Positions 1-64,000 of a stretch of 64,000 bases of DNA are shown one piece after another (positions within the stretch are counted from its first letter, which is position 1; each line of letters opens with the position of its first letter). The notes under the pieces are model-generated. The model ran no database searches, was not told the DNA's origin, and saw only the letters and a list, made by a program, of their open reading frames with translations. The position numbers and the translations under genes are program-made. The DNA lies in the IMG/VR virus record IMGVR_UViG_3300025362_000477; one strand, 5' to 3'. The DNA comes from a virus (taxonomy: Duplodnaviria > Caudoviricetes).

Positions 1-42
1 TTCAAGTCTGACATCAGTTAAGAATGCTCAATGAGTTAAAAA

Positions 43-70
43 TGGCACCTCGACGGAGAGTTGAACTCCG
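43..70 (-). pseudogene. Orphan tRNA 3' half (T-arm, acceptor 3' strand, discriminator and CCA)
   Basis: Minus strand reads CGGAG-TTCAACT-CTCCG-TCGAGGT-G-CCA: a perfect 5-bp T stem with a TTC loop and an encoded CCA. No D arm or anticodon arm is recognisable upstream. Confidence 0.6.
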
Positions 71-116
71 GTCAGGTTATCTTGATTTAATTCTGAATAA
101 AATAAAAGGAATCATT

Positions 117-1043
117 ATGAATGATATAACCAAACATAAAATTTCAGAACGTGTTAAAACTTCTCCCTATTTTATTCAATTAAAAATACAAAAGATTGAA
201 TGTGAAAAAATATACTATCAACATCCAAAAATATGCCCAGAATGTAATGGAATTTTGAAATTTGAAAAACGTAAAAATAAATTCTGTAGTTCAAAATGTG
301 CAGGAGGATATAATACCAGAGGCAGAATCCATTCTGAACAAACTAAAATGAAAATTTCTAAATCTAATAAAGGAAATATACCATGGAATCTAAATGCAGA
401 TTCTAGAATTGATATAGAATGCCCTATATGCCATACATACTTTAAAACATTCAAAACACATCCAGGGATTTTCTGTTCTCGCAAATGTTTATATATCGAT
501 CAAAAGAATGGATATAACTTTGCTAAAAATCCACATTCTGGCGGATATAGAAGAGGATCTGGGCGAGGAAAATCGGGATGGTACAAAGGATATTGGTGTG
601 ATAGTAGCTATGAATTGGCATATGTTATATTCAATTTAGAACACAAAATCTCATTCATCAGAAATTCAGAATCATTTTCTTATCAATTCGAAAATCAAAC
701 ACTCAAATATTATCCAGATTTTATTCAAAATTCAATCTATATAGAAACTAAAGGTTTCTTGACTGATAAAGATCAAGCTAAATTTAAATATTTTCCTAAA
801 AATAAACAATTGATTTTAATTACAGGTAATGATATCAATAAATATTTAGATTATTCAATTGCTAAATATGGTACTGATTTCATAAAATTATATGAAGGGA
901 ACCCCCACAACAAAAGAAATAATAAATGTTTAATATGCGGAAAACCTGCCATCATAAAATATTGTAGTCGAAGATGTGCAGGCATTTCTCGTAATATAAG
1001 AGTGTATCCCGACGGGGTCTCGAACCCCGAGTCTCAGCAGTGA
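117..1043 (+). mobile_element. Putative free-standing homing endonuclease (Cys zinc fingers, NUMOD3-like motif, TnsA-N-like PD-(D/E)XK domain)
   Basis: CPEC..FCSSKC and CPIC..FCSRKC fingers; HSEQTKMKISKSNKG (NUMOD3-like); CDSSYELAY..YYPDF..YIETKG nuclease motif. Likely start is ATG 117 after an AAAAGGA RBS, not 24. Confidence 0.7.
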
Positions 1044-1078
1044 AAGTGCTGTGAGTTAACCAGTTCCTCTACCGGGAC
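1005..1078 (-). tRNA. tRNA-Glu (anticodon TTC), no encoded CCA
   Basis: Cloverleaf: GTCCCGG/TCGGGAT acceptor, GAG/CTC D stem, CAGCA-CT TTC AC-TGCTG anticodon arm, CGGGG-TTCGAGA-CCCCG T arm; followed by CAC. Confidence 0.93.
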
Positions 1079-1200
1079 ATATCTTTCTCAAATTCTTTTA
1101 ATTTAGCTTCTTCTTTAGAGGTGAAACGTTTCTGCCAACCTCTTTTATGAGGTTTACATAATCCGCAACATTTCTTCTTATTTTTATATCTCTTTCTCAT
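1069..1200 (-). CDS. Small basic Cys-containing protein (43 aa, MRKRYKNKKKCCGLCKPHK...)
   Basis: Translated by hand; below the ORF-track cutoff; in the same strand and operon context as its neighbours. Confidence 0.5.
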   Translation of the reverse strand: MRKRYKNKKKCCGLCKPHKRGWQKRFTSKEEAKLKEFEKDMSR

Positions 1201-1216
1201 TACTTTTTATTCTTTT

Positions 1217-1480
1217 TTAAAATGTTGTCGTTCTTATTTTTTCAAAGTCCACCTTATTATCAAAATGAATACGTTGAAGAACTGTCTTGTTATAATCTTT
1301 ATGTGGTTTTAAACATAACCAATATTGTTTCTCATTAGTTGCATAATCACATCCATCATAGATTACACCAAGACGTCAAGGCATCTGAATTCTAATACAT
1401 CTACAACATTCACAACATCGTTGTACTTTTCCTAATCTGGCTGTTACACCAAGATTTTTAAGAAGTTTTTTTGCTGTCAT
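1217..1480 (-). pseudogene. Cys-rich small ORF interrupted by one in-frame TGA (1376-1378)
   Basis: ATG overlaps the upstream stop (ATGA at 1477-1480); 34 codons, then TGA, then 52 more open codons in the same frame. Confidence 0.35.
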
Positions 1481-1665
1481 CCATCTATCCATTTTTCATC
1501 CAACCAATAATTGAAAAGATCCTTACTGATATTTCTTTGTTGTATTATCACATGTTCTAACCATCTCCATTCACCATTGATATTACGAGGAAATAATAAA
1601 AATACTGCTATTCTTCTAATATCACCATAATTCTCAGGTTTGAATTCAGTCATTGTCCATCGCAT
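1477..1665 (-). CDS. Hypothetical protein
   Basis: ORF in a co-oriented gene run. Confidence 0.55.
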   Translation of the reverse strand: MRWTMTEFKPENYGDIRRIAVFLLFPRNINGEWRWLEHVIIQQRNISKDLFNYWLDEKWIDG

Positions 1666-1693
1666 TTGATATACTCCTTTTTAAATTCAGCCA

Positions 1694-2107
1694 TCATTCC
1701 ATCCAGCTGGCATTGATAAGCTTTTTTAATAACAGCACTGTTTCATAAATTTTATTATCCAATTCTGATACAGTCATATCCATAACAGATGGTGCTGATA
1801 TTACCAAATTTGAATAACCGAATAAATAGTTAGGTGCATATATTACACCTTTAACAGTGACATCTTTATATGGAGGTTCAATTCCATATTTTTGGAATTC
1901 AATTATCAGCAATTTCTTAATTTCATTCAAATCCTTTTCAGGAGTTGATATTGAACAATCATCATCTGATGTTGTAAAACTATTCCATTGAGAATTACAA
2001 TCCTGGCATTCTAATGTACTATTTGGTTTTATCGTTCTGTTCCAGTGATTACACTCAGGACAGACCCAGTCCCATTCCTCCACTCTACTCAAATTTGGTG
2101 TTAACAT
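1694..2107 (-). CDS. Hypothetical protein with N-terminal zinc ribbon
   Basis: CPEC...CQDC motif; abuts the upstream gene. Confidence 0.6.
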   Translation of the reverse strand: MLTPNLSRVEEWDWVCPECNHWNRTIKPNSTLECQDCNSQWNSFTTSDDDCSISTPEKDLNEIKKLLIIEFQKYGIEPPYKDVTVKGVIYAPNYLFGYSNLVISAPSVMDMTVSELDNKIYETVLLLKKLINASWME

Positions 2108-2815
2108 CTATAACTCCAATACATGTTTCTTACCATCAAGATATTGCTGATTGATAGCTTTGTTTTGTAAAACAAACCGGTCAGCTTCACCTGGTTCATC
2201 ACCAAGTGTTGAGAAGTACTCTTTTCGGATTCTTTCCTTATCGAGCATTTTTGTCTCAAGTATGTTCCATGGGATTAAACCACCCCACACATCCCATCCA
2301 CAATCACATGATAAGACCCAAGGAATCTCTTCCCGTCTACCATGACAATGCCCATAGAAATGCCAGCTACCATGACATGAAGAGAACCATGTAGCATAAG
2401 GACAATGAGCAAACATCACCCTGCGACCATGTATCTTAGTATAGTAACTATATTGATAATGAGCACCATCAATTTTTTGAAACAGCCTGAACGCTTCCTG
2501 GTTCATCTTATCATGATTCCCTCGAATAAGAAATTTCTTACCTGCTAATCTCTGGATGTAATGAGCATGATTCTTCCATGCAAGATCCCCTAGAATCCAA
2601 ATTCGATCATTTCGAGTAACAGTACTATTCCATTTATTTATTATGTATTCATCATGTGCTTCCAAATTAACCTTTACTGGCCAATTCTTTTTCATATGCT
2701 TGGGCTTAGACGGATCAAAATCTGGATTCTCATATATAAATTCGGATCGATTACAATGCAAAACTACACCATAATGATTAATATGGGTATCTGCCACTAC
2801 GAATGTTTCACTCAT
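2108..2815 (-). CDS. Calcineurin-like metallophosphoesterase
   Basis: ADTH, ILGD, IRGNHD and YGHCH motifs in canonical order. Confidence 0.9.
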   Translation of the reverse strand: MSETFVVADTHINHYGVVLHCNRSEFIYENPDFDPSKPKHMKKNWPVKVNLEAHDEYIINKWNSTVTRNDRIWILGDLAWKNHAHYIQRLAGKKFLIRGNHDKMNQEAFRLFQKIDGAHYQYSYYTKIHGRRVMFAHCPYATWFSSCHGSWHFYGHCHGRREEIPWVLSCDCGWDVWGGLIPWNILETKMLDKERIRKEYFSTLGDEPGEADRFVLQNKAINQQYLDGKKHVLEL

Positions 2816-3126
2816 GGATATGTTTATCTCCTTTCAAGAATTTTTCTATCATTACAAGAATATCAGAAATCCATGAACAATTAGCAATCACAACGACAAC
2901 ACCAATCAATAAACCTCCACCAACAATCGAATATAATTTAATCTCTTCAATAGTAATCATTACTTTTTCCTTTTATTTTTTAATCCTCTAATATGATCTA
3001 TCAGTTTAAGGACTAACTTTAATATAATTACGAATAGAATAAGAATAACACATCCAACAAATATCCATACTAAAGTCATTGGTTCTACACATAGATAATT
3101 TAACATTTATAAGTTCCTTTTAAAAA

Positions 3127-3201
3127 TGGTAGCGGGAATGGGAGTCGAACCCATCACGACGAGGTTATGAATCTCGCGATCTACCGATGATCTATCCCGC
3201 A
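3127..3201 (-). tRNA. tRNA-Met (CAT), initiator-like, CCA encoded
   Basis: TGCGGGA/TCCCGCT acceptor with a 1:72 mismatch, A11:U24 pair in the D stem, TT CAT AA loop, ATGGG-TTCGACT-CCCAT T arm, ACCA end. Confidence 0.9.
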
Positions 3202-3212
3202 ATATTTATTAT

Positions 3213-3461
3213 TTATTCTTTAGTGATTTCATATTGTTCTGTCATGTCAATTCTTAGTGGACATATGTTAAATGTCCATATCCACCCAACAACAAGTAAA
3301 ATTGTAATAACAATAACAACCAACCAATGTGACCAATGTAAACCACACCAACAATAATAAAACCATACGTTTGCGATAAATAACACACTAACGAATAAGA
3401 CTATTACTAATATGACCAGCCACCCCAATACCATTAATCCTGTCATTTGGCATACTCCCAT
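3213..3461 (-). CDS. Small membrane protein (two hydrophobic segments)
   Basis: Two long aliphatic stretches; two further membrane-like ORFs under 60 aa lie at about 2810-3110. Confidence 0.6.
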   Translation of the reverse strand: MGVCQMTGLMVLGWLVILVIVLFVSVLFIANVWFYYCWCGLHWSHWLVVIVITILLVVGWIWTFNICPLRIDMTEQYEITKE

Positions 3462-3838
3462 TTGTCTTTCAACTCGATAGTAAAATTTTCCATATGATGT
3501 GTACGATATATCAATCTCATATTATCATCATATAATATAGAGTTTCCACCATCTATCACACACTCAAAAGCAGTTGCATATATAAACTGTTTGCATTTTC
3601 TCCCAACTATATACAATTCTTCATCACCATCCAAGATGACAAAATCAGTTCCTTCGAGTTTTTTATAATCTAATTTTACTATATGTGAGGTACTCCACTT
3701 CCTATACAATCCATCCAATGTATCTTGCGGAACATTATCATAGATTGCATCAAATAAATTATCAGCAATAACTTTCTCACAATCTGCCAGATTGCGAAAG
3801 AATTCAATATGAAAAACTATGAATTCTTCAGTATTCAT
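3443..3838 (-). CDS. Hypothetical protein
   Basis: ORF with GGAG RBS; overlaps the next gene. Confidence 0.6.
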   Translation of the reverse strand: MNTEEFIVFHIEFFRNLADCEKVIADNLFDAIYDNVPQDTLDGLYRKWSTSHIVKLDYKKLEGTDFVILDGDEELYIVGRKCKQFIYATAFECVIDGGNSILYDDNMRLIYRTHHMENFTIELKDKWEYAK

Positions 3839-3893
3839 TTATCAACTCCAATATTTTTAATTTATGAAAATCTTCTACTCGATCAAAGTGGTG

Positions 3894-3965
3894 ATGCCCC
3901 CGTCAGAATCGAACTGATCATAGCCACAGTCAAAGTGTGGTGCACTACCGTTGTGCTAGAGGGCA
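3894..3965 (-). tRNA. tRNA-Gln (anticodon TTG), CCA not directly after the discriminator
   Basis: TGCCCTC/GGGGGCA acceptor with U1:A72, GCAC/GTGC D stem, CCACA-CT TTG AC-TGTGG anticodon arm, TCAG-TTCGATT-CTGA T arm; followed by T-CACCA. Confidence 0.92.
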
Positions 3966-3972
3966 TTATAAT

Positions 3973-4407
3973 CTAAAATGTTAAGTCATTTTTATTTAAT
4001 TCTTCTGTAGATCCATCCGGAAATATAATGACGATATGTCTATTCGTTTTCTTAGAATAACGTATAGTTGCCCATGTTCCAGATCTCAACTCTTCAACAA
4101 ATCCTCTCGGAGTCGCTAACATGGTCTGACATGAATCTACTATATCATGATCACGGGCAGTATAAGTCCTTTCAGGCATTATCACTTCTGCACTACAAAA
4201 TGCTCTAAATCTTGGATTGTTTGGTGGATGCAAAATGATCTGAGAAACATTGTTGATATTAGCCAGGTCACCAGCTTCTTTATCAGCACCTACACAATCA
4301 CCATGATGAAACTCAAAGGGGTGATTTCCTTTAAAATAATCAGAAACAACTTTCTTCTGTTTATCAGTCATCCCTTTTCGGGTTCCTGTAAATCCAAATA
4401 TTTTCAT
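3973..4407 (-). CDS. SLOG-superfamily nucleotide-binding protein
   Basis: GFTGTRKGMT, HHGDCVGAD, ARDHDIVD and SGTWATIRY motifs. Confidence 0.75.
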   Translation of the reverse strand: MKIFGFTGTRKGMTDKQKKVVSDYFKGNHPFEFHHGDCVGADKEAGDLANINNVSQIILHPPNNPRFRAFCSAEVIMPERTYTARDHDIVDSCQTMLATPRGFVEELRSGTWATIRYSKKTNRHIVIIFPDGSTEELNKNDLTF

Positions 4408-4408
4408 A

Positions 4409-4835
4409 TTAACATATTCCTAATTGTCTTTGTCTTCTAGATGTTTCATGAAATTCCTCTTTAAATTCAGAATCATTCAAAATCTCAACTGTAATATTTT
4501 CCCATACAAAAGGTGCACCTACGGAATTTGGTAATAATGCTTTCATATTTTCACGTCCATGTCCATTTAAACTATGAAGGAATATCATATTAGGTTGTTT
4601 GAAAGATTGTTCACTTATCCACCGAGCAGCTTCTGATCCAGTATCAGCTCTTTTAGTATCAACATAAACTTCTCCCCCCAAGGTCATGATCAAGGAATAA
4701 AACGTCCCATACATCACCCAAAAGAAGAGTTTTTAGTTCCTCTACGTCATCCATAATACTAATATCCGCACCAACTAAATTTTTACGAAACTGTTTGTTT
4801 CTCTCTTCATTATCTTCAAGTATTAAAATTTTCAT
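4409..4835 (-). pseudogene. Receiver-like protein (cyclic-phosphate-processing REC type) with a +1 frameshift in a G6 run
   Basis: MKILILED...LFLDHDLGG from ATG 4835 (AGAGG RBS) continues as EVYVD..TGSEAARW..FLHSLN only if the G6 at 4674-4679 is G5. Confidence 0.7.
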
Positions 4836-4836
4836 A

Positions 4837-5286
4837 TCATACCTCTTTTATTTCCAGCTCCACTAATGGTTCATCTGTGTATTTATTAGGTTCACGAAAA
4901 TGTACTGATGATTCATCTCCAGATGCTTTATCTATCGATAATTGCTGTCTAATTTTTTGATACATTTCATAAATCAACCGAAAATCAGAATCAACTTCAT
5001 TTGATGAAATCGAATTTGAACTATGAACTCCATAACAATTGAATATTTTTTGTTTGATTATTTCAATTGCATTATGTAAGTCTTCATCACAATGTATCAT
5101 TTCCGATTTATCTTTAAAGGTATCATATTGATTGAAAGGTAAATCCCCAATTACATTTTCCAATTGTCCGATCCCAAATCTAAAATATGTCTCCATTGCC
5201 AGCATTAATATATTAATTTGCTTTTCTGTTAGTTTTAAACAATATTGTTTAGACAAAATAATTCCTTTAATTATTAATTGTAACAT
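4837..5286 (-). CDS. Hypothetical protein
   Basis: ORF in a co-oriented run; no recognised motif. Confidence 0.6.
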   Translation of the reverse strand: MLQLIIKGIILSKQYCLKLTEKQINILMLAMETYFRFGIGQLENVIGDLPFNQYDTFKDKSEMIHCDEDLHNAIEIIKQKIFNCYGVHSSNSISSNEVDSDFRLIYEMYQKIRQQLSIDKASGDESSVHFREPNKYTDEPLVELEIKEV

Positions 5287-5611
5287 TAATATTAATCTGA
5301 TCTATCGCAAAATATGTTGCAGCCGCATCAGCAACAACAGCACCAAATTGCCGCCATGGATGTTCTTGAATAACATCAATAGCTAACAGATTAACCCCTA
5401 TTCCATACATTCCGGGTTTGGTAATTGATTGGAAAACCCGTCGTGAAGGGATTCCTAAGTCCAATTGTTTTATATATAATGGATTTTTAGTATCAACAAT
5501 TTGTCTAGAATAAATTTCATTCTCAGATGCTTTATATGACATATATGATAAACATCCATTCATACAAAAGCAACACAACATTAAACTCATTACCATTATT
5601 AATTTTTTCAT
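5267..5611 (-). CDS. Putative lipoprotein
   Basis: MKKLIMVMSLMLCCFCMNGC signal/lipobox-like N-terminus from ATG 5611. Confidence 0.6.
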   Translation of the reverse strand: MKKLIMVMSLMLCCFCMNGCLSYMSYKASENEIYSRQIVDTKNPLYIKQLDLGIPSRRVFQSITKPGMYGIGVNLLAIDVIQEHPWRQFGAVVADAAATYFAIDQININVTINN

Positions 5612-5777
5612 TTTATATCCTTTTATCTTCTTCATTAAGTTCATCTCGTAAATCTCTAGCATCTTATGGATTCTCAAATCTATCTGCACAAAACCCACCC
5701 TGTTTAACAGTATATCGTCTCATATCAGAATCCCATTCGATAAACCATCTCATAATTCCATCCATTAATAAATTCCT

Positions 5778-7163
5778 TTATTTAAGATACTTTTCTTCTA
5801 CTTCCCATCCCTTTTCATCATAAACTTTCTTTCTATATGTATAACGACTAACTAATTCATCAAAATCAGTATCAACACAATCAAATATGATTGGTTGTTT
5901 TTTGTTTGCTGCATATCTACACACTCGACCAACAGCCTGTTCAATATTTGATATGGAATTTGCCATTACTAAACAATCAAGTTCTTTCCTATCAGTACCA
6001 TCTCTAGAACTTCCAGGTGTACTAAATACAAACTTTTGAAGTAATGCTTCATCTCTCTTATCTTTACTCCGAGGTATAAAAAACCCAACATCATGTTTTG
6101 GTATTACCTTCGATACAGCATCCAATACTTTAATTCTATCTGAAATGAATAATGTTGTTCGATCAGCATCATAAACCTTTTTAACAATCTTTTGCATCAT
6201 TGGATAATATTTAGTATTTTTTTTAGATGTCAAAATTGAATAATATCTAATGTTATCAAATCGAGGATATTTCAATTTAGTATTACCATTGCCATCTCTA
6301 GCACCCCAATACACATATTGTTTAGCATAACTAGCACCATGACTAAATTTCAACACAACCACTTTCGGTTTCATAGTATTAGTTTCACCTTCAGGTGCAT
6401 AAACCAACCCAAGATGTTTCCATATTATATCATGATTTTGATCAGCTCTTCCTGGAGTTGCACTCAATCCGAAAACCCTTTTACAAGGTAGATGCATTGA
6501 TGTTCTTGAAAATTGAGGTGCACCTGTAGTCGTATGACATTCATCCCATATACCAACTCCAAAATGAGCATTTAATATCAAATGCTGAAAATCAGGAACT
6601 CTCTCAATCATACTATTAAATGTTTGTACCGTTGTCAATACTATCGGTTTTTTAATCATCTCTCTACATTTACTAGTCTTAAGAATCCCAATATCATCGA
6701 TAGTTATATCTGAATGCTCTAAAAATCTATCTCGCCATTGAGTAACTAATGAATCTTTATGAACAAAAATTATAGTTTTTTTCCCAATGTGACATATAGC
6801 CCCAATTGATATCACAGTTTTTCCCTCACCTGGTGGTAATTTTAAAATACCATGGTCATTTTCGGTTAACATAGCAAAGCCTTTACGTTGAAGATCGTTC
6901 CTCCATTCACACTTAAACTTTATATGTATATCCTCTCCTTCTGGAGTATAATTTAAAACATCATGTCCGCATCTATATATTTCATAATATCTCGGTATTA
7001 GTATATGTCCATCTAATTTTTCATAGTACCGAGTAGTTATTGTTACGGTCGGATCATCAAAACTAGATCCGGTGCGTGTCAAATCTTGTAATATTGATTG
7101 ACACCAGGGTTCCTTCTCAAAATGTTCGGGAATCCTGATACATGATGTTTTTATTAAATTCAT
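5778..7163 (-). CDS. uvsW: SF2 DNA helicase, UvsW/XPB-like
   Basis: PPGEGKT (Walker A), DECH, SATP and QAVGRVCR motifs. Confidence 0.85.
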   Translation of the reverse strand: MNLIKTSCIRIPEHFEKEPWCQSILQDLTRTGSSFDDPTVTITTRYYEKLDGHILIPRYYEIYRCGHDVLNYTPEGEDIHIKFKCEWRNDLQRKGFAMLTENDHGILKLPPGEGKTVISIGAICHIGKKTIIFVHKDSLVTQWRDRFLEHSDITIDDIGILKTSKCREMIKKPIVLTTVQTFNSMIERVPDFQHLILNAHFGVGIWDECHTTTGAPQFSRTSMHLPCKRVFGLSATPGRADQNHDIIWKHLGLVYAPEGETNTMKPKVVVLKFSHGASYAKQYVYWGARDGNGNTKLKYPRFDNIRYYSILTSKKNTKYYPMMQKIVKKVYDADRTTLFISDRIKVLDAVSKVIPKHDVGFFIPRSKDKRDEALLQKFVFSTPGSSRDGTDRKELDCLVMANSISNIEQAVGRVCRYAANKKQPIIFDCVDTDFDELVSRYTYRKKVYDEKGWEVEEKYLK

Positions 7164-7171
7164 TTATATAT

Positions 7172-7600
7172 TTAACCTATTTTATACTCTGCATATCCAT
7201 CTTCAGTTTCATGAAATCGAACTTTATCAACTTCAATATTCGGAAAGGATTTCATAATATATCTAACTTCTCCAAAAATATGTTCAGCTAAAATCTCTGC
7301 TGTAGGACTCCTATCAAATAATACTAATTTTTTATTATGCTTTGATAACATATCCAAATAATCAGAATCCATTGATTTAGGCATTAGGAGTGCGTGATCA
7401 TACTTTAAAATCACAGATCCCAGAATATCATCTAGTGAACTAAAATCAATAAGCATACCATCCTTATTCAATACCATATCACTTAAGAAAATTTCTATTA
7501 CTCCAGTGTGACCATGTATAGTCTCAAAACATTCCTTTGTGTATGCTGATGATAACTGATGAGCATATGATATTTTATACTTCCGTCGAATTTGATGCAT
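7172..7600 (-). CDS. queD: 6-carboxy-5,6,7,8-tetrahydropterin synthase
   Basis: SYAH..C..IHGHT, DHALL, PTAE and FHET motifs of the QueD/PTPS family. Confidence 0.88.
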   Translation of the reverse strand: MHQIRRKYKISYAHQLSSAYTKECFETIHGHTGVIEIFLSDMVLNKDGMLIDFSSLDDILGSVILKYDHALLMPKSMDSDYLDMLSKHNKKLVLFDRSPTAEILAEHIFGEVRYIMKSFPNIEVDKVRFHETEDGYAEYKIG

Positions 7601-8045
7601 CTATTTTTTCCTCTTGTTGTTTGAAATCATCTAGTGTTAATTTTCTACCATCATATGATATGTTATGTATTATCCATTTATTGAGAGAATCAAGGTCATC
7701 AAATTCAGTACCTTCATGACCTTGATGAAATCTAAATACAGGAATCCATTTATCATCCTTCAATCTCTCACATTTAACGATCCATACATCTTCTGATGCT
7801 GGATGTGTCATAGATAGAGCAGCCAAATACTTAGTACTACCACTTCTACTAACAAAATGATAATTATATAAAAACAAAACCTGTTGAAGCATCCATCCAT
7901 ATTTACATGTAGTGCTTAATTTTTCAGCCCTCTTATATCCAATAGTGCAACCATTAGAATAATACTGACATTCCTTAGAACATTTTTCTCTCTCGTGAAG
8001 GGGGATAGATGTCCCATCATAAAAAACATATAAATTACAAAACAT
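7575..8045 (-). CDS. Hypothetical protein with Cys cluster
   Basis: ORF overlapping the queD start; CSKEC..C..C motif. Confidence 0.55.
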   Translation of the reverse strand: MFCNLYVFYDGTSIPLHEREKCSKECQYYSNGCTIGYKRAEKLSTTCKYGWMLQQVLFLYNYHFVSRSGSTKYLAALSMTHPASEDVWIVKCERLKDDKWIPVFRFHQGHEGTEFDDLDSLNKWIIHNISYDGRKLTLDDFKQQEEKIDASNSTEV

Positions 8046-8053
8046 AAATTCTC

Positions 8054-9361
8054 CTATAAGTATTGTATGTATTTAGTAGTCCAAATAAAATTTGATAAAT
8101 CAGCAAGGTTAATTTCTAATTTAGCTTTCTGAATCATCAATTCATCTGTGTCCGTTTTAATCTTTAATATTCGACTCAATGTGTATTTATCAAACAATTC
8201 TTTAATTATTTTAGTTGGAATTTCAGTGTCCGTATGCAATCCCTCTATAACAATATCAGAATCATTAGGATTAGATCTCAACCATTTAGGAAGATGAACT
8301 TTCAATCTAGCAATTAAAGCTAATTCATCTATATGGTCTTGTAATTTCTTAATATTAGATCTTAAAACAACCTCCACGATCTCTTTATAATTGTTATATA
8401 CATTCAATAACATATTATCAATTGAGGACAAAACTACATTACCTTCTAAATCACACATATTACACTCAAAAGTATATGATCCTGTTAAATTAGCATTTAT
8501 TTTTTTAGCCAAATTATCTAATGTGAGAGATCTCTTCAAACTAACAAATCGAACTGATGTTTCACTTGATGATTCATCAATAAACCCAATGGTCTTATTA
8601 ACTTGAATATCTTTTTCTAATTTTTTTAAAATAGTAATAAAACTTTTACTTGGCGGTATTGCAGTAACGACGATACTTTTTGATGTATAATCAATTGTTG
8701 CCACTCCTCGATAATCTATTTTAGCTTTTCCAGTTGTTAGCAATTCTTGAAAATCAACCTTCTTGCTAATATAAGTACAATCAGTAATCGGTTTAATAAC
8801 TGGTTCCTTTTCAGTGTAACCAAGAAGCCAACTCAGACGTTTTACCAAATCCCGAATTGAATATGATGGGATTATTGTTCTACTACCAAAACCAATTCCT
8901 TGGCAATAATTCTTATTGATGAGGCATAGTGGTAATTTAGTAGGAAGAAATAGAGGTTCTTCATCTAATTCTAATTTTTCTTTCTTGACATATTTTATAT
9001 ACTCGAATGCCATATCCAATATGGACTTATCACAACGAGCTTCAGTATATCGCATAGCTGCTTGAGATTCTGATACTATTCCACTACTACATCCCCAGTT
9101 ACCTTGACCCATAGCCATATCACCATTAACTAATGCAGCAAGTGAACCATAAGCACTCTGATCTCCATGAGGGTGATAGTTACCAATACAATGACCAATA
9201 ACTTTAGCTGATTTTGTATAATTCTCCCTTGCAACTTCATAAAGAGAATATAATAATCTTCTCTCTACTATTTTCAATCCATCATATGTCAAAGGGAAAG
9301 CTCGAAATTTATTTACATATTTACCATATACTCGGTATAAATCAGATATCTGTTCCTTCAT
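8054..9361 (-). CDS. gyrA: Type IIA topoisomerase subunit A (short, no C-terminal pinwheel; T4 gp52-like)
   Basis: GLKIVERR, YHPHGDQS and AAMRYTEAR (catalytic Tyr) motifs; only 435 aa. Confidence 0.93.
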   Translation of the reverse strand: MKEQISDLYRVYGKYVNKFRAFPLTYDGLKIVERRLLYSLYEVARENYTKSAKVIGHCIGNYHPHGDQSAYGSLAALVNGDMAMGQGNWGCSSGIVSESQAAMRYTEARCDKSILDMAFEYIKYVKKEKLELDEEPLFLPTKLPLCLINKNYCQGIGFGSRTIIPSYSIRDLVKRLSWLLGYTEKEPVIKPITDCTYISKKVDFQELLTTGKAKIDYRGVATIDYTSKSIVVTAIPPSKSFITILKKLEKDIQVNKTIGFIDESSSETSVRFVSLKRSLTLDNLAKKINANLTGSYTFECNMCDLEGNVVLSSIDNMLLNVYNNYKEIVEVVLRSNIKKLQDHIDELALIARLKVHLPKWLRSNPNDSDIVIEGLHTDTEIPTKIIKELFDKYTLSRILKIKTDTDELMIQKAKLEINLADLSNFIWTTKYIQYL

Positions 9362-9440
9362 ATTATTCCTTCAAAATTCTATTATTTAAATTATCATAAC
9401 ATATACAATAATATAACTCCTTTTATTTTATTCAGAAAGT

Positions 9441-10289
9441 CTAAAAAAGACTTCTTAAATAATTTCGAATAAAAGCAGGTTTTGGTTTATCTTTTGATAA
9501 TTTACTAATCTCATTCTGTATATTATCACTATCACTATTAGCAGATTTTAATATTTTTATTTCAATATGTTCAAATGCCCCAGGATTCTTTACTTCTTGT
9601 TTAGCAATTTCAAGAGCTATTTTTGATTTCTCTTGTTTCTTAATATATTTATTTATTTTATATAAAGCACTCTCATAATCATCCCAATAACCATACTGGA
9701 TTGCTAAATCTGAATATGACCATTTATATAACCCCTTATATGGATTACCGATGACATCAACATATAATATATAAGTTAATAAATAAACACGACTCATTGT
9801 CTTCCAATCAGATACAACTCCTCTTTTCTTAAGTAATTTTCCAAAAATACAAAATAATCTTTTTAATTCTTTTGGGTTCTTTGGGTTCTTTGTAAAATGA
9901 TCATATAAGATTTTTATTTTCTCTTCGCCATGACCAATTTCATGAAGTAATAAACCAATCAATTCTTCTCGATTTAATAATTTTATAACCCCCTGAGAAA
10001 TCCATAAAACCTTTTTAGCATTAAATGAGAATACTCTATTATCAAAAAGAACTCGAACAGTCATATTTTCACCAACTATCGATGATATTTCTCTTGATAG
10101 ATCACGATCAATATTTGACTTTTTAATCATTGAATTGACTGATGCTTTTATAGTTGCCATCAGTATCACCTCAACAACAGTACTAGCTATCACATCCCGA
10201 GGTCTGGTCATATTATCCCATTCAAACTCATACAATATAGAATTCACAGATTTAGAAATTACATTTCTCCCAAGAATTCTATCTGACAT
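9441..10289 (-). CDS. M48/zincin-like metalloprotease, paralog 2
   Basis: LNREELIGLLLHEIGH motif; downstream motifs are degenerate. Confidence 0.6.
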   Translation of the reverse strand: MSDRILGRNVISKSVNSILYEFEWDNMTRPRDVIASTVVEVILMATIKASVNSMIKKSNIDRDLSREISSIVGENMTVRVLFDNRVFSFNAKKVLWISQGVIKLLNREELIGLLLHEIGHGEEKIKILYDHFTKNPKNPKELKRLFCIFGKLLKKRGVVSDWKTMSRVYLLTYILYVDVIGNPYKGLYKWSYSDLAIQYGYWDDYESALYKINKYIKKQEKSKIALEIAKQEVKNPGAFEHIEIKILKSANSDSDNIQNEISKLSKDKPKPAFIRNYLRSLF

Positions 10290-10370
10290 TATTATATCCT
10301 ACCTTTCCTTCTTTCTTTATTAATCTTTTTCATAGTTAATTTATATCTCATCTTTTCTAATATGGATGGT

Positions 10371-11270
10371 TTATCCAGATCTGGAATCGATGTGTTTATC
10401 GGCCCTTTTCCTGAATTCTTCATTATTTCTGTATTCATTTGCTTGCCTAATTCTGTTATTCATAGATGGATAAGATCCATTTCCATGACTCTCATCTTCA
10501 ATTCTATTATGATATTCAATTGCACGTTTAGTAGCTTCATCAGATTTTTGAATCCACCAATTCGCTACACTTTTATCTCGAACCTTACTCATTTTCCGAA
10601 AAGCATTACTTAATTGTAAACCAAATCCTGCTTTAATAGAAAATAAATCACTATCATATTCTTCATACCTTTGTAAGTAAATACCAAGCGCAGTTAAAAA
10701 ATAAGCTATAGTATATGGTCGACCTTCTCGTTCATAGAATTCTCTCATCTGAAAAGGAATAGATTGAGCTGTATGATGCCAATGACCAATCTCATGTAAA
10801 TAAACAGCAAGACGCTCTTCTGGTTCTAATTCAGTTAATGCACCTTTAGATACGAATATAATAAATTTACATTTGTTAGCTGGAAAAATAGCAGTATTCG
10901 GTCTTGGTCCCGGTTTAACACCACCAATATTCAATTTCATTAAAGCAGGTATACTATAAGAAACCCAATATGCCCATCCATACATATCCATTCGTTTTTT
11001 ATCACTCATACTTTGAATGCCAGGCATTGTAAATATATCAATTTCCCAACTTGAACTTAAACGAACCTCAACATCAATATTCTTAAATGATTTTTTTATC
11101 AGCTTTTCTTCAGATGGAAATCGAGGACATTTTTCAAGGAAGATAATTTCTTTCTTACCTTTCATGTGATTCTTTAAAGTCTTCCACCAACTTTTATATT
11201 CAGCTTCAAATTCAAGGAATTCTCCCCTCGATTCATTTAATAAATTATTGATAATCTGAAATCCGTCCAT
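10371..11270 (-). CDS. M48 (HtpX-like) zinc metalloprotease, paralog 1
   Basis: LEPEERLAVYLHEIGH, EYDSD and SYPSMNNRI motifs. Confidence 0.75.
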   Translation of the reverse strand: MDGFQIINNLLNESRGEFLEFEAEYKSWWKTLKNHMKGKKEIIFLEKCPRFPSEEKLIKKSFKNIDVEVRLSSSWEIDIFTMPGIQSMSDKKRMDMYGWAYWVSYSIPALMKLNIGGVKPGPRPNTAIFPANKCKFIIFVSKGALTELEPEERLAVYLHEIGHWHHTAQSIPFQMREFYEREGRPYTIAYFLTALGIYLQRYEEYDSDLFSIKAGFGLQLSNAFRKMSKVRDKSVANWWIQKSDEATKRAIEYHNRIEDESHGNGSYPSMNNRIRQANEYRNNEEFRKRADKHIDSRSG

Positions 11271-11303
11271 GATAAAATCCTCATTATTTTAATTTATTCT
11301 AAC

Positions 11304-11762
11304 TTAAATAAGATCTCGTTTGAGTTCAGCACTTGTCATCAATTTAAAGATATCTCCTGGATTTGTAGGATATTTAATCAATTCCAATCTTCGTGTATCT
11401 TTATCTAAAAGACATACCTTTAATTGATCTGGATTCATTTCCCCCAACCCTTTATATCTCTGAATTTTCTGATTTGGATTAGTTATTTTAAATTTCTCAA
11501 GATCTTCATCTGTAAATAATGGTATAAACTTCTTCTTGACCGTCGCACCATACAATGGCATGATCGCTCTATATATATGTTTCTGTTCTCTGAGTAATGC
11601 CGGAACTAATTTCAAAGCCATAACCATTAACAATGCAGTAATATGACTATTATGTATAACACAACCAGAATTAGCCAAAACAAAATTACCAGTACCAGTT
11701 GTTAAATCACAAAATAATTCATCTTCATCAGATTTTCGTTCTATTATTATTTTAACTTTCAT
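11304..11762 (-). CDS. gyrB: Topoisomerase B C-terminal fragment preceded by a split-intein C half
   Basis: 38-aa IntC ending VIHN, then SHI...RYKGLGEMN; own AAAAGGA RBS. Confidence 0.92.
   Translation of the reverse strand: MKVKIIIERKSDEDELFCDLTTGTGNFVLANSGCVIHNSHITALLMVMALKLVPALLREQKHIYRAIMPLYGATVKKKFIPLFTDEDLEKFKITNPNQKIQRYKGLGEMNPDQLKVCLLDKDTRRLELIKYPTNPGDIFKLMTSAELKRDLI
11649..11762 (-). mobile_element. Split intein C-terminal half (IntC) of GyrB
   Basis: CDLTTGTGNFVLANSGCVIHN|S matches intein blocks F/G, with Ser at +1. Confidence 0.9.
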
Positions 11763-11763
11763 A

Positions 11764-13359
11764 TTAAATCCTTTTTATGCGATATCTTTTTCCAATAAAT
11801 ATTGGTTTTATTTTTGGATCCGGAACAAATTGTAATATCTTTCGTTTTAAATTCAAAATAATTAATTTTGGATCAATCATCCATTCATTCATTTTTATTC
11901 TTATAATATTCAATCCAAATTCATTATAATCTTTATTCTTCTTTATATCTCGATCACAATATGTTTCATAATTATCAGTAAAATGATAACGTTCATCAAA
12001 TTCAATTACTAAATTATATTCTTCTATATAACCATCTGGAAAATAACCAATACACATAGGATTTCTTAAAATAAATATATCTAATTCTTTAGACAATGTA
12101 TCCAAACATGGACGTTCCATATTCCCAACAAATGGTGTTACAGGTTCCCCATTTAATATCTGATCATCTATTCTTGCAATTAAAGTTTCTCGTAAAAATT
12201 TTCGACCTTCAAATGATTGAGACCAATATTCAACTCCATATTTTTTCAAACATGTAAATTTAGATTTTTCTTTAAATTCTTCACTTTGAAATATATTTTC
12301 AACACCATATTTTTTTAAATTATATTTTTTTAAATAAATTTTAAATTCAGAAGTCTCAAAAATATTAGTTACTCCATAATTAGACCAAAATGTTTCAATT
12401 TTCTTATCTTTAACTGAATCTAATTGAGAAACATTTTGTACTCCAAGACTTCGACAAAAATGACCAAGACTCATATCTATAAAAGTATCACAATCACCAT
12501 AATGTTTTAATATAGATTCTAATTTTTTAATTTTCACATCATCTATCTGAGATATATTCTCTACTCCATATCGATCAATGCATGTGTTCATATGACGATC
12601 TTTAATATCATCATGTTGCATTGGATTATCAACACCATAATTCAATTGACATGTTTCAACTTTTTTATTTTTTACTGATTGTAATTGACTATAATTATCA
12701 ACACCATATAATCTTCGAGCTGATTTTTGAAACGTTTCACCTCTATATATTTCAGCGCATGAAAAACAATAATCATTAAAATAAATTTTCTTTTGTTTCA
12801 AAAACAAATCATAATTTATAGAAGCTTTAAACTTTCCACAATATTTACATATTGAAATTTGATTTAAATCTTCTTCATTTGTTATATATGAAAATAATGG
12901 AAGAATGTATTGTTCATTATAATTATAAAACAAAGGATGACTATTCTTCCACGTTTCTATTAATAAAGGAATTTCTGGTTTTTGAATGAATAAAAAATAA
13001 GTAGTTTTTTTAAATTCTTCAATACCATAAAATTCATCATATGATTGAAAGATATGATTGAATGGGAATTTTTTACATTTTCTATGTTTCATCCCATCAA
13101 TTTCATATTCTTTTTTCAAAGTGAATTTTTTAGGTTTATTACAATATGGACATAATTCAACATGATCAAGACAATGATATATCAAATATAATTTTTCATC
13201 TAAATCTCGACCAGTTGAATTATTATCATTTAACCAATTCTGAACGTCTACATCCTTCATTATAGTATGAACAGTAGCTAATAAACCTCGTTTCCTTTTA
13301 GATATGTATTGTTCATAAGTCTGAAAGAGTTTTTGAATTTTTAATGGTTTCGTTTGCAT
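11764..13359 (-). mobile_element. Homing endonuclease (YGVxN repeats plus Vsr/EDxHD-like domain) separating the gyrB halves
   Basis: Repeated C..KYGVEN.SQ units; C-terminal YFPDGYIEEYNLVIEFDERYH; own GGAG RBS; different frame from IntN. Confidence 0.8.
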
Positions 13360-13672
13360 CTATTATATTATCTCCATTATTTAATTCATCACATCGGATC
13401 CATCCTCTATTTTCAGTTAAAACTAGATGATCATGTGTTAATGTAAGAATAGAACCATCTTCCATTTCAACATCTAACCATTTTTTAAATATTTTATAAG
13501 GCCATATTTTTAAAATAGGAGTCCAAATATATTTCAAATCAATTTCATCATATCCTAAAATAAAAGAATCTTTAAATTGATCTACATTATCAATTATTTC
13601 TGAGAGATTAATCTTTTTAATTTGTTCTTTTTTAGTTTGAACATATACGAGTGTATGATTTCGAGGTACGCA
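13313..13672 (-). mobile_element. Split intein N-terminal half (IntN, 119 aa) of GyrB
   Basis: Starts CVPRNH (block A); LTLTHDHLV (block B TxxH); GWIRCDELNNGDNI end motif; then a stop codon. Confidence 0.9.
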
Positions 13673-15154
13673 ACCATCAGCATCAGCATCTGTAGCGAAC
13701 ATAATTTTTCCATACCTTAATGTTTCCAAATTAAAATCAGGTTCAATCCCAGTTCCTAAAGCATTAATAATTTCCACAATTTCCTTATTCTTAAGAAAAT
13801 CTTTTTTGGTCCCAGCCAAATTAGGAATCTTACCTTTCAAACCCAAAAGAGCATGAATCTTCGGATCTCTACATTGAACCAATCCCCCGGCAGCAGATGC
13901 TCCCTCAGTAATAAACAATTCACTTCTAGCAACATCATGTGAAGTACAATCTTTTAATTTTGAATCTATTATTTGATTAAATCTAGATACATTCTTACTA
14001 CCCTTTATAATATTTTTATTAACAGATAAACTTTTTCTATACCCTTCAAAAAAACCTAGAATCTGTGTTTTTACTGATGGATATTTATCAATCATAGCTT
14101 CAATTTGATCTTCTAAACCATTAAACAAATGATCCATTTTAGCTTTAGATGTAGATAATTTTTCTTTAGTCTGACTTGAATATTCAGGTGTGTATAACGA
14201 CACACTAGTAAATACTCGAAACCCAACCAAACAATCTTGAGGAGTAAAATTTAACTTTTCTTTTTTAGCATAAGCTGTAAATACATTTTTGAATGCAATA
14301 TACACTTTATTGATATGTGTTCCCTGATTCACAGGTAATATATTCACACTTCCTAAATGTCGTGGACTTGATGGTACTGAACAATCCCATGCAAACTTCA
14401 CTAATATTTCTTCATCTTTAACTTTAGTTTTAGCTATAAAGATAGGAGTAACATCCGTTGTTTTATTTTTCAATAATGTTCGTTTAAAGAAATCATCAAC
14501 GTTACAGTTAATTATCTCTTTCTCTCCATTATTCATTAAAATCAATTTTAATTTAGGAATATGTACAGATGCAATCTCCAACCTATCTCGAATAGGACCA
14601 ATATCCATATCAAGAGTTTCAAAATACTTCTGAGAAGGCTTAAATGAGATTTGACTTGAGAATGGTGGAATTTCTTTATAATCAGTAATCTCTTCTTTAG
14701 CTAGAACAGTGTTTTCAAATCTATAAAAAGCTCTTTTTTTATCTCTATACACTATGATCTCAACCCAATCACTTAGTGCAGTTACGGCTACTAGTCCAAT
14801 ACCATGTAGACCAGCAGCAATCCCATATGCGGACCCCTCAGACCCCTTTGAGAATTTACCACCACTAAATAACTTCGTTGCAATTGTCGGTATAACATTC
14901 CCAGTTATAGGAATACCCCGTCCATTATCAGAAACAGTAAAAACATGCTTAGCATTATCTACAAACACCCCTATCAAATCAGCATGACCAGCATTCGCTT
15001 CATCTAATGCATTATCAAATACTTCATAAATTAAATGGTTTGGAGTTTCAGTTTCTCCAACGTACATCGCTGGGTTTAATCGAAGGTGCTCAATCTCACT
15101 AAGAGTCTGTATTTGATTGTGGTCATAGTCCGATTTTTTGATGTCTTCTGTCAT
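13313..15154 (-). CDS. gyrB: Topoisomerase B N-terminal fragment fused to a split-intein N half
   Basis: EVFDNALDE, DNGRGIP, GLHGIG (GHKL ATPase), ITEGASA and LKGKIPN motifs; TDADADG is followed by the intein Cys1. Confidence 0.93.
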   Translation of the reverse strand: MTEDIKKSDYDHNQIQTLSEIEHLRLNPAMYVGETETPNHLIYEVFDNALDEANAGHADLIGVFVDNAKHVFTVSDNGRGIPITGNVIPTIATKLFSGGKFSKGSEGSAYGIAAGLHGIGLVAVTALSDWVEIIVYRDKKRAFYRFENTVLAKEEITDYKEIPPFSSQISFKPSQKYFETLDMDIGPIRDRLEIASVHIPKLKLILMNNGEKEIINCNVDDFFKRTLLKNKTTDVTPIFIAKTKVKDEEILVKFAWDCSVPSSPRHLGSVNILPVNQGTHINKVYIAFKNVFTAYAKKEKLNFTPQDCLVGFRVFTSVSLYTPEYSSQTKEKLSTSKAKMDHLFNGLEDQIEAMIDKYPSVKTQILGFFEGYRKSLSVNKNIIKGSKNVSRFNQIIDSKLKDCTSHDVARSELFITEGASAAGGLVQCRDPKIHALLGLKGKIPNLAGTKKDFLKNKEIVEIINALGTGIEPDFNLETLRYGKIMFATDADADGCVPRNHTLVYVQTKKEQIKKINLSEIIDNVDQFKDSFILGYDEIDLKYIWTPILKIWPYKIFKKWLDVEMEDGSILTLTHDHLVLTENRGWIRCDELNNGDNIIDANETIKNSKTLSDL

Positions 15155-16019
15155 ATTCAGTCCTTTTTATTATTTCTGATAATTCCTTCAAACTAGGAAT
15201 TCGATCTATAAATCTATATATGACCCACCCCATCTTAGTTAAATTCATATCTCTAATATCATCTAATTCTTTATTCTGATGCCAATAAGATCCGTCATAT
15301 TCCAAATTCAATTTCAATGAAGGGATAGCAATATCTAATAAAATATTCAATTCCCAAATGGGATGATTCATAACAGAATCATCTCGGATATCACAAACCA
15401 ATCCAAAGAATTCAATTTGAGGTTTAGATGGATTTTTATTACCAAGTAATGCTTTTATAGCACCACCCTCAAGCATATATTTTCTCTGATTCTCAGCTAA
15501 TTTTGGATTTTTTCGAAATGATTCTTTTACTTTTTTTGATAGATTTTTTCGATATACTGGATCTGATGTAGTTTCTTTAACTTTTTTTCTTATTAATTCA
15601 ATTAATTTCATATCGGTTTTCTGCGGAAGATACTTTATATAACATTTAGAACAATATTTTATACTATAATGAGATGTCTTGGATCCACAATCAAGACACT
15701 GTCCTTTATTATTAATTGTTCTCATGGGAAAATTATCTTCATCTCCATACTTATCAATATAATACCTATAACAATCAGGAGAATATCGATTCAAGTGCAT
15801 AGTTAAATTTTTAAATCTTCTCGAACAACACTCACATTGAATATGATTAATTCCTAATTTAGTCTTCGAATATTTCCTAGTTGGGAAATCACTCTCATGT
15901 TTATACTCATCAATATAATATTGATAACATTCTGATTTATGTTTTTTACCAGTCATCAAATGCATCTGTAATGCAAAATCTCTATGAAATTCTTTATGGC
16001 ATTTTTCACAACATATCAT
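15123..16019 (-). mobile_element. Putative free-standing homing endonuclease (Zn fingers plus Vsr/DUF559-like domain)
   Basis: C2H2-like fingers; SKPQIEF..LDIAIP..LEYDGSYWH..D..RD motif; overlaps the gyrB start. Confidence 0.72.
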
Positions 16020-16089
16020 AAAATTAATCCTTTTAATTTTATTCTGAATACAATCAAATATGTTTAAGTTCTCCTTTTATATTAAAATG

Positions 16090-16118
16090 CCCGTCTCACA
16101 TTCATAATGTGAGACGGG
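16090..16118 (-). terminator. Intrinsic terminator-like hairpin
   Basis: CCCGTCTCACATT/AATGTGAGACGGG 13-bp perfect stem followed by a T-rich tract on the minus strand. Confidence 0.75.
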
Positions 16119-16145
16119 ACTTGTAACCTAAGGAAGGTCGATTAT

Positions 16146-17009
16146 TTAAATACCCAAATCAAAATCATCATCTGTAACAATATCTGATTCAGGAACTGGG
16201 TCTGGTGCTTCAGTAAATGTCGGAGCATCAGAATCTACTGATGTTGAAACTGATGATGCAGTCCCACCACGAACAAATGCTGTTTTATCAAACTGCTTCT
16301 CAAACTCTGGAAGTAATCCCATTGCGCTATCCATAACTTTTCCAACAACCTTATCTGGTAATTGAGTTGCCACTGCAAAATCAAATACCATTTTATCGCC
16401 ATGCTTTGATGGGGCTATACCTTTCATAACCTTACAAATAAACCTACGCGGATATACAACAGTTCTTTCGAATTCAGGACTATCACTCAAAGGTGGAAGA
16501 TCCTTAGCTTTATCCGAAATATGATCAATGAATTTCATAGCACCATTAAATTTCATACCACCGCATGAAAAATAACATAAAACTGGATCACCAACTTTAA
16601 TACCAGCATCTTCAATATCAATTTCATGTTTCATAGCCTGACCATTTTTATCTAATAAAAGACCAGCAATAATATAAGAATATTTGCAATCATCATCAAG
16701 TTTCGGAATATCATCCGCCCATCCAAAAGCAACAAGTTTTGAATATTTTTCATTTTTCTGATTCAAAGACTCAGTATACTTTGTCCAAATACGTTTAATA
16801 AAATAAGGAATGAATAATACTTCTGATTCATTCTGTTTTAAATATATTCCTTTGTCTAAATCAGACATAACCTGAAACTTGCCGATTTCCTGTCCTTCCC
16901 GAGAAGCACCAGTAATAAACACTGAATGAAATTTTCCAGGTGTTCGGCGCTGCTGAGAAGATGAAACATCTCCAAGTTTCCCATACTGTGATGCATTAAG
17001 TAATGCCAT
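16146..17009 (-). CDS. Putative single-stranded DNA-binding protein
   Basis: Likely start MALLNAS (GGAG RBS); flexible acidic tail ending DDDFDLGI; replication context; followed by a terminator. Confidence 0.45.
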   Translation of the reverse strand: MALLNASQYGKLGDVSSSQQRRTPGKFHSVFITGASREGQEIGKFQVMSDLDKGIYLKQNESEVLFIPYFIKRIWTKYTESLNQKNEKYSKLVAFGWADDIPKLDDDCKYSYIIAGLLLDKNGQAMKHEIDIEDAGIKVGDPVLCYFSCGGMKFNGAMKFIDHISDKAKDLPPLSDSPEFERTVVYPRRFICKVMKGIAPSKHGDKMVFDFAVATQLPDKVVGKVMDSAMGLLPEFEKQFDKTAFVRGGTASSVSTSVDSDAPTFTEAPDPVPESDIVTDDDFDLGI

Positions 17010-17168
17010 ATGTGTATTTCTCCATATAATATAATTTTTTATCTCAACAAAAAAGAATGAATTGAGACAATATAACCTATGTAATTTAATCATTACAATC
17101 CAAATTGTTAGGTTCAGACGTAATGATTCAAGACTATTTAAATATAAAAATTAAGTAATGTTTCTCTG

Positions 17169-17192
17169 CTATTCATATATAAATATATATAG
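17169..17192. promoter_or_regulatory. 24-nt AT-rich motif CTATTCATA...TATATATAG (copy 1)
   Basis: A same-length, near-identical copy lies at 30696-30719; both are intergenic. Confidence 0.3.
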
Positions 17193-17207
17193 CAATAAAC
17201 TTTTATT

Positions 17208-17441
17208 TTAACCGTCTATACTGATGAATGGTTTGGCGTTAAAATCCAAAGTAATGTTCGTAGCAGTAGAATTCATTAACATACTAGAAGCTGCTTTAAC
17301 CTCAGCAGTAACAGCACATAAAATCCTCAACTCACCACCATCTTTAAATCTAAAATACATCCCATCTGAAGTATCCTGGATAGCCATAAAATCATTATTA
17401 GGCATCTGAAATATCTTTCCATCTTTCTTAATTGTAATCAT
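17208..17441 (-). CDS. Hypothetical protein
   Basis: ORF coupled to the upstream stop codon. Confidence 0.65.
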   Translation of the reverse strand: MITIKKDGKIFQMPNNDFMAIQDTSDGMYFRFKDGGELRILCAVTAEVKAASSMLMNSTATNITLDFNAKPFISIDG

Positions 17442-18073
17442 TATTCTTCCTTTTTATTTAATACGAGTTGTCTAGATACAACCCCAGTAATATCCTTACC
17501 TATCCAAATCATAATTGTCCTTTCACCTTGAGTCCTAGTACAGAATTCAAAGTGATATCGAATCAATGAATGAATATTGTCATCATTTAATATTTTTTCT
17601 TGTGTTTTAAAATATCCTTCTTTTACCTTATTTGAGATCAATTTTGGACTTTTTAAAAGCGGTATATCAATGTATGGCATATACAAAACAATATATTCCA
17701 TCCATTCATCATATACAAAAAAGTGAATTAATTTAATAACTCCATCCAAATCATTCTCTAATATATTATCAGTATTAATATAATCTATCAAAATATCTAC
17801 AGGGTATATTTCCGCCAACCTATGCAAACATATCGTTAAAAATAACCTAGTATCATCAAGTTCTAATTCATTTAATATATCTTCCCAATAAAGATCAAAT
17901 TCTTGAAATCCTTTTATTTTACCAATAGCTTGTACTAATGCGTTTTTTCGATATTGTAAATACTGCTTTTCATTAACATCGCTCTGATCAGTTTCAGTTT
18001 CATCAAATGGTGAAACAATTTCTGATAACATTTTATCTAGACTGTCCATAATATTATACCTCTCATAATTCAA
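17441..18073 (-). CDS. Hypothetical protein
   Basis: ORF in the operon; no recognised motif. Confidence 0.65.
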   Translation of the reverse strand: MNYERYNIMDSLDKMLSEIVSPFDETETDQSDVNEKQYLQYRKNALVQAIGKIKGFQEFDLYWEDILNELELDDTRLFLTICLHRLAEIYPVDILIDYINTDNILENDLDGVIKLIHFFVYDEWMEYIVLYMPYIDIPLLKSPKLISNKVKEGYFKTQEKILNDDNIHSLIRYHFEFCTRTQGERTIMIWIGKDITGVVSRQLVLNKKEE

Positions 18074-19031
18074 TACTCTCTATTAATGATAAAAATCGAT
18101 TCTTTATTATTTCGGGATTTTCTTCCCATTCTAGTTGGGGAACACGAAAAATATTCAAATTATGTTTTGTGTAAGTTTGATCTTTTATATGATCATGGGT
18201 TTTATGCTTATCATGTTTATGCCATGGTTCATCAAACTCGATAACTAAACTCAATTCTTTAATATAACCATCTGGAAAAAATCCAAACATTCGATCTGGT
18301 CGAATAATTAAATAATCAGTATATAATTGTAACCATTTAAAGAATGATGGTTCATTCTTCCCAATATAAGGAGATAATGGTTCACCATTTGTTTTACATT
18401 CTTCTAAATAATCAATCATATTATTCCGAAATATCTCTCTACATTCCAGTGTTTGAGATATATTTTCAACACCATATTTCTCCAAACAAGTTTTTCTCTT
18501 TTTTTTATTCACTTGTTCCATCATTCCAGGAATCAACATAGGATGATCCACACCATAGTTTTTCATTAAGGTATTAACTTTTTTATCTTTCACTTCATCC
18601 AATTGAGATACATTTTCAACACCATATTTTTCTAAACATGTGTGTTTATATTTATCCCGTATATTCTTTGTCTGATAATGATGATCTACTCCATATCTTT
18701 CACGATAAGTAGAAATTTTCCTTTGTTGAATCACCGAACTTTTAGACGCATTATCCACTCCATAATTTTTCATCAAAGTTTCTTTTCTTTTTCTAATCGT
18801 GGATGGATTTAGATTAATACATGCCATAGAACATGATTGAGTATAACCATTAGTTAAACTAACAAACTTATTTGGATTTCCACATGCTCCACATATATCT
18901 TCACCTTCTTTTTTGAGATATTTATCATAATATTCTTTTAATGAAATATCATGTTCTTCATCATTCTTATTGTTTATATGATTGCCCAATGAATGACCTT
19001 TACACTCTTTTCCGCATATTTCACATTTCAT
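18063..19031 (-). mobile_element. Homing endonuclease, YGVxN-repeat/EDxHD-like family
   Basis: KCEICGK..H N-terminus, YGVDN repeats, FFPDGYIKELSLVIEFDEPWH; 2 nt downstream of rpoB. Confidence 0.78.
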
Positions 19032-19033
19032 AA

Positions 19034-22000
19034 TTATACCTTCACATCCAACATCATACCAGCCATATAAATATTTAAAAGGTCTTTGGTTTTACCACCC
19101 TTCGGTTCTCTATATGCAGCTTCTCCATTCTGAATAACATCAAATATAATTTCTTCTTTAGTAGATGTATCATCTGATAGGGGCCCGAGTAATTCTCTTA
19201 ATAACGATTCAGCGCCATGTGCAGCAACTGCCCAAGTGTCCATCTCACCTAAACGCTGTCCACCGCCATTTTTAGCTCCAGCAACAGGTTGACCAGTACT
19301 CTCTGAATACTTAGATATAGACCTAGAAGAAACTTTATACTCGGATTGCTGTTCTAACTTTTTATAATATAACCACCCAACAGTTACTGGATTTTGTGTT
19401 ACTGTTCCATATTCTGGTAATTTTAATACATATTTATCTTTAGCTCCAACCAATTTAAGAGCTTTTTTAATCATATCTTTAGTTGGGGCTTGAAATGGAG
19501 GAACATATATTGGAAGAAATCCTCTCTCTTTAATATCTTTCACATATTGAGTATATTGGTTATCTGATAAAGACTTATATGATTTGACAATATTTTCAGA
19601 TAATTTTTTATCTTCAGTATTATCCATTTGTTTATAAACGGATTCTAACAATTTCAATGCCTTATCATTCTTTTTATAACCATATGCAATAACTCTTTTA
19701 GCAAGAAACTTCCCTATTAACCCAGTATACAATTCAAACAAAGTACTAGGGTTCATACGATTAATGATCGCAATTGCATTAATAATCACTTCTATTCTCT
19801 CACCCCACGGAGTTATTGGCATATTCTCATCTTTTTCAATAAGAGTCAAAACACCTTTACCACCATGGTTATTTGTGATTTTATCACCAACTTGACATCT
19901 ATCCATTCTCTCAATTTTAAATACAATACGAATACCCGGAAATGGTTTTTTAGATCCAGCATCATTCACCAAGAACTTCTTCGGGAATTCACCTTTCATT
20001 TCAACATATCTTTTCTTAAATTTATTGAATTGAGGAATTAGTACTGGAAATTTCTTCAATGATATATTCGGATATATTTCAATAGCTATAATCTTACCAC
20101 CAGGTGATGGTTTTACAAACTGACCATCTACTAACTCATCTTCTTCAACTTCCAATAATTCTTCAACCTCTTTAGATGATCTAATAATTAAAGGTTCTCC
20201 ATTTTTAGTATCAGCTCCTTCTTCAGCAATCATTTTAATTGTAGATGTCGCATCTATATTAATTGTTATCTCTTCATATACTGGTGATACAAAATATTTA
20301 TTAGCAACAGATTCCGAAATAATATATCCATCTTCAAATGAATATCCTTTCCATCCCATTACGGCAGCTAACAAATTCCGACCAACAGAAATAATACCAT
20401 TCTTAATATGTTTACCTTCAGCCAATATCTGACCTTCTTTAACCTTCTCGCCCTCTTTAATAACCGGATGAAAATAATTCAATGAACTTTTACCCTGAGC
20501 TGATTTTAATTTTTCAGTATTCAATGGAATTATATGAACCTTATTCTTAACATCTCTAACATAAATAGCATTCTCACTCATTCGAACAACTATACCATCA
20601 ACTGGACTTTTTCTAATATATGAATCACTTAAATTGGTAGTTAAGATAGTTTCAAAACCAGTCTGAGCAATAGGAGGTTGATTTCCCATAATCGGAACAG
20701 ATTGTCGAGTCTGAGATGCCCCAAACATTACACGACATCCATCACATGAACCAATATAAGGTACAATACTAGCACTAGTACTTAATATAGAAGCCTTTGC
20801 AGCAGTTGTCTTTTCAAACTCCCCAAATGACCCTCGAATATTTCCAATGGCAGCATCAACAGTCAATTGATTTATGATACCAACTGAATCATTCTCTGGT
20901 GTATCCATTGGATCATAATTACCATAATATGAATTATGTAGACTTCTAGATGGTTTAGTCATTGCCTTTTTATCTGCTAATCCACCAGGTCCAACAGGGG
21001 ATACTTTAGTCAAACTAGATAGTTCTTCAAATGGATTAATATTTTCAATACTTTGAACCAATTTATCATTCACAATATTTTTAACTAACTCACGAGTATC
21101 ACAATAAAATTCGGAATCATCATCACCATGCTCACGCTGAGATAGATATACGTTATATGATTTCAAAATCTGTTTTTGAATCTGATAATTGAAAATTTCA
21201 GCACTTCTGATTCTTTGTTTTGATATATCATTACGATCATCAACCCGACCAGCAACAAGTCCTTTACATATATAAATCATACATCCATCAAAAGTAATTG
21301 GTTGCATCTTTGTCTTCAAAACTTCTACAGATATAGGTTCCATTATATTTTCTAATACCGAATCAATCCGGAAAATACTATTTCTATTTTCGGTCTGTTT
21401 AATAATCAAATCTTTAAAGTTTTTCTTATCAGTCAATACTTCACTAGTTAAATCACCATTAATCTCTTTGAAAGAATTAATTAATATTAGATTTTCTTTC
21501 TTATCACCATCCCATTCAAATACTAAATATTTTCCATCAGCTAATTCAACATAATTCTTATGATCTATTGGCTTAGATAATTGAATATTATGTTTCATAC
21601 CAAATAAATTACACATTTCTGAAAATCCCATAAAATAAGATAATAGTAATCCAGTAGGTAACCAATATCCCCCTATCTGAGATTGAAAATAAGATTTATG
21701 TTTAGTTTCCTTCCAATGCGTAGCCACTGGAGCATACATGGTTTGTAGTTTTGCCTGACCAGGTTTAAAGAAAAAGATCGGATCAACAACTGATTGATAA
21801 ACAAGATATTTCTTATTACCATTAACTAAGAATGTTCCATCTGGTTGTATCTCAGGAATGTCAATTTCAACCTCATGACTTTGCTTATTATCATCTTGTA
21901 ATGTTATAGAATATCTGATCATTTTAGTTGGTTCTAGGTCACCAGGATCTACGGGAACAGATGCCTTTTTGAATGATGAGATTGTTAATGGAAATTTATC

Positions 22001-23143
22001 TTTTCGTTTTAGAATACTGAATGATTTCAGCAAATCAGATTCAAATGATTCAGAGAAATCAACATGACGTTTACTCATCACAGCACTAGGATTTTTATTT
22101 TCATTAATTGAATTTATATTCGTTTTCTTATACACTGGATCTCTAGATTCATTTCTATAAGAATCTGTTTTCAAAATAGTAGGAGCTATATCTCTTTTAA
22201 TCTTTTTTATAGCACTATCTAATTTCTGACTCGTGATATTCTTTGATATTCTCTCTGCCTTCTTTAAATCTTTTGTCATCCCATAAACTGATGCTTTAAC
22301 AACTAATCTTTTTGCAGATTCAGGATTTAGATTACTAGAATTGATAATAGATGATCTCTTTTTAAAAGGAAGCTTCATAATATATTGTCTAACAGCAATT
22401 GCAATATTATGATCCTTTTCTGTTTTAGTAAGAGCTTCAATCCTATCAGACACCTGTTCTATTTCTTCATTTTCTTGATTAATTGCATCATCTACCGGGC
22501 GAGTCTTTATCTGTTTTAATAGACTTAACAATCGACCAATGGCAATCTGTGAAGTAGGAGTCTTTAATAATGAATATTTAATAACCCCATTGGTATTAAC
22601 TGCCATCATTACATAATCAAAAGGAACTTTTTCTTTAGATCTAAACATACTATATAATATATATGCTCGTTTCTCGAAAATATTTTCTGGCATCGGTTTA
22701 TCTAAATCAACATAATACATAAGAATATTATCCCGATCAGAATATACTGATTTTGTAGAGGTTAGATAGGATTTAATCTTAGATGCAACAATAGGTCGGC
22801 GATATGATTGTTTCTTATATTTAGCATCGACCATATCTAAATACAATGAAGTATCAACAAACATATTTTTGATATATGGTTTATTCACCCGAACTGGACG
22901 CAACCCATTTGAAACTATTGAAGATAAAGAATTAGCATTCACGACTAGACGTGGAATTTGTGCTGGTATAACTGTACCAAATCTAACAAATTGTCTTCGT
23001 ATTCTTAATTTAGAAAAAGCATTGGAAAAACTCGTATTTTCCGGATAAAAAATCAAATTATAATTCTTACCCTGATCAGAAGTAGTGTATGCCACATCCT
23101 TAGTAGTGAAGGGGAATAGTTTAAGTTTCTTTATATCAATCAT
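19034..23143 (-). CDS. rpoB: Phage multisubunit RNA polymerase beta subunit with a long N-terminal extension
   Basis: GTFLVNG, DPMDTPENDSVG, GASQTRQSVP, GDKITNNHGGKGV and GGQRLGEMD motifs. Confidence 0.93.
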   Translation of the reverse strand: MIDIKKLKLFPFTTKDVAYTTSDQGKNYNLIFYPENTSFSNAFSKLRIRRQFVRFGTVIPAQIPRLVVNANSLSSIVSNGLRPVRVNKPYIKNMFVDTSLYLDMVDAKYKKQSYRRPIVASKIKSYLTSTKSVYSDRDNILMYYVDLDKPMPENIFEKRAYILYSMFRSKEKVPFDYVMMAVNTNGVIKYSLLKTPTSQIAIGRLLSLLKQIKTRPVDDAINQENEEIEQVSDRIEALTKTEKDHNIAIAVRQYIMKLPFKKRSSIINSSNLNPESAKRLVVKASVYGMTKDLKKAERISKNITSQKLDSAIKKIKRDIAPTILKTDSYRNESRDPVYKKTNINSINENKNPSAVMSKRHVDFSESFESDLLKSFSILKRKDKFPLTISSFKKASVPVDPGDLEPTKMIRYSITLQDDNKQSHEVEIDIPEIQPDGTFLVNGNKKYLVYQSVVDPIFFFKPGQAKLQTMYAPVATHWKETKHKSYFQSQIGGYWLPTGLLLSYFMGFSEMCNLFGMKHNIQLSKPIDHKNYVELADGKYLVFEWDGDKKENLILINSFKEINGDLTSEVLTDKKNFKDLIIKQTENRNSIFRIDSVLENIMEPISVEVLKTKMQPITFDGCMIYICKGLVAGRVDDRNDISKQRIRSAEIFNYQIQKQILKSYNVYLSQREHGDDDSEFYCDTRELVKNIVNDKLVQSIENINPFEELSSLTKVSPVGPGGLADKKAMTKPSRSLHNSYYGNYDPMDTPENDSVGIINQLTVDAAIGNIRGSFGEFEKTTAAKASILSTSASIVPYIGSCDGCRVMFGASQTRQSVPIMGNQPPIAQTGFETILTTNLSDSYIRKSPVDGIVVRMSENAIYVRDVKNKVHIIPLNTEKLKSAQGKSSLNYFHPVIKEGEKVKEGQILAEGKHIKNGIISVGRNLLAAVMGWKGYSFEDGYIISESVANKYFVSPVYEEITINIDATSTIKMIAEEGADTKNGEPLIIRSSKEVEELLEVEEDELVDGQFVKPSPGGKIIAIEIYPNISLKKFPVLIPQFNKFKKRYVEMKGEFPKKFLVNDAGSKKPFPGIRIVFKIERMDRCQVGDKITNNHGGKGVLTLIEKDENMPITPWGERIEVIINAIAIINRMNPSTLFELYTGLIGKFLAKRVIAYGYKKNDKALKLLESVYKQMDNTEDKKLSENIVKSYKSLSDNQYTQYVKDIKERGFLPIYVPPFQAPTKDMIKKALKLVGAKDKYVLKLPEYGTVTQNPVTVGWLYYKKLEQQSEYKVSSRSISKYSESTGQPVAGAKNGGGQRLGEMDTWAVAAHGAESLLRELLGPLSDDTSTKEEIIFDVIQNGEAAYREPKGGKTKDLLNIYMAGMMLDVKV

Positions 23144-23152
23144 TAATTACCT

Positions 23153-26100
23153 CTAAAAATTTCCGGTTACAAGTTTCTCTAAAAGAGATTCGTCAGTGGG
23201 TCTATCATATATCAATCCAGTAGTAATGGAAGCTTTCGGATCCTCAAATGCCAATGCTTGAAGCCAAGATTCCAATTTCGGAATAGCCTTTGGGCCTCTT
23301 ACAACTGGATCATAATTCGGATTCAATCTTGCAGGATATGCAGGATTCCCCTTATCTCTAAGGAGATTGGATGCTAGAACTTCTAAATGAATCATATCAG
23401 TATTAGTATTCAATGTCAAATATTGATCATAAATTTTCATAAGAAAATGATCAGCGTTTTTGTAAGGAGTTCGACCAGAAAATAAAGATTCAATGATCTT
23501 AACCTGTTCTGAGAAAGCATCATTTGTTGGTACAGTATTTAATACTATCGATCCCTTCTTATAAGTAATAATAATAGCCTTAGCATCTTGTTTTATTTGC
23601 TTATCAGTTAAATCAATTTCAATTTTATTATCTAAGGTCACACTTGTGACAGTATCAGCATAGTTCAAATTAAAATAACCATAATTTAAATTAAGACTGG
23701 TTTTTGTTAATTCAATATCCTTTTTAGAATCTAAATAGTCAGCCATTGAAATATAAATGGAACCATCACTTAAAGCATGGAGTTCTGATGTGGTCTGTTT
23801 GAAATGTCTTTCTAATAATCTCTTATGTGATGAATCTAACATTCTAGAGATCTCAGACATGATATCCATTGTCTTAATAGATACACTACCACCAGTATGG
23901 AATGTCATCATAATCGTCTGAGTCAATCTTTCACCGCATATTTCCCCTGCTAGAATCCCAACATACTTTGTTTTGTTACGCATCATCATATCCCCATAAC
24001 AAGTACGACATAGTGATGGAGTAGTACAATACATGGGGGATCTCAGATGAACCACTTTGTTCATATGCTGTGATTTGTTGAAAGGGACAATTTTCCTCTC
24101 ATCATCAACGATATATCGACCTTCTAATCGACTGGCAATATCTGCATCAACTTTTATCGTAACAAACCTCTTAGTTCTACAATCTTTAATTCGTGGATCG
24201 GCTTCAACTCGTTGAAGTGCCGATACCAATTGTCGTGATAGATACCCAGTATCCGAAGTATTCAATACCCTATCAATAATACCTTTTCTCGAACCATAAC
24301 CACTTTCAAAATATTCATCGCTCTCAAATCCATCACTATAACTATTTTTTATAACACGAATACCACCATTTGGATCTACAAGCAATCCTTTCGCAACTAA
24401 GATCTGTCTTGATTGTTTATAACCATTCTTCAATCCTCCAGCCTTACCTATAATACCAATATTAGTGCCATTTTCCTCAACATGCTTTTGTAATGCATCG
24501 GTCATTCTATCTGTTATGAGACTAGCTTCTACAGGATCTTTAGCAGTATCTAACTCATCTTTCATTTTCATTATATGAGCAGGAATCTCAAAATCAGAAA
24601 GACTAAAACTTGGTGCCATAATAGTATAATATTTCATACCCAATTTAACAGACTCATGACAGAATTTTACATATGTTGGATTCCCATCTTCATGTTTATA
24701 GTCATTATATATTAAAGCTGCTAATTTATTGATTTCTTTTTTTCCTGTTGGTACATTAGTATGATATTTTTTAGAAGGTAATACCTTATTAAACATCACA
24801 CGACCAACTGTTGTGACCTTACCATCATATTTTATTATATCAATAGGAGACATTTCTGTTAATTGCCTATCATCCCTAATGACTATTGGAGCTCGTTCTG
24901 ATTTACTATCCTGAGTGAGAGCATATAATCCGATAACCATATCTTTTGAAAAGTCATCACTGATAGTCCCCATTGCATCCTTAGATTCAGAATTTATCAT
25001 TTTATCTTTAGTTTCTTGGATAGATTCTTTTGTTATAGGCACATAAATGGCCATTCTATCTCCATCAAAATCTGCATTATAAGCTCCACATTTTAAAATA
25101 TTTAATTTGATAGTATTACCATCAACCATTACCGGTTTGAACCCCTGAACAGACTCTGCATGGAGTGCTGGATCACGTTTAGCTAATACAACCTTACCAG
25201 CAATTGCTCGATTCACAGAAGCTTTTACCATTGTTTCTAATTCATCTGGGAGCTTAAATTTTTTATTAATACTAGACATTAAACGACGAGTAGATGGGAT
25301 ACTAAATGTTTGTCCATTAAAATCTAATAGAAGTTCAGCAAATTTCTTCTGATCAATATTCCCACTATTATGAATATCATAAATGATAAATGGTTCAAAT
25401 AGTTTAACTAACATCATAAAAGGGATACCGATTTCATCAATCTTAATCTCTGTAGCTGCACCAGTAATGACAGCCCCACCACTAAAATCAATTCTCTTTC
25501 CTAATATATTTTGACGAACAATACCCTGTTTCTTTGAAATCTTCTGAATGATATAATTGTATAAATCACTAACCAACTCATGCATCTTAGATGCAAGAAT
25601 ATCATACATCGGACCTTCCGTTAAAGAAATAGATTCCAATTGAATGGACTGTCTTAATATTTTAACATAATAATCATTAATTGGTTTAACTCTCATACCA
25701 CCAGAAATTTCATCAATTTCTGCATCTCTTGATGATGCTGGTATAACTATGCACTTATCAACGAAAACCATATCATGTTTCAAATAATTCATAATCATAT
25801 TTTTAACATCAATTCTCTTCTGATCAGTTTCTTCCCTTGAAATCATTTTCTCAAAATTTTTCACAACAGAAGTTATCCCATTAATATCACCTTCAGGATC
25901 AGCAATTAAAGTTCCTTTATCATCAAATCGAAATGCCTGCTTTCTTTCAATTGCTTCAATAATTTTTCTATTTAATGTCCATATTGGCTTAACTAATGCT
26001 GGATGAATAATTTTACAATGTAATTCAATATATGATAAAGTCTTTCGTCGTTCAGGGGAATCCTTTGCACCAAAGATCTTTTCAGAAAATAAACCTTCAG

Positions 26101-26200
26101 GATGTAATACTACACCTTTGCCAACAACATAATCCGGAGTGGTCACTGGGTCCATCAATTGTGTTATTTTTTTAATATCTGACAGATATATTTGGTTCAT
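23153..26200 (-). CDS. rpoC: Phage multisubunit RNA polymerase beta' subunit
   Basis: Catalytic NADFDGD; LGKRIDFSG, RDPALH, TSDTGYLSRQL, RSPMYC..CRTCYG and TQTIMMTFHTGG motifs; start MNQIY after an AGGAG RBS. Confidence 0.95.
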   Translation of the reverse strand: MNQIYLSDIKKITQLMDPVTTPDYVVGKGVVLHPEGLFSEKIFGAKDSPERRKTLSYIELHCKIIHPALVKPIWTLNRKIIEAIERKQAFRFDDKGTLIADPEGDINGITSVVKNFEKMISREETDQKRIDVKNMIMNYLKHDMVFVDKCIVIPASSRDAEIDEISGGMRVKPINDYYVKILRQSIQLESISLTEGPMYDILASKMHELVSDLYNYIIQKISKKQGIVRQNILGKRIDFSGGAVITGAATEIKIDEIGIPFMMLVKLFEPFIIYDIHNSGNIDQKKFAELLLDFNGQTFSIPSTRRLMSSINKKFKLPDELETMVKASVNRAIAGKVVLAKRDPALHAESVQGFKPVMVDGNTIKLNILKCGAYNADFDGDRMAIYVPITKESIQETKDKMINSESKDAMGTISDDFSKDMVIGLYALTQDSKSERAPIVIRDDRQLTEMSPIDIIKYDGKVTTVGRVMFNKVLPSKKYHTNVPTGKKEINKLAALIYNDYKHEDGNPTYVKFCHESVKLGMKYYTIMAPSFSLSDFEIPAHIMKMKDELDTAKDPVEASLITDRMTDALQKHVEENGTNIGIIGKAGGLKNGYKQSRQILVAKGLLVDPNGGIRVIKNSYSDGFESDEYFESGYGSRKGIIDRVLNTSDTGYLSRQLVSALQRVEADPRIKDCRTKRFVTIKVDADIASRLEGRYIVDDERKIVPFNKSQHMNKVVHLRSPMYCTTPSLCRTCYGDMMMRNKTKYVGILAGEICGERLTQTIMMTFHTGGSVSIKTMDIMSEISRMLDSSHKRLLERHFKQTTSELHALSDGSIYISMADYLDSKKDIELTKTSLNLNYGYFNLNYADTVTSVTLDNKIEIDLTDKQIKQDAKAIIITYKKGSIVLNTVPTNDAFSEQVKIIESLFSGRTPYKNADHFLMKIYDQYLTLNTNTDMIHLEVLASNLLRDKGNPAYPARLNPNYDPVVRGPKAIPKLESWLQALAFEDPKASITTGLIYDRPTDESLLEKLVTGNF

Positions 26201-26211
26201 GAAAAAATCTC

Positions 26212-26610
26212 CTAGTTGAGCTTTTTGGGATCCCATCGTTCTGGTGATGGTTTCAAAGATTGACTAACAGGAATTTTAGTCTGTCTCTTCTTCAGTTGCT
26301 CTCTATATTGTTTGTATTTCATTCGCTCTTTTTGTAATTGTATAGAAAAATATTTTATCTTTTTATTTAATGATCCTTTAGATACGGAACCATTCTTTAA
26401 TTTATTTAATGTAGAAATGATCTGTGTATAACCTCTCATTCTACAGGTACTAGAACATACCTTCACTTGAAAATTATAATCAGGACCATTTTTAATACTC
26501 TTCCTGCATTTATCAGAGCATTTCTTTAACATCTCTTTTGCAGCACTAGATGCAGCAAAAACAGAATTCTCAAAAAGAATAACTCTAGTAAAAATTTTGT
26601 CAGTATCCAT
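26212..26610 (-). CDS. Basic protein with a twin CX3C motif
   Basis: CSDKC...CSSTC followed by a predicted coiled coil; resembles the C-terminus of 53502-54404. Confidence 0.6.
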   Translation of the reverse strand: MDTDKIFTRVILFENSVFAASSAAKEMLKKCSDKCRKSIKNGPDYNFQVKVCSSTCRMRGYTQIISTLNKLKNGSVSKGSLNKKIKYFSIQLQKERMKYKQYREQLKKRQTKIPVSQSLKPSPERWDPKKLN

Positions 26611-26762
26611 TAATAATCCTTTTACTATTTGTTCGGATTTATTATAAAGGATACTTTTAGCTAACCAAAAAAAGCCGAAGCCCTTTCTTTAAGGATAATA
26701 TATACATGGTTTAGTTTTATCTAGTAGATGAATAATAACACCATGCAATCCCAGTTCTAAGA

Positions 26763-28133
26763 TTACTTATTTTTTTGGTACCAATCGATACCTTGGTCTG
26801 CTGTTTTAAACTTCCCATCCATCTGAGCATCATAGATTTTCTGTAGAATGGACCCAAATGTCTTATTTGGAATCAATCCCATATCAATTAAATGCCTGCC
26901 GAAAACGATCCGTTTAGGTCTTGAATCATAAACTTCTAATTCTCGAGCTTGTTTTCTCAACCAATCCTCAGCGTAATCAAAATGAGATTCAACTGGTCCT
27001 CGACCCATCTTATCACAAGTTGAAACCCAAGTTAACCAATCGATTCTCCCAACTCTATTTGCCAATCTTCGAATAGCAGATTTGGAAGCCCCTGTAGCAG
27101 CAAATGTTGTCGGTGCCATATGATTAGTAACCAATGAAACTACACTTTCAATAATGAAATTTGGTTTCTTCTGATTACTAGAACCCATCAATCGGGACAT
27201 GAATGAGCGAGTAGGTTCTTTTCCTGCATATTCATGCCGTCTTGATCTGATTTGACCATCAATGAATTCAGTCGTTGCTGGCTTACCAAAGTCATGACAT
27301 AACACAGCGAACCCACATATAATCTGATCTTCAACATCTTCCATACCTCTGAGAGATGCGAAAGCGTCCATACAAAGTCCTGTATGGATAAAAACATCAC
27401 CTTCAGGATGCCATTCAGAATCTTGTTCCACTCCAATCAAATCACGAAGTTCTGGATAATAATCAATCCATCCAGTATCAACCAAAAACTTTAAAGCTTT
27501 TGATATATAGATTCCTTTTGTGATCAATTTTTTCCATTCTTCTAAAATGCGTTCTCGAGACAGATCAAATTGACACAACCCTTTACATAACTCCAAGGTT
27601 AATGAATCAACATCCAAATCAAATCTAGCAACAAACTGCATTCCCCGAAGTACCCGTAAAGGATCCTCTGAAAATGCACTTGATGTATGCCGTAAAATTT
27701 TAGCATGGAGATCACGAAGCCCATCAAAGGGATCAATGATAATATCATTGATCGGATCATATGCCATTGAATTAATTGTGAAATCTCGGCGAGATGCAGC
27801 TTCTCCAGGGGTCATTGATGGATCACCTTCAATAGTAAAACCTTTATGACCATCCCCAGTTTTAGAATCTCGTCGTGGGATTGAAATATCAATATCATGA
27901 TGTTTGACCTTAATAACACCAAAGGATTTTCCAACGATATCAATATCAAATCCGTTTTTTACCAAGGTATCAATGATACTATCAATATCGAGATTGTAAA
28001 TCTCAAGATCAATATCCTTGAACTCGGCTCCGATGATGCTATCTCTCACAGCACCACCGACAACATAAGTCAATCCACCAGAACCACGAATGATATTGCA
28101 AATGCTCATTACTAAATCAGGTAGTTTCATCAT
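26763..28133 (-). CDS. cca: CCA-adding tRNA nucleotidyltransferase with HD domain
   Basis: GGAVRD..DIDL, RRDFTIN, EDPLRVLR, WHPEG..H and LCHDFGK motifs; internal AAAGGA RBS before ATG 28133. Confidence 0.9.
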   Translation of the reverse strand: MMKLPDLVMSICNIIRGSGGLTYVVGGAVRDSIIGAEFKDIDLEIYNLDIDSIIDTLVKNGFDIDIVGKSFGVIKVKHHDIDISIPRRDSKTGDGHKGFTIEGDPSMTPGEAASRRDFTINSMAYDPINDIIIDPFDGLRDLHAKILRHTSSAFSEDPLRVLRGMQFVARFDLDVDSLTLELCKGLCQFDLSRERILEEWKKLITKGIYISKALKFLVDTGWIDYYPELRDLIGVEQDSEWHPEGDVFIHTGLCMDAFASLRGMEDVEDQIICGFAVLCHDFGKPATTEFIDGQIRSRRHEYAGKEPTRSFMSRLMGSSNQKKPNFIIESVVSLVTNHMAPTTFAATGASKSAIRRLANRVGRIDWLTWVSTCDKMGRGPVESHFDYAEDWLRKQARELEVYDSRPKRIVFGRHLIDMGLIPNKTFGSILQKIYDAQMDGKFKTADQGIDWYQKNK

Positions 28134-28751
28134 GAATCCTTTCATCTTTAAGTTGATCTTCCGCCATTTTTTAACTGCCGGTTCCATCATACCAGCAACT
28201 ACTGACCAATGAGTCAATTGATCTGGAGTGATCTCTCTCGGCTTATGCTTTAGATTGGCCTTCTTAGCACACTCGTTACATAGAAGGGCAATATGTGTGT
28301 GATCGACTAGGAACCAGCTAGCACCTGTGATCTTACACATCCGTTTGATATCCTCCTTTTCAAGAGGATATGGAACCAATATAGGATTATCTCGAACAGC
28401 ATCTTCTCTGGCAAGATTCATTTGATCAAAGAAATTAATCTTCTCATCAGACTCAGCAGTTTTCAATTCAATCTTCTTGAGTGAAATAATCATCTGAGCA
28501 TATACATCCTGTAAGGTAGTACCAGCAACCTGACAACCCCAACAACGAGGTACTGGAGGAGTAGTAGTAGATTCACCAATTCGTTTCTTTTTAGCCATTC
28601 TCTTCTTCAATTCAAGCATATCATGTTCATGCTTCAACGTATTAGCCTGATTAGCTTCCTGATGGATCTTACATGCTCTACCATCCTTATATTGGAAGGA
28701 TTTTCTGCGAGATACTTCTATCCCGCAGATATTACAAATAAAATTTTTCAT
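28117..28751 (-). CDS. Cys-rich zinc-finger protein, apparently fused in frame to cca (possible A6/A7 indel)
   Basis: CNIC, CKIH, CWGC and CNEC motifs; ATGA-coupled start at 28751. Confidence 0.5.
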
Positions 28752-29221
28752 TTCACATCCCTTATTAACCAATCAGGATCTCCACCATAGAACCGGAGTT
28801 TATTTAAAATATCGAACTCATTAAGTCGACCTTTAATTTCAAATAACTCAATCCATTGATGGAATTTCAATAAAGCATACAAACCATTATTATAATAATC
28901 TTTATACTCATTACATATTGGATTGGAACATTTTTTATCTTCCGGTAACCATAAGTTAATATTTTTCTCTATCAACTCTGCGAGTTTAGTTGAATCTTTT
29001 GTAGATTCAATTATTATCACTTCTCGTCGTATGCAATTACATACTTCGCAAACGACAACTTTTAGTTTCTTCACGAAGAATCGATCGAAGTAATAATTTT
29101 CATCAATCTCCTTTTTCAGAAGATTATATGCTAAATCAACTACTCCATTTTCTTGGAGAAATTTCTTAGCATTAGTGATGGAATTGAATTGTTCCATCGG
29201 GAACTCTTCAATTTTAAACAT
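28748..29221 (-). CDS. Hypothetical protein with CxxC motifs
   Basis: CEVC..CSNPIC motifs. Confidence 0.6.
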   Translation of the reverse strand: MFKIEEFPMEQFNSITNAKKFLQENGVVDLAYNLLKKEIDENYYFDRFFVKKLKVVVCEVCNCIRREVIIIESTKDSTKLAELIEKNINLWLPEDKKCSNPICNEYKDYYNNGLYALLKFHQWIELFEIKGRLNEFDILNKLRFYGGDPDWLIRDVK

Positions 29222-29251
29222 ATTATACCTTTCTGTTAAATTGAGAAAAAT

Positions 29252-29291
29252 AAACCATTGTCTCTTATATAAAAATAAGAGACAATGGTTT
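29252..29291. terminator. Terminator-like inverted repeat
   Basis: AAACCATTGTCTCTTAT / ATAAGAGACAATGGTTT perfect arms with a 6-nt loop. Confidence 0.7.
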
Positions 29292-29307
29292 TAAACAATC
29301 AGATGAC

Positions 29308-29742
29308 TTAATCGTCAATATTATCCGCATGCTCAACCGGATCATCGACTATGTCGACAACATTAGCCATAATGGCTTCTATAGCCACCTGAAAGGACTT
29401 CTCGTACCGAGTCATGGAACGAGAGCTGATCTGTACCATATCGATACATGATTTAACAATCCCGATCACAGGATCGATCAAGATCGAATACAATTCAACA
29501 AGTGAAGTATACACCGGCACCAGAAGTGCTGCATGATTTATTACCGACTCACCGAACGCAATAATATAACGTTCGATTTCTTCATCACTCTTTCCCTCGA
29601 GAGAGTTCACTACTGTGTGAATCTGTACAGCTACGTCATCAATGTCTTTTTTGGCTTTCTTAGCCATAATCTTTGTGAATAAGTTCATGATACTTATTCC
29701 TTTTTTTGTTATTACTAGTAACACGATATGATACACCACCAT
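29308..29742 (-). CDS. Hypothetical protein
   Basis: ORF; the true start is probably MNLFTK. Confidence 0.55.
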   Translation of the reverse strand: MVVYHIVLLVITKKGISIMNLFTKIMAKKAKKDIDDVAVQIHTVVNSLEGKSDEEIERYIIAFGESVINHAALLVPVYTSLVELYSILIDPVIGIVKSCIDMVQISSRSMTRYEKSFQVAIEAIMANVVDIVDDPVEHADNIDD

Positions 29743-29805
29743 GGCACGGAATCGATTTTATCATCCGTTCATCATCCAACCCCTTTATAAAATATAAAGG
29801 GGATT

Positions 29806-30027
29806 TTAATTATTCCACCAATCTGTCCCATCCTCTATATGGGTTTGAAGCCATTCCTTTTTCTCGACTTCATGATCTTCTTGACGTACTTTCGCACGTC
29901 TCTTTGCCTGGGTCTTTCTACCACCTCTTTGGCCTAACTCAGACATTGAAATACCCTCGTTCATGGCATATTCAAAGAGATTCATACTACCTCCTTGATC
30001 CGAGTATTCTCTGGAAGAGAAACCCAT
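29806..30027 (-). CDS. Small basic protein with a KGG-like motif
   Basis: SELGQRGGRKT resembles KGG stress-protein repeats. Confidence 0.5.
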   Translation of the reverse strand: MGFSSREYSDQGGSMNLFEYAMNEGISMSELGQRGGRKTQAKRRAKVRQEDHEVEKKEWLQTHIEDGTDWWNN

Positions 30028-30266
30028 ACACCACTAGTATACCGGGACTTCTTTTTAGGAAGTCCCTGTATTTTTCTCTGCTCGGAGTATAGTATAGCCG
30101 AGGTCACTTCGACCTTATAAACTATACCATATCTTCTACACTTATCAATAGAATCAGTAAGGTAGATGATCCCACCAGACATCACGTCCATTTGTGATAT
30201 TCCGGTTGGGGTTTTCAATGAATCCCCAATGGAGATTATATTTCGTGAACCATGATATAATATCAT
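29982..30266 (-). CDS. Small ADP-ribosyltransferase-fold-like protein
   Basis: LYHGS...IYLTDS...YG.VYKV pattern; AAGGAG RBS. Confidence 0.45.
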   Translation of the reverse strand: MILYHGSRNIISIGDSLKTPTGISQMDVMSGGIIYLTDSIDKCRRYGIVYKVEVTSAILYSEQRKIQGLPKKKSRYTSGVWVSLPENTRIKEVV

Positions 30267-30540
30267 GTGAATCTCCTTAAAAAATAGATCAATTTTAAGT
30301 TATATATGGAATGAACACTCATTCAAACCAAATCTAACTATCTTAATATGTCTTATATTGGATCTTTGACATAAGTATAATATGGTGCCTGTCTAAACCA
30401 AACCATATTATTAATATCAAACCTTAGCGGCGTCTGACATTAATTACCAAACCCGTCATCGGGTCGATGCTATATTCGTACATTAAAGCCTAGCTTTCTT
30501 TTGTACTGTTAATAAAACATGAAAAACCATCACAACAGAA

Positions 30541-30662
30541 CATGTTTAACATCATATGATATTCAACAAATCCCATTTCGGAATAAGCTAAATATCATAT
30601 GATGTTAGACATGAACATCATACGGATTATATCATTCGATATAATAGCTTAGCTTATCCGTA
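30541..30662. repeat. Inverted-repeat cluster in the divergent intergenic region
   Basis: 23-bp arms at 30541-30563 and 30591-30613 (one G-T-type mismatch); nested hairpin at 30621-30662. Confidence 0.7.
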
Positions 30663-30695
30663 AAGGCGAACATAAAAATAATGTAATATTATTTC

Positions 30696-30719
30696 CTATT
30701 CATAAATATATATATATAG
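30696..30719. promoter_or_regulatory. 24-nt AT-rich motif CTATTCATA...TATATATAG (copy 2)
   Basis: Matches 17169-17192 in length and flanks. Confidence 0.3.
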
Positions 30720-30825
30720 AGTAAAAAATCCATCCATAGTGGACAAAAGAATCTATCTTGAATGGTAAAAACGTCCATATATATAAATTAAAATAGAAGG
30801 GTTAATATACTAATAAGGAGCTAAT

Positions 30826-32256
30826 ATGATTAGATTTAACGAAACAGGCAAAAGAAAATATCAAATTCTTAATATTGATAGTAATGAAATTCCAGAAGAG
30901 ATAGATCCAAAAACAATCATCGTTGAAATGAATTTAATTTTTTCCCCAATAACAAATAAATTTTTCCGTTTAACAGAATTCGTAGAAGGTTGCAGTGACA
31001 CTATCGGAATTGAATTTGATAATTGGTATATTAAAATGATTAAAGATTATAAAAATTCAAAATATGATTATTCTATAATCAAGGCAAACATCCCTCAATT
31101 AAAAATTTATTGTAATCAATATCTTGAACATGTAGGAATCAACTTTGAAGATTACATCAATAGATCTAAAGTTTCAAAAAATAGTATTTTCTTTGATGCT
31201 GATGAGATTAAAAAGATCATTCAAGCTTCTAATTATCTAAAAATTTATTTTTCTTTCAGTCAAGATGCTAAAATGAAATTATCAAATAGATTTCATAAAC
31301 AAACATATAATATGTTAATTGAAAATATAAATGATACTAATATTATTTATAAACTATTCAAAATTGTTTCTAGTAAGACGTATGAATATAATTACACTGA
31401 CCGGTTCATGTGGGATTACATCAAGACTATTTACTGTAAAACAACTGATATGCATGTTTTTTCCATTTTTAATTTTATTATGAATAACATTCTAGTCACT
31501 TGCAAGATTGATTCAAATCCTATTCCTTATTTAATTAGTGTTATTGATGAATCTATTAAATGGATTCTAAAAAACATTTATAAAGATGCCATTATTTACT
31601 CTGAAACTGTGTGCACGCAAGATGTATATACTCAACAAGGACGAGATAAGTTATCAAGTTTTGCACAAAATGATACTTTAGGCAAACTACTTATCATCTC
31701 ATTTAATCAATTAGAAAATAACGGTATAAAAAATATTGAAACTTTTAAGAATAATATTACCGGTTTAAAAGAAATTTCATTGTTTGCGAATTATGTAACG
31801 TATCCCATTTTATCAAAAGTACTTGATATACCATATCGTCATTTTATGACTTTATCGGTTTCGAATTCATATTTATTAAATCTCTTAGTTCATTATTTAT
31901 TGCCAGTAGAATTTAAATCTAAATATCCAATTTTGTCTAAAATGCTATTACATTATAATAAACAAAAGCCAATTTTAAAGACCACGTATAAAGTTAAAAA
32001 TATAGATGTATTCACAGAAACCATTGGAACATTCCTAGGGTTTAAAAATAATATTACGCCTTATGATATGTATAGCAGTGTAATCGGAAAACTCTCCAGA
32101 AATAGTTATAACTCATTTCTTAATAATAAAGAAATAGTTAATTTTCCATTAGCCAAATTAGAAATAGATGTCATCAAATTTTATAATGATTATTTTGATG
32201 GGCGCATGGAGCATTTGTTTGACGATCTTAGAGAAAAGATCGATATTTTGTTATAG
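30826..32256 (+). CDS. Hypothetical protein (476 aa), divergently transcribed
   Basis: Long ORF with a TAAGGAG RBS and a downstream terminator; no recognised motif. Confidence 0.8.
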   Translation: MIRFNETGKRKYQILNIDSNEIPEEIDPKTIIVEMNLIFSPITNKFFRLTEFVEGCSDTIGIEFDNWYIKMIKDYKNSKYDYSIIKANIPQLKIYCNQYLEHVGINFEDYINRSKVSKNSIFFDADEIKKIIQASNYLKIYFSFSQDAKMKLSNRFHKQTYNMLIENINDTNIIYKLFKIVSSKTYEYNYTDRFMWDYIKTIYCKTTDMHVFSIFNFIMNNILVTCKIDSNPIPYLISVIDESIKWILKNIYKDAIIYSETVCTQDVYTQQGRDKLSSFAQNDTLGKLLIISFNQLENNGIKNIETFKNNITGLKEISLFANYVTYPILSKVLDIPYRHFMTLSVSNSYLLNLLVHYLLPVEFKSKYPILSKMLLHYNKQKPILKTTYKVKNIDVFTETIGTFLGFKNNITPYDMYSSVIGKLSRNSYNSFLNNKEIVNFPLAKLEIDVIKFYNDYFDGRMEHLFDDLREKIDILL

Positions 32257-32257
32257 T

Positions 32258-33370
32258 TTAAAGGGACTTTAGATTAATTTCTAAAGTCCCTATTTTATGC
32301 GCAAATTCCTTGAATTTTTTTATACATTTTTCTTTATCATTAAACCAATCAACTTCCCAACATCGAAATATATGAAGATTATTTAAAAGATATGTATCAT
32401 TTTTAATTTTATCATGTTTTTGAGATGCGGTAGATTTATGGTGAGGTTCATCAAATTCAATAACAATCTTCAATTCCTTAATATAACCATCAGGAAATAA
32501 AGAATCTATCTTAGTATTATTATCAATAAAGTAATCAGTATGGTTTTGTAACTCAGAAATAAAAGATAATTCATTATTTCCTTTTCTCGGACTAAATTTT
32601 TCACCATCTTTCAATCCATCTTCAATTGCTTTAATCATCATTTCTCTAGATCTTTTCCTTGATTCCATAGTTTGAAAATAATATTCAACCCCATGATTTT
32701 TAAGTGTAGTCTTCTTTATTCGATCATAAATGATCTTTGATTGGGGAGGATATAATACTCCATAATGCTTCATACATGTTTTACTTTTCTGATCCTTAAT
32801 TTGAGGCACCTGGCTAATATTAGAGACATCATATTTTAATTGAATTGAAGATTTAGATTTAGATCTTATTATTTCAGATTGCATCGGATAATCAGTTCCA
32901 TGATGTTCAAAACAAGTTTCTCTTTGCTTTATTTTCACATTTTCAGATTGCATTGGATATGCAACTCCTCTGTTCTTAATATTAGTCTGTCTTTTGAGAG
33001 TTTGAATTTTTTTCGATTTAGATGGGTTATCCACCCCATAATGATTAATATAACTTTTAATCTTCTTGTCATTTAATTCCCGAGATTTAGAAGGATGATC
33101 TACTCCATAATTCATCATGCATGTATTTTTCTTTTTGATTTGAACCGCATCCGATGAATTCGAACATTTAGTTGAACAATACAATCTATAACCTTTATCA
33201 ATATTAATAAATTTACATTGATTCCCACATTCTATACATTTACCATTACGAGAATCATGAAGATAACAATCATAATATTGTTTGATAGTCATATCATGAA
33301 TATGACGCAAATGAGAAGATAGACGTTTAAATTTCTTATTGCATATTTGACATAATTTTAAAGGTTTCAT
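32258..33370 (-). mobile_element. Homing endonuclease, YGVxN-repeat/EDxHD-like family
   Basis: CQIC..HLRH, YGVDN repeats and LFPDGYIKELKIVIEFDEPHH. Confidence 0.78.
32262..32291. terminator. Convergent terminator-like hairpin
   Basis: AGGGACTTTAGA/TCTAAAGTCCCT 12-bp stem between convergent genes. Confidence 0.7.
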
Positions 33371-33458
33371 ATAATTTATTCTATTAATTTTTATAATGAT
33401 TATTAAAATCATAAGATTCTAATCCCGATTAAGGGAATAAAATAAAAAGGAGATTTAT

Positions 33459-33653
33459 ATGAAAACTATTACAAAAACCATAGACGAACTTATTGAATCT
33501 AAAGATTCCCCATTACCATTAAAAGTAATTCCTAATAATATGGGAATTAATTTAAATAGTGTATCTACTATATCATGGAAACGATTAGAAAGTAGTAATC
33601 AATTAATGAATTTAACGATCAATTTCACCCCATCTAATGAGAATGTTCAATGA
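33459..33653 (+). CDS. Hypothetical protein
   Basis: AAGGAG RBS; coupled to the deaminase gene. Confidence 0.65.
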   Translation: MKTITKTIDELIESKDSPLPLKVIPNNMGINLNSVSTISWKRLESSNQLMNLTINFTPSNENVQ

Positions 33654-34210
33654 AAAGATTAGATCATATATCTTATGATGATATGTTTATTAGTATGGCT
33701 GCTATAGCCTCATATAGAAGTAAAGATCCAAACACTCAAAATGGATGTGTTATTACTACTAATGACCATAGAGTTGTTTCGCTTGGATATAATGGATTTC
33801 CTGAGTGGTGCAGTGATGATATTTTTCCATGGTCTTCACCTGAAAAATATGATTATGCAGAACATGCAGAAAGAAATGCAATATATAATGCCACTCGATT
33901 AGGTATCTCAACAATTGGATGTAAATTATATCTATATTCTGAAAGAGGTTATTATCCGTGTTCTGATTGTGCAAGAGCAATCATCCAATCTGGAATTAAA
34001 ACAGTAATAATGGCATGTGCTCAGAAAGGAGAGGCATCAGAAAATGGAAAATATTTATGGGAACCAACCAAACGAATGTTTATTGCTGCTGATGTTCAAC
34101 TATATACTCTTCCAAAATGTGAAAAATCATTCGTAAAAATATCTAATAAATTACTGGTATCATCAGGTATCATAAAAAATACTACAGGAGAAGAAGATAA
34201 TGTCTACTAG
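33650..34210 (+). CDS. dCMP deaminase
   Basis: RSKDP..Q.GC, GYNG, HAERNA and PCSDC zinc motifs. Confidence 0.93.
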   Translation: MKRLDHISYDDMFISMAAIASYRSKDPNTQNGCVITTNDHRVVSLGYNGFPEWCSDDIFPWSSPEKYDYAEHAERNAIYNATRLGISTIGCKLYLYSERGYYPCSDCARAIIQSGIKTVIMACAQKGEASENGKYLWEPTKRMFIAADVQLYTLPKCEKSFVKISNKLLVSSGIIKNTTGEEDNVY

Positions 34211-34451
34211 AGAAGATAGAAGTCGAGTAAAAAATAAAAAGAAATTTGATGAAGGTATGGATATGATCGACTGGGGAAAACGAAAAAGTACATCTGTTAG
34301 AGTCGAGGAAGGTGTATTGGATCATACGTGGGGTCGTGCAACTAAATATCATTACCATGAAAAACCAGATTATAAAATAGGTGATGCACCAGCAGTTAGC
34401 TTTCCGAATGCCCCAATGGAAAAATCTTTAATGGACTATAAGATCAAATAA
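34200..34451 (+). CDS. Hypothetical protein
   Basis: ORF overlapping the deaminase stop; GGAG RBS. Confidence 0.6.
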   Translation: MSTREDRSRVKNKKKFDEGMDMIDWGKRKSTSVRVEEGVLDHTWGRATKYHYHEKPDYKIGDAPAVSFPNAPMEKSLMDYKIK

Positions 34452-34625
34452 AGATGACGTCTATATCTTTATAAAGAACCTAGTTATTTTGACATTAAAG
34501 TTGAGGTTTAGGTTCTTTAAAGTATAGTTTAATTCAAAAGATGAATAAATGTTTATTGTAAAGAGTAATTATATCATACGTTTTTTTTGATGGATGGAAT
34601 AAAGAATAAATTTAAAAGGAATATT

Positions 34626-35765
34626 ATGCTCAAATGTAAAATATGCAATTCTGAATTTGATAAGAGTTTTCATTTATCTATTCATATCAAACAGAAACAC
34701 AATATACCAATTAAAGACTATTATGATAAATACTATAAAACAGAAGATGAAGGTTTTTGTAAAACATGCAGAAAAACAACCAAATTTCAATGTATGACTA
34801 ATGGATATATTACATATTGTTGTAATAGATGTGCTGCGATGGATAAAGATTTACAAAAAATAAAAAAATCAAAAATGAAAGTTCATTATAGAAATGGATC
34901 TATCCAAAAGAAAACCAAAGAAACATGTAATGAACGGTATGGTGTAGATAATCCATCTCAATCTAAAAAAATAAAAAATAAAAAGAAACAAACATTCCGA
35001 CAAAATTATGGAGTTGATAATTGTTTTCAACATCCAAAAATTCAAGAAAAATCAAAAGAAACATGTTTAGAAAAATATGGCGTAGAATATTCAGGATCAT
35101 CACCAATCGTACAGAAAAAGAAAAAACAAACATGTTTAAAAAAATATGGAGTAGAACATTATTCTGAAACAGATGAATACAAAGAGAAAATCAAACATAC
35201 ATGTAATGAACGGTATGGTGTAGATAACGTATTTGAATTAGATGAAATTAAAAAAAAATCCAAAGAATCATGTCTTAAAAAATATGGTACGGAATTTGCC
35301 TCACAATCAATAATAGTAAAAGATAAATCAAAAGAAACATGCATGTTGAAATTTGGAGTTGATAATCATGCTAAGACTTACATAGCAAGATTGAAATCTA
35401 GAAACATGCTGATTGAACGAATTAAAAAAGAAAATGGAAATAAGATAAATCCGATGAGAGGTAGTGGTGAAAAACCATGCTTTGATGAATTAGAAAAACA
35501 TATCCCATTTAAAATCGATAGAGATTTTACTAAAATTGGTTACTTCCCAGATGGATTCATTCATGAACTTAATTTAGTGATTGAATTTGATGAACCTGAA
35601 CACCAGTCTAGAGAATGGTATAAGGAACATGATATGAGGCGGAATTCTGATTTTGAAAAAATTGGTTATGAAACCCATAGAATTAAAAAAATCAATTGGG
35701 ATGATGATCCCAATAAATGTATAAAGAAATTCAAAAATATAATAACAAAATTAGACGGAGAATGA
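34626..35765 (+). mobile_element. Homing endonuclease, YGVxN-repeat/EDxHD-like family
   Basis: KCKIC..HIKQKH, many YGVDN/YGVE repeats and YFPDGFIHELNLVIEFDEPEH; 4 nt upstream of tmk. Confidence 0.78.
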
Positions 35766-35769
35766 TATA

Positions 35770-36375
35770 ATGTTTATAGTCATAGACGGTCCAAATGGCG
35801 CGGGCAAAACAACTTTGATTAATCAATTAAAAGATAGAGGTTATGATACTTTATCAAGTCCAAATGGGACAGACTTAGCTAAATTTCTTAGACCTGTATG
35901 CCGAGGAACTGAACCATGGGAAGAAGTTGATAAAACAGTTCAGTTTCTAGCATTTAGTGCAGCAAGACTTGATGAATATATTAAACGAGTCAAAGATAAA
36001 TCACATCAAATCATTGCTGATAGATGGTGGACATCAACATATACCTACCAATGTGTTCTACAGGGATTGGATGCTAAGTTCATGGAATATACTATCCACC
36101 CAGAAGAAAAAATTGATTTAGTTATTATATTAACAGCTGATTCAGATACTTTAATCTCTAGAGTTGAAAAGGAGAGATTGAAGAATCCTGATCATGGTAA
36201 ATGTTCATGGACTAAAGAACGAAAAACCATGGAACGAATAGCAGAAATATATGTTAAAGAACTTCCTGATTATTTAGAAAGTAAAAAAATTCCTCATATG
36301 ATTATTGATTCAAGTGGCAAAGATGCAGATGAAATTGAAGATCATGTATTATCGATTCTAGAATTATATAAATAA
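35770..36375 (+). CDS. tmk: Thymidylate kinase
   Basis: IVIDGPNGAGKTT P-loop, FSAAR and ADRWWTSTYTYQ motifs. Confidence 0.9.
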   Translation: MFIVIDGPNGAGKTTLINQLKDRGYDTLSSPNGTDLAKFLRPVCRGTEPWEEVDKTVQFLAFSAARLDEYIKRVKDKSHQIIADRWWTSTYTYQCVLQGLDAKFMEYTIHPEEKIDLVIILTADSDTLISRVEKERLKNPDHGKCSWTKERKTMERIAEIYVKELPDYLESKKIPHMIIDSSGKDADEIEDHVLSILELYK

Positions 36376-36386
36376 GTCGTGAAATA

Positions 36387-36416
36387 AGATCCTAGTAATT
36401 AATTTTACTAGGATCT
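36387..36416. terminator. Convergent terminator-like hairpin
   Basis: AGATCCTAGTAA/TTACTAGGATCT 12-bp perfect stem. Confidence 0.72.
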
Positions 36417-36439
36417 ATTACACGTCAAATTTTAAATTG

Positions 36440-36895
36440 TTAACCGGAACCTTTTGCTTTTTTCAATCTCCGAGATTCTAAAATAGATGTTGCATTTGAT
36501 GCGATATCAAACTGTTTATGATCGAGCATTCTTTGCTTTCTTAGATTATGTTTTTTCATAACAGCCTGTATTGCATTATTATATTCTTTACCAGTTTTGA
36601 ATTTACCATCGGCAGCAGCACGAACTAATCGAGTCATATCTATTTTGAGAGATTTATTTTGACGTGTTCCGGTACGTGCCATTATTTTAAATGCATTCAC
36701 AGTATCTGACCAAAGATATGATGGCCATAACCATATTTTAAATGATTTAACGAACTTTCTAACGTCACCTTTAAATCCAGTACTGAAACGATTCCAGAAA
36801 CGTTTAACTCGGCTTCTCTCATTACCGCTTTCATCTTTAGATTCCAGATATACAGTCTGCAAATCTTCTTTTAATAGTTGTTTATCAGTCTTCAT
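36440..36895 (-). CDS. Basic hypothetical protein (possible virion protein)
   Basis: Lys/Arg-rich; N-terminal LxE-type motifs. Confidence 0.55.
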   Translation of the reverse strand: MKTDKQLLKEDLQTVYLESKDESGNERSRVKRFWNRFSTGFKGDVRKFVKSFKIWLWPSYLWSDTVNAFKIMARTGTRQNKSLKIDMTRLVRAAADGKFKTGKEYNNAIQAVMKKHNLRKQRMLDHKQFDIASNATSILESRRLKKAKGSG

Positions 36896-36944
36896 AATTT
36901 AATCCTTATATAATGTATACATTTAATTTTATTCTTTTTCATTA

Positions 36945-37484
36945 TCATCCTTTCATTAATACCATCGGTTTAATAGCAGCCATGAACTTGGGCTTATCAA
37001 AGAATTTACCAGGACATGCATTATCTTTATCCTGAGATACTTCATTATGAAGAAATATATGCCCAAAAGGTATTGAAAACCATTTCATAACAGACGCAAC
37101 TGATCGATAACCTATCTGTTGATATGCTCGTTGTGTTGGTTGAACTAATGAATAATTACCAGCTATTGCTATATGAATAGAAACATCAAATTCAGAAGGG
37201 ATATCATCATATATACATCGATAACAAAATGGAGTACACATTACAGTTTCATAATCCTGATCTATTTTATCACAAAGAAAATGAAAAGGCATATCAAATT
37301 CATCATTAAATATCCAATTATAACTTCTAAGATATGCACTTACTGATTTCTTAGAATCAACTTTAGCCCTATCCAAATCTCCAAATCGACAAGATAGATC
37401 ATGAATAATAATATATTTAAACTTTCGTGTTGTTTTCTTGAAATAAACAGGTTTATATGGAACTATCATGCTATATCCCCTCAA
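36945..37484 (-). CDS. N-acetylmuramoyl-L-alanine amidase (Amidase_2, T7 lysozyme-like endolysin)
   Basis: YIIIH, FHFL, IHIAIAGNY, HNEV and ACPG zinc-amidase motifs. Confidence 0.8.
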   Translation of the reverse strand: MRGYSMIVPYKPVYFKKTTRKFKYIIIHDLSCRFGDLDRAKVDSKKSVSAYLRSYNWIFNDEFDMPFHFLCDKIDQDYETVMCTPFCYRCIYDDIPSEFDVSIHIAIAGNYSLVQPTQRAYQQIGYRSVASVMKWFSIPFGHIFLHNEVSQDKDNACPGKFFDKPKFMAAIKPMVLMKG

Positions 37485-37537
37485 TTAATCTAATATTCTT
37501 TTTAAATTTATTTATTACTGAATTTACAATATATAAA

Positions 37538-38671
37538 TTATAACCGAGATTTATTCATTCTATCAATTTTATCATAAATCAATATCACTTCTTCCCAATA
37601 TAATTCCCATTCCATTCTTAACTCTTCATCATATATCCAATCTGAACCAGCAGCCTTTAATTTATCATTCATGACTTTATAACGCATACCCATTAAAGAA
37701 TTAGGATGGGGAATAACCATAACTTTATTATCTTTATAAATCAACTTATCATATAATGATTGATATTGATTTATTCTTTTATTCGTAGAATCATCAATTT
37801 TTGTTACTATAAAAGAATTAGTAGGAATATCTATCCAATTCACCATTGAACTATAATCAGCAATACCGTTAACAGATATACCATTTACATTCATCCAATT
37901 CACCATTGAACTATAATCAGCAATACCGTTAACAGATATACCATTTACATTCATCCAATTCACCATTGAACTATAATCAGCAATACCGTTAACAGATATA
38001 CCATTTATAACGACGTCATTTATATTCATCCAATTCACCATCGAGTCATAATCAACGACACCATTAACAGATATACCATTTATAACGACGCCATTCACGT
38101 TCATCCAATGAATCTTAGAACTATAATCAACGATATTAGTAACAGATATAACATGAATATCTATATTATCAACATCAACAACCAGAATACTTAATCCATC
38201 AACATCCATCATAATTTCTGGCTCATTTTCAGTCTTAAGTAAATTATATTTCGTTTTAAGTTGAACAAGTATGGGTAATAATTCTATTTTTTTATTATCA
38301 GACAAATAATCATATAAAGTAGAAATTTCCTTAATAGCCAATGATGGAACTGGATCAGCACTCAAATCATAACGTGAAAAAAATCTACCAGCAGTTATCA
38401 AATCAATATCATTTATATTACATGCCAACCATTCCATAACCTTTTTATTAATAATTGAATTATCAACAGATGATCTTAACATATCAATATCATTCAAAAC
38501 TTCAATAATATTACTTTCTGATATACCGCCTCTTGATTTTTCAACGAATAAATTTTTAGCAGTTACAATATCGTATTTCTGAGTTGATTCTTCTACATAT
38601 AAAGGTGCAATCACCCGAGCACTAGATAAACCAAACATCAACATACATAATATAAATATCATTCGTTTCAT
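37538..38671 (-). CDS. Exported protein with 20-aa tandem repeats
   Basis: MKRMIFILCMLMFGLSSA signal-like peptide; NGISVNGIADYSSMVNWMNV repeats. Confidence 0.7.
   Translation of the reverse strand: MKRMIFILCMLMFGLSSARVIAPLYVEESTQKYDIVTAKNLFVEKSRGGISESNIIEVLNDIDMLRSSVDNSIINKKVMEWLACNINDIDLITAGRFFSRYDLSADPVPSLAIKEISTLYDYLSDNKKIELLPILVQLKTKYNLLKTENEPEIMMDVDGLSILVVDVDNIDIHVISVTNIVDYSSKIHWMNVNGVVINGISVNGVVDYDSMVNWMNINDVVINGISVNGIADYSSMVNWMNVNGISVNGIADYSSMVNWMNVNGISVNGIADYSSMVNWIDIPTNSFIVTKIDDSTNKRINQYQSLYDKLIYKDNKVMVIPHPNSLMGMRYKVMNDKLKAAGSDWIYDEELRMEWELYWEEVILIYDKIDRMNKSRL
37833..38135. repeat. 60-bp coding tandem repeat (about 3 exact plus 2 degenerate units)
   Basis: ATCCAATTCACCATTGAACTATAATCAGCAATACCGTTAACAGATATACCATTT recurs at a 60-nt period. 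Confidence 0.9.
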
Positions 38672-38688
38672 ATATACCTCACAAAAAC

Positions 38689-38732
38689 ACATATCATGAT
38701 ATGATATTATATTATATCATATCATGATATGT
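38689..38732. terminator. Perfect 19-bp inverted repeat (hairpin or operator)
   Basis: ACATATCATGATATGATAT / ATATCATATCATGATATGT with a 6-nt loop; intergenic. Confidence 0.65.
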
Positions 38733-38737
38733 TTTGT

Positions 38738-39283
38738 TTATTTTAACAGTTCAAGTTTAGACTTAACTTTACCAAGAAACTCAGAATTCTCCTCGGTTGC
38801 AGAAACAACCATCAAAACTCTAGTTAAGAACTTGATGTAATTTTCTACCGACATAGTAGCAGCTACTTTATCTATTAAAGATCTTAATATATTATTATCT
38901 CCGTACTTCAACATAGCCAGATATGCTTCATCACCATTTTTTCCCTGCGCAATTAAACAATGACCAATACCACACTGGGCACGAGCTAAAATACTATTCT
39001 CAGCATCAGGGTAATCTGCTATGACTTTATTATACGCAATAGCAGCTGCGGAATAATCTCGAGTATATTTATAGCACTGACCAATATCATACTGGGCACT
39101 AGCTAAAATATCCTTATTTGCTGTAGGGTAATCAGTAATCAACTTTTCAAATGCAACCACAGCTCCATTATAATTCTGATTCAAATACAGAGCTTCTGCG
39201 TTATCAAAATCATTAGTTATATCAGCATTTGCTAACATTGTCGTCATCATAATAACCATCGTTATTAATTTTTTCATTTTCAT
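38738..39283 (-). CDS. Exported TPR-repeat protein (BamD/YbgF-like)
   Basis: Signal-like MKKLITMVIMMTTMLANA; AEALY..Y..A...FEKLITDYP and AQY.IG.CY repeats. Confidence 0.75.
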   Translation of the reverse strand: MKMKKLITMVIMMTTMLANADITNDFDNAEALYLNQNYNGAVVAFEKLITDYPTANKDILASAQYDIGQCYKYTRDYSAAAIAYNKVIADYPDAENSILARAQCGIGHCLIAQGKNGDEAYLAMLKYGDNNILRSLIDKVAATMSVENYIKFLTRVLMVVSATEENSEFLGKVKSKLELLK

Positions 39284-39329
39284 CTCTCCTCGTTTTTTAT
39301 TATAAAATGTTTAAACCATTTAAACATAA

Positions 39330-40937
39330 TTATTCACTTTTACGTTTCGGAACCCAATCTATTGTAACAGGATTCCATTTCTGTAAAGTACTATTGTGAT
39401 TCATTTCTGGACCTAAAGAATTATATCTTACAAATACAGCCCTTAAATTATGCTCATTCTGTTTCCATTGCCATGTCTCCCATGGAACACTGCACCCATC
39501 ATGAGATGGAAAATGCAAAACCGTTTCCACCACTGTATTTAGACTTATAAACTGCAAAGCTAAAGATTGAATATCTATAACACCCTCAGTTACATTCTGA
39601 TATAACATCCATTTACGAACATCTGATGCATTATAATCATCTACATAATATACTCTAGCATCCCTATCACCCAAAGTTTCTTGATGATTATCAACACCAT
39701 CCCATGGATCTCCCATAGTCTGATAATAATAAACTAGAGTATTAAGTGGCCAAGATTCCACAGAATTAGTGACAAATAATATCTTAAGTTCATAATCAGT
39801 CCAAGTACCAGGATAACCACCAGGATTTAAAGGAATTTCAATACGAATATAATATTCTAATGCGTTTGTATAAACACCTTCAATAAAACCATCTGGTCGT
39901 TCAATAGTGAAAATATCATTAGTTCGAACAGTATAAGTATTAATAAAAGCATCCAAAAATGAATTATTTATTAAATCCGGCCATGTATTTCTGAAAATAC
40001 CACCAAGAGTAATACCCCCATAAACAATCATATCATCAACTTGATAATCTAAAAATATCTGAGGTGGGTCAAACACAACAGGCTGTCCACCAAACTCACT
40101 TCCCCATCCTTGTACATGTGGATCAGTAATAACATTAGTTATTGGTGATGGTATTATATTATCCGATAATACTGGAGGTGTTCTTGCAAACTCTATACTA
40201 GTTAAATCCCAACAATTACTAACAAAAGAATTCCCAATGGATATAATTTCAGGTAACTCAACCCGAGTTAAATAATAACAACTACCAGCAAAAGAATCTC
40301 CAATTGATGTTGCTTTAGATAACCGAATATTAGTCATTGTATCACAATTATAAGCAAAGGAATCCCCGATTGATCTTGTTTGAGGTAACTCAACATCAAG
40401 TAAATAATAGCAATGACTGACAAATGAATCACCAATTGAAATTGCTTGTGGTAACTCGACACGAATCAAATGCCCACAATACCCAGCAAAAGAATCTCCA
40501 ATGGATGTTACTTGCGGTAACTCAATACTACTCAAATAATAACACTGAACAGCAAAAGAATCCCCAATTGATGCTACTTGTGGTAATTCGATACGAGTTA
40601 AAATATCACAATTATAGGCAAAAGAATCTCCAATTGATGTTAAATTTCTACTACCAACTATTACCTCTATATTATCATCATCATAAAATACATCATCTCC
40701 AACTGCAGTAATAGGAATGTTATAAAATTCATATGGAATTACAATATTAACATAACTCCCAGTATAACCCATAATAGTAGCTTTATCATTCAACACTGTG
40801 AAACTAAATACATTAGTCGGAGTAATAATGGTATCTGAATCATCATAATGGTATCGAATATCAGATATCTCTGAAGCATTACTTCTATTGAGTGTAATAA
40901 ATATAATAATACACATCAATATAATTCTCTTTATCAT
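39330..40937 (-). CDS. Exported BspA-type leucine-rich-repeat protein
   Basis: Signal-like N-terminus; ATIMGYTG..IVIP cap; about 7 repeats of 22 aa (SIGDSF..xC..L..IELPQ). Confidence 0.8.
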   Translation of the reverse strand: MIKRIILMCIIIFITLNRSNASEISDIRYHYDDSDTIITPTNVFSFTVLNDKATIMGYTGSYVNIVIPYEFYNIPITAVGDDVFYDDDNIEVIVGSRNLTSIGDSFAYNCDILTRIELPQVASIGDSFAVQCYYLSSIELPQVTSIGDSFAGYCGHLIRVELPQAISIGDSFVSHCYYLLDVELPQTRSIGDSFAYNCDTMTNIRLSKATSIGDSFAGSCYYLTRVELPEIISIGNSFVSNCWDLTSIEFARTPPVLSDNIIPSPITNVITDPHVQGWGSEFGGQPVVFDPPQIFLDYQVDDMIVYGGITLGGIFRNTWPDLINNSFLDAFINTYTVRTNDIFTIERPDGFIEGVYTNALEYYIRIEIPLNPGGYPGTWTDYELKILFVTNSVESWPLNTLVYYYQTMGDPWDGVDNHQETLGDRDARVYYVDDYNASDVRKWMLYQNVTEGVIDIQSLALQFISLNTVVETVLHFPSHDGCSVPWETWQWKQNEHNLRAVFVRYNSLGPEMNHNSTLQKWNPVTIDWVPKRKSE

Positions 40938-41053
40938 ATTACTTCCCCTTTTTATTTATTCATAATAATATATAACAAGACTTACTTATACATCTTACGT
41001 TTTTCTAATAATATTTCTCTATTATCTCTAGACATTTTATTATTTTATTTTCC

Positions 41054-42457
41054 TTATTCATAAATTATTGTTGCACTTGCTGTATCGCCTGTATCAACAT
41101 AAAATCTCAATCCATTACTAAATGGCATGCCGTGAAAATCCAATGCTACGGGTTGATCGAATATCTTACCAGTAGTGGTTTTCCATAATACTGGTGTTGT
41201 GGTGGTCGTACTATCAGTTAAGTATATGACTGCCCCACTAGTAGCATTATTTAAAATTATGCCTCTAACAATTCCAGACCCATATTTTAACTGTACCCCA
41301 CCCGGTAATGTTGCATCAGCATGATAATAACTTGTTGGATTAGTTGTAATTTCACCTTGTCTTGCAATATAAGCACCAAAGGTTTTGAATGTATTAGCCG
41401 TGTCTACTGTATCATTATTACATTCCATTTTTATAGGCAGTGTCATTGTGTCGGAATAATTACCACCAGATATTTTATGCAATAATGTACCATTGATATA
41501 CCAATGAACTGCCAATGGAGAATACTCAATAGTTAACTTATAATAGGTATCAGCTACTGGTGTAAATGAAGCACCTAGGTTACCATTAAAATCACCTGAA
41601 TCTATTAAAGTATCAACTCCTGCTGTTGTGCCATCATATTTTCTTGTACCAATGCTAAACGTAGTGTTTACAAATTGAGCAAACACACCATTGTCATCAT
41701 CATAAGCACCTATACGTCTAGTGTTACCTGCTGCTGCAGCTGAACTAGCGAACCCACCTTGAAACAACATAGCGGAACCTGCAACAAACCTTGCTCTTCT
41801 TACTGATGTAAGACTAGTAGTACCACCTGCTGTACCATTAGTATTTAATGTAACTATACCACCATCTTGCACAATTGTACCTGCATTAGTTACAACCGCT
41901 GTCCAGAAATTAGTATCAACTGCTCCTGCATTACCATCATTATCAAAAGCTGTACCAACCATACGATATACTGGACTTATAGCTAATTCATTAGTGGGAT
42001 TAATCCAAACATATCTATTAGTATTTTCACGACCTACTAAGGTACTTTCGCTTTTAAGTCTACCATCAGCACTTAAGTCACTAGGCAAGGGTAATGCCAC
42101 AGGACAAAGTACAGAAGACAATCTAAAATAAGATGTTGCAATTACACCTAGATTAGTTACTGTTACTCGCCAGTATGCTTTAGTAGCTTGTACTGTTTCA
42201 CCACGACCACCTTTACTAGCTATATAATCAAAGCAATAACTTATATCCCAATTGGAATCTTGTGAGTCTGATTCTTCTATACAAACAGTACAGTTCTCAG
42301 TTGTTTTTAGTGACCATTGTAATCCGTTAACTCCTAAAGTAGATTTACCTACTCCTGTAAAGGTTGTAGATGGGTCAAGATTAGTAGTGCTAGAATTACC
42401 AGTATCCTCTTTTACGTCTTGCGTTATAACTGTATCATTAAATCTACTCATAAACAT
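41054..42457 (-). CDS. Probable virion/tail-associated beta-rich protein
   Basis: Thr/Gly-rich and beta-strand-like; located in the tail module. Confidence 0.55.
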   Translation of the reverse strand: MFMSRFNDTVITQDVKEDTGNSSTTNLDPSTTFTGVGKSTLGVNGLQWSLKTTENCTVCIEESDSQDSNWDISYCFDYIASKGGRGETVQATKAYWRVTVTNLGVIATSYFRLSSVLCPVALPLPSDLSADGRLKSESTLVGRENTNRYVWINPTNELAISPVYRMVGTAFDNDGNAGAVDTNFWTAVVTNAGTIVQDGGIVTLNTNGTAGGTTSLTSVRRARFVAGSAMLFQGGFASSAAAAGNTRRIGAYDDDNGVFAQFVNTTFSIGTRKYDGTTAGVDTLIDSGDFNGNLGASFTPVADTYYKLTIEYSPLAVHWYINGTLLHKISGGNYSDTMTLPIKMECNNDTVDTANTFKTFGAYIARQGEITTNPTSYYHADATLPGGVQLKYGSGIVRGIILNNATSGAVIYLTDSTTTTTPVLWKTTTGKIFDQPVALDFHGMPFSNGLRFYVDTGDTASATIIYE

Positions 42458-42463
42458 TACCTC

Positions 42464-43978
42464 TTAACTAATTGTTAATCCTTGTATAATAATTCCCATT
42501 AATTCTGTATAACTTGTTGTAATAATATACTCATACCAAAGATGGGGATAATCAACACCATTAATAAACCATACAGCAGCTGATTCAGATCCATCATGAT
42601 TTTCCTCAAGTATAATGTCCCAATTGTTATAAATACTCCAATTTATATTATAAAAATCTGTTTTGTCAGATGTTTTGTTAGCGCTACCTTCTCCTGCTGT
42701 AAAATTTCGGTCTCTTGGAGCTCCAATATCATAATTTATTATGCCTCCGGTCAATACACCACAATTAGTTATTGACGTATTATTTTCTTCCCAACCGAGA
42801 AATCTTCCGGTTCTTGTACCAATATTAGGAGAAATATCTCCCGTACAATAACAATCATTGATTTCTGAAAATCCTCTTCCATTTAAATGTCCACAAAAAC
42901 CACCGGTACGAGGATCACCATTTGTAGGCATTGTTGAATTTATGTAGTTTATATCACCAGTGCAATAACATTTATTGATTGATGTCGTAGCTCCTGAATA
43001 TACAGTATAATGAAATCCACAAAAACCTCCTATATATGAAGCCCCGTTTCCATTTATACGGGAGTCCGTTATAGTTACATTTCCAGTGCAATAACAATTA
43101 GTAACTGTTGCATCAGGAGTACCTGTGACTTTATAAGCATATACATAAACTGCGAAACCACTAGTATTAATTCCATTGTTGGTATAAAATTCATGAGTGG
43201 TTACATTTCCAGTGCAATGACAATTGTCAACAGTAATAGATCCAGCTTTATAAGCGAATACATAACCTGAAAAGCCGGCGGATATACAATATGCAGATAC
43301 ACTTGTATCATATGCGCGATACCCTACATCTATATTTCCAGTGCAATAACAATTTTTCACAATTATATAATCACCAATATCACTTGTTCGTATCTGTCCA
43401 AAAAGACCTCCACATATTACATATCGGACTGTGCCTTCATTTGTAATATGCGCAGTTGAACTACAATTATTAACTGTTATTGTAGTTGAACTTGGACCAA
43501 TAACACTATCTTTATAAAACATCGCAACTAAACCACCCATATAACAATGAGGGTTACCATAAATACAATTTACATGACTATTTCCTGTGACATGGACATT
43601 ATCCATATTAAATGCACCATAACAAGCTACACATCCAGCAAAAGATATGCCCATATTATTTGATATATCAACACCCATGTCTTTTAATATGAGATTTGTC
43701 ACACTTGCCCCAACACCATATATTGCGCCAAACAATCCTGCATAAGTATTTTCCGCGACTGATGGATTGCCGATATTAATTGTTAAATTAGAAATGGTGT
43801 GATTATCACCATTTAGAGTTCCGGAAAAATAATCAACAAGATCTCCGATTGGTTCCCAATCATCACCAATACCAATATAATCCGCATCGGCCGATGATAG
43901 ATCAGTTGTTAAAATATAATCTTCTGTTAAATCTAAAGCAATCGTTGCTAAATCTGTCCATGATGAAATATTAGTCAT
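42464..43978 (-). CDS. GLUG-motif beta-helical adhesin/tail fibre-like protein
   Basis: WEPIG..FSGTLNGDNHTISNL, AGLFG and repeated GGF.G...I.NCYCTG units. Confidence 0.7.
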   Translation of the reverse strand: MTNISSWTDLATIALDLTEDYILTTDLSSADADYIGIGDDWEPIGDLVDYFSGTLNGDNHTISNLTINIGNPSVAENTYAGLFGAIYGVGASVTNLILKDMGVDISNNMGISFAGCVACYGAFNMDNVHVTGNSHVNCIYGNPHCYMGGLVAMFYKDSVIGPSSTTITVNNCSSTAHITNEGTVRYVICGGLFGQIRTSDIGDYIIVKNCYCTGNIDVGYRAYDTSVSAYCISAGFSGYVFAYKAGSITVDNCHCTGNVTTHEFYTNNGINTSGFAVYVYAYKVTGTPDATVTNCYCTGNVTITDSRINGNGASYIGGFCGFHYTVYSGATTSINKCYCTGDINYINSTMPTNGDPRTGGFCGHLNGRGFSEINDCYCTGDISPNIGTRTGRFLGWEENNTSITNCGVLTGGIINYDIGAPRDRNFTAGEGSANKTSDKTDFYNINWSIYNNWDIILEENHDGSESAAVWFINGVDYPHLWYEYIITTSYTELMGIIIQGLTIS

Positions 43979-44288
43979 TATTAATTTCCAGTTTTATTTT
44001 ATGTTTTAAAATTTCTTTTTCTAATTTTTCCCGACGATTGTTATGAAATTTCTTTTTTCTTTTATTTAATTTTTTCTTAAGATTTTTATTAGTATAAGGA
44101 CTATTTATAAAGGATTGTATTTTGACAATTTGGTTATTAGTATATTCAAAATCTTTTAATTTTTTATCAACAATGTTGTTGATAGTTTCAATTAAAGAAT
44201 TTTCTTCTTCTTCAATAAACTTTTGGAGGTCTATATCTTCCATATTCATATTTATATCCATATTACCACCATCCCTCAGTCGTTTCAT
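43971..44288 (-). CDS. Hypothetical charged protein
   Basis: ORF overlapping both neighbours. Confidence 0.5.
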   Translation of the reverse strand: MKRLRDGGNMDINMNMEDIDLQKFIEEEENSLIETINNIVDKKLKDFEYTNNQIVKIQSFINSPYTNKNLKKKLNKRKKKFHNNRREKLEKEILKHKIKLEINND

Positions 44289-46015
44289 AAGTTAAAATTA
44301 TAATACCAGTTCCCATTGTTTTAGATGCATTTACACCATCAATCAATTCAGCACTGTTAGGAGCTACTGTGAGTGTACCTGAACCCGTATTGATGATTCT
44401 ATACTCCTGTCCGTCAATGCCCTCAGGGAGCGTTACAGTGAAGTCTCCACCATCTGTATTACAAAAAACTCTATGATCACTAACAAGAATTGTATAAGTT
44501 GTTGTGACCCTGGATGTGTTAACTATTCTACCACCGCTAGATTTGATACTTCCAGCAACCTCTAAATCGCCACCTACTGTTAAATCATTGGCACCAAGAT
44601 CAACATCATCTGTTGCTCCAGTGTAAGGTACTAAACCTGACAAAGCTTGATCACCTGTATTAGTACCACTCAAATTATCAGCAAATAAATCATTATTGAC
44701 AGTTACATTGATAGAAGATAAAACTATCATATCCTCTTCGCCAGTATAACCTATTTGATGTGATACACCACCTACTATAATCTTTGAATTTGTAGTATCT
44801 ACTGTAAATACATCTCCGCCGTCAGAATCTTTTCTAACTAATAATGCTTCCACACTTGAACCATCTATAATTAAATCACCATCAAATTGATCAGTAGTGT
44901 TTAATAAATAACCCGACAGATCTTGATCGCCGGTGTTGGTACCCGACAGATTGCTAGCGGATATGTTTCCGGTAACTGTTACTGCTCGATTGAATCTATG
45001 ACCAGTCGTTGCACCATAATCCATATAGCCGCTAGCAAGGCTGTCAATGTATTCATTACTGTCAGTTTGGGTAAACTTAATCTTATCGCTGAATAATGTT
45101 TCTCCACCAACTACTAGATCACCACTGAAGTCGCCATCAGTTGCAGCGAAGTCATAAGCTCCAATATCCCAATTGCCAGCTGCAGTCGAAGATCCATCAC
45201 GTTCCCAATAAGAACTAAGATCTTGATCACCGGTATTTTCTCCGCTCAAATTTCCCAGATTTGTGATGTCAGTTGCAGTGATATTTGCTGCTTGGTGAGC
45301 AACGAAAACTGGATCTGTTTCTGTAAAACTATAAAGTGGCGGAGTTGCAAGTAACCAAGCAGCGAAAACTGGATCTGTTTCAAATGTCAGATATCCAGAT
45401 AGATCTTGATCACCGGTATTTTCTCCGCTCAAATTTCCCAGATTTGTGATGTCAGTTACAGTGATATTTGCTGCTTGATGAGCAGCGAAAACTGGATCTG
45501 TTTCTGTAAAACTATAAAGTGGCGGAGTTGCAAGTAACCAAGCAGTGAAAATTGGATCTGTTTCTGTAAAACTATAAAGTGGTGGAGTTGCAAGTAACCA
45601 GGCAGCGAAAACTGGATCTGTTTCAGATGTCAGATAGATCTTGATCACCAGTATTCTCTCCGCTCAAATTTCCCAGATTTGTGATGTCAGTTGCAGTGAT
45701 ATTTGCTGCTTGATGAGCAGTGAAAATTGGATCTGTTTCTGTAAAACTGTAAAGTGGTGGAGTTGCAAGTAACCAGGCAGCGAAAACTGGATCTGTTTCA
45801 TTGGCATCTATGATTATATCACCAGACCCAAGAATAGATCCACCATTAATAGTTTTAATGTTAATTCCCGAAATCAACACATTTTGTTTATCAAATAATA
45901 CTGGATTTTTTGAAGAATCAAATCCCATTACATACAAAGCAACTGGAGACAAATTACTCTCAAGAAAACTTCCATTGGATTGTTCTTGAATTAATTTAAG
46001 ATCTTTATCACTCAT
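44263..46015 (-). pseudogene. Repeat-rich tail fibre-like gene split by an 8-nt deletion at 45630/45631
   Basis: The 45623-46015 and 44263-45648 ORFs share ETDPVF/LSGENTGDQDLS repeats. Restoring GATATCTG, which is present in the sister repeat, gives one 586-aa ORF. Confidence 0.75.
45215..45800. repeat. Mosaic coding repeats (60-bp ETDPVFAAWLLATPPLYSFT units and longer TDITNLGNLSGENTGDQDLS units)
   Basis: Multiple near-identical DNA copies are visible; GC is locally higher than the flanks. Confidence 0.9.
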
Positions 46016-46027
46016 AAGTTCTCCTCA

Positions 46028-46474
46028 TTACCATGCAGCAATTGCTGTTCTTCGCCATACATTATCTAAAACACATACATAAAAATAATTTTCATCATAA
46101 GATGTCTGTCCTTGGGTTCCAGAACTAGTTGCTGTTATTGGAGGCGGTACCCAATCAACAGCACCTTCAATTTGATCATCAACATATTTTTTTGTTACAA
46201 TTTCACCAGGATGAGAAACAGGTGGATCAATTGGAATTTCAGAAAAATCTAATCTTTTTAAAACAACATTCGTAAAGTCATCACCCAAAGTTTCATCTAT
46301 TTCAGATTCATTTCCATCATAATCATCCAATGAATCTCGAAGTAAACAAGTAGTGTATTTTAAAAGTAAATCCTCTTTCATCTGCAATCCCACTAACGGA
46401 TCACTAGAAAGAGTAGATGGATCAACATTCTCTATAATAAATTGTCTAATCCCATCTAAAATATGACTTGACAT
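46028..46474 (-). CDS. Probable virion structural protein
   Basis: VTKKYVD and GTQGQ..YDENYFYVCV..N.W.R motifs common in tail proteins. Confidence 0.55.
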   Translation of the reverse strand: MSSHILDGIRQFIIENVDPSTLSSDPLVGLQMKEDLLLKYTTCLLRDSLDDYDGNESEIDETLGDDFTNVVLKRLDFSEIPIDPPVSHPGEIVTKKYVDDQIEGAVDWVPPPITATSSGTQGQTSYDENYFYVCVLDNVWRRTAIAAW

Positions 46475-46483
46475 AATAATCCT

Positions 46484-48781
46484 TTAAGTAAAATCAATAA
46501 AACCACTATTGGTTGTATTACCAATGACTTCTCTCATTGCACATCTCTGGTTTGGCGCGAAAATATAATTCATAACATTAACATGAGTTATATCCATGCC
46601 TTCTGGGATAGTATCTTTAAACTCAGACATCTTCCAAGTATTCATACATGGGATCCCTGTAATGCCACAACCACGAATATAACTTTTATAACCATCAACA
46701 GTTGCAGTACCACCCAATTCACCATCAACCATCTCTTCAATATTCAAAATATCATTACCCGGAATATCACTATCATAAACAGTTTTGAAATTACAATATG
46801 GGTTTTTGTCATATAATGAATCTGATAATGATAATTTATTTGATGATATACCCAGTTCATTAACCAAGAACATTATAAGATTTCTAAGATAACCAGAAGT
46901 AGGTAAATCAGTCCCATAATCACGAACACCCAAATTAAGAATATAATCAACCCCACTAGATTTGATAATATTTACTAGATTTCTTAAATATTCACCTTGC
47001 TTAGAATCTGACCAATTATCAAATTGATATGGATTAGGAAGATGATTGATATATGGATCATTAGGGCTATCACTAAAGTCAAATAGAGATGGGATGATTG
47101 TTATTTGATTTGTGGCGGCTAAATTACAAAACTCTTCTAAGTTCTTCCACCATTGATCTTCTAAGTTTATCATCCAGTCGGTAGGATCTTCATAATCATC
47201 ATATACAGGAACCACGTCAGTATCAATAAATTCATAATCTATCATATCAGAACTATAATTTTTGAAAGCATAAAATCCTGTGAATGTACCATATGATTTA
47301 TCTACTAAAGCTGGAATCTTTTCCCAATATTCTCTTTTGAGACATAATGCATACATATGACCAACACCACCCTGTCGATCTACCAGTTCTTCTGAATCAA
47401 ATGATCTCTGGGAATCATCATCATCCGGTAGCGGTCTACTTGGGCAACCACCACATGTTGATGATCTCTTATTATCTTTCAATTCTTGTGATGGTTCTTG
47501 TTTATCAGATGCTCCACAACCAACCGATGCATTATAACACTGGGTAACTTCATGAGGTGCACATGCAGCACATGGAGGCTCAATATCCTCTGATGGGACA
47601 ACTGGCTCAACTGATGGATGTCTCATACATGTCATACCTCTATCTGCTGATGGTATAGCTATATCTGCAGACTTAGACATCGATGAATATATCATTGGTA
47701 TGTTTATAATTGGAGAAGAATTAGTAACGATAGATGTTGGGGTATCCAAAACAATAGTGGATAAACATTTTAACATACAATTAGTTGCCCCAGTAATTAT
47801 CATATTAGAAGCAGCAATTTTCATAGATCCAGCACAACTTTGAGTCATTGTTGTTAATGCAGTATCATTTATCTCCGTGAATGCAGTTCTATTATCTTTA
47901 GTCTTAGAAAATCTACTAAATTCATTGGCAGTTTCAGAGTGTTTATCCCCCGCCAAAGTATCGATCGTTGTCCCCGCTGTTAAATTAAAATTAGTCCCAA
48001 CATCTATATGAAATGATTCTCCGCTTTTCATGTATATATTCTTCAAAGATTCAATATGAATATCATTTTTAAAAAACACATGAAATTGATCTTGACCTAC
48101 AGAATCATCAGTATGAAAAGCTAAATAATTCCCTCTATAATCTTTAATAAACAATCTCTCTTCACCTGGTCGTTCATCAATCATAATAGTCGTCATATTA
48201 TCATCAATCAAATAAACAGAATCAGTATCACCATCTGGAGGTTTACCAATCATTCTCTTTTTTCCGGTGATTTCAATTCTAGCATCAGTTCCATCATCAT
48301 CAGAGATAACTATGCATCGACCAGCCTTTGATTTGAATAAAACCCATTTTTTCCAATATTCAGAACCTTCTTGACATTCTGGTAATACCTTACGTTGACC
48401 AAATTCACCAGAAGCAAAGAAATATGGATGATTCGGATCACCATTCTCAAAAAATATAAAAACCCAACTACCTTTTGGTGGAGTCAAACATGATCCTTGA
48501 TACCAAGCATCTTCGAAACTAGCTCGTTGCCCCATAGTATCCTGGATATTGCGGCCGCCTAAAAAATTATTTGCAGGATGAGACCACAGACCTTTTGCAT
48601 TATAACAACCACAATCATCACTACCATTTTCAGGCATCAGATCTGGGATCCTCACTTTGACCCGACCAAGCATTCTAGGATCTTTAGCAGACAAAACTAA
48701 AGCTCGATAAAATCCATTCCATTTAAATTCACATCGTTCTTGTTGATTGGATTTCTGTGGATTATCAATATTTATAGACAT
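46484..48781 (-). CDS. Baseplate hub/spike protein (gp5/VgrG-like OB fold) with an unusual C-terminal domain
   Basis: RALVLSAKDPRMLGRVKVRIP and PPKGSWVFIFFENGDPNHPY motifs; beta-helix-like middle; likely start MSINI (GGAG RBS). Confidence 0.8.
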   Translation of the reverse strand: MSINIDNPQKSNQQERCEFKWNGFYRALVLSAKDPRMLGRVKVRIPDLMPENGSDDCGCYNAKGLWSHPANNFLGGRNIQDTMGQRASFEDAWYQGSCLTPPKGSWVFIFFENGDPNHPYFFASGEFGQRKVLPECQEGSEYWKKWVLFKSKAGRCIVISDDDGTDARIEITGKKRMIGKPPDGDTDSVYLIDDNMTTIMIDERPGEERLFIKDYRGNYLAFHTDDSVGQDQFHVFFKNDIHIESLKNIYMKSGESFHIDVGTNFNLTAGTTIDTLAGDKHSETANEFSRFSKTKDNRTAFTEINDTALTTMTQSCAGSMKIAASNMIITGATNCMLKCLSTIVLDTPTSIVTNSSPIINIPMIYSSMSKSADIAIPSADRGMTCMRHPSVEPVVPSEDIEPPCAACAPHEVTQCYNASVGCGASDKQEPSQELKDNKRSSTCGGCPSRPLPDDDDSQRSFDSEELVDRQGGVGHMYALCLKREYWEKIPALVDKSYGTFTGFYAFKNYSSDMIDYEFIDTDVVPVYDDYEDPTDWMINLEDQWWKNLEEFCNLAATNQITIIPSLFDFSDSPNDPYINHLPNPYQFDNWSDSKQGEYLRNLVNIIKSSGVDYILNLGVRDYGTDLPTSGYLRNLIMFLVNELGISSNKLSLSDSLYDKNPYCNFKTVYDSDIPGNDILNIEEMVDGELGGTATVDGYKSYIRGCGITGIPCMNTWKMSEFKDTIPEGMDITHVNVMNYIFAPNQRCAMREVIGNTTNSGFIDFT

Positions 48782-48920
48782 TTTTACAAACTCCAACAAA
48801 TTCATCAATGATCAAATTTTTATCTAAAACCTTTTTAGTTCTTTTATAATGACCTTTGATCATTGTTGCAGTAGGACTAATAACTTCTCTACCACAGCCA
48901 CAAGAACATAATTTTTTCAT
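48765..48920 (-). pseudogene. 51-aa ORF with CxCGCG...GH motif (possible endonuclease N-terminal remnant)
   Basis: MKKLCSCGCGREVI..IKGH translated by hand; below the ORF-track cutoff. Confidence 0.4.
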
Positions 48921-48922
48921 TT

Positions 48923-49816
48923 TTACATAGCCTTATTTATCGTACTAACTGTAATCTCAACTACTTTAGAAAAATAACCAGGATTGAACATTTGGAATGC
49001 GGGAGAAAAATATGAATTTCCTCCAACAGTAGAAGCAAGCATTATAGATGAAAATCTCATCATATCTTCAAAGAAAGGAAGATTCATAGTTCCAAAACTT
49101 CTAATTATTTGTTCCAAAAATTTATATTCTAACATGCCAGGAGTCACTTCACTCTCTGATAACAATTCAAGGAATCTTTTAAATATTAACAAATCATATT
49201 TCATTGGATCAACATCCATATTTGAATAATCATATTTGGCTAATATTGATCCTGCTTTTAGTGCTTGTTGTTGATTCATTCCGAAAAATGATCTATATAC
49301 ATATGAATATACTATGAATCTAAATTGAGGAATCTTATCAACATAAGATCCAGTAATACCATACCTCTTTGCAAATAATTTCAGAAACACAAACCCCATA
49401 TACTTACAAACAGGTTCAGCATATTTAGTTGGGATTCCTGTTTTTGTAAATGATAAAACTAAAGCAGAATGAGCATATATTAAAATAGTATATAAATCCC
49501 GCATATCAATATTTGAGATGGATCTTTTCTGTAAAGCAGCTATATTAATTATTGAATGTCTAGTTGTTTTATTAAATACTGCTGGTAATGGATATTGTTT
49601 CATTCTAATGATATCTATATGTTTAAATTTCGTCTGAACATGAAAATCAGCATATGGATAAGTAATATGATTTTTCATTCTAGGCATGAACATTTTAATT
49701 GAAGATAAAAACAACTCTTTATCTTCTGGATCAGATTGAAATGAATCTATCGTAGATTGTGGAAAACTAAAAATATTTGGCTTATTATTAAGCAGTGATA
49801 ATGAATTTTTGATCAT
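48923..49816 (-). CDS. Hypothetical protein
   Basis: Long ORF in the structural region. Confidence 0.7.
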   Translation of the reverse strand: MIKNSLSLLNNKPNIFSFPQSTIDSFQSDPEDKELFLSSIKMFMPRMKNHITYPYADFHVQTKFKHIDIIRMKQYPLPAVFNKTTRHSIINIAALQKRSISNIDMRDLYTILIYAHSALVLSFTKTGIPTKYAEPVCKYMGFVFLKLFAKRYGITGSYVDKIPQFRFIVYSYVYRSFFGMNQQQALKAGSILAKYDYSNMDVDPMKYDLLIFKRFLELLSESEVTPGMLEYKFLEQIIRSFGTMNLPFFEDMMRFSSIMLASTVGGNSYFSPAFQMFNPGYFSKVVEITVSTINKAM

Positions 49817-49843
49817 TTTATGGATCCTTTTATTATTTGTTCA

Positions 49844-50218
49844 TTATTGTGAAACATATCGGATATGGGCATATTCATTTATATTAAGATACAATATATC
49901 ATATAAAGTACCTATCAACATCCATAACGGATCAGGAATAAAACATTCAGATGATGAAGATGATGTTGATAATTCATTATATGACCAACTGATAACATAA
50001 TCATATAGATCAACATCTGGAAATAAAACTTGGAGATCTTCATCTACTTGAACTATAGAATATTGGGGAGTAATAACTTGGGTATAATTTCCAATAGTAA
50101 GTCTAACAGATTTAACTTCTGGAATTTTAGACAAAATATGATAACCCTTTTCTATTATTGCAGTTGTAATAAGAAAACGATCTAATACATATAAATCATT
50201 AAGTGGAGTAGTTATCAT
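49844..50218 (-). CDS. Hypothetical protein
   Basis: ATGA-coupled to the upstream gene. Confidence 0.65.
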   Translation of the reverse strand: MITTPLNDLYVLDRFLITTAIIEKGYHILSKIPEVKSVRLTIGNYTQVITPQYSIVQVDEDLQVLFPDVDLYDYVISWSYNELSTSSSSSECFIPDPLWMLIGTLYDILYLNINEYAHIRYVSQ

Positions 50219-51012
50219 GATGGGTTCTTCCGAGCATAAGATATCTCAAACTGGGTCCCCTCAACCATAGTACTCAACATTCCAACTCCAGTTGATAATC
50301 TTCTAGGATCCCATGTAAATCTATTATTCCCCAACTTACCTCTTATTAAACCATAATGCTTATCTTTTAAATAATTAACATCACCAAGAACTTGAATTGT
50401 AACTGATTCATTAATTGGTTCATCACTCAAATCAATATATCTATTCCGAACATCCACAATACCCAATGTAAAAACTTCTCTCATAAAATAAATATTATTA
50501 GGAGCAAAAACCGGAACATCTACAGTAGACATATTCATCTTAGGAGTCACCTTCCGTTTTGAAAACAATGGAGCGGTTGCAGATAATGGTTTATCATATA
50601 AAGGAACAATTTCCTTCAAAGTTTTTCTCTCTGATGCGGCATTAGTTAAATTCATTATTGCTTCATGAGATGGAACCTTGATAGTTTCAACATTAAAATC
50701 CTCAATAGTAGGAATATCATTTATGAACAGAAGTAACCCCCACAAATTAATAGTCCCGTATTCATAATAAGAAACATAATCAGGTCGATAATATAATTCA
50801 GGCTTTAACTGTTTTATAACCGAATTTTGGAGTAAATAAAATCTAAATTCTTCAAATAAAAATAATTTCGGTGCAACAAACTGAATAGATATTTCTTCAC
50901 CATCATTCTTTTCTGTCATTGAATAGAATCGTCTATAATTATCTAAATCGCTGTAGACTCTAGATAAAATTCTAGCCTCATTACCAATATCCAATGATCT
51001 CGTTAATGGCAT
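50215..51012 (-). CDS. Baseplate wedge protein, gp53/LysM-like
   Basis: YRPDYVSYYEYGTINLWGLLLFINDI motif typical of gp53/tail-X LysM-like domains. Confidence 0.65.
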   Translation of the reverse strand: MPLTRSLDIGNEARILSRVYSDLDNYRRFYSMTEKNDGEEISIQFVAPKLFLFEEFRFYLLQNSVIKQLKPELYYRPDYVSYYEYGTINLWGLLLFINDIPTIEDFNVETIKVPSHEAIMNLTNAASERKTLKEIVPLYDKPLSATAPLFSKRKVTPKMNMSTVDVPVFAPNNIYFMREVFTLGIVDVRNRYIDLSDEPINESVTIQVLGDVNYLKDKHYGLIRGKLGNNRFTWDPRRLSTGVGMLSTMVEGTQFEISYARKNPS

Positions 51013-51025
51013 TATGCATCCTTTA

Positions 51026-51682
51026 TTAAGCAGTTATTTGTTTAGCATCTTCTGATTCCTGAATTCCTGGATACTCATCTTTTTTCCATGTCTGTTTCAT
51101 ATCAGATAAATGAACATTACACAATCTACAAACCTTATCATATTCATTCTCTTCAATAGAAAAATTCTGTAAAATATATTTATATTCCCCATGAACTATC
51201 TCTACTGGCAAATTAAGAAACCCATTATGATATTTTTTATGTAAATCAGATAATAGTACTATGTATCCAACTCTATTCTGAAAATGTAATTCAATAACTT
51301 TAGTTGCAATATCAAAAGTAGAAAATTCTTGATTCTTAGCCATAGAATCATTTATTACTGCTTTCACAACAGTATATAATGTTATAGGGTGATGATGAAT
51401 TTCTAATGAACATTCATTGATGTTCTCATTAGTTAAAGCACATTTAGTATGACCAAGATGTTCAGTAATATACTTCACCCATAACCGATATTCTTGACTA
51501 TAACGAACTACTCGTTCAACATTTTTCACAAAATTTTCATAATCCTTAGATGAAGGAAATGAATTAACTCTTAGAGGTAATTCAAATTGAGAATCAGGTA
51601 AAGTAAACACATTTTCATCATTATCAGCCATTGTATCGGGGACAGATAATTTATTTAAATCCACATCTTGTTCTTTACTCAT
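51026..51682 (-). CDS. Hypothetical protein, HNH-like His motifs
   Basis: C....LEIHHHP...L..LHKKYH pattern. Confidence 0.5.
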   Translation of the reverse strand: MSKEQDVDLNKLSVPDTMADNDENVFTLPDSQFELPLRVNSFPSSKDYENFVKNVERVVRYSQEYRLWVKYITEHLGHTKCALTNENINECSLEIHHHPITLYTVVKAVINDSMAKNQEFSTFDIATKVIELHFQNRVGYIVLLSDLHKKYHNGFLNLPVEIVHGEYKYILQNFSIEENEYDKVCRLCNVHLSDMKQTWKKDEYPGIQESEDAKQITA

Positions 51683-53202
51683 TATTTATACATTGCCTTT
51701 TTGACAGATTCAAATAATCCAGATTCTCTACTTAATTTATTAGCCAAAGTAGAAACATTACCTGATCTCATTTGGAACCCTTTAGATTTTCTTTTAAATT
51801 CATCACTATCATACACTTTATCCATCTTCAGTGCATTAAACATATAACTATATGGCAGAATATGTAATAACCCACCATCAAGAGATGAAATAAAATAAAT
51901 CTTTTCATCTATCTCTTTCATCACCACAAATGTATTCCATCCAGCTTTAAACATTTTATTCAATTGTGATTTATCATTGAAGAAATTCTCACCACCATCA
52001 TACGTCATATCATCATCCCTAAATATAACAGAAGCTGATGAAAAATTATAAAATGAAGGGCTATTTCTATTATGTTTGAATGATCCGGCATTCACAAATC
52101 CTTGAGGTGATAATAAAATCATTCTCTTCACTGGATCTTTAATCATCGCAGCAACATCAACATCAATACCAGCAATCTTCTTAATGGAACGTTCAACGAA
52201 TCTAAATATACCACGAACTGATTTACGTGATATTATTTTAAACCACATTTCAACTCGATTAGTAAAATAATCATCAAGGATAGCATCTTGAATTTTCTGA
52301 AAATTTTGTATTCTACATGGGATAACTTTAGTTCCTATTGCTACTTCTTCTACATCAATATTTTTAGAATCTCCATAACCCTCACCCGGCCCACCAATAT
52401 AATGAATTTTAACTTTAATGGTTGCCATTGTTGGCTGTAAAGATGTACCCTCGGTATCACTTATCTGATAAGAACCTCTTACTTGTGATTGAGAAGCTTT
52501 TTCTCTTTTCTTTTCTTCATCAGCCTTATCTTGTTCTCTTTTCTCTTTATTAGCTTTAAATGAATCATCAGATGAATTTTGATTTTTCAATGCTCGTTCA
52601 ACAGTATTCAATTCACCTCGATCAGTATTTCGTCTCATCTCTAAAGTATCCAAAATAATTTTAAGATCAGTAATAAAACGACGAATTTCTTTAAGAGCAG
52701 ATATATCAGGTTTCGCATTAAAATCACCTTCAACAATTTTTGTAGCTGTTAAAAAAGCAGTAATCTGTCTCATATAAACATTACATTGTGTTTCATCTGC
52801 AACTAAAATAGATTTCCAATTTAACAGTTCTGATTCAGGTGCCCCATTTGCCGGAATATTTTTATCAATAACCTTTGGATAAGGAATGAACTTATCAGAA
52901 ATTTCATCTATGAGTTGCTTTGCTAAAATTGGATCAATATCTTTAGCATTATCAGTTACAACAAGAGGAATAACTCTCATTGCTTCCATCATCAATGTTT
53001 TAGAATCATTATTTTTATGTTCCAATACTAATGGACCGTATATTTTTTTCCGTATATTATATACTGATTTAACTCGGAGATTTCCACTACCAAATGATTG
53101 AAGTATCTGTAATAGATAGAATTGCTCTAGAGTTTTAGCGATAGCCGGATACATGTGATCCGGAACATTTTCTGATATTACTGAGGGATATACAAAAATC
53201 AT
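51682..53202 (-). CDS. Hypothetical protein (probable virion protein)
   Basis: 506-aa ORF with a central coiled coil; AAGGAG RBS. Confidence 0.65.
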   Translation of the reverse strand: MIFVYPSVISENVPDHMYPAIAKTLEQFYLLQILQSFGSGNLRVKSVYNIRKKIYGPLVLEHKNNDSKTLMMEAMRVIPLVVTDNAKDIDPILAKQLIDEISDKFIPYPKVIDKNIPANGAPESELLNWKSILVADETQCNVYMRQITAFLTATKIVEGDFNAKPDISALKEIRRFITDLKIILDTLEMRRNTDRGELNTVERALKNQNSSDDSFKANKEKREQDKADEEKKREKASQSQVRGSYQISDTEGTSLQPTMATIKVKIHYIGGPGEGYGDSKNIDVEEVAIGTKVIPCRIQNFQKIQDAILDDYFTNRVEMWFKIISRKSVRGIFRFVERSIKKIAGIDVDVAAMIKDPVKRMILLSPQGFVNAGSFKHNRNSPSFYNFSSASVIFRDDDMTYDGGENFFNDKSQLNKMFKAGWNTFVVMKEIDEKIYFISSLDGGLLHILPYSYMFNALKMDKVYDSDEFKRKSKGFQMRSGNVSTLANKLSRESGLFESVKKAMYK

Positions 53203-53214
53203 AGTTTCTCCTTA

Positions 53215-53496
53215 TTATAACCATGTCACGTTTTTATCTTTCTTTGAAAGAAAATCTATATTTAAAGGGCGAACTCGCCGCTCGATGTTATTATCAATTT
53301 CAACAGGGGCTGAAATTGGTTTCTCAACAATTAATTCAATTGTTGGTTTATTTAATTTTTTAATCTTTTCCGTCTGATCAGAAAGATCTTTAATAATCTT
53401 TTTTCTTTTTTCCATGCTACGAAAAGCAGAAAGATTTACTGTTGGTGAATTTTCACCTTCCAAATAAACTATTAAATTCTGATCCTGATATTGCAC
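53215..53496 (-). CDS. Hypothetical protein
   Basis: ORF in the operon. Confidence 0.55.
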   Translation of the reverse strand: MQYQDQNLIVYLEGENSPTVNLSAFRSMEKRKKIIKDLSDQTEKIKKLNKPTIELIVEKPISAPVEIDNNIERRVRPLNIDFLSKKDKNVTWL

Positions 53497-53501
53497 ATTA
53501 A

Positions 53502-54404
53502 TTAAACCACATTTTTATTTTGAAATCCAGTTTTTAGATGTGTTATCTTAGCCAATTGTCTTTGATATTGAACCGTTCTTATCTGGGCTCGTTTAACATC
53601 GCGAGAATATTTATTTCTTGCATGAACATCATTAGTATGTGCAGCAGATTGTCTGAAAATTGAAACTATCTTTTGTTGAGTCTTAATTTTACATTTCAAG
53701 GTACATGCTTTTTTAACAGAATCGTTTAATCTCATTTGGTCACATCTACTTTCACATCGAGTTAAAAATGCATCTACAGCTTTAGCTGCTGATCCGGCCA
53801 ATGCAAACCCGAGGACATTACCAGATGAATCATCCATAGCCTCTCTCATATTATATTTTTTTGCTAATTTAACCATGTCAGTTCGAACAGTCAAATAACT
53901 TTGCTCTAAAATTTCTCCCTTGAAATCAGAAATCTTATCTTTGTTTTCACATTTGAGTATCGGTTCACCAATTAATATATTATCAAGGCACATTTTATTA
54001 AATCTTTCATTGATCACCATATCTGATAATTTCTCGACATTCTGAGTAGGATTCTTTGAAAACTGTTCTTTGATATGAGTTCTCATATATTTTATCATAT
54101 CTAAATTCTCTAACATTCGAGCTGTAACACTTTTACTTCTCATAGCAATACTCTTTGCATTTTCCTGTATGATCTTATGATCTTTAGGAATCTCATTATT
54201 AGTAGGAACATAACCAATATGATTATAAAATTCATTTAAATCATTCATCATAGCAGCTTTCAATGACACATATTCATCATAATCTTTTTTCTCAGTAATC
54301 GCATATTTTGCGTGATTATTTAATAACACTGAATCAATAAAATACCAATTCTGTAGCATTTCAATAATCATGGGTGTTTTTCTAGCCATATCATTCACTC
54401 CCAT
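53502..54404 (-). CDS. Hypothetical protein with a C-terminal twin CX3C domain
   Basis: CESRC...CTLKC followed by a basic coiled coil. Confidence 0.65.
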   Translation of the reverse strand: MGVNDMARKTPMIIEMLQNWYFIDSVLLNNHAKYAITEKKDYDEYVSLKAAMMNDLNEFYNHIGYVPTNNEIPKDHKIIQENAKSIAMRSKSVTARMLENLDMIKYMRTHIKEQFSKNPTQNVEKLSDMVINERFNKMCLDNILIGEPILKCENKDKISDFKGEILEQSYLTVRTDMVKLAKKYNMREAMDDSSGNVLGFALAGSAAKAVDAFLTRCESRCDQMRLNDSVKKACTLKCKIKTQQKIVSIFRQSAAHTNDVHARNKYSRDVKRAQIRTVQYQRQLAKITHLKTGFQNKNVV

Positions 54405-54416
54405 TAATATTTGTCT

Positions 54417-54662
54417 TTAATCTAACATATTCTGAATTAGCGATTTTTTAGTTAAATCTTCTGTATTTCTATCAGCTCTATATTCAGCAATCTTCAATTC
54501 TCTTTGAGTGAATAATAAACATCGCTCATTATCACCATCAGCATCTTCTACGAAAACAGCAATATATTCATTTTTTGCATTAGAAAATTTTGGTTTGTCA
54601 GTATTCCTAACACGGATCAATCTTCCTGGTGCAACTCTAACATCATCTATTTTTTCAGACAT
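54417..54662 (-). CDS. Hypothetical protein
   Basis: GAGG RBS; ORF in the operon. Confidence 0.6.
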   Translation of the reverse strand: MSEKIDDVRVAPGRLIRVRNTDKPKFSNAKNEYIAVFVEDADGDNERCLLFTQRELKIAEYRADRNTEDLTKKSLIQNMLD

Positions 54663-54725
54663 AATTAAACCCTCACTTTTTTATTTGTTCTGATTAGATA
54701 AATAAAAAAGATCGGGTTTATTATT

Positions 54726-55961
54726 TTATGAATTAACTGACATATTAGGAGCAATGATAACAGATTCTATCAATTCAGATATAGTTTTATCAAAGATAGT
54801 TTTAAACTTCTCATCATTGTGATATAATGGATAAGCATCTTTTGTCCGAAATTTCTTTTCATCATAACCTAATATATAATTCCATGCCCCTGATTTAATC
54901 CTTTTATTATCAACTAAAAATTGATAGCTAGTCCAGAAGTTTGATACACCTCTATTAAAATCTACCATTAAAGTTATTGGTACATGAGGTCTAAAAAACT
55001 TATTTTTTACAAATGATGCTTCAATCTTAACACCATTGAATCCATATTGCTCAAACTTTAGATCTCCCCTATTCCTAAGAAACAATAAATGAAATGCATT
55101 AAATTTAACAGCCTGTCCACCAGGAATATCTTTATTTCCGAGTTTCTGCAAATCATTCGGGGCACTGAACATTCCCATATCAAGTTTTTCTCTAAGTTGA
55201 TTAACCGCAATTATAGAGATATTTGAACTTCTCATCTTTGGAAGGAATCTAGGGAATAGTTGAGATAACACTCGAGCTTTTAACCCAACTGTTTTATTAA
55301 TATCAACATCCTCTGATTCAATACCCTTTTTAGTATCAGTATTTGCTATAGAATCCCATGCAATAACAGAGGGGCATTCAACTATCTTTCTCTCTTGCTT
55401 AAATGCAGAAATAGCTTCAACTGTCTGAAAGATACTCTCAACAGAAACATTATCATAAGGAACTAATTTTGGATGATTCACACCCATCTGTTCCAATCTC
55501 TCAGTTGTCATACCATTTTCAGAATCATGGTAAGTAGCGAGCATTTTCCCACCATATTTTCTCTGACCAGCAGCAATCGTTTGCCCTAATAAAGAACTCT
55601 TGAATGTTCCTGGATTTCCCACAATCATAGTAAATGTACCAACACCAAAACCACCACCAGCAATAGCATCTAAAAGATCTATCCCAGTTGGAAATCTTTC
55701 AATACGAGAATTATCATTTTTAATATCAATTTTCTCTTCAATAAACTCAGATAGATCAGCTGTTAGTTGAAATATCTGCTCTTCTTCAGTCGAAACTTTT
55801 GCAACCTCAATTGCAGCTTCTGCCTTTTCTTTATCCTCTTCAGTAATAACAACTGAATTAACAACTTGTGCTACAACTTGTGCGGCAACAACATCTTGTT
55901 CTTTTAATTTTGCAGCAGTCAATTTAACGCCACTATCCCCAAGTACTGGATTATCACTCAT
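54726..55961 (-). CDS. uvsX: RecA/UvsX-like recombinase
   Basis: FPTGIDLLD..GGG, GNPGTFKS, WDSIA, VNQLR and PGGQAVKF motifs. Confidence 0.9.
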   Translation of the reverse strand: MSDNPVLGDSGVKLTAAKLKEQDVVAAQVVAQVVNSVVITEEDKEKAEAAIEVAKVSTEEEQIFQLTADLSEFIEEKIDIKNDNSRIERFPTGIDLLDAIAGGGFGVGTFTMIVGNPGTFKSSLLGQTIAAGQRKYGGKMLATYHDSENGMTTERLEQMGVNHPKLVPYDNVSVESIFQTVEAISAFKQERKIVECPSVIAWDSIANTDTKKGIESEDVDINKTVGLKARVLSQLFPRFLPKMRSSNISIIAVNQLREKLDMGMFSAPNDLQKLGNKDIPGGQAVKFNAFHLLFLRNRGDLKFEQYGFNGVKIEASFVKNKFFRPHVPITLMVDFNRGVSNFWTSYQFLVDNKRIKSGAWNYILGYDEKKFRTKDAYPLYHNDEKFKTIFDKTISELIESVIIAPNMSVNS

Positions 55962-56002
55962 ATAAATCTCCGTTTTATAATTTATTCCTAGAATTGATCT
56001 AA

Positions 56003-56437
56003 CTATTCGGTAGATTGATCTTTAACGTCTTCTGATGGTTTTGGTTGTTGGCTAAGAATTGCACCTTTACTTATCAATTCCGCTTCAACTATACTAGCTA
56101 TCTCTCTAATATCATCATCATTAGTTGTATTATCATCTACATTAGAAAATAGTTTTCTCCGCATCTCAATCTCTTCCTTAATTGATTTATTAAATTCCTG
56201 TCTGATATTAAGTAGTGTAGTGAAAAAAGAAGACATCGCTTTTATCTTTTCTTCTAGTACAAACTTATTTCGAAAATCTGCTGAATCGGGAAAAATCCCA
56301 TCAATTTTCAATCGAATCACATCAACTTCTGCCATGTACGCAGATAATTCACTTCGAGATTGAGAAAATTCTTTAAGGAGATTTTCTATCTTTGGATCAT
56401 ATAATCCAATATTATTAATATTATTTTCTTCATTCAT
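56003..56437 (-). CDS. Hypothetical coiled-coil protein
   Basis: ORF upstream of uvsX. Confidence 0.65.
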   Translation of the reverse strand: MNEENNINNIGLYDPKIENLLKEFSQSRSELSAYMAEVDVIRLKIDGIFPDSADFRNKFVLEEKIKAMSSFFTTLLNIRQEFNKSIKEEIEMRRKLFSNVDDNTTNDDDIREIASIVEAELISKGAILSQQPKPSEDVKDQSTE

Positions 56438-56447
56438 CGTAAAAAAC

Positions 56448-56490
56448 CCATCACCTCTTATAGAAACATATGAACTATAAGAAGTGATGG
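56448..56490 (-). terminator. Terminator-like hairpin after the paralog triplet
   Basis: 16-bp arms CCATCACCTCTTATAG/CTATAAGAAGTGATGG (one mismatch) followed by a T run on the minus strand. Confidence 0.7.
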
Positions 56491-56498
56491 TTTATTAA

Positions 56499-57152
56499 TT
56501 ATTTATTTTTATTCGCTCTACGAGCAGCCAGATAACCAGTTGCTACTCCGGTAGTAGCAATAGCAGCTCCAGTAGCAACATTTGAACCTTTAACTTTCGA
56601 AGCTTTATCTTTAGTTGCTTTAGCAATATCTTTAGCAATATCTTTAGCTTTACCTTTAACTTTCGAAGCTTTATCTTTAGTTGCTTTAGCAATATCTTTA
56701 GCTTTACCTTTAACTTTCGAAGCTTTATCTTTAGTTGCTTTAGCAATATCTTTAGCTTTAGCTTTAACTTTAGCTACTTTAGTTACTTTAGTTTTCGAAG
56801 GAGTAACTTTTTTACCAATAGAAGTAACTTTTTTACCAATAGCTGCTAATCCCTTCTTAATGTTAGCCTCTTCAATAATACCCAATACTGATTCTTGTAC
56901 TGGTGCTATATGGGCTTCATAAGCCTTCATAGCTACAAGTTCAAGAGCTTCAGTCTTCATATAATTAGTATCTCGATCTGGATTATAAACCAGATTCAGA
57001 AGCTGTTCATATGAAGCTTCATTAAGAATAAAATTCTCAGCGGAAGCCTTCTTTGATTCAGTAAGTACACCATCTACTCTAACCTGTTCAAGTAAAGCTT
57101 TTCTTGAAGCATAAACTAGATCTTTTCTATCTTCTTTAGTTAAAATGCTCAT
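56499..57152 (-). CDS. Triplet paralog C: conserved N-domain plus Lys/Ala-rich repeat tail
   Basis: MSILTKEDRKDLVYASRKALLEQV start; KAKDIAKATKDKASKVKG repeats; hydrophobic segment followed by RRANKNK. Confidence 0.85.
   Translation of the reverse strand: MSILTKEDRKDLVYASRKALLEQVRVDGVLTESKKASAENFILNEASYEQLLNLVYNPDRDTNYMKTEALELVAMKAYEAHIAPVQESVLGIIEEANIKKGLAAIGKKVTSIGKKVTPSKTKVTKVAKVKAKAKDIAKATKDKASKVKGKAKDIAKATKDKASKVKGKAKDIAKDIAKATKDKASKVKGSNVATGAAIATTGVATGYLAARRANKNK
56585..56765. repeat. About 54-bp coding tandem repeat (3 units, one with an internal 12-bp duplication)
   Basis: CTTTCGAAGCTTTATCTTTAGTTGCTTTAGCAATATCTTTAGC recurs. Confidence 0.85.
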
Positions 57153-57193
57153 CTTGTTTCCTTTTTTAAAATCACCATGATATGATGATTGGT

Positions 57194-57703
57194 TTATTCA
57201 TCATCATCATTTGGATCAAACTTAGATGGTTCGGTTTTATTCTTTGATCTACCAGCAGCATAACCACCAGCAACACCCATAGATATAGCTGATTTTGGAT
57301 GCTTTTTAGCAAATGCAGTAACACCTTTACCACTACGACTAACACCACGACCAACGGCACGAATACCAGATCCGACAGCCTTAGCACCATCCCTAACAGC
57401 GCCACCAATACCTTCTTCGATTTGTCCAAATACAGATTCTTCAACTACATCTTCAGTTAAATAATCCTCATATTCTTTCATAGCAATAGCTTCCAGAGCT
57501 TCAGTCTTAAGTAGACTAGTATCTCGATCTGGGTTATATGCCAAATTTAACAGTTCTTGATAGGTAGCTTCATTCAAGATGAAATTCTTTGCCGATGCCT
57601 TCTTTGATTCAGTCAGTACACCTTCAACACTTACCTGTTCAAGTAGAGATTTACGAACAGCATAAACTAAATCTTTTCGATCTTCTTTTGTAAGAATGCT
57701 CAT
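57194..57703 (-). CDS. Triplet paralog B
   Basis: Same N-terminal ~100 aa; Gly/Ala/Arg-rich tail and GVAGGYAAGR. Confidence 0.85.
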   Translation of the reverse strand: MSILTKEDRKDLVYAVRKSLLEQVSVEGVLTESKKASAKNFILNEATYQELLNLAYNPDRDTSLLKTEALEAIAMKEYEDYLTEDVVEESVFGQIEEGIGGAVRDGAKAVGSGIRAVGRGVSRSGKGVTAFAKKHPKSAISMGVAGGYAAGRSKNKTEPSKFDPNDDDE

Positions 57704-57717
57704 ATTATCCCCTCAAA

Positions 57718-58335
57718 TTATTTATTTTTTCTGCGACCAGCAAGATAACCAGTTGCACCAACAGCAGCTACACCAGAACCAACAGCAGCACGGGCACCAT
57801 GTGTTTTCCAACGTTCTTTACCAAGATTTTTACTTGCAACTTTAACATCTTTAGCTTTATTGCTTAGTATCTTACCAGCTTTAGCTTTACCAGCTTTAGA
57901 AGCAATAGATTTCTTTGCTACCTTGGCCGCAGAACCCAAATTACCCTTTGCTGATTTCTTTGCTACCTTGGCCGCTTTTACTCCAGAACCAGCTAGAGCT
58001 TTTCCAAAGCCAGCTGCTTTTCGAGCAATCATATCTTTTGCACCCTCTTCGACCTGACCGAATACAGATTCTTCAACTACATCTTCAGTTAAATATTCTT
58101 CATATTCTTTCATAGCGATAGCTTCAAGAGCTTCTGTCTTCATATAATTAGTCTCTCGGTCTGGGTTATAAACCAGATTCAGAAGTTGCTCATAAGTAGC
58201 TTCGTTAAGAATGAAATTCTCAGCTGAGGCCTTCTTTGACTCAGTCAACACACCTTTGGTACGAACTTGTTCTAATAAAGCTTTTCTTGAAGCATAAACT
58301 AGATCTTTTCTATCTTCTTTTGTAAGAATACTCAT
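57718..58335 (-). CDS. Triplet paralog A
   Basis: Same N-terminal ~100 aa; AAKVAKKS repeats; ATGYLAGRRKNK end. Confidence 0.85.
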   Translation of the reverse strand: MSILTKEDRKDLVYASRKALLEQVRTKGVLTESKKASAENFILNEATYEQLLNLVYNPDRETNYMKTEALEAIAMKEYEEYLTEDVVEESVFGQVEEGAKDMIARKAAGFGKALAGSGVKAAKVAKKSAKGNLGSAAKVAKKSIASKAGKAKAGKILSNKAKDVKVASKNLGKERWKTHGARAAVGSGVAAVGATGYLAGRRKNK

Positions 58336-58398
58336 TCTATTCTCCTTCATGGTTAATTTACTTACAAAGTAACATACATTGAAACTTTATATTTTGTT

Positions 58399-58665
58399 CT
58401 ATTGATTTTGTATAATGTTAATAATTTTCACAGAATTTAAATTTTTTAAAAGAGTTGAAGTATCAACTATCTTATCCAATGAATCATTTAAAATAACTGG
58501 TAATTGTTGACTTGTGTTCAATTTAGTTAATGCCCGTTTAATTTTCAAAATTTTGACATCTCCAAATGAACCTTTTTTCAGTTCAACATAAGGAATATCA
58601 GGTAAAAATTTTTTAGCTATTTTACATGATTTACAATTTTCGATACCAACGATAATCATCATCAA
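58399..58665 (-). CDS. Glutaredoxin/thioredoxin-fold protein
   Basis: NCKSC CxxC near the N-terminus; LPVI cis-Pro-like motif; near nrdJ. Confidence 0.65.
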   Translation of the reverse strand: MMMIIVGIENCKSCKIAKKFLPDIPYVELKKGSFGDVKILKIKRALTKLNTSQQLPVILNDSLDKIVDTSTLLKNLNSVKIINIIQNQ

Positions 58666-59714
58666 CCACCATATTCTGAAAGAGCTTTAACTAATAAACC
58701 TTCAGCAACTGCTGTTAAGGGATCATCAGCCATACGAACATGTTTCACATCAAATGCAAAATCCTCTTTATATTCTGTTAATACCTCATTAAATAAAGGC
58801 AGGAATCCAGTAGCAAGTGAAGTTCCACCACTAACAATAATAGAAAGAGATTCAGGTAAATCAATATTATCAGTAACTTGATTTAATTTCACTTTAATTT
58901 GATCGAGTGAATAACGAATCATCTCTCTATAATAATAAACAATCGCTTCCCTAGTACGTCTTTCTTTCTTACCACCAATAGTAAAATTCTGGAGGTCAGT
59001 ATTACGTTCTTTAATAGCAGTAATTCTATTAGGTACAGTCCCCATTGAATTAGCTACATTTTCATCAATCCAATCTCCAGAACGAGCAACACTAAATGTT
59101 ACAACTGGAACGCTCTTATACGCGAGACACACATTGACCATACCCGCGCCAAATGAAAATGATAATCCAGTAAATTGATCATCTTGACAATGACTGTATA
59201 TAATAGCCATAGCTTCATTGAATGATTGTGCTCGATATCCGAGATCAGAAAATATTCTATGAAATACACCTTCATGATATGTTATATTATTTTTAGAATC
59301 AATTGATTCAGCTGGTACACTATATATACAATGACCATCATTTGTTGTACCAACTAATTTCTTTATAATCAACTCTAAAATATCAAGACTATCAATCTCA
59401 CTTGGAGATATTAACCCTTTTGACATAGGTCTCTTTACACTCTTCCCAAATATATTGCTAAAATTAAAAGCATCATTTCCAATAATATAAACGGAATCAT
59501 CAGTCTCAACATAGTCTATATTTGATAGCTCTGCCATGGGTACTTGACTTTTATCGAGAGGTAAATACATATTTCTAATAGATGAAATTTCAGCAGATTT
59601 ACCTTTAGGTTCAGCCAGTACTATATTCATAGTCCCACAATCAACCGCGATAATACGAGGTGGTTTCGGAGCTGTTAGATCTACAACTTCTGATTTTGTT
59701 TTCTTTTCAGGCAT
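58662..59714 (-). CDS. Actin-fold ATPase (MreB/MamK/ParM-like)
   Basis: IAVDCGT (phosphate 1), NEAMA (connect 1), SFGAGMVN (phosphate 2), VSGGTS (adenosine) and DPLTAVAEG (connect 2). Confidence 0.85.
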   Translation of the reverse strand: MPEKKTKSEVVDLTAPKPPRIIAVDCGTMNIVLAEPKGKSAEISSIRNMYLPLDKSQVPMAELSNIDYVETDDSVYIIGNDAFNFSNIFGKSVKRPMSKGLISPSEIDSLDILELIIKKLVGTTNDGHCIYSVPAESIDSKNNITYHEGVFHRIFSDLGYRAQSFNEAMAIIYSHCQDDQFTGLSFSFGAGMVNVCLAYKSVPVVTFSVARSGDWIDENVANSMGTVPNRITAIKERNTDLQNFTIGGKKERRTREAIVYYYREMIRYSLDQIKVKLNQVTDNIDLPESLSIIVSGGTSLATGFLPLFNEVLTEYKEDFAFDVKHVRMADDPLTAVAEGLLVKALSEYGG

Positions 59715-60600
59715 TTATATTCTCCAAGGTAGATTTAAATTCACTTATTACTAAATTTTTATTTTGTTCCCATTTATTCTTTTTAATTCTTATACACTTG
59801 AATCCATATTTCATATAATCCTCATCTTTCTGAATATCATAAGGTTTATATGTTTCATAATTATCAATAAAATGATGACGTTCATCAAATTCTATTACTA
59901 ATTTCAATTCTTCAATATACCCATCAGGAAAATATCCAATCATTCGTGGATTTCGAATTATTTTATATTGAGTATGTTTTTGTATCTCATTCAAACACGG
60001 ACGTTCCATATCACCAATATTTGGCATCAATGGTTCACCATTTAATTTTTGCATTTCAACTCTATTGATTGCTATATTTCTTAATTTCAAACGAACAGAA
60101 TATATTTGACTTGGATTTTCTACTCCATATTTATTCATGCATGTTTTCTTCTTTTTCTCTTTGATATATTTAGATTTATTAGGATTATCAACACCATATT
60201 TTTTTAAATATGAATATTTTTTTTTCTGTTTTATTTTTTCTAATTGATTTGGATTTTCTACTCCATATCTAAACATGCAAGTATCTTTTTGTTTCTGCCG
60301 AATCTCAATATTCTCACTTGGTGATCCACACCCAAATCTATCATAACAAGTTATTTTAAATTTATTCCGAACTATCAATGAATTTGAAGAACATTTATTA
60401 CTACAATATATTCGATAACCACTTACTATATTTTGATAGTATGTAGGATCCCCACATACAAGACATATATCTTCATTTTCTTTTTTAAGATATTTATCAT
60501 AATATTCTTTAGATGATAAATGATGTTTTTGTCTAAAATGAGAAACTAAACCTTTCACTAATTTAAATTCTTTACTGCAAATTTTACATTTAAGATCCAT
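59707..60600 (-). mobile_element. Homing endonuclease, YGVxN-repeat/EDxHD-like family
   Basis: KCKIC..HFRQKH, YGVEN repeats and YFPDGYIEELKLVIEFDERHH; overlaps both neighbours. Confidence 0.78.
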
Positions 60601-61708
60601 TCTTCTCTGCCATAGTAGCACCAAGATCCCCTAATTCACAAGCTCCACCAGAACATGCTTCTCCAGCACTACCAAATCCCAATGAACCATACTCATCCTC
60701 ATAACATTCTGACCAATCAATATCAACATAATCTCGTTTAAGATCACACCAAATTTTCCAGTTATGAACATCCTTTAAACAATAAGTCATCAAACGTTCA
60801 TTACCATCAAAATATCTTACAGCAAATTGTTTGGCCCTTCTTATCCATTCAATCTTATCAACATAATTAGATACTTCTGATTTCAACCATGCATTTAATA
60901 ACTTAATTGGAGATTTTGGGGAAAGTCCTAAAGCTATCCAATTAGCGCCATTCATCTGACAATCAGATTCAATCTTAATTTTCAATTTATTAGAATCTAA
61001 TATCTCCCCAACACCAAGAACACAATCACTAGCAGCCCATAAATCATTATTAAATGCGCGTAACCCATCCACTATCAACCCACTCGCGAACATAGAAGCG
61101 TTACCATGCATCCTAACCATTTCGTATGGAGTATATACCGCAGTGAAGGGTGCCTGTGGGTAATCCTTATCACCCGATACTGGAAGAAATGATATACCAG
61201 CAAACCACATTCTATTCCGATATACGAACTTTTCTACATCATCCCATTCATCGGGTCGAACATGGATAGTATTAGAAACATTATGTTTCAACCAAGGACG
61301 ATTTAATGAAGTATATCGGGTTCCGGCTTCTACCCAATTTTGTTGGGTAAGCCTAACATTTTCGAGTAATTCTAATGCACCTACAGTATTTTTTGTTTTT
61401 GCCCCATCAGGAACTTCACATAAGAAAGTAATAATTTTATCAGTATCAGACCATACTGATTGTTCAACTGCAGACGGATTAAATGTTTCAAAATATTGCA
61501 GTGGAGTTTCTATCTTATTCGATTGAACTCTTCTAAAATATCTCTTAGCATGATGAGGATGAATTCCAGACGCTGTTCCTAAAATACAACTTGTTGTATT
61601 ATGAGTCACTGTTCGATTAGATAATTGATATGTATGTGAACCGCCGACCTCAATGTCTACAGTCATTTGTTTCTTCTTATTCAATAATGGTTTTAATATA
61701 ATTTTCAT
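60590..61708 (-). CDS. nrdJ: Class II ribonucleotide reductase C-terminal fragment preceded by a split-intein C half
   Basis: 37-aa IntC ending VTHN, then TTSCILGTASGIHP..RYFRRVQ; C-terminal ACSGGAC; GGGGGA RBS before ATG 61708. Confidence 0.92.
   Translation of the reverse strand: MKIILKPLLNKKKQMTVDIEVGGSHTYQLSNRTVTHNTTSCILGTASGIHPHHAKRYFRRVQSNKIETPLQYFETFNPSAVEQSVWSDTDKIITFLCEVPDGAKTKNTVGALELLENVRLTQQNWVEAGTRYTSLNRPWLKHNVSNTIHVRPDEWDDVEKFVYRNRMWFAGISFLPVSGDKDYPQAPFTAVYTPYEMVRMHGNASMFASGLIVDGLRAFNNDLWAASDCVLGVGEILDSNKLKIKIESDCQMNGANWIALGLSPKSPIKLLNAWLKSEVSNYVDKIEWIRRAKQFAVRYFDGNERLMTYCLKDVHNWKIWCDLKRDYVDIDWSECYEDEYGSLGFGSAGEACSGGACELGDLGATMAEKNGS
61598..61708 (-). mobile_element. Split intein C half (IntC) of NrdJ
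   Basis: TVDIEVGGSHTYQLSNRTVTHN|T matches blocks F/G, with Thr at +1. Confidence 0.9.
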
Positions 61709-62747
61709 AAAATCCCCCGTCATTTAAGTTATAAAATTCTTGTTCCCATATAATTAACACATTATATCCCAATTCTTTCAATGTATCAATTCTTTTCTGA
61801 TCAGATTTCCATATATCAGAAGCTGTCATTTTCATAGTGGGATGATAAGAATCAGAATTCCATTGAAGTGGATTACAATGCCAATAATCTCCAAAAAATT
61901 CAATTATTGTATTGTAATCATCTAAAAAAATATCAACAAAATAAGACAATATTCGTTTAGAATCAGTATATCTTATATGATATTCATCCAATATTTTTAA
62001 AATTTCTTTCTCTGGTTTTGATTGGCTCCCTGATTTCCATATTTGAGATTTAACCATCTTTTCATATCTTTTAGTTCCCTCTTTTTCACCATATTTATCA
62101 ATAAAAAATACTAAATCATGAGTTGAATTTTTCTTCAATATCTCCGCAGCTTCTATTTCCGTATACCCCCGTTTGATCCAATACTGTTTATTGAAATAAC
62201 TATTAGTTCTTAGTTTTGAAATATATTTTAGATATCTTTCACACCCTTTAACATCCCCGTATCGATCAACAAATGAATTTAATGTCTGGGTAGATCTAAA
62301 AGAATGTTTTTTCTTAATATCTTTAATCTCTACATCATCGTATCCATTCAATCTCAATGATGCTTCACTAACTGATAATTTTTTATTTTTTTCTTTATAT
62401 CTCAATAATCCATCATCTTTACCATATTTATCAACATACCATTGAAGAGTACCCCGCTTTTTATAATTTAACAATACTTTATTCCATTTTTTCAATCCTA
62501 TTTCATCGCCAAACTTTCGAATATAATAATCTTTATCAAAACCTTTCAATGGTAATATATCATCTAAAGTATAAGTAGGCGGTAAAAATTGAAGATAAAA
62601 CTCAAAACAAGATGATTTTGGATTTCTATCTGGAAAATTTTTTTGTTTGAATTCTCGCATAGATATCTGCAAATCACATAATTTTTTAAATTTATCTAAT
62701 TCCAATTCAAACTCAGTAATTTTGTTTTTTGCTAGGATTACCTTCAT
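61677..62747 (-). mobile_element. Vsr-like homing endonuclease separating the nrdJ halves
   Basis: Repeated F.DKYG..EG..RY units; SKPEKE..VDIF..IIEFFGDYWH..D.KR..LGY.VLIIWE motif. Confidence 0.8.
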
Positions 62748-62807
62748 AAATTAAACCTCTGTTAAATTAATATAATTATATACTTTTAATTTAATTCATA
62801 TCATAAA

Positions 62808-63137
62808 TCAAAAAGATACTATATCATCACCGACATCCAATTCATCAGCACGCTTCCATAATCCATTAGTTAATTTAAACTTATGATTAGGAGTACATGT
62901 ATATATTGATCCATCTTCAAATGGAATATTGTACACATCAGATTCACCATTAACATATAATTTTGTAACCTTTTCCAATTCATCATTCTCATTATAAATA
63001 TATAATGGATATTTCAAATCTAACCATATATCTGATTGATTTTCATAATCCTTTAAATCATAACCCTGTTCATTAAATATGAGTTCTAAACTCTTATCAC
63101 CATCAATAGTTCTAACTTCACTATCTATAGAAAGACA
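62808..63137 (-). mobile_element. Split intein N half (IntN, 109 aa) of NrdJ
   Basis: CLSIDSEV (block A), CTPNHKF (block B), WKRADELDVGDDI; then a stop codon. Confidence 0.92.
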
Positions 63138-64000
63138 TCCCGCTGGTTTAACGCAAGTTGCTCTAGCACATTTATTAATCCCAAGAATAGCAGATATCCG
63201 CTCATTCTCAGATAATATTAATTTAGCTCCTTGTCTTTGTAATTTAGGATCAAATGCAATTTCAGGAACATCGGACATACCAGTCATTGATACACCAAGT
63301 AAAGCTTCTTTCTCTGCAATAAGATGACTCACCTCACCAAGATAATCAAATTGAGTATATTTAGCTTGAATAGTGCCAAGAATAGCTCCTGCCTTACACG
63401 CTTCTAAAAATCGTTCTGGACTAGTAGCTTTTTTAAGATTAATTTCACATAAGTTACAAAATTGCCATCCAGATAGAATATCATTATTACCCTGAATTCT
63501 AATTTCATCAGCAAATTTCACTCTAAGTTCATCTGTCAAATCAAGTTTAGCAAACATACCAATTTCAACACATGGATTATATAAAGCATCAACATTATCA
63601 GCCCACACAAATCCAGGTTCACCAAATTCTTTAACTCTATGCATCAATTTTGAAAATGTTTCTCTATCAGTACCATTTCTAATTAGAACAGCTGAATTAT
63701 TAGATCTAGCTCTATGTTTAAATTCTTTTCTCCATGATCCAGTCTTTGAATCTGCCATTTCATCATCTTCTGGTGAGAATAAACAAATGGTTGCACTACG
63801 TCTAATACCTCCTGATAATACTGCTTCTGAAGAATGCATTATAATATCATAAGCATTAATTGGCTTCAGTTTATCTTGATGTTTAGAACATATATCCATT
63901 AAATGAGCAATAGCATCTAAAGATTCATGCAATTTATCTGGACCCGGAGCCTTAGCCCCTGACGATAACGGTGAACCTTTTGGTCTAATTTCACTATAAT
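62808..64000 (-). CDS. nrdJ: Class II (B12-dependent, monomeric type) ribonucleotide reductase N-terminal fragment, 5'-truncated by the window edge
   Basis: EIRPKG..APGP continues in frame to the window end; SGGIRRSA, SNNS, GEPG, NPCVEI, CNLCE and TCVKPAG motifs precede the intein Cys1. Confidence 0.93.
   Translation of the reverse strand, partial: YSEIRPKGSPLSSGAKAPGPDKLHESLDAIAHLMDICSKHQDKLKPINAYDIIMHSSEAVLSGGIRRSATICLFSPEDDEMADSKTGSWRKEFKHRARSNNSAVLIRNGTDRETFSKLMHRVKEFGEPGFVWADNVDALYNPCVEIGMFAKLDLTDELRVKFADEIRIQGNNDILSGWQFCNLCEINLKKATSPERFLEACKAGAILGTIQAKYTQFDYLGEVSHLIAEKEALLGVSMTGMSDVPEIAFDPKLQRQGAKLILSENERISAILGINKCARATCVKPAGCLSIDSEVRTIDGDKSLELIFNEQGYDLKDYENQSDIWLDLKYPLYIYNENDELEKVTKLYVNGESDVYNIPFEDGSIYTCTPNHKFKLTNGLWKRADELDVGDDIVSF

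Follow-up and report, generated by a model that had tools for sequence, protein, structure and literature searches.

Three minus-strand ORFs in the window (the whole 64,000-nt stretch of DNA that was analyzed, from a large salt-lake phage) most probably represent a fractured topoisomerase II large-subunit gene with a split intein that should restore one enzyme, a reading to which we assign a probability of roughly 0.85. The upstream ORF encodes the first part of the subunit and runs from ...FATDADADG directly into CVPRNH..., the beginning of a 119-aa N-terminal intein half (IntN) that ends at its own TGA stop codon. The downstream ORF has its own start codon and opens with a 38-aa C-terminal half (IntC), MKVK...GCVIHN, which is followed by SHITALL... 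of the host protein. A free-standing homing endonuclease ORF lies between the intein halves on the same strand, and each of the three ORFs occupies a different frame (Table 1). Between the endonuclease gene and the upstream IntN ORF there is a 47-nt overlap; the downstream ORF is not overlapped, and 1 nt separates its ATG from the endonuclease stop. The arrangement is a known one, so far essentially undescribed in a phage topoisomerase II large subunit, and it adds a new host protein to the fractured-gene class.

The initial annotation had proposed separately coded intein halves of 119 and 38 aa, separate starts with their own ribosome-binding sites, a 531-aa endonuclease in another frame and a restored subunit of ~608 aa. 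The ORF coordinates and junction residues bear out both halves, and GGAGA and AAGGA motifs precede the endonuclease and C-ORF starts, respectively. Conceptual splicing (TDADADG/C...HN/SHI, with slashes at the splice points) yields a product of 494 + 114 = 608 aa, and its junction aligns without a gap to four intein-less homologues.

The three ORFs would probably be transcribed together as one operon that gives three proteins. The sole terminator-like hairpin, at 16090-16118, is upstream of this putative operon. A scan for sigma-70 promoters found fewer sites than in shuffled sequences, which is uninformative in AT-rich DNA, and the public runs that contain the locus are all DNA, with no RNA runs among them. 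The DUF559-type gene directly upstream overlaps the topoisomerase start by 32 nt, and similar ORFs also flank the topoisomerase gene in three relatives (L002, L003, L006). The genome in the window is rich in homing endonuclease genes.

Table 1. Features of the fractured topoisomerase locus and its surroundings (window coordinates)
Feature	Position	Strand	Remarks
Topo II large-subunit N part + IntN ORF	13313-15154	minus	613 aa (494 + 119)
N-extein, large-subunit residues 1-494	13673..15154	minus	GHKL ATPase, transducer, TOPRIM up to TDADADG
IntN, 119 aa	13313..13672	minus	Cys1, block B LTHDH; TGA stop 13313-13315
Homing endonuclease gene, free-standing, 531 aa	11764..13359	minus	ATG 13357-13359
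IntC + topo C part ORF	11304-11762	minus	152 aa (38 + 114)
IntC, 38 aa	11649..11762	minus	block F FCDLTTGTGNFVLANS, block G CVIHN
C-extein, large-subunit residues 495-608	11304..11648	minus	from Ser+1 (SHITALL...), stop codon included
GGAGA, Shine-Dalgarno-like	13371..13375	minus	11 nt 5' of endonuclease ATG, within IntN coding region; read from sequence
AAGGA, Shine-Dalgarno-like	11769..11773	minus	6 nt 5' of C-ORF ATG, within last endonuclease codons; read from sequence
Second free-standing DUF559-type endonuclease gene	15123..16019	minus	directly upstream; Pfam DUF559 E 2.9e-4; context, outside intein
Topo II medium (GyrA-like, gp52-like) subunit	8054..9361	minus	435 aa; Pfam DNA_topoisoIV E 3.5e-47; partner of the predicted spliced large subunit

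Host protein and intein halves

The two exteins divide one protein between them. In PHROG 543 (topoisomerase II large subunit) the N-ORF covers profile positions 17-522 and the C-ORF positions 522-628, and in the NCBIfam gyrB/parE profiles the N-extein reaches to about position 508 and the C-extein begins at about 500. Pfam matches are HATPase_c, DNA_gyraseB and Toprim for the N-extein and DNA_gyraseB_C for the C-extein. Together the exteins span the Pfam, PHROG 543 and NCBIfam profiles end to end, from the GHKL ATPase through the transducer and TOPRIM (E...DxDxD) to the C-terminal tail. Among 50,697 phage records, a megablast search with the locus found no match and tblastn reached at most 33% identity, so this collection holds no annotated close relative.

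Both intein halves carry the residues expected of a class 1 intein (HINT splicing domain). Cys1 of IntN immediately follows TDADADG and is invariant in five homologues, and it also occurs in four further sequences (L079, P0007, P0008, P0123). The block B TxxH motif is present as LTHDH; its D81 and H82 are invariant in the five homologues, and the Thr changes to Ser in one lineage. IntC contains FCDLTT...VIHN/S, of which F17, D19, H37, N38 and S39 (Ser+1) are invariant among homologues. The halves match complementary parts of the 155-position Pfam Intein_splicing profile, IntN positions 8-102 (E 1.9e-6) and IntC positions 122-155, at a score of 28 bits that lies below the curated cut-off of 35.8; the NCBIfam intein_Nterm score is 22.6 against a 24.5-bit cut-off. 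A profile search of the PDB with IntN finds the NrdJ-1 split intein (8ubs, E 2.3e-7) as the closest solved intein and also finds DnaX and DnaE inteins. IntC is 73% identical over 22 aa (E 1e-10) to the C-terminus of P0123, a contiguous phage mini-intein.

The intein halves are predicted to associate. Their modeled docking has an ipSAE of 0.67 versus 0.00 for the best control and passes a mark that 51 of 78 solved complexes reach, against 2 of 108 mismatched pairs, a pass that may come from solved split inteins memorized by the model. The predicted interface takes in Gly-1/Cys1 and Ser+1.

Endonuclease and allelic variation among relatives

The 531-aa endonuclease consists of N-terminal Cys clusters, DUF7487 helical repeats (Pfam E 1.8e-27) and a C-terminal Vsr-like (EDxHD-type) nuclease domain with weak MTES_1575/DUF559 matches, and it also matches PHROG homing endonuclease families. 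Sequence searches of the PDB with the endonuclease profile give weak matches at most (3hrl, E 0.016), and a fold search was needed. In the AF2 model the C-terminal domain has a pLDDT of 80-93, and Foldseek aligns it with 3r3p (I-Bth0305I; TM 0.80 by target), 3hrl (0.79) and the Vsr structures 1cw0 (0.52) and 1vsr (0.45). Judging from this model, the nuclease domain is of the Vsr-like I-Bth0305I fold, in agreement with the Vsr-like endonuclease that the initial annotation had expected for such a fractured gene. The top Foldseek matches of the whole model are mitoribosomal helical-repeat proteins; these reflect the DUF7487 repeats and are not taken as evidence of homology. D442, E453, D455, E456 and H459 (IEFDExxH) are invariant in nine endonuclease homologues. 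The similarity to I-Bth0305I, which is encoded in an intron of a Bacillus phage recA gene, extends to a conserved acidic/His motif as well as to the catalytic fold. However, the identity between the two is about 15%, and I-Bth0305I is not associated with an intein and has another DNA-binding region.

The order IntN, DUF7487 endonuclease, IntC is also seen in assemblies made independently from other samples (L006-L012, L077, L079). These represent six or more further phage lineages, all metagenomic and divergent, with inteins that are 42-69% identical, and the overlap lengths vary among fractured relatives from different projects. Because this tripartite architecture recurs in divergent relatives, a chance pattern is excluded. 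Close relatives (L001-L005) have an empty site, where L002-/L001-type sequences read GATGCTGATGCWGATGGT/KCTCATAT around the insertion point. P0123/L076 has a homologous contiguous mini-intein of 140 aa at the same site without an endonuclease. The alleles of this phage clade comprise the empty site, a mini-intein in cis, a split form invaded by the endonuclease and a form that is doubly fractured, and they can be read as stages of the proposed gene-breaking pathway to split inteins.

In a tree of the exteins, fractured alleles are interspersed among intact ones (support 80-100%). The cassette follows a different tree, and AU tests reject a common topology whichever of the two trees is imposed (p = 0.0009 and p = 0.0004), with part of the incongruence due to two long branches, L012 and L079. 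The Ser+1 codon is AGT in all seven intein-bearing alleles, and intein-less alleles have GCT or GCA (Ala) or TCT (Ser) at this position. Homing is suggested by the tree incongruence and the cassette-linked AGT codon. For IntN, IntC and the endonuclease alike, every pairwise pN/pS ratio is below 1. We take such ratios no further here, since comparisons of dN/dS and pS are weakened by the near saturation of synonymous sites and by a higher AT content in the cassette than in the exteins. A lower pS in the cassette than in the exteins was considered as a sign of recent transfer and set aside, because it may be a composition effect.

Proposed splicing pathway and alternatives

We propose that the phage topoisomerase II large-subunit gene once contained a mini-intein exactly after the Mg-binding TOPRIM motif DxDxDG and that a free-standing Vsr-like endonuclease gene invaded the central loop of this intein. 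The invading gene would have supplied a stop codon to the upstream half and a ribosome-binding site and ATG to the downstream half. The resulting 613-aa and 152-aa fragments would associate through IntN and IntC, which would fold as one HINT domain. Trans-splicing could then proceed by an N-S acyl shift at Cys1, transesterification to Ser+1, cyclization of Asn38 and an O-N shift. The product would be a 608-aa subunit of ~69 kDa in which DADADG-SHI is restored, with the predicted junction peptide ...ATDADADGSHITALLMVMALK, and it would pair with the GyrA-like medium subunit; the released intein halves would have masses of 13.8 and 4.4 kDa. If so, a type IIA topoisomerase would join the short list of enzymes that are assembled by natural protein trans-splicing. 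The endonuclease would most likely cut intein-less alleles of co-infecting relatives, and recombinational repair would spread the whole cassette.

The predicted docking speaks for association and not for chemistry, and it is also compatible with intein halves that are splicing-dead and serve as a mere non-covalent dimerization module for the topoisomerase fragments. T4 gp39/gp60 and the split NrdA of Aeh1 both assemble without ligation, and T4 topoisomerase II works although its large subunit is broken 46 codons upstream of the intein site and has no intein. We consider this explanation unlikely in the window, as six lineages of these divergent inteins show no variation in the residues required only for chemistry (Cys1, the His of block B, the terminal His-Asn and Ser+1). 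In addition, the Ser+1 codon moves with the cassette, while intein-less alleles tolerate Ala, and without excision a 157-aa HINT domain would stay in the TOPRIM metal site.

Loss of the enzyme altogether is less probable still. A large subunit inactivated by endonuclease invasion might be dispensable if the phage uses the host gyrase or topoisomerase IV, and T4 topoisomerase mutants are viable with delayed DNA synthesis; a genome riddled with homing endonucleases would also suit a decaying locus. Against this, both exteins are intact and keep all GHKL and TOPRIM motifs, their pN/pS is 0.21-0.50 across lineages, the medium-subunit gene is retained, and the arrangement has been kept through more than 40% protein divergence. 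The reading that we find hardest to credit is that false frameshifts in assembly or sequencing have broken up what is really one contiguous intein containing an endonuclease domain in frame. The sequence is metagenome-derived and AT-rich with homopolymer runs, and independent runs cover it at a low word depth of 2-6x. However, contigs of three further salt-lake runs match it letter for letter over both ORF boundaries, with no indels. Each of the three ORFs has a frame to itself, and the endonuclease gene possesses a start codon, a ribosome-binding site and a conserved N-terminus of its own. No fewer than six further divergent assemblies, obtained in different projects, show the three-ORF layout. 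An artefact is thus effectively refuted, and a fractured gene with a split intein that should restore the subunit is the preferred reading.

Relation to known fractured and interrupted genes

Split inteins and Vsr-like endonucleases have been described in the fractured genes of gp41, DnaE-2, NrdA-2, NrdJ-1, IMPDH-1, TerL and others (Dassa, London, Stoddard, Schueler-Furman and Pietrokovski 2009, PMC2677866). The window locus shares with this class the phage setting and the same-strand order of host-N + IntN, free-standing Vsr-like endonuclease ORF and IntC + host-C, as well as start signals for the downstream half within the 3' end of the endonuclease gene. It differs in its topoisomerase host, since the words 'topoisomerase' and 'gyrase' are absent from PMC2677866, and in a far larger endonuclease (531 aa) with a DUF7487 helical-repeat DNA-binding region.

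Both the trans-splicing pair and the insertion site had been put forward as possibly new. The host protein is new within the searchable literature, where we found no split intein described for any B-type subunit of a topoisomerase (InBase lay outside this scope). The site is not, because bacterial GyrB of Campylobacterota and Desulfobacteria has contiguous inteins at the identical point, TDADVDG/C...HN/SHI. These comprise mini-inteins of 142-151 aa and endonuclease-bearing inteins of 260-373 aa. Unlike the split intein of the window, they are cis-splicing single ORFs in a cellular gyrase. A bacterial GyrB intein was rejected as the ancestor of the phage intein because no sequence similarity is detectable (E 1.2). 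Literature searches found no site-level data on catalogued GyrB/topoisomerase intein insertion.

The T4 MobA cassette, with its split of genes 39 and 60, was reportedly described by Bonocora et al. in 2011. Besides this split, T4 has a 50-nt translational bypass in gene 60 (PMC2988022; bioRxiv 10.1101/2022.08.31.505936). In T4, as in the window, a homing endonuclease has broken the topoisomerase II large-subunit gene, and the TOPRIM domain is involved. The coding gap of gene 60 directly follows Gly46 of TDADHDG and so falls at the same codon boundary as the intein after TDADADG, a coincidence that links two famous oddities of phage topoisomerases. However, T4 has no intein, and its endonuclease MobA is of the HNH rather than the Vsr-like type. 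The T4 protein break is healed non-covalently, and the ribosome skips the insert at DxDxDG, whereas an intein is spliced out of the protein. In place of HNH MobA and the 50-nt gap with its take-off/landing GGA, the window locus has a Vsr-like endonuclease and an intein.

A tentative interpretation, which we hold at somewhat less than even odds, is that the codon boundary that follows the glycine of the TOPRIM DxDxDG motif is a convergent hotspot for unrelated selfish elements, each with its own mode of repair. The host gene may be mended by cis inteins in bacterial GyrB, by a split intein accompanied by a Vsr-like endonuclease in these jumbo phages, and by ribosomal bypassing of the 50-nt gap of the MobA cassette in T4. 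If this is true, then the T4 bypass and the inteins would be interchangeable answers to an endonuclease target that is disrupted within an indispensable motif, and the idea could be tested on the natural intein, empty and cis alleles of the phage clade. The clade would also offer a new Ser+1 split intein for ligation; the 119/38-aa pair, with Gly at -1 and Ser at +1, is a candidate orthogonal ligation tool.

A further phage topoisomerase may contain a related element. A one-sentence mention in a 2022 preprint, which also qualifies the novelty of the window locus, describes the metagenomic phage Topo2L 'MGS5' as having a VSR homing intein made up of Hint, VSR endonuclease and HintC (bioRxiv 10.1101/2022.08.31.505936). 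As far as this sentence goes, MGS5 resembles the window locus in that a phage topoisomerase II large subunit is interrupted by the same three parts. It differs in the position of the intein, which in MGS5 is within ORF1 on the upstream side of the MobA insertion, and so apparently at another site.

Architecture of the split topoisomerase locus

The window carries a genuine, recurrent natural split intein together with a Vsr-like homing endonuclease in the topoisomerase II large-subunit gene of a clade of large environmental phages, and both splicing and cleavage are predicted from sequence. This is a known type of arrangement in a new host protein. Three consecutive minus-strand ORFs, each in a different frame, make up the locus (see table). 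PHROG 543 (topoisomerase II large subunit) is matched by the N-ORF as far as profile position 522 and by the C-ORF from there onward, and the NCBIfam gyrB/parE profiles are divided likewise. After ...FATDADADG, the N-ORF continues with 119 residues beginning CVPRNH (IntN, the N-terminal intein half) and a TGA stop, while the C-ORF opens with 38 residues (IntC, MKVK...GCVIHN) followed by SHITALL. The N-ORF and middle ORF overlap by 47 nt, and 1 nt separates the middle ORF TAA from the C-ORF ATG. GGAGA lies 11 nt 5' of the middle ORF ATG and AAGGA 6 nt 5' of the C-ORF ATG. The initial annotation had described exactly these elements: an IntN with its own stop after TDADADG, a separately started IntC ending HN/SHI (slashes mark intein junctions), and a 531-aa endonuclease in another frame, the latter two with their own ribosome binding sites. 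The sole terminator-like site is upstream and none occurs within the locus, which is most likely covered by a single operon transcript.

Features of the topoisomerase locus and of other endonuclease-like genes in the window
Feature	Coordinates	Strand	Remarks
Topoisomerase II large-subunit N-ORF, 613 aa	13313-15154	minus	HATPase_c, DNA_gyraseB, Toprim; PHROG 543
Middle endonuclease ORF, 531 aa	11764-13359	minus	DUF7487 + Vsr-like
Topoisomerase C-ORF, 152 aa	11304-11762	minus	DNA_gyraseB_C; PHROG 543
GyrA-like subunit, 435 aa	8054-9361		
ORF with HEIGH motif	9441-10289	minus	
ORF with HEIGH motif	10371-11270	minus	weakly M48 peptidase-like
DUF559 endonuclease	15123-16019	minus	free-standing, Zn-finger + DUF559
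Terminator-like site	16090-16118		
Homing endonuclease paralogue	18063-19031	minus	DUF7487 + Vsr-like
Homing endonuclease paralogue	32258-33412	minus	DUF7487 + Vsr-like
Homing endonuclease paralogue	34587-35765	plus	DUF7487 + Vsr-like
NUMOD3 endonuclease	24-1043		

The split might have been an assembly frameshift. Independently assembled contigs from three other salt-lake metagenome runs show 0 substitutions and 0 indels relative to the window across both ORF boundaries (records 15 and 24 at 13313-13359; records 5, 13 and 20 at 11760-11766). The runs have low depth, and the comparison is with assembled contigs rather than raw reads. Recurrence is the stronger argument. The same layout is found in divergent relatives from unrelated projects (loci L006-L008, L009, L010/L011, L012, L077 and L079), the inteins are merely 42-69% identical among the five lineages compared, and the overlaps vary in length, over 32-47 nt at the N-side boundary and, in four loci (L006, L009, L010 and L012), over 1-11 nt at the C-side boundary. 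Because the layout recurs in divergent relatives with divergent inteins and different overlap lengths, an assembly frameshift is ruled out.

Intein, predicted spliced product and endonuclease

Conceptual joining of N-ORF residues 1-494 to C-ORF residues 39-152 gives a 608-aa protein, the size anticipated in the annotation, with no junction gap relative to uninterrupted 601-613-aa homologues (IMG/VR contigs L001-L004). Of the 155 positions of the Pfam intein splicing domain, the 119 inserted residues align to 8-102 and the 38 to 122-155, two complementary parts. The top match of a profile built from five IntN sequences is the NrdJ-1 split intein (8ubs, E 2.3e-7), followed by the DnaX, DnaE and PolC inteins. 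All class 1 splicing residues are kept: Cys1, block B T/SxxH (LTHDH), block F Asp, the terminal His-Asn and Ser+1. When IntN and IntC were modelled together, each with 10 extein residues, the predicted complex had an ipSAE of 0.67 (best control, 0.00), a mark also attained by 51/78 solved complexes and 2/108 mismatched pairs, and an interface of ~215 contacts that includes Gly-1/Cys1 and Ser+1. Since split-intein complexes have been solved, this result indicates likeness to them and is no proof of binding.

The middle ORF comprises N-terminal Cys clusters, DUF7487 helical repeats (YGVxNxSQxxxVKxKK) and a C-terminal nuclease domain (AF2 model, pLDDT 80-93). This domain superposes on the catalytic domain of I-Bth0305I, a homing endonuclease (3r3p; target-normalised TM 0.80). 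A DUF559 protein (3hrl; 0.79) and the Vsr protein of E. coli are further structural matches. Nine homologues all keep D442, E453, D455, E456 and H459 (IEFDExxH) unchanged. One additional 23-aa DUF7487 repeat in the window endonuclease (KKYGVENIFQSEEFKEKSKFTCL; 12154-12330, residues ~345-370) is missing from its four closest homologues.

In the proposed mechanism, three proteins would be translated from the locus, and the topoisomerase fragments would dock via their intein halves. Trans-splicing could then restore DADADG-SHI within the TOPRIM metal site, and the 608-aa subunit would presumably pair with the GyrA-like subunit. In co-infecting relatives, the endonuclease may cut intein-less alleles at their conserved DNA, with repair copying the cassette into the cleaved allele.

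Relatives and probable mobility of the cassette

Evolutionary intermediates are represented in the clade with unusual completeness. Three further forms were recovered by searching 1.84 billion representatives with a profile. One phage large subunit (P0123, locus L076) has a contiguous 140-aa mini-intein without an endonuclease at exactly the same site, with homology to both halves of the split intein (IntN, E 5e-11; IntC, 73% identity over 22 aa). Another (P0009, L079:1226-4270) has the TOPRIM-site split intein and also a contiguous intein of 411 aa, which contains HNH and lies in the GHKL ATPase region (AYKIA/C...VVHN/SGIHGVG). The third (P0008, L077:453-1127), the middle piece of a topoisomerase gene fractured twice, opens with an IntC that follows the EG.SA motif and closes with a window-type IntN.

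Fractured and intact alleles are mixed in the extein tree (L006 with L002, 100% support; L012 with L001, 98%; L079 with L004, 80%). Whichever direction is tested, AU tests reject congruence between this tree and that of the intein plus endonuclease (p = 0.0009 and 0.0004), with the caveat of long branches for L012 and L079. The Ser+1 codon is AGT in 7/7 intein-bearing alleles, whereas this position is GCT or GCA (Ala) or TCT (Ser) in alleles that lack the intein. Serine has two unconnected codon families, one containing AGT and the other TCT; the +1 codon therefore appears to move together with the cassette, as co-conversion during homing would predict. For IntN, IntC and the endonuclease, pN/pS is below 1 in all pairs, with synonymous sites saturated.

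Insertion site, known systems and neighbouring elements

In its layout the locus is a textbook example of a "fractured gene" (Dassa 2009, PMC2677866), although the words topoisomerase and gyrase are both absent from that paper. Full-text literature searches found no description of a split intein in either enzyme. The nearest prior report is a single sentence on the metagenomic Topo2L "MGS5", whose ORF1 is divided by a VSR endonuclease that lies between Hint and HintC (bioRxiv 10.1101/2022.08.31.505936). As placed there, this insertion is upstream of that of MobA, the HNH homing endonuclease of the T4 topoisomerase locus, and hence apparently at another site than the window intein. When 185,579 species genomes were scanned with degenerate codons for TDADVDG-Cys, this identified contiguous 142-373-aa inteins at TDADVDG/C...HN/SHI in bacterial GyrB (Campylobacterota, Thiovulum, Desulfobacteria), one of these genes being confirmed as GyrB by Pfam. 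The sequences of these inteins are not similar to that of the phage intein, and their length range among species suggests gain or loss of an endonuclease domain. Of the novelty proposed in the initial annotation, the host protein stands, but the site was already in use in the wider family.

The intein position also coincides intriguingly with the T4 bypass. The gp39/gp60 protein break lies 46 codons upstream of the window site, but the 50-nt coding gap of T4 gene 60, after Gly46 of TDADHDG, is at the same codon boundary. This gap disrupts the MobA recognition site, according to bioRxiv 10.1101/2022.08.31.505936. Bacterial GyrB inteins, the phage split intein and the T4 gap are therefore three element types at the same TOPRIM position.

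An EG.SA-type intein site is seen in P0064, P0008 and L018. The P0008 IntC ends ...SHN/SLVQCRDP and the P0064 IntN follows EGDSAGG/C, which points to a putative second split-intein site at the EG.SA motif of phage GyrB-like genes. Campylobacterota GyrB (L018, L035, L039, L063 and others) has two contiguous TOPRIM inteins, at EGD/SA (...VHN/SAKQGRD) and at TDADVDG/C...HN/SHI. Another IntN follows LRGKIQN/C in a phage GyrB-like gene (P0119). The best non-topoisomerase match of the IntN profile (P0006, 403 aa, E 1.7e-25) is a metagenomic protein that contains a complete mini-intein and, at its C-terminal end, a nearly identical second IntN; it is apparently another fractured gene, with a closely related intein in a different host protein.

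The window genome is heavily colonised by homing endonucleases. Its four paralogous DUF7487 genes have identical DNA stretches of 26-60 nt in common. The DUF559 endonuclease gene directly upstream shares 32 nt with the start of the topoisomerase gene; ORFs similar in size and MKC..C..C N-terminus lie upstream of the large-subunit gene in L003:4964-5998 and L006:3976-5004, and between the large- and medium-subunit genes in L002:4400-5428. These two genes are adjacent or nearly so in all relatives examined, and in the window the two HEIGH-motif ORFs lie between the C-ORF and the medium-subunit gene.

What the first reader, a model, noticed from the sequence alone, without database searches (positions are those of the whole stretch)
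19034..26200. Uninterrupted, adjacent beta'/beta RNA polymerase genes in beta'-beta order, lacking the beta' N-terminal Zn ribbon
Seen: full-length rpoC then rpoB on the same strand, the reverse of bacterial rpoBC order and not split into several genes as in phiKZ/AR9. In beta', FGAKDSPERRKTLSYIEL replaces the four-Cys Zn-binding domain, while the second Zn site (DC..RSP..C..C..CYG) is kept. No alpha, omega or sigma gene is recognisable in the window. Established: a deep-branching clade of tailed phages with two-subunit RNAPs has been reported. Inference: this genome belongs to or parallels that clade, with an uncharacterised initiation mechanism.
Basis: partly seen in the sequence, partly recalled or inferred. 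Interest (0 to 1): 0.6.

Follow-up and report, generated by a model that had tools for sequence, protein, structure and literature searches.

The report
Unsplit virion-type phage RNA polymerase
An uncultured 230-kb phage encodes, as two whole genes, the counterpart of the five-piece RNA polymerase that phiKZ-like phages carry in their particles, next to a hidden sigma-like factor and alongside a second polymerase elsewhere in the genome, so the origin and workings of these enzymes become testable.

Summary
On the minus strand, an intact beta' gene (23153-26200, 1015 aa) is followed by an intact beta gene (19034-23143, 1369 aa). The N-terminal Zn ribbon of beta' is cleanly deleted and the second Zn site is kept.

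The enzyme is the "a-type" RNAP of the published mReC clade, so the lineage is known. I found three things in no paper I searched:
- This genome and 11 related contigs each carry two unsplit sets, the Zn-less a-type and a Zn-ribbon b-type.
- The a-type is the orthologue of the split virion RNAP of phiKZ and AR9. Support: the same ribbon-less junction, reciprocal profile scores, a clade at 99/100, the shared beta N-terminal region, and a beta' tail that is a separate virion protein in AR9.
- The conserved 476-aa neighbour (30826-32256, +) has the fold of AR9 gp226 / phiKZ gp68, the sigma-like promoter subunit (Z 19.5).

The window therefore does hold a sigma-like gene, visible only by fold.

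Packaging into virions and early-gene transcription are inferred by orthology, not shown. Which polymerase the factor serves is open.

This scan reached the same virion-type reading on another genome (e1-5368750).

The parts
23153..26200 (-). beta' subunit, a-type (Zn-ribbon-less), 1015 aa, unsplit
   Evidence: Pfam Rpb1_2 and Rpb1_5. Family of about 100 clusters, all about 1000 aa. Orthology with phiKZ gp180 and AR9 gp144.
26021..26095 (-). junction where the N-terminal Zn ribbon is deleted (residues 36-60 of the 1015-aa protein)
   Evidence: Side-by-side view of the junction in bacteria, outgroup phages, the b-type and the phiKZ/AR9 virion and non-virion proteins.
25058..25078 (-). catalytic NADFDGD loop
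   Evidence: Invariant D377, D379 and D381 in alignment A1. Aligned to the Thermus active site.
23999..24181 (-). second Zn site kept (Cys674, Cys725, Cys731, Cys734)
   Evidence: Invariant in A1. Aligned to Thermus Cys1112/1194/1201/1204.
19034..23143 (-). beta subunit, a-type, 1369 aa, unsplit, with a long N-terminal region that no Pfam model covers
   Evidence: Pfam Rpb2_3, _6 and _7 from residue 697 on. Residues 488-966 match phiKZ gp178 (virion head protein). Residues 297-709 match AR9 gp188 (virion RNAP beta N-terminus). Only residues 701-1333 align to the own-genome b-type beta.
30826..32256 (+). 476-aa sigma-like promoter-specificity factor of the gp226/gp68 family (assigned by fold)
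   Evidence: Model pLDDT 79.8. 7S01_A: Z 19.5, 411 of 463 residues aligned. 7OGP_B residues 307-521: Z 8.7. Sigma domain-2 hits over residues 121-260. Foldseek E 2.3e-5. One copy in each of 5 of 5 genomes, next to the a-type beta' in 4 of them. 76/60/38% identity in relatives.
26212..26610 (-). 132-aa three-helix protein directly upstream of beta'; role unknown
   Evidence: A small ORF holds this position in all relatives examined. 13 full-length homologues. Model pLDDT 83, generic helical bundle.
18063..19031 (-). DUF7487 homing endonuclease inserted just after beta; not part of the enzyme
   Evidence: PHROG homing endonuclease and Pfam DUF7487. Absent at this place in L002 and L003.
16146..18073 (-). 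three ORFs (210, 77 and 315 aa) conserved downstream of beta; function unknown
   Evidence: Syntenic homologues in L002 and L003. No Pfam or PHROG family.

Best explanation
The two genes encode the catalytic core of the a-type RNA polymerase of the mReC phage clade. This enzyme is the unsplit, two-polypeptide orthologue of the virion RNA polymerase that phiKZ- and AR9-like jumbo phages assemble from five polypeptides.

The phage has a second, paralogous unsplit core about 59 kb away: the b-type, with beta' 959 aa carrying the Zn ribbon and beta 1125 aa. That set corresponds to the non-virion polymerase. The phage also has one sigma-like factor of the gp226/gp68 family, encoded next to the a-type genes.

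By analogy with phiKZ and AR9, the most likely working is as follows. The a-type enzyme is made late, packed into the capsid and injected with the DNA. It transcribes early genes without host polymerase. These early genes include the b-type core, which then transcribes late genes.

Shown here: the anatomy, the paralogy, the orthology and the fold of the factor. Inferred only: packaging, timing, and which core the sigma-like factor serves.
For: 1. Shared rare change. The window, phiKZ gp180 and AR9 gp144 (both virion beta'-N) have the same ribbon-less junction. Bacteria, three outgroup phage RNAPs, the b-type and phiKZ gp55 keep CxC...CxxC.

2. Reciprocal profile scores.
- The a-type profile scores AR9 gp144 (virion) at 176.5 bits against gp269 (non-virion) at 97.3, and phiKZ gp180 at 121.4 against gp55 at 26.9.
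- The b-type profile scores gp269 at 109.4 against gp144 at 40.4, and gp55 at 46 against gp180 at 25.1.
- Gene identities come from the record annotation.

3. Tree of the beta' N-terminal region (411 columns, ribbon columns filtered out, LG+C20+F+G4).
- The a-type plus gp180 plus gp144 form one clade at UFBoot/SH-aLRT 99/100.
- The b-type plus gp55 plus gp269 group at 91/76.
- Each virion protein still joins the a-type when the other is left out, with support 99 and 87.

4. Virion-specific architecture.
- The beta N-terminal region matches AR9 gp188 and phiKZ gp178, both virion beta-N.
- The beta' tail matches AR9 gp124, a separate 'virion structural protein': E 2e-10 for the a-type profile against 2e-4 for the b-type.

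5. Two sets per genome.
- The window's own genome has both (P0136 on the 230,269-bp contig).
- So do 8 of 8 IMG/VR records searched.
- Three more contigs are inferred from matching contig lengths.

6. The sigma-like factor.

7. Baseplate hub, PAAR and amidase genes lie just upstream on the same strand in relatives.
Against: - No virion proteome, transcript map or promoter exists for any member. Packaging and early function rest on orthology alone.
- The sigma-like factor, a non-virion-enzyme subunit in phiKZ and AR9, sits beside the a-type genes in 4 of 5 genomes. That could mean it serves the a-type enzyme.
- The full-length beta' tree leaves a-type, b-type and split enzymes as an unresolved trichotomy, with the four long split branches drawn together.
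- The AU test does not formally reject an unsplit-only clade: 18.97 lnL worse, p 0.055.
- The C-terminal half of beta' does not discriminate between the two enzyme types.
- Only two split-enzyme phages and two bacteria were in the trees.
Confidence: 0.65

Rival explanations
1. The a-type enzyme descends from the same ancestor as the virion polymerases, but in this lineage it is a non-virion enzyme. It works as a three-protein holoenzyme with the adjacent gp226/gp68-like factor. The b-type enzyme has the other role.
For: The factor gene lies within 1-5 kb of the a-type beta' in the window and in 4 of 5 genomes, and there is only one copy per genome. In phiKZ the homologous gp68 gene lies near the genes of the enzyme it serves (own knowledge of the phiKZ map, gp68 beside gp71-74).
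Against: In both characterised systems the factor belongs to the non-virion enzyme (PMC9209446, PMC7598289). In the window and its closest relatives the factor gene is transcribed divergently from the polymerase operon, which allows separate timing. In one genome it is about 57 kb from the a-type genes.
Confidence: 0.22
2. The two sets arose by a duplication inside the mReC lineage, independent of the virion/non-virion pair of phiKZ-like phages. The likeness of the a-type to virion enzymes would then be convergence or long-branch artefact.
For: The full-length tree does not resolve the three groups. The AU test of this topology gives p 0.055, so it is not rejected at 0.05. All split proteins have very long branches.
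Against: It would require several things to arise twice: the same deletion boundaries, the same beta N-terminal region, and the preference of the AR9 virion protein gp124 for the a-type tail. The best tree places the a-type with the virion proteins at 99/100, and this survives removal of either long branch.
Confidence: 0.1
3. The genes are ordinary bacterial rpoBC, either captured recently from a host or lying on a misassembled cellular contig.
For: The best solved-structure matches are bacterial beta' chains.
Against: Identity to bacterial beta' is about 28% over part of the length. The order is beta' then beta. The surroundings are phage genes: baseplate, UvsX, T4-type topoisomerase II and homing endonucleases. 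Trees place the family outside bacteria at 98-100.
Confidence: 0.01

Closest known systems
mReC RNA polymerases (Weinheimer & Aylward 2020, PMC7481178)
   Same: Same clade. Unsplit beta and beta' of the same sizes (beta about 1360-1386 aa, beta' about 1002-1017 aa in that paper's table). A contig in their list holds a 1005-aa beta' of the window's family.
   Different: The paper's text treats the clade as one RNAP. It does not discuss the two sets per genome (only the _a/_b labels in a supplementary table), the Zn ribbon, any link to virion or non-virion enzymes, or a specificity factor.
Virion RNA polymerase of phiKZ (gp178, gp149, gp180, gp80) and AR9 (annotated gp144, gp263, gp188, and the gp124-type tail protein)
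   Same: Same ribbon-less beta' junction, same beta N-terminal region, best reciprocal profile matches, one clade at 99/100.
   Different: Here there are two polypeptides instead of at least five. The genes are adjacent instead of scattered. The host phage has T4-like replication and baseplate genes. Virion location is not shown for this enzyme.
AR9 gp226 / phiKZ gp68, the promoter-specificity (sigma-like) subunit of the non-virion RNAP (PMC9209446)
   Same: The 476-aa neighbour matches gp226 over its whole length (Z 19.5) and the gp68 C-terminal domain (Z 8.7). It has a sigma2-like core.
   Different: There is no detectable sequence similarity. The gene lies beside the virion-type core genes. 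Its partner core and its promoter are unknown.
Bacterial RNAP core (beta, beta')
   Same: Double-psi barrel catalytic core, NADFDGD, the second Zn site, bridge helix and trigger loop regions.
   Different: Gene order reversed. N-terminal Zn ribbon deleted. Beta' about 400 aa shorter than in E. coli. No alpha or omega gene found. About 28% identity.
Other unsplit phage RNAPs: Yersinia phage GN1/YerA41 type, Rhizobium phage RHph_TM30, Vibrio phage 1.031.O
   Same: Unsplit beta'. GN1 also has the beta'-then-beta order.
   Different: They keep the Zn ribbon. They branch outside the clade that unites a-type, b-type and split jumbo-phage enzymes. tblastn found one beta' place per record.

Membership tests
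mReC clade RNAP (a-type) | Unsplit beta and beta' on a tailed-phage contig, branching apart from cellular RNAPs | tested here: met
   Intact ORFs. Phage context. Outside bacteria at 98-100.
mReC clade RNAP (a-type) | Close kinship with a sequence listed in the paper's dataset | tested here: met
   Ga0180432_10000070 (149,482 bp) is listed with an '_a' beta' of 1005 aa. The same record holds a 1005-aa frame scoring 1370 bits against profile A1.
mReC clade RNAP (a-type) | gp23-type major capsid protein (PF07068) in the genome | not tested
   No capsid gene lies in the window, and the whole genome is not held.
phiKZ/AR9-type virion RNAP | Beta' N-terminal part more like virion than non-virion subunits | tested here: met
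   176.5 against 97.3 bits (AR9) and 121.4 against 26.9 bits (phiKZ). Clade at 99/100.
phiKZ/AR9-type virion RNAP | Absence of the beta' N-terminal Zn ribbon with the same junction | tested here: met
phiKZ/AR9-type virion RNAP | Virion-specific beta N-terminal region, and a C-terminal beta' piece that is a separate virion protein in split systems | tested here: met
   Matches to AR9 gp188, phiKZ gp178 and AR9 gp124.
phiKZ/AR9-type virion RNAP | Core split into five or more polypeptides | tested here: not met
   Two uninterrupted ORFs. It is therefore filed as an unsplit variant, not as a typical member.
phiKZ/AR9-type virion RNAP | Physically present in virions and injected; transcribes early genes | not testable with these tools
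   The phage is uncultured. There is no proteome or transcriptome.
gp226/gp68 sigma-like subunit | Fold: N-terminal domain with a sigma2-like core, finger region, and C-terminal domain shared by gp226 and gp68 | tested here: met
   7S01_A Z 19.5 over model residues 1-456. 7OGP_B Z 8.7 over residues 270-461. Sigma2 hits over residues 121-260. Foldseek probability 1.00. The pattern matches the description in PMC9209446.
gp226/gp68 sigma-like subunit | Binds an RNAP core and confers promoter specificity | not testable with these tools
   No biochemical data exist.
Bacterial RNAP holoenzyme | Alpha dimer, omega and a sigma70- or sigma54-family factor; rpoB-rpoC order; beta' Zn ribbon | tested here: not met
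   No such families in about 50 ORFs. Order reversed. Ribbon deleted.

The most novel reading that the evidence does not exclude
The virion/non-virion pair of jumbo-phage RNA polymerases arose by one duplication before the mReC and phiKZ/AR9 lineages parted. The famous split state is secondary, since the split virion proteins even nest inside the unsplit a-type at 90/89. The mReC a-type enzyme is then a natural two-polypeptide virion polymerase, packed and injected. That would give the first tractable recombinant model of a virion multisubunit RNAP, possibly with the neighbouring sigma-like protein as its specificity factor.
Probability: 0.45. Interest if true: 0.75.

Novelty: new variant of a known kind. 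Interest (0 to 1): 0.62.

Why it matters
Two questions are stated as open in the literature:
- A 2026 review (PMC13282480) says it is unknown whether the virion and non-virion polymerases arose by duplication or by two acquisitions.
- A 2020 review (PMC7598289) notes that no virion RNAP had been purified, and that the mReC authors left the jumbo-phage enzymes out of their tree.

Here both paralogues occur unsplit in one widespread lineage. Each is tied to one of the split enzymes by a shared deletion, shared architecture and a tree. This does three things:
- It argues for one old duplication followed by later gene fission.
- It joins two bodies of work that have been kept apart.
- It offers a two-gene version of the virion enzyme, plus a candidate specificity factor, that could be expressed and studied directly.

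It also shows that loss of the beta' Zn ribbon, an element otherwise kept from bacteria to phages, marks the virion-type enzyme.

Tried and rejected
- Single-protein scan of IMG/VR: no relative found. The alignment-based scans worked.
- Whole-genome tools: no genome is held for the window. Metagenome records behind my loci are not searchable. The exact look-up of the window's beta' found nothing on record.
- Metagenome scan with the b-type profile: swamped by bacterial rpoC and did not return the own contig. The paralogue was found instead through the protein database.
- Complex prediction of the 476-aa factor with residues 1-450 of the a-type beta': no verdict, score 0.00, controls not run. 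This counts neither for nor against binding.
- Sequence searches of the 476-aa family against PDB, phiKZ and AR9: nothing. The protein atlas gave no usable hit.
- Promoter hunt. The commonest intergenic word, TAAATTAAA, occurs 11 times against 6.6 expected, and 8 of 100 shuffles reach 11. No motif is established.
- 132-aa upstream ORF: a confident three-helix bundle, but only generic fold matches. I found no support for the idea that it replaces the Zn ribbon in trans.
- ARPP-1 (PF20208) genes lie near both polymerase sets in some relatives. The window's 315-aa ORF gave no Pfam hit, and no link to transcription could be shown.
- Full-length beta' tree: did not resolve the orthology.
- AU test of the rival topology: borderline, p 0.055.
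- AU test that all four split pieces form one clade: did not finish.
- No beta tree was built, because the AR9 and phiKZ virion beta genes are in many exons or only partly fetched.
Full report
**What is there.** The reported genes lie on the minus strand. The upstream gene (23153-26200) encodes a 1015-aa beta' and the downstream gene (19034-23143) a 1369-aa beta, separated by 10 nt. The list of ORFs gives an ATG 12 codons further upstream (26236). Pfam finds Rpb1 domains 2 and 5 in beta', and Rpb2 domains 3, 6 and 7 in beta from residue 697 on. Nothing covers the first roughly 480 residues of beta. Neither gene is interrupted.

The window is a tailed-phage genome of about 31% G+C. It carries a baseplate hub and wedge, a UvsX-like recombinase, T4-type topoisomerase II, dCMP deaminase, thymidylate kinase, a CCA-adding enzyme and many homing endonucleases. 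The database copy of beta' sits on a contig of 230,269 bp.

**The zinc sites.** After the conserved GLFS..IFG anchor, most beta' proteins carry a CxC...CxxC ribbon. This holds for:
- bacterial beta';
- three cultured-phage unsplit beta' proteins (RHph_TM30, Vibrio 1.031.O, Yersinia GN1);
- the paralogous beta' described below;
- phiKZ gp55.

The window goes directly from FGAKDS to PERR, about 25 residues shorter. Every one of about 100 relatives at 32% identity or more has the same gap. The second Zn site is intact. Its four Cys are invariant in the family and align with the Thermus Zn2 ligands.

**It is not alone in its genome.** A set of more distant relatives (26-29% identity, 900-960 aa) keeps the ribbon. 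I checked this in four ways.
- A 959-aa ribbon-bearing beta' (P0136) is on record for a 230,269-bp contig, with the same sources and contig count as the window's own protein.
- An identical copy on a 65.6-kb contig shows beta' 959 aa, a 54-aa ORF, a NUMOD3 endonuclease, then beta 1125 aa.
- All eight searchable IMG/VR records with the Zn-less type also hold a ribbon type of 889-922 aa, on the same strand, 30-42 kb from the Zn-less copy where both positions were read.
- Three more pairs follow from matching contig lengths.

Within this genome the two sets are about 27% identical in both subunits. Only residues 701-1333 of the window's beta align with the other beta. I call the window's set a-type and the other b-type.

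**Membership in the published clade.** The supplementary table of Weinheimer and Aylward 2020 lists metagenomic phage RNAPs in two size classes. One has beta about 1360-1386 aa with beta' about 1002-1017 aa. The other has beta about 1000-1050 aa with beta' about 900-975 aa. Several contigs carry both, labelled _a and _b. One of them, Ga0180432_10000070 (149,482 bp), is among my loci. It holds a 1005-aa frame scoring 1370 bits against the window family's profile, and a 900-aa b-type frame. The window's enzyme is thus the mReC a-type. The paper's text never mentions phiKZ, virion enzymes, zinc, or two copies per genome. The authors left the split jumbo-phage enzymes out of their tree, as Sokolova et al. 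note.

**Relation to the split enzymes of phiKZ and AR9.** Four independent lines tie the a-type to the virion polymerase.

1. *The junction.* AR9 gp144 and phiKZ gp180, both virion beta' N-terminal subunits, have the same ribbon-less junction as the window. phiKZ gp55 (non-virion) keeps the four Cys. AR9 gp269 (non-virion) lacks them in a different way.

2. *Profile scores.*
 - The a-type profile scores AR9 gp144 at 176.5 bits against gp269 at 97.3.
 - It scores phiKZ gp180 at 121.4 against gp55 at 26.9.
 - The b-type profile prefers gp269 (109.4 against 40.4) and gp55 (46 against 25.1).
 - The C-terminal half does not discriminate.

3. *Architecture.*
 - The N-terminal region of the window's beta matches AR9 gp188 and phiKZ gp178, the virion beta N-terminal subunits.
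 - The C-terminal tail of the a-type beta' matches AR9 gp124, a separate virion structural protein: E 2e-10 for the a-type profile against 2e-4 for the b-type.
 - This corresponds to the fifth virion-RNAP polypeptide described by Sokolova et al..

4. *Trees.*
 - A full-length beta' tree unites a-type, b-type and split enzymes at support 99, apart from bacteria and the RHph_TM30, Vibrio and GN1 enzymes.
 - That tree leaves the inside unresolved, with the four long split branches together.
 - With the N-terminal polypeptide region, a site-heterogeneous model and the ribbon columns filtered out, the a-type plus gp180 plus gp144 form a clade at 99/100. The b-type plus gp55 plus gp269 group at 91/76.
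 - Each virion protein still joins the a-type when the other is removed.
 - Holding a-type and b-type together without the split enzymes costs 18.97 log-likelihood units, p-AU 0.055. That is suggestive but not a formal rejection.

**A hidden sigma-like factor.** A 476-aa gene (30826-32256, plus strand) accompanies the a-type beta' in nine related loci. It is as conserved as beta' itself, at 76, 60 and 38% identity against 60, 50 and 36%. It has no Pfam, PHROG, PDB-sequence, phiKZ or AR9 sequence match.

Its predicted structure (pLDDT 79.8) gives three kinds of match:
- chain A of the AR9 non-virion holoenzyme over its whole length (Z 19.5, 411 of 463 residues; Foldseek E 2.3e-5, probability 1.00);
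- the C-terminal domain of phiKZ nvRNAP chain B, residues 307-521 (Z 8.7);
- domain 2 of many sigma factors, over model residues 121-260.

I did not look up the chain assignments. I read 7S01 chain A (463 residues) as gp226, and 7OGP chain B (numbered to residue 521) as gp68, from their lengths and numbering and from the fit described next.

This is the three-part pattern that Fraser et al. describe for gp226: a sigma2-like core, a finger, a sigma4-like helix, and a C-terminal domain shared with gp68. There is one copy per genome in 5 of 5 records, beside the a-type beta' in 4 of them. So the statement that no sigma gene is recognisable holds for sequence methods only.

**How it most likely works.** In phiKZ and AR9 the virion enzyme is made late, packaged and injected. 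It transcribes early genes, among them the genes of the non-virion enzyme. The non-virion enzyme, with gp68 or gp226, then transcribes later genes.

Orthology makes the same division of labour the best guess here: the a-type as the packaged early enzyme, and the b-type plus the sigma-like factor as the late one. In relatives the a-type genes follow baseplate hub, PAAR and amidase genes on the same strand, which fits late expression.

These steps are inference. The position of the factor gene beside the a-type genes is the main reason for doubt and defines the chief rival. A complex prediction of the factor with the a-type beta' N-terminus gave no verdict. I found no promoter motif.

**Other conserved neighbours.** A small ORF always precedes the a-type beta'. 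In the window it is 132 aa (26212-26610). It is a confident three-helix bundle with two invariant Cys and a conserved C-terminal tail, but only generic fold matches. Downstream, after an inserted DUF7487 homing endonuclease, come conserved ORFs of 210, 77 and 315 aa with no family assignment. Whether any of them is a subunit is unknown.

**Novelty and verdict.** The lineage is known, and the two sets per contig can be read from a published supplementary table. Three things appear in none of the papers I could search:
- the reading of the a-type as the unsplit counterpart of the virion polymerase;
- the Zn-ribbon loss as its marker;
- the gp226/gp68-like factor in this clade.

A 2026 review still lists the origin of the two enzymes as unknown.

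The same reading was reached earlier in this scan on another genome (e1-5368750). I saw that note only after my own tests.

I rate this a new variant of a known kind, of moderate to high interest to specialists in phage transcription.

Noticed in passing
window 11304-15154: The T4-type topoisomerase II ATPase subunit is in two pieces, with intein fragments and a DUF7487 homing-endonuclease gene between them.
   Followed up: partly
window 11764-13359, 18063-19031, 32258-33412, 34587-35765, 59707-60624, 61677-62747: At least six homing-endonuclease genes (DUF7487 / PHROG 3339 type) in 64 kb. One follows the beta gene directly. Others break up the ribonucleotide reductase region (60590-63932).
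   Followed up: no
window 26763-30266: A 669-aa CCA-adding enzyme with a 230-residue N-terminal extension, plus three small ORFs, lies between the sigma-like gene and the polymerase operon. In relatives L001-L003 these two are adjacent, so this block looks like an insertion.
   Followed up: partly
L004:12734-13843; contig of P0081: Genes of Pfam family ARPP-1 (PF20208) lie between the b-type beta' and beta in one relative, and just downstream of the a-type beta in another. The repeated association with both polymerase sets is unexplained.
   Followed up: partly
P0048, P0050 (a-type, about 1390-1399 aa); L005 (4161-nt match); P0190, P0193 (b-type with PF14890): Some beta' genes of both types are 300-400 aa longer, in two cases with an intein Pfam hit. 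Inteins seem to invade these polymerase genes repeatedly (see also note e1-5368742).
   Followed up: no
tree: The split virion proteins of phiKZ and AR9 nest between the two a-type subclades (90/89) rather than outside them. That would make the split state derived from an unsplit a-type ancestor. Branches are long, so this is tentative.
   Followed up: partly
L177 (AR9 gp269): The AR9 non-virion beta' N-terminus has also lost the ribbon cysteines, but with an acidic insert and different boundaries. This is a second, independent loss.
   Followed up: partly
window 26212-26610 and L003, L006-L011 upstream ORFs: The small ORF before the a-type beta' falls into two sequence families that phmmer cannot join. 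Both are Cys-containing and both hold the same position.
   Followed up: partly
L268:8086-9489: Just upstream of the own-genome b-type beta' lie ThiF-like, 84-aa and 203-aa genes. This is the E1/Ubl/E2-like module of note e1-5320383.
   Followed up: no

Follow-up and report, generated by a model that had tools for sequence, protein, structure and literature searches.

The nrdJ locus

Towards the end of the window, the 64,000-nucleotide stretch of DNA analysed here, lie the parts of a ribonucleotide reductase (RNR) gene, nrdJ. The source is an uncultured salt-lake jumbo phage, and the nrdJ elements are all encoded on the minus strand (table 1). The N-terminal part of the reductase (N-extein) runs directly into the N-terminal half of an intein (IntN). 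After a short spacer comes an endonuclease gene, followed by a second open reading frame (ORF) that joins the C-terminal intein half (IntC) to the rest of the reductase (C-extein). Judged by its sequence, nrdJ is very probably a 'fractured gene': two ORFs bear the halves of a split intein, and a free-standing homing endonuclease gene lies between them. An earlier note on this DNA had placed all elements correctly to the base, as sequence and ORF boundaries confirm. The same contig continues beyond the window (L013), where the complete N-fragment comprises 576 aa, 467 of extein and 109 of IntN.

Table 1. Elements of the nrdJ region and their positions in the window. In motifs here and in the text, a raised dot marks the break between extein and intein.
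Feature	Position	Strand	Remarks
nrdJ N-extein	63138..64000, open at window end (codons from 63998)	-	last 287 of 467 residues in window; ends ...ARATCVKPAG
IntN, 109 aa + stop	62808..63137; Cys1 63137-63135, Phe109 62813-62811, stop 62810-62808	-	
Spacer, 60 nt, AT-rich	62748..62807	-	AGAGG ribosome-binding site 8 nt ahead of endonuclease ATG
Homing endonuclease ORF, 356 aa	61677..62747	-	predicted Vsr-like/EDxHD nuclease domain
IntC, 37 aa	61598..61708, ATG at 61708; ...VTHN ends 61600-61598	-	
nrdJ C-extein, 335 aa + stop	60590..61597; Thr+1 61597-61595, stop 60592-60590	-	
Second free-standing endonuclease, 297 aa	59707..60600, ATG at 60600	-	11-nt overlap with nrdJ 3' end

An assembly artefact or a decaying pseudogene might be suspected in a metagenome assembly whose word depth in other samples is low (2–6x). 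However, contigs from two other salt-lake samples bridge both junctions, each with 0 differences (X2, 62403–63354; X3, 61568–62294). The same ORF architecture is shared by at least six diverged loci from different studies, and the ORF boundaries recur in relatives at only 35–77% identity. Among the best 150 representative clusters (50% identity) matching IntN, 91 are split at the same conserved loop of the reductase and end exactly with IntN. Given this conservation, an artefact or pseudogene is refuted for practical purposes and is hardly credible. Four apparent joints in the cross-sample comparison, with sides of only 21–23 letters, were taken to be matches to repeats or other organisms and not deletions.

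The host enzyme

Profile matches identify the host enzyme as a class II (B12-type), monomeric RTPR-type RNR. The N-extein matches RTPR of PDB 1L1L (E 3e-9). The NCBIfam RTPR profile TIGR02505 is matched by the N-fragment (E 1.8e-42) and by the C-fragment (E 5.2e-10), the latter covering profile positions 517–678. Both score under the 340-bit whole-protein cutoff, as would be expected of two halves of a divergent phage enzyme. On the PHROG 367 profile the N-fragment spans positions 35–522, and the C-fragment resumes at 520–663. The C-extein begins Thr+1-T-S-C-I-L-G and carries the C-terminal redox pair C-S-G-G-A-C.

The thiyl-radical motif NPCVEI is uninterrupted, as the earlier note had read it. 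The break lies some 125 residues further towards the C-terminus, at KPAG·TTS, within a KPxG[T/S]xS loop that is strictly conserved and continuous in all intact alleles. We take the KPxG loop region to be the phosphate-binding loop of class I and class II RNR structures. Splicing in silico yields a protein of 802 aa. Its joined exteins are colinear, with no indel, with six uninterrupted viral alleles (L001–L006; KPAG-[S/T]TSC).

The split intein

IntN runs from Cys1 through a block B motif, T-P-N-H, to DIVSF. The NCBIfam intein_Nterm match begins exactly at Cys1 and scores 25.4 (cutoff 24.5). Further matches are to Pfam Intein_splicing and to the DnaB mini-intein 1MI8. IntC has the form MKIIL ... 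TVDIEV ... HTYQL ... VTHN and reads ...THN·TTSC into the reductase; an IntC-type start is shared by 22 homologous C-fragments. Its ATG, preceded by GGGGGA-tttt, lies 32 nt inside the 3' end of the endonuclease ORF. The two halves are of opposite net charge, IntN being acidic (-14) and IntC basic (+4).

The residues that would carry out splicing are conserved. Cys1 and the Thr and His of block B are invariant in 22 IntN relatives, and D18, E20, H25, Y27, H36 and N37 of IntC are likewise invariant. Overall, the set of Cys1, TxxH, Asp/His and terminal His-Asn is unchanged across relatives at 38–68% identity. At +1 stands Thr or Ser without exception; relatives alternate between the two, as intact alleles do. 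The earlier note held Thr at this position to be unusual for a characterised split intein. The marks of a class 1 (canonical) intein are thus present in C1, T-P-N-H, H36-N37 and T+1. The element is best described as a canonical class 1 mini-intein, divided at the usual endonuclease-insertion point and predicted to splice. This anatomy, the invariant residues, the profile match from Cys1 and the colinear exteins bear out the split intein at KPAG·TTS that the earlier note had proposed.

A model of the IntN–IntC complex scored 0.80, against 0.19 for the best of three controls, a pass that may reflect likeness to, or memory of, solved split-intein structures. At least 94% of contacts were common to the runs, with partner pLDDT of at least 77. 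Of 80 solved complexes 58 attained the mark, as did two of 110 mismatched pairs; these counts are rough because own alignments were used.

The halves might instead no longer splice, and merely hold the NrdJ pieces together non-covalently. Non-splicing assembly of an RNR from fragments has a precedent in phage Aeh1 (nrdA-a / mobE / nrdA-b; Friedrich 2007; Crona et al. 2010, PMC3045599), where the fragments reportedly associate through tails derived from the mobile element. There too an RNR large-subunit gene is divided by a free-standing homing endonuclease gene that overlaps the downstream fragment; unlike the window, Aeh1 nrdA contains no intein. Against such a role, all residues for the four splicing steps are invariant in relatives down to 38% identity, which would not be expected of a mere dimerisation tag. 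Moreover, the break falls inside a loop that every intact allele keeps whole. Loss of splicing is therefore improbable, and a functional split intein is the preferred reading.

The endonuclease between the intein halves

In the 356-aa product a beta-hairpin region at the N-terminus is followed by four helical 'KYG-x3-G' repeats, and the C-terminal part holds a nuclease domain (residues ~240–340). The protein matches the NCBIfam vsr profile (E 3.9e-7), and a profile of the endonuclease searched against the PDB finds Vsr (E 7e-4) and I-Bth0305I (3R3P, E 0.02). The AF2 model (pLDDT 84) gave Foldseek target TM values of 0.76 for 3R3P, at probability 1.0, and 0.53 for 1CW0. The top Foldseek matches, mitoribosomal helical-repeat proteins, were rejected as a generic likeness of helical repeats (rmsd > 19 Å). 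In 24 homologues D272, E283, H290, D316, W334 and E335 are invariant, and D287 is at least 90% conserved. On sequence, profile and modelled fold the enzyme is one of the EDxHD (Vsr-like) homing endonucleases, with the fold of I-Bth0305I, and is predicted to cleave DNA. The description 'Vsr-like' given earlier was correct and is sharpened by this assignment.

In fractured genes, the 3' end of the endonuclease gene overlaps the downstream ORF by 6–69 bp (PMC2677866). The 32-nt overlap of the window falls within this range (PMC2677866), and relatives overlap by 13–32 nt.

In 15 of 16 fractured loci a hairpin regulating translation precedes the endonuclease start, often together with the late-promoter element TATAAATA (Dassa et al. 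2009, PMC2677866). Unlike most fractured genes, the window makes neither evident: the RNA hairpin folded from its spacer is no better than shuffles (z -0.04), and exact TATAAATA was not found there. The element is present in the spacers of relatives L007 and L009, and in relative L012 a strong hairpin extends across the endonuclease start codon (z -4.96). A sigma-70 promoter scan returned 20 matches, fewer than the 30.4 in shuffles, and no terminator was found. One sigma-70-like match of 10/12 lies in the spacer and one of 11/12 at 61789–61761; nothing is inferred from the latter. No part of 59000–64000 matched an Rfam family at E ≤ 0.1, and a group I intron is thus not indicated.

The second endonuclease

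The earlier note also reported a second endonuclease at the 3' end of nrdJ, and profile searches show it to be real. A C2H2 zinc finger, DUF7487 'YGVxNP' repeats and a DUF559 nuclease domain make up this protein (Pfam DUF7487, E 2.5e-18; DUF559, E 4.2e-6; PHROG 3339 homing endonuclease, E 8.6e-24). It is absent from the corresponding place in relatives L007, L009 and L017. Direct BLASTP between the two endonucleases of the window gives a marginal local match only (E 0.019); their kinship is argued from PHROG 3339 and the Pfam families that they have in common.

Distribution and mobility

By megablast, the 4.3-kb region had no counterpart among 50,697 phage records; the IntN region had only seven hits when searched by indexed words. 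Judged by its sequence relatives, the KPxG-loop allele is not rare, and it is a member of a very large metagenomic family, IntN having 670 hits. Since it is far from unique, its novelty is less than the earlier note implied. The family takes several forms. Contiguous mini-inteins of 141–153 aa occupy the same RNR site, and mini, split and fused forms, the last with IntN and endonuclease in frame, coexist. An uncultured phage of 462 kb (LR756500.1) also carries the same cassette, in an RNR that is unrelated, with identities of 42, 36 and 41% for IntN, endonuclease and IntC; the RNRs of the two phages are essentially unalignable.

In an nrdJ tree built from C-exteins (111 in all, 22 of them from split alleles), the split alleles require 17 changes, against a shuffled mean of 20.4. 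Well-supported branches force at least 10 cassette gains or losses, a count that is approximate, since the tree came from a rapid LG+G4 run limited to the 120 best word-matched hits.

Conceivably the cassette has become a fossil: splicing by the intein persists out of necessity, the endonuclease no longer homes or has taken another role, and inheritance is only vertical. All four closest alleles in the small clade of the window carry the cassette. The endonuclease also diverges faster than its surroundings, with 52% identity to the nearest relative, compared with 68% for IntN, 54% for IntC and 75–77% for the exteins. However, its catalytic D/E/H/D and WE motif is invariant in the 24 homologues, and its ORF is intact at every locus examined. 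The cassette is, moreover, scattered over the nrdJ tree and occurs in the unrelated RNR. Purely vertical inheritance is thus unlikely, and a mobile cassette is preferred. We suggest, tentatively, that the locus belongs to a very abundant natural split-intein allele, so far undescribed, that sits in the RNR loop K/A-P-x-G·[T/S]-x-S and may have travelled together with its EDxHD endonuclease from one RNR lineage to another, unrelated one.

Proposed mechanism

The following scheme is one in which we infer splicing, DNA cleavage and the cleavage site. (i) A mobile cassette of IntN, endonuclease and IntC would have cut a class II RNR gene at the K-P-x-G·[T/S]-x-S loop. (ii) Three ORFs would be read off one strand, with the C-fragment translated from its own ribosome-binding site within the endonuclease ORF. 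(iii) Acidic IntN and basic IntC would associate to form the HINT fold. (iv) A thioester would form at Cys1, and the N-extein would be transferred to Thr+1. Cyclisation of Asn37 would then release active NrdJ of 802 aa. (v) During co-infection, the endonuclease would cleave cassette-free nrdJ near the KPAG/TTS codons, and repair would copy the whole cassette in.

Relation to known systems

The closest paradigms are NrdJ-1 and NrdJ-2, fractured genes of phage or metagenome origin (Dassa, London, Stoddard, Schueler-Furman & Pietrokovski 2009, NAR 37:2560, PMC2677866). These share with the window a class II RNR host, a canonical split intein and, encoded on the same strand between the intein halves, a free-standing endonuclease gene. 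The sizes are similar: IntN is ~105 aa and IntC 33–54 aa in NrdJ-1/-2, compared with 109 and 37 aa here. In both, the 3' end of the endonuclease gene overlaps the IntC ORF, IntN is negative and IntC is positive (PMC2677866). The window intein differs in belonging to another sequence family and in its +1 nucleophile, which is Thr (Ser in some relatives). It also differs in position: NrdJ-1/-2 are interrupted one residue past the NrdA site at the thiyl-radical cysteine (PMC2677866), whereas the window is interrupted at KPAG·TTS.

The prototype of the EDxHD (Vsr-like) homing endonucleases is I-Bth0305I (PDB 3R3P; Taylor et al. 2011, PMC3239194). The window enzyme resembles it in the fold of the nuclease domain, the E/D/H/D residues, short repeated helical modules at the N-terminus, and the order of DNA binding followed by nuclease. 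The gene of I-Bth0305I resides in a recA group I intron (PMC3239194), whereas the window endonuclease lies between intein halves. The N-terminal modules also differ, those of the window being 'KYG-x3-G' repeats for which no match was made to NUMOD motifs.

A related intein family is found in nrdA of Campylobacter phages PC14 and NCTC12673 (NC_031909, NC_015464), with 34% identity to IntN (E 1e-10). Its insertion is homologous to the RNR loop site of the window (APTA·C ... SHN·TSG). The host there is a class I nrdA flanked by Hef-type endonuclease genes; the intein, of ~153 aa, is unsplit and encloses no endonuclease.

The locus is thus a well-supported additional example of a gene arrangement known since 2009, at another position in the enzyme. 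No concept is altered, as arrangement, endonuclease family and mechanism had all been established before. What differs is the insertion site at the KPxG·[T/S]xS loop, as opposed to the thiyl-radical cysteine in published NrdJ-1/-2. In the literature searched, which included PMC2677866, PMC3653736, PMC7891396 and PMC3239194 but neither InBase nor many subscription papers, no split intein was described for the KPAG·TTS site of nrdJ.

Implications

Natural split inteins are the main tools of protein ligation, and orthogonal pairs with different junction requirements are useful. The window pair offers Cys1 and a Thr/Ser +1 residue, with native flanks KPAG and TTSC. If the allele is indeed uncharacterised, it would enlarge the set of orthogonal trans-splicing pairs by one whose junction has Thr/Ser at +1. 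It would likewise add a natural series, of mini-intein, split intein and in-frame IntN–endonuclease fusions, in which to study the entry of endonucleases into inteins. In phage class II RNRs, as the locus and its relatives show, the KPxG-loop region is a second major landing site for intein–endonuclease cassettes. Repeated gain and loss, together with the coexistence of mini, split and fused forms, bear on the 2009 model for how inteins acquire resident endonucleases.

Anatomy of the split nrdJ locus

The split nrdJ locus is confirmed as first described. Every part of it is carried on the minus strand. IntC, the C-terminal intein half, forms the first 37 residues of its ORF and ends ...VTHN, after which the C-extein begins TTSCILGTASGIHPHH...; the IntC ATG is placed 32 nt ahead of the stop of the 356-aa endonuclease ORF. 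The N-fragment is complete on L013 (the window's own contig beyond the window end, in the public assembly), where it comprises 576 aa, 467 of extein and 109 of IntN; in the window the gene thus consists of two pieces rather than three. The underlying reads are from salt-lake metagenomes, and two further salt-lake samples yielded contigs without any difference from the window over 62403-63354 (which takes in the IntN stop, spacer and endonuclease start) and over 61568-62294 (endonuclease stop, IntC start and HN|T junction). Loci from other studies (L007, L009/L010 and L017/L018) also have the split architecture, with proteins only 35-77% identical.

Features of the nrdJ region and of the wider window
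Feature	Position	Strand	Basis or remarks
tRNA-Glu, tRNA-Met, tRNA-Gln (three tRNAs)	1004-3965		in the window
Topoisomerase II large subunit	13313-15154	-	homology
RNA polymerase beta/beta'-like ORFs, 1369 and 1027 aa	19034-26236	-	homology
CCA-adding enzyme homologue, 669 aa	26763-28772	-	homology
Three tandem paralogues	56499-57152, 57194-57703, 57718-58350	-	common N-terminal domain MSILTKEDRKDLVYA...
88-aa ORF	58399-58665	-	N-terminal C-K-S-C motif
Actin homologue, 350 aa	58662-59714	-	Volactin family (Pfam PF25216, E 5e-72)
Second endonuclease ORF, 297 aa	59707-60600	-	start 60600, 11 nt before nrdJ stop
IntC + C-extein ORF, 372 aa	ATG 61708, stop 60590	-	GGGGGA-tttt ahead of ATG
Endonuclease ORF, 356 aa	62747..61677	-	sequence
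Spacer, 60 nt, AT-rich	between IntN stop and endonuclease ORF	-	sequence
IntN, 109 residues	Cys at 63137-63135 onward	-	in frame after N-extein; T-P-N-H inside; DIVSF-stop at end
nrdJ N-fragment ORF	63998..62808	-	open at window end; C-terminal 287 N-extein residues, ending ...ARATCVKPAG

The host enzyme is well defined. The N-fragment matches the ribonucleoside-triphosphate reductase structure of L. leichmannii (1L1L, E 3e-9) and the NCBIfam RTPR model (E 1.8e-42), positions 517-678 of which are covered by the C-fragment. On the PHROG 367 (ribonucleotide reductase) profile the N-fragment takes up positions 35-522 and the C-fragment 520-663, so that both ORFs abut at one point within one family. 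Uninterrupted relatives on six viral contigs are 734-808 aa long and read ...CVKP[A/E]G[S/T][T/S]SC.... The window's joined exteins align to these intact alleles with no indel at the junction and 52-65% identity on each side, which bears out the proposal of the earlier note that joining rebuilds the KPxG loop.

The split intein

The split intein that the same note placed at KPAG|TTS is upheld by these colinear exteins and by its own conserved features. The NCBIfam intein_Nterm match begins exactly at Cys1 and passes the curated cutoff (25.4 versus 24.5); Pfam Intein_splicing and DnaB mini-intein structures also match IntN. None of 22 IntN relatives departs from Cys1 or from the Thr and His of block B, and D18, E20, H25, Y27, H36 and N37 are likewise invariant among 22 IntC relatives. 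In the latter the +1 residue is Thr in 15 and Ser in seven, and intact alleles alternate likewise. Net charge is -14 for IntN and +4 for IntC, the polarity reported for the halves of the NrdJ-1 intein (Dassa et al., PMC2677866). A model of the complex, with five extein residues on each half, scored 0.80 against 0.19 for the best control; 58 of 80 solved complexes and two of 110 mismatched pairs attain that mark, counts that hold approximately. Since the model was run on alignments made for this analysis, and solved structures of split inteins exist, a pass shows that the pair resembles a working split intein and does not prove that the halves bind. Runs had at least 94% of contacts in common, with partner pLDDT of at least 77.

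The endonuclease between the halves

A single-sequence search with the 356-aa endonuclease yields weak matches to Vsr (E 0.028 in Pfam, E 0.02 in the PDB), and the NCBIfam vsr match is stronger (E 3.9e-7). A 24-sequence profile finds Vsr (E 7e-4) and I-Bth0305I (3R3P, E 0.02) in the PDB. The AlphaFold model (pLDDT 84) can be superposed on the catalytic domain of I-Bth0305I (target TM 0.76) and on Vsr (0.53). No variation is seen at D272, E283, G286, H290, D316, W334 or E335, and D287-Y-W has a conservation of 90% or more; the Vsr-like assignment made earlier thus holds. These conserved residues match the E/D/H/D pattern by which the EDxHD family is defined (PMC3239194). The N-terminal 240 residues, a small beta region and four helical repeats with KYG-x3-G in each, are presumably the DNA-binding part, by analogy with I-Bth0305I.

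Comparison with published fractured genes

Exactly such an organization was described in 26 metagenomic loci, nine of them RNR, in the work that also named the Vsr-like endonuclease family (Dassa et al. 2009, PMC2677866). As in those loci, where the endonuclease overlaps the downstream ORF by 6-69 bp, an overlap (32 nt) is found here. Unlike the fractured nrdJ of that study, the window's allele has an intact NPCVEI site, as originally read, and is broken instead at the KPxG|[T/S]xS loop; no report of a fractured nrdJ split there was found in the accessible literature. A Dassa-type hairpin and TATAAATA element upstream of the endonuclease are unsupported in the window (fold z -0.04). TATAAATA is present in relatives L007 and L009. 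In LR756500.1, a 462-kb uncultured phage, sequence upstream of the endonuclease folds onto its start-codon region in a strong hairpin at 5340-5397 of locus L012 (-14.6 kcal/mol, z -4.96), similar to the translational hairpins of fractured-gene endonucleases; no comparable hairpin is supported in the window.

Genomic neighbourhood

The window derives from a large phage genome; contigs with these genes are up to 230 kb long. Its RNA polymerase-like, CCA-adding and topoisomerase II genes mark it as part of a jumbo phage; a baseplate hub and a RecA/UvsX-like protein are also encoded. The second endonuclease noted at the nrdJ 3' end is indeed present. It is of the DUF7487 + DUF559 type, with a C2H2 finger and 'YGVxNP' repeats, overlaps the nrdJ stop, and is absent at this position in relatives L007, L009 and L017. 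Another of this type lies upstream (L013 3689-4633), between 236-aa and 154-aa ORFs next to thyX, so that two such genes occur within about 8 kb in addition to the intein-borne one.

The actin homologue directly downstream of the nrdJ region also adjoins nrdJ in L017. Volactin was defined in haloarchaea; here its carrier is a salt-lake jumbo phage with 31% GC. The tails of the tandem paralogues diverge, with Lys/Ala-rich KGKAKDIAKATKDKASKV repeats and a Gly/Ala-rich hydrophobic segment at the end. Between array and actin homologue, the 88-aa ORF could be a glutaredoxin/NrdH-like redoxin serving the RNR. Neither this ORF nor the paralogues have a Pfam match.

Distribution, fracture points and mobility

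When 1.84 billion representatives were searched exhaustively with HMMER, the 109-aa IntN had 670 matches at E <=0.001 and 142 at <=1e-10. Among the best 150, 102 immediately follow x-P-x-[G/A] (K-P-x-G in 86 cases); 91 of these 102 end with the intein and are split, and 11 read on. Most of those 11 are contiguous mini-inteins, 141-153 aa long, in which a homologous IntC and HN|[T/S] follow. Such a mini-intein also occurs in cultured phages, in the class I nrdA of Campylobacter phages PC14 and NCTC12673 (APTA|C...SHN|TSG). LR756500.1 has the full split cassette, with a 376-aa EDxHD endonuclease; its RNR is essentially unalignable with the window's, and IntN, endonuclease and IntC are nevertheless 42, 36 and 41% identical. 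The window's allele belongs to a large family already in public data, unannotated.

Other arrangements occur. In a marine T4-like contig (L009 1863-7143) nrdJ is in three pieces, with one split intein at ALYNP|CVEI, accompanied by an endonuclease of another type (262-275 aa), and a second of the KPAG|TTS type with an EDxHD endonuclease; the middle piece therefore has IntC at its start and IntN at its end. At least two other split-intein positions occur in this phage nrdJ family, one within the RRSATI motif, at ...SHN|SATICLFS (P0032, P0034, P0060, P0083), and another ahead of the thiyl-radical Cys, at ...VHN|CVEIG (P0025, P0029, P0044, P0050-52, P0057-58, P0081, P0103, P0117). Together with the KPxG loop, they give one enzyme family three sites of recurrent fracture. 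In another RNR lineage, a subgroup of related N-inteins has its insertion point shifted two residues onward, to K-P-S-G-N-A|C (P0312, P0320, P0322, P0337, P0345, P0349, P0362). Two matches continue in frame from IntN into endonuclease-like sequence, P0334 (after residue 905) with a GIY-YIG-like 'YVYIIYNK...YIGCQ' motif and P0354 (after residue 745) with 'YGKE' repeat modules; these are possibly IntN-endonuclease fusions, or else read-through calls.

A quick maximum-likelihood tree (LG+G4) was built from the top 120 nrdJ matches with at least 250 aa of C-extein, giving 111 rows (22 split, 88 intact, one unclear). The split state requires 17 changes, close to the shuffled mean of 20.4, and at least 10 of the 17 are forced by well-supported branches. 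The window's clade holds four split alleles, and its nearest neighbours, P0005 and P0006, are intact at the KPxG-loop site. Identity among close relatives falls from exteins (75-77%) through IntN (68%) and IntC (54%) to the endonuclease (52%). Tree and gradient together are consistent with the cassette being gained repeatedly by homing and lost repeatedly, and do not distinguish gains from losses. The mechanism at this locus is very probably trans-splicing plus homing.
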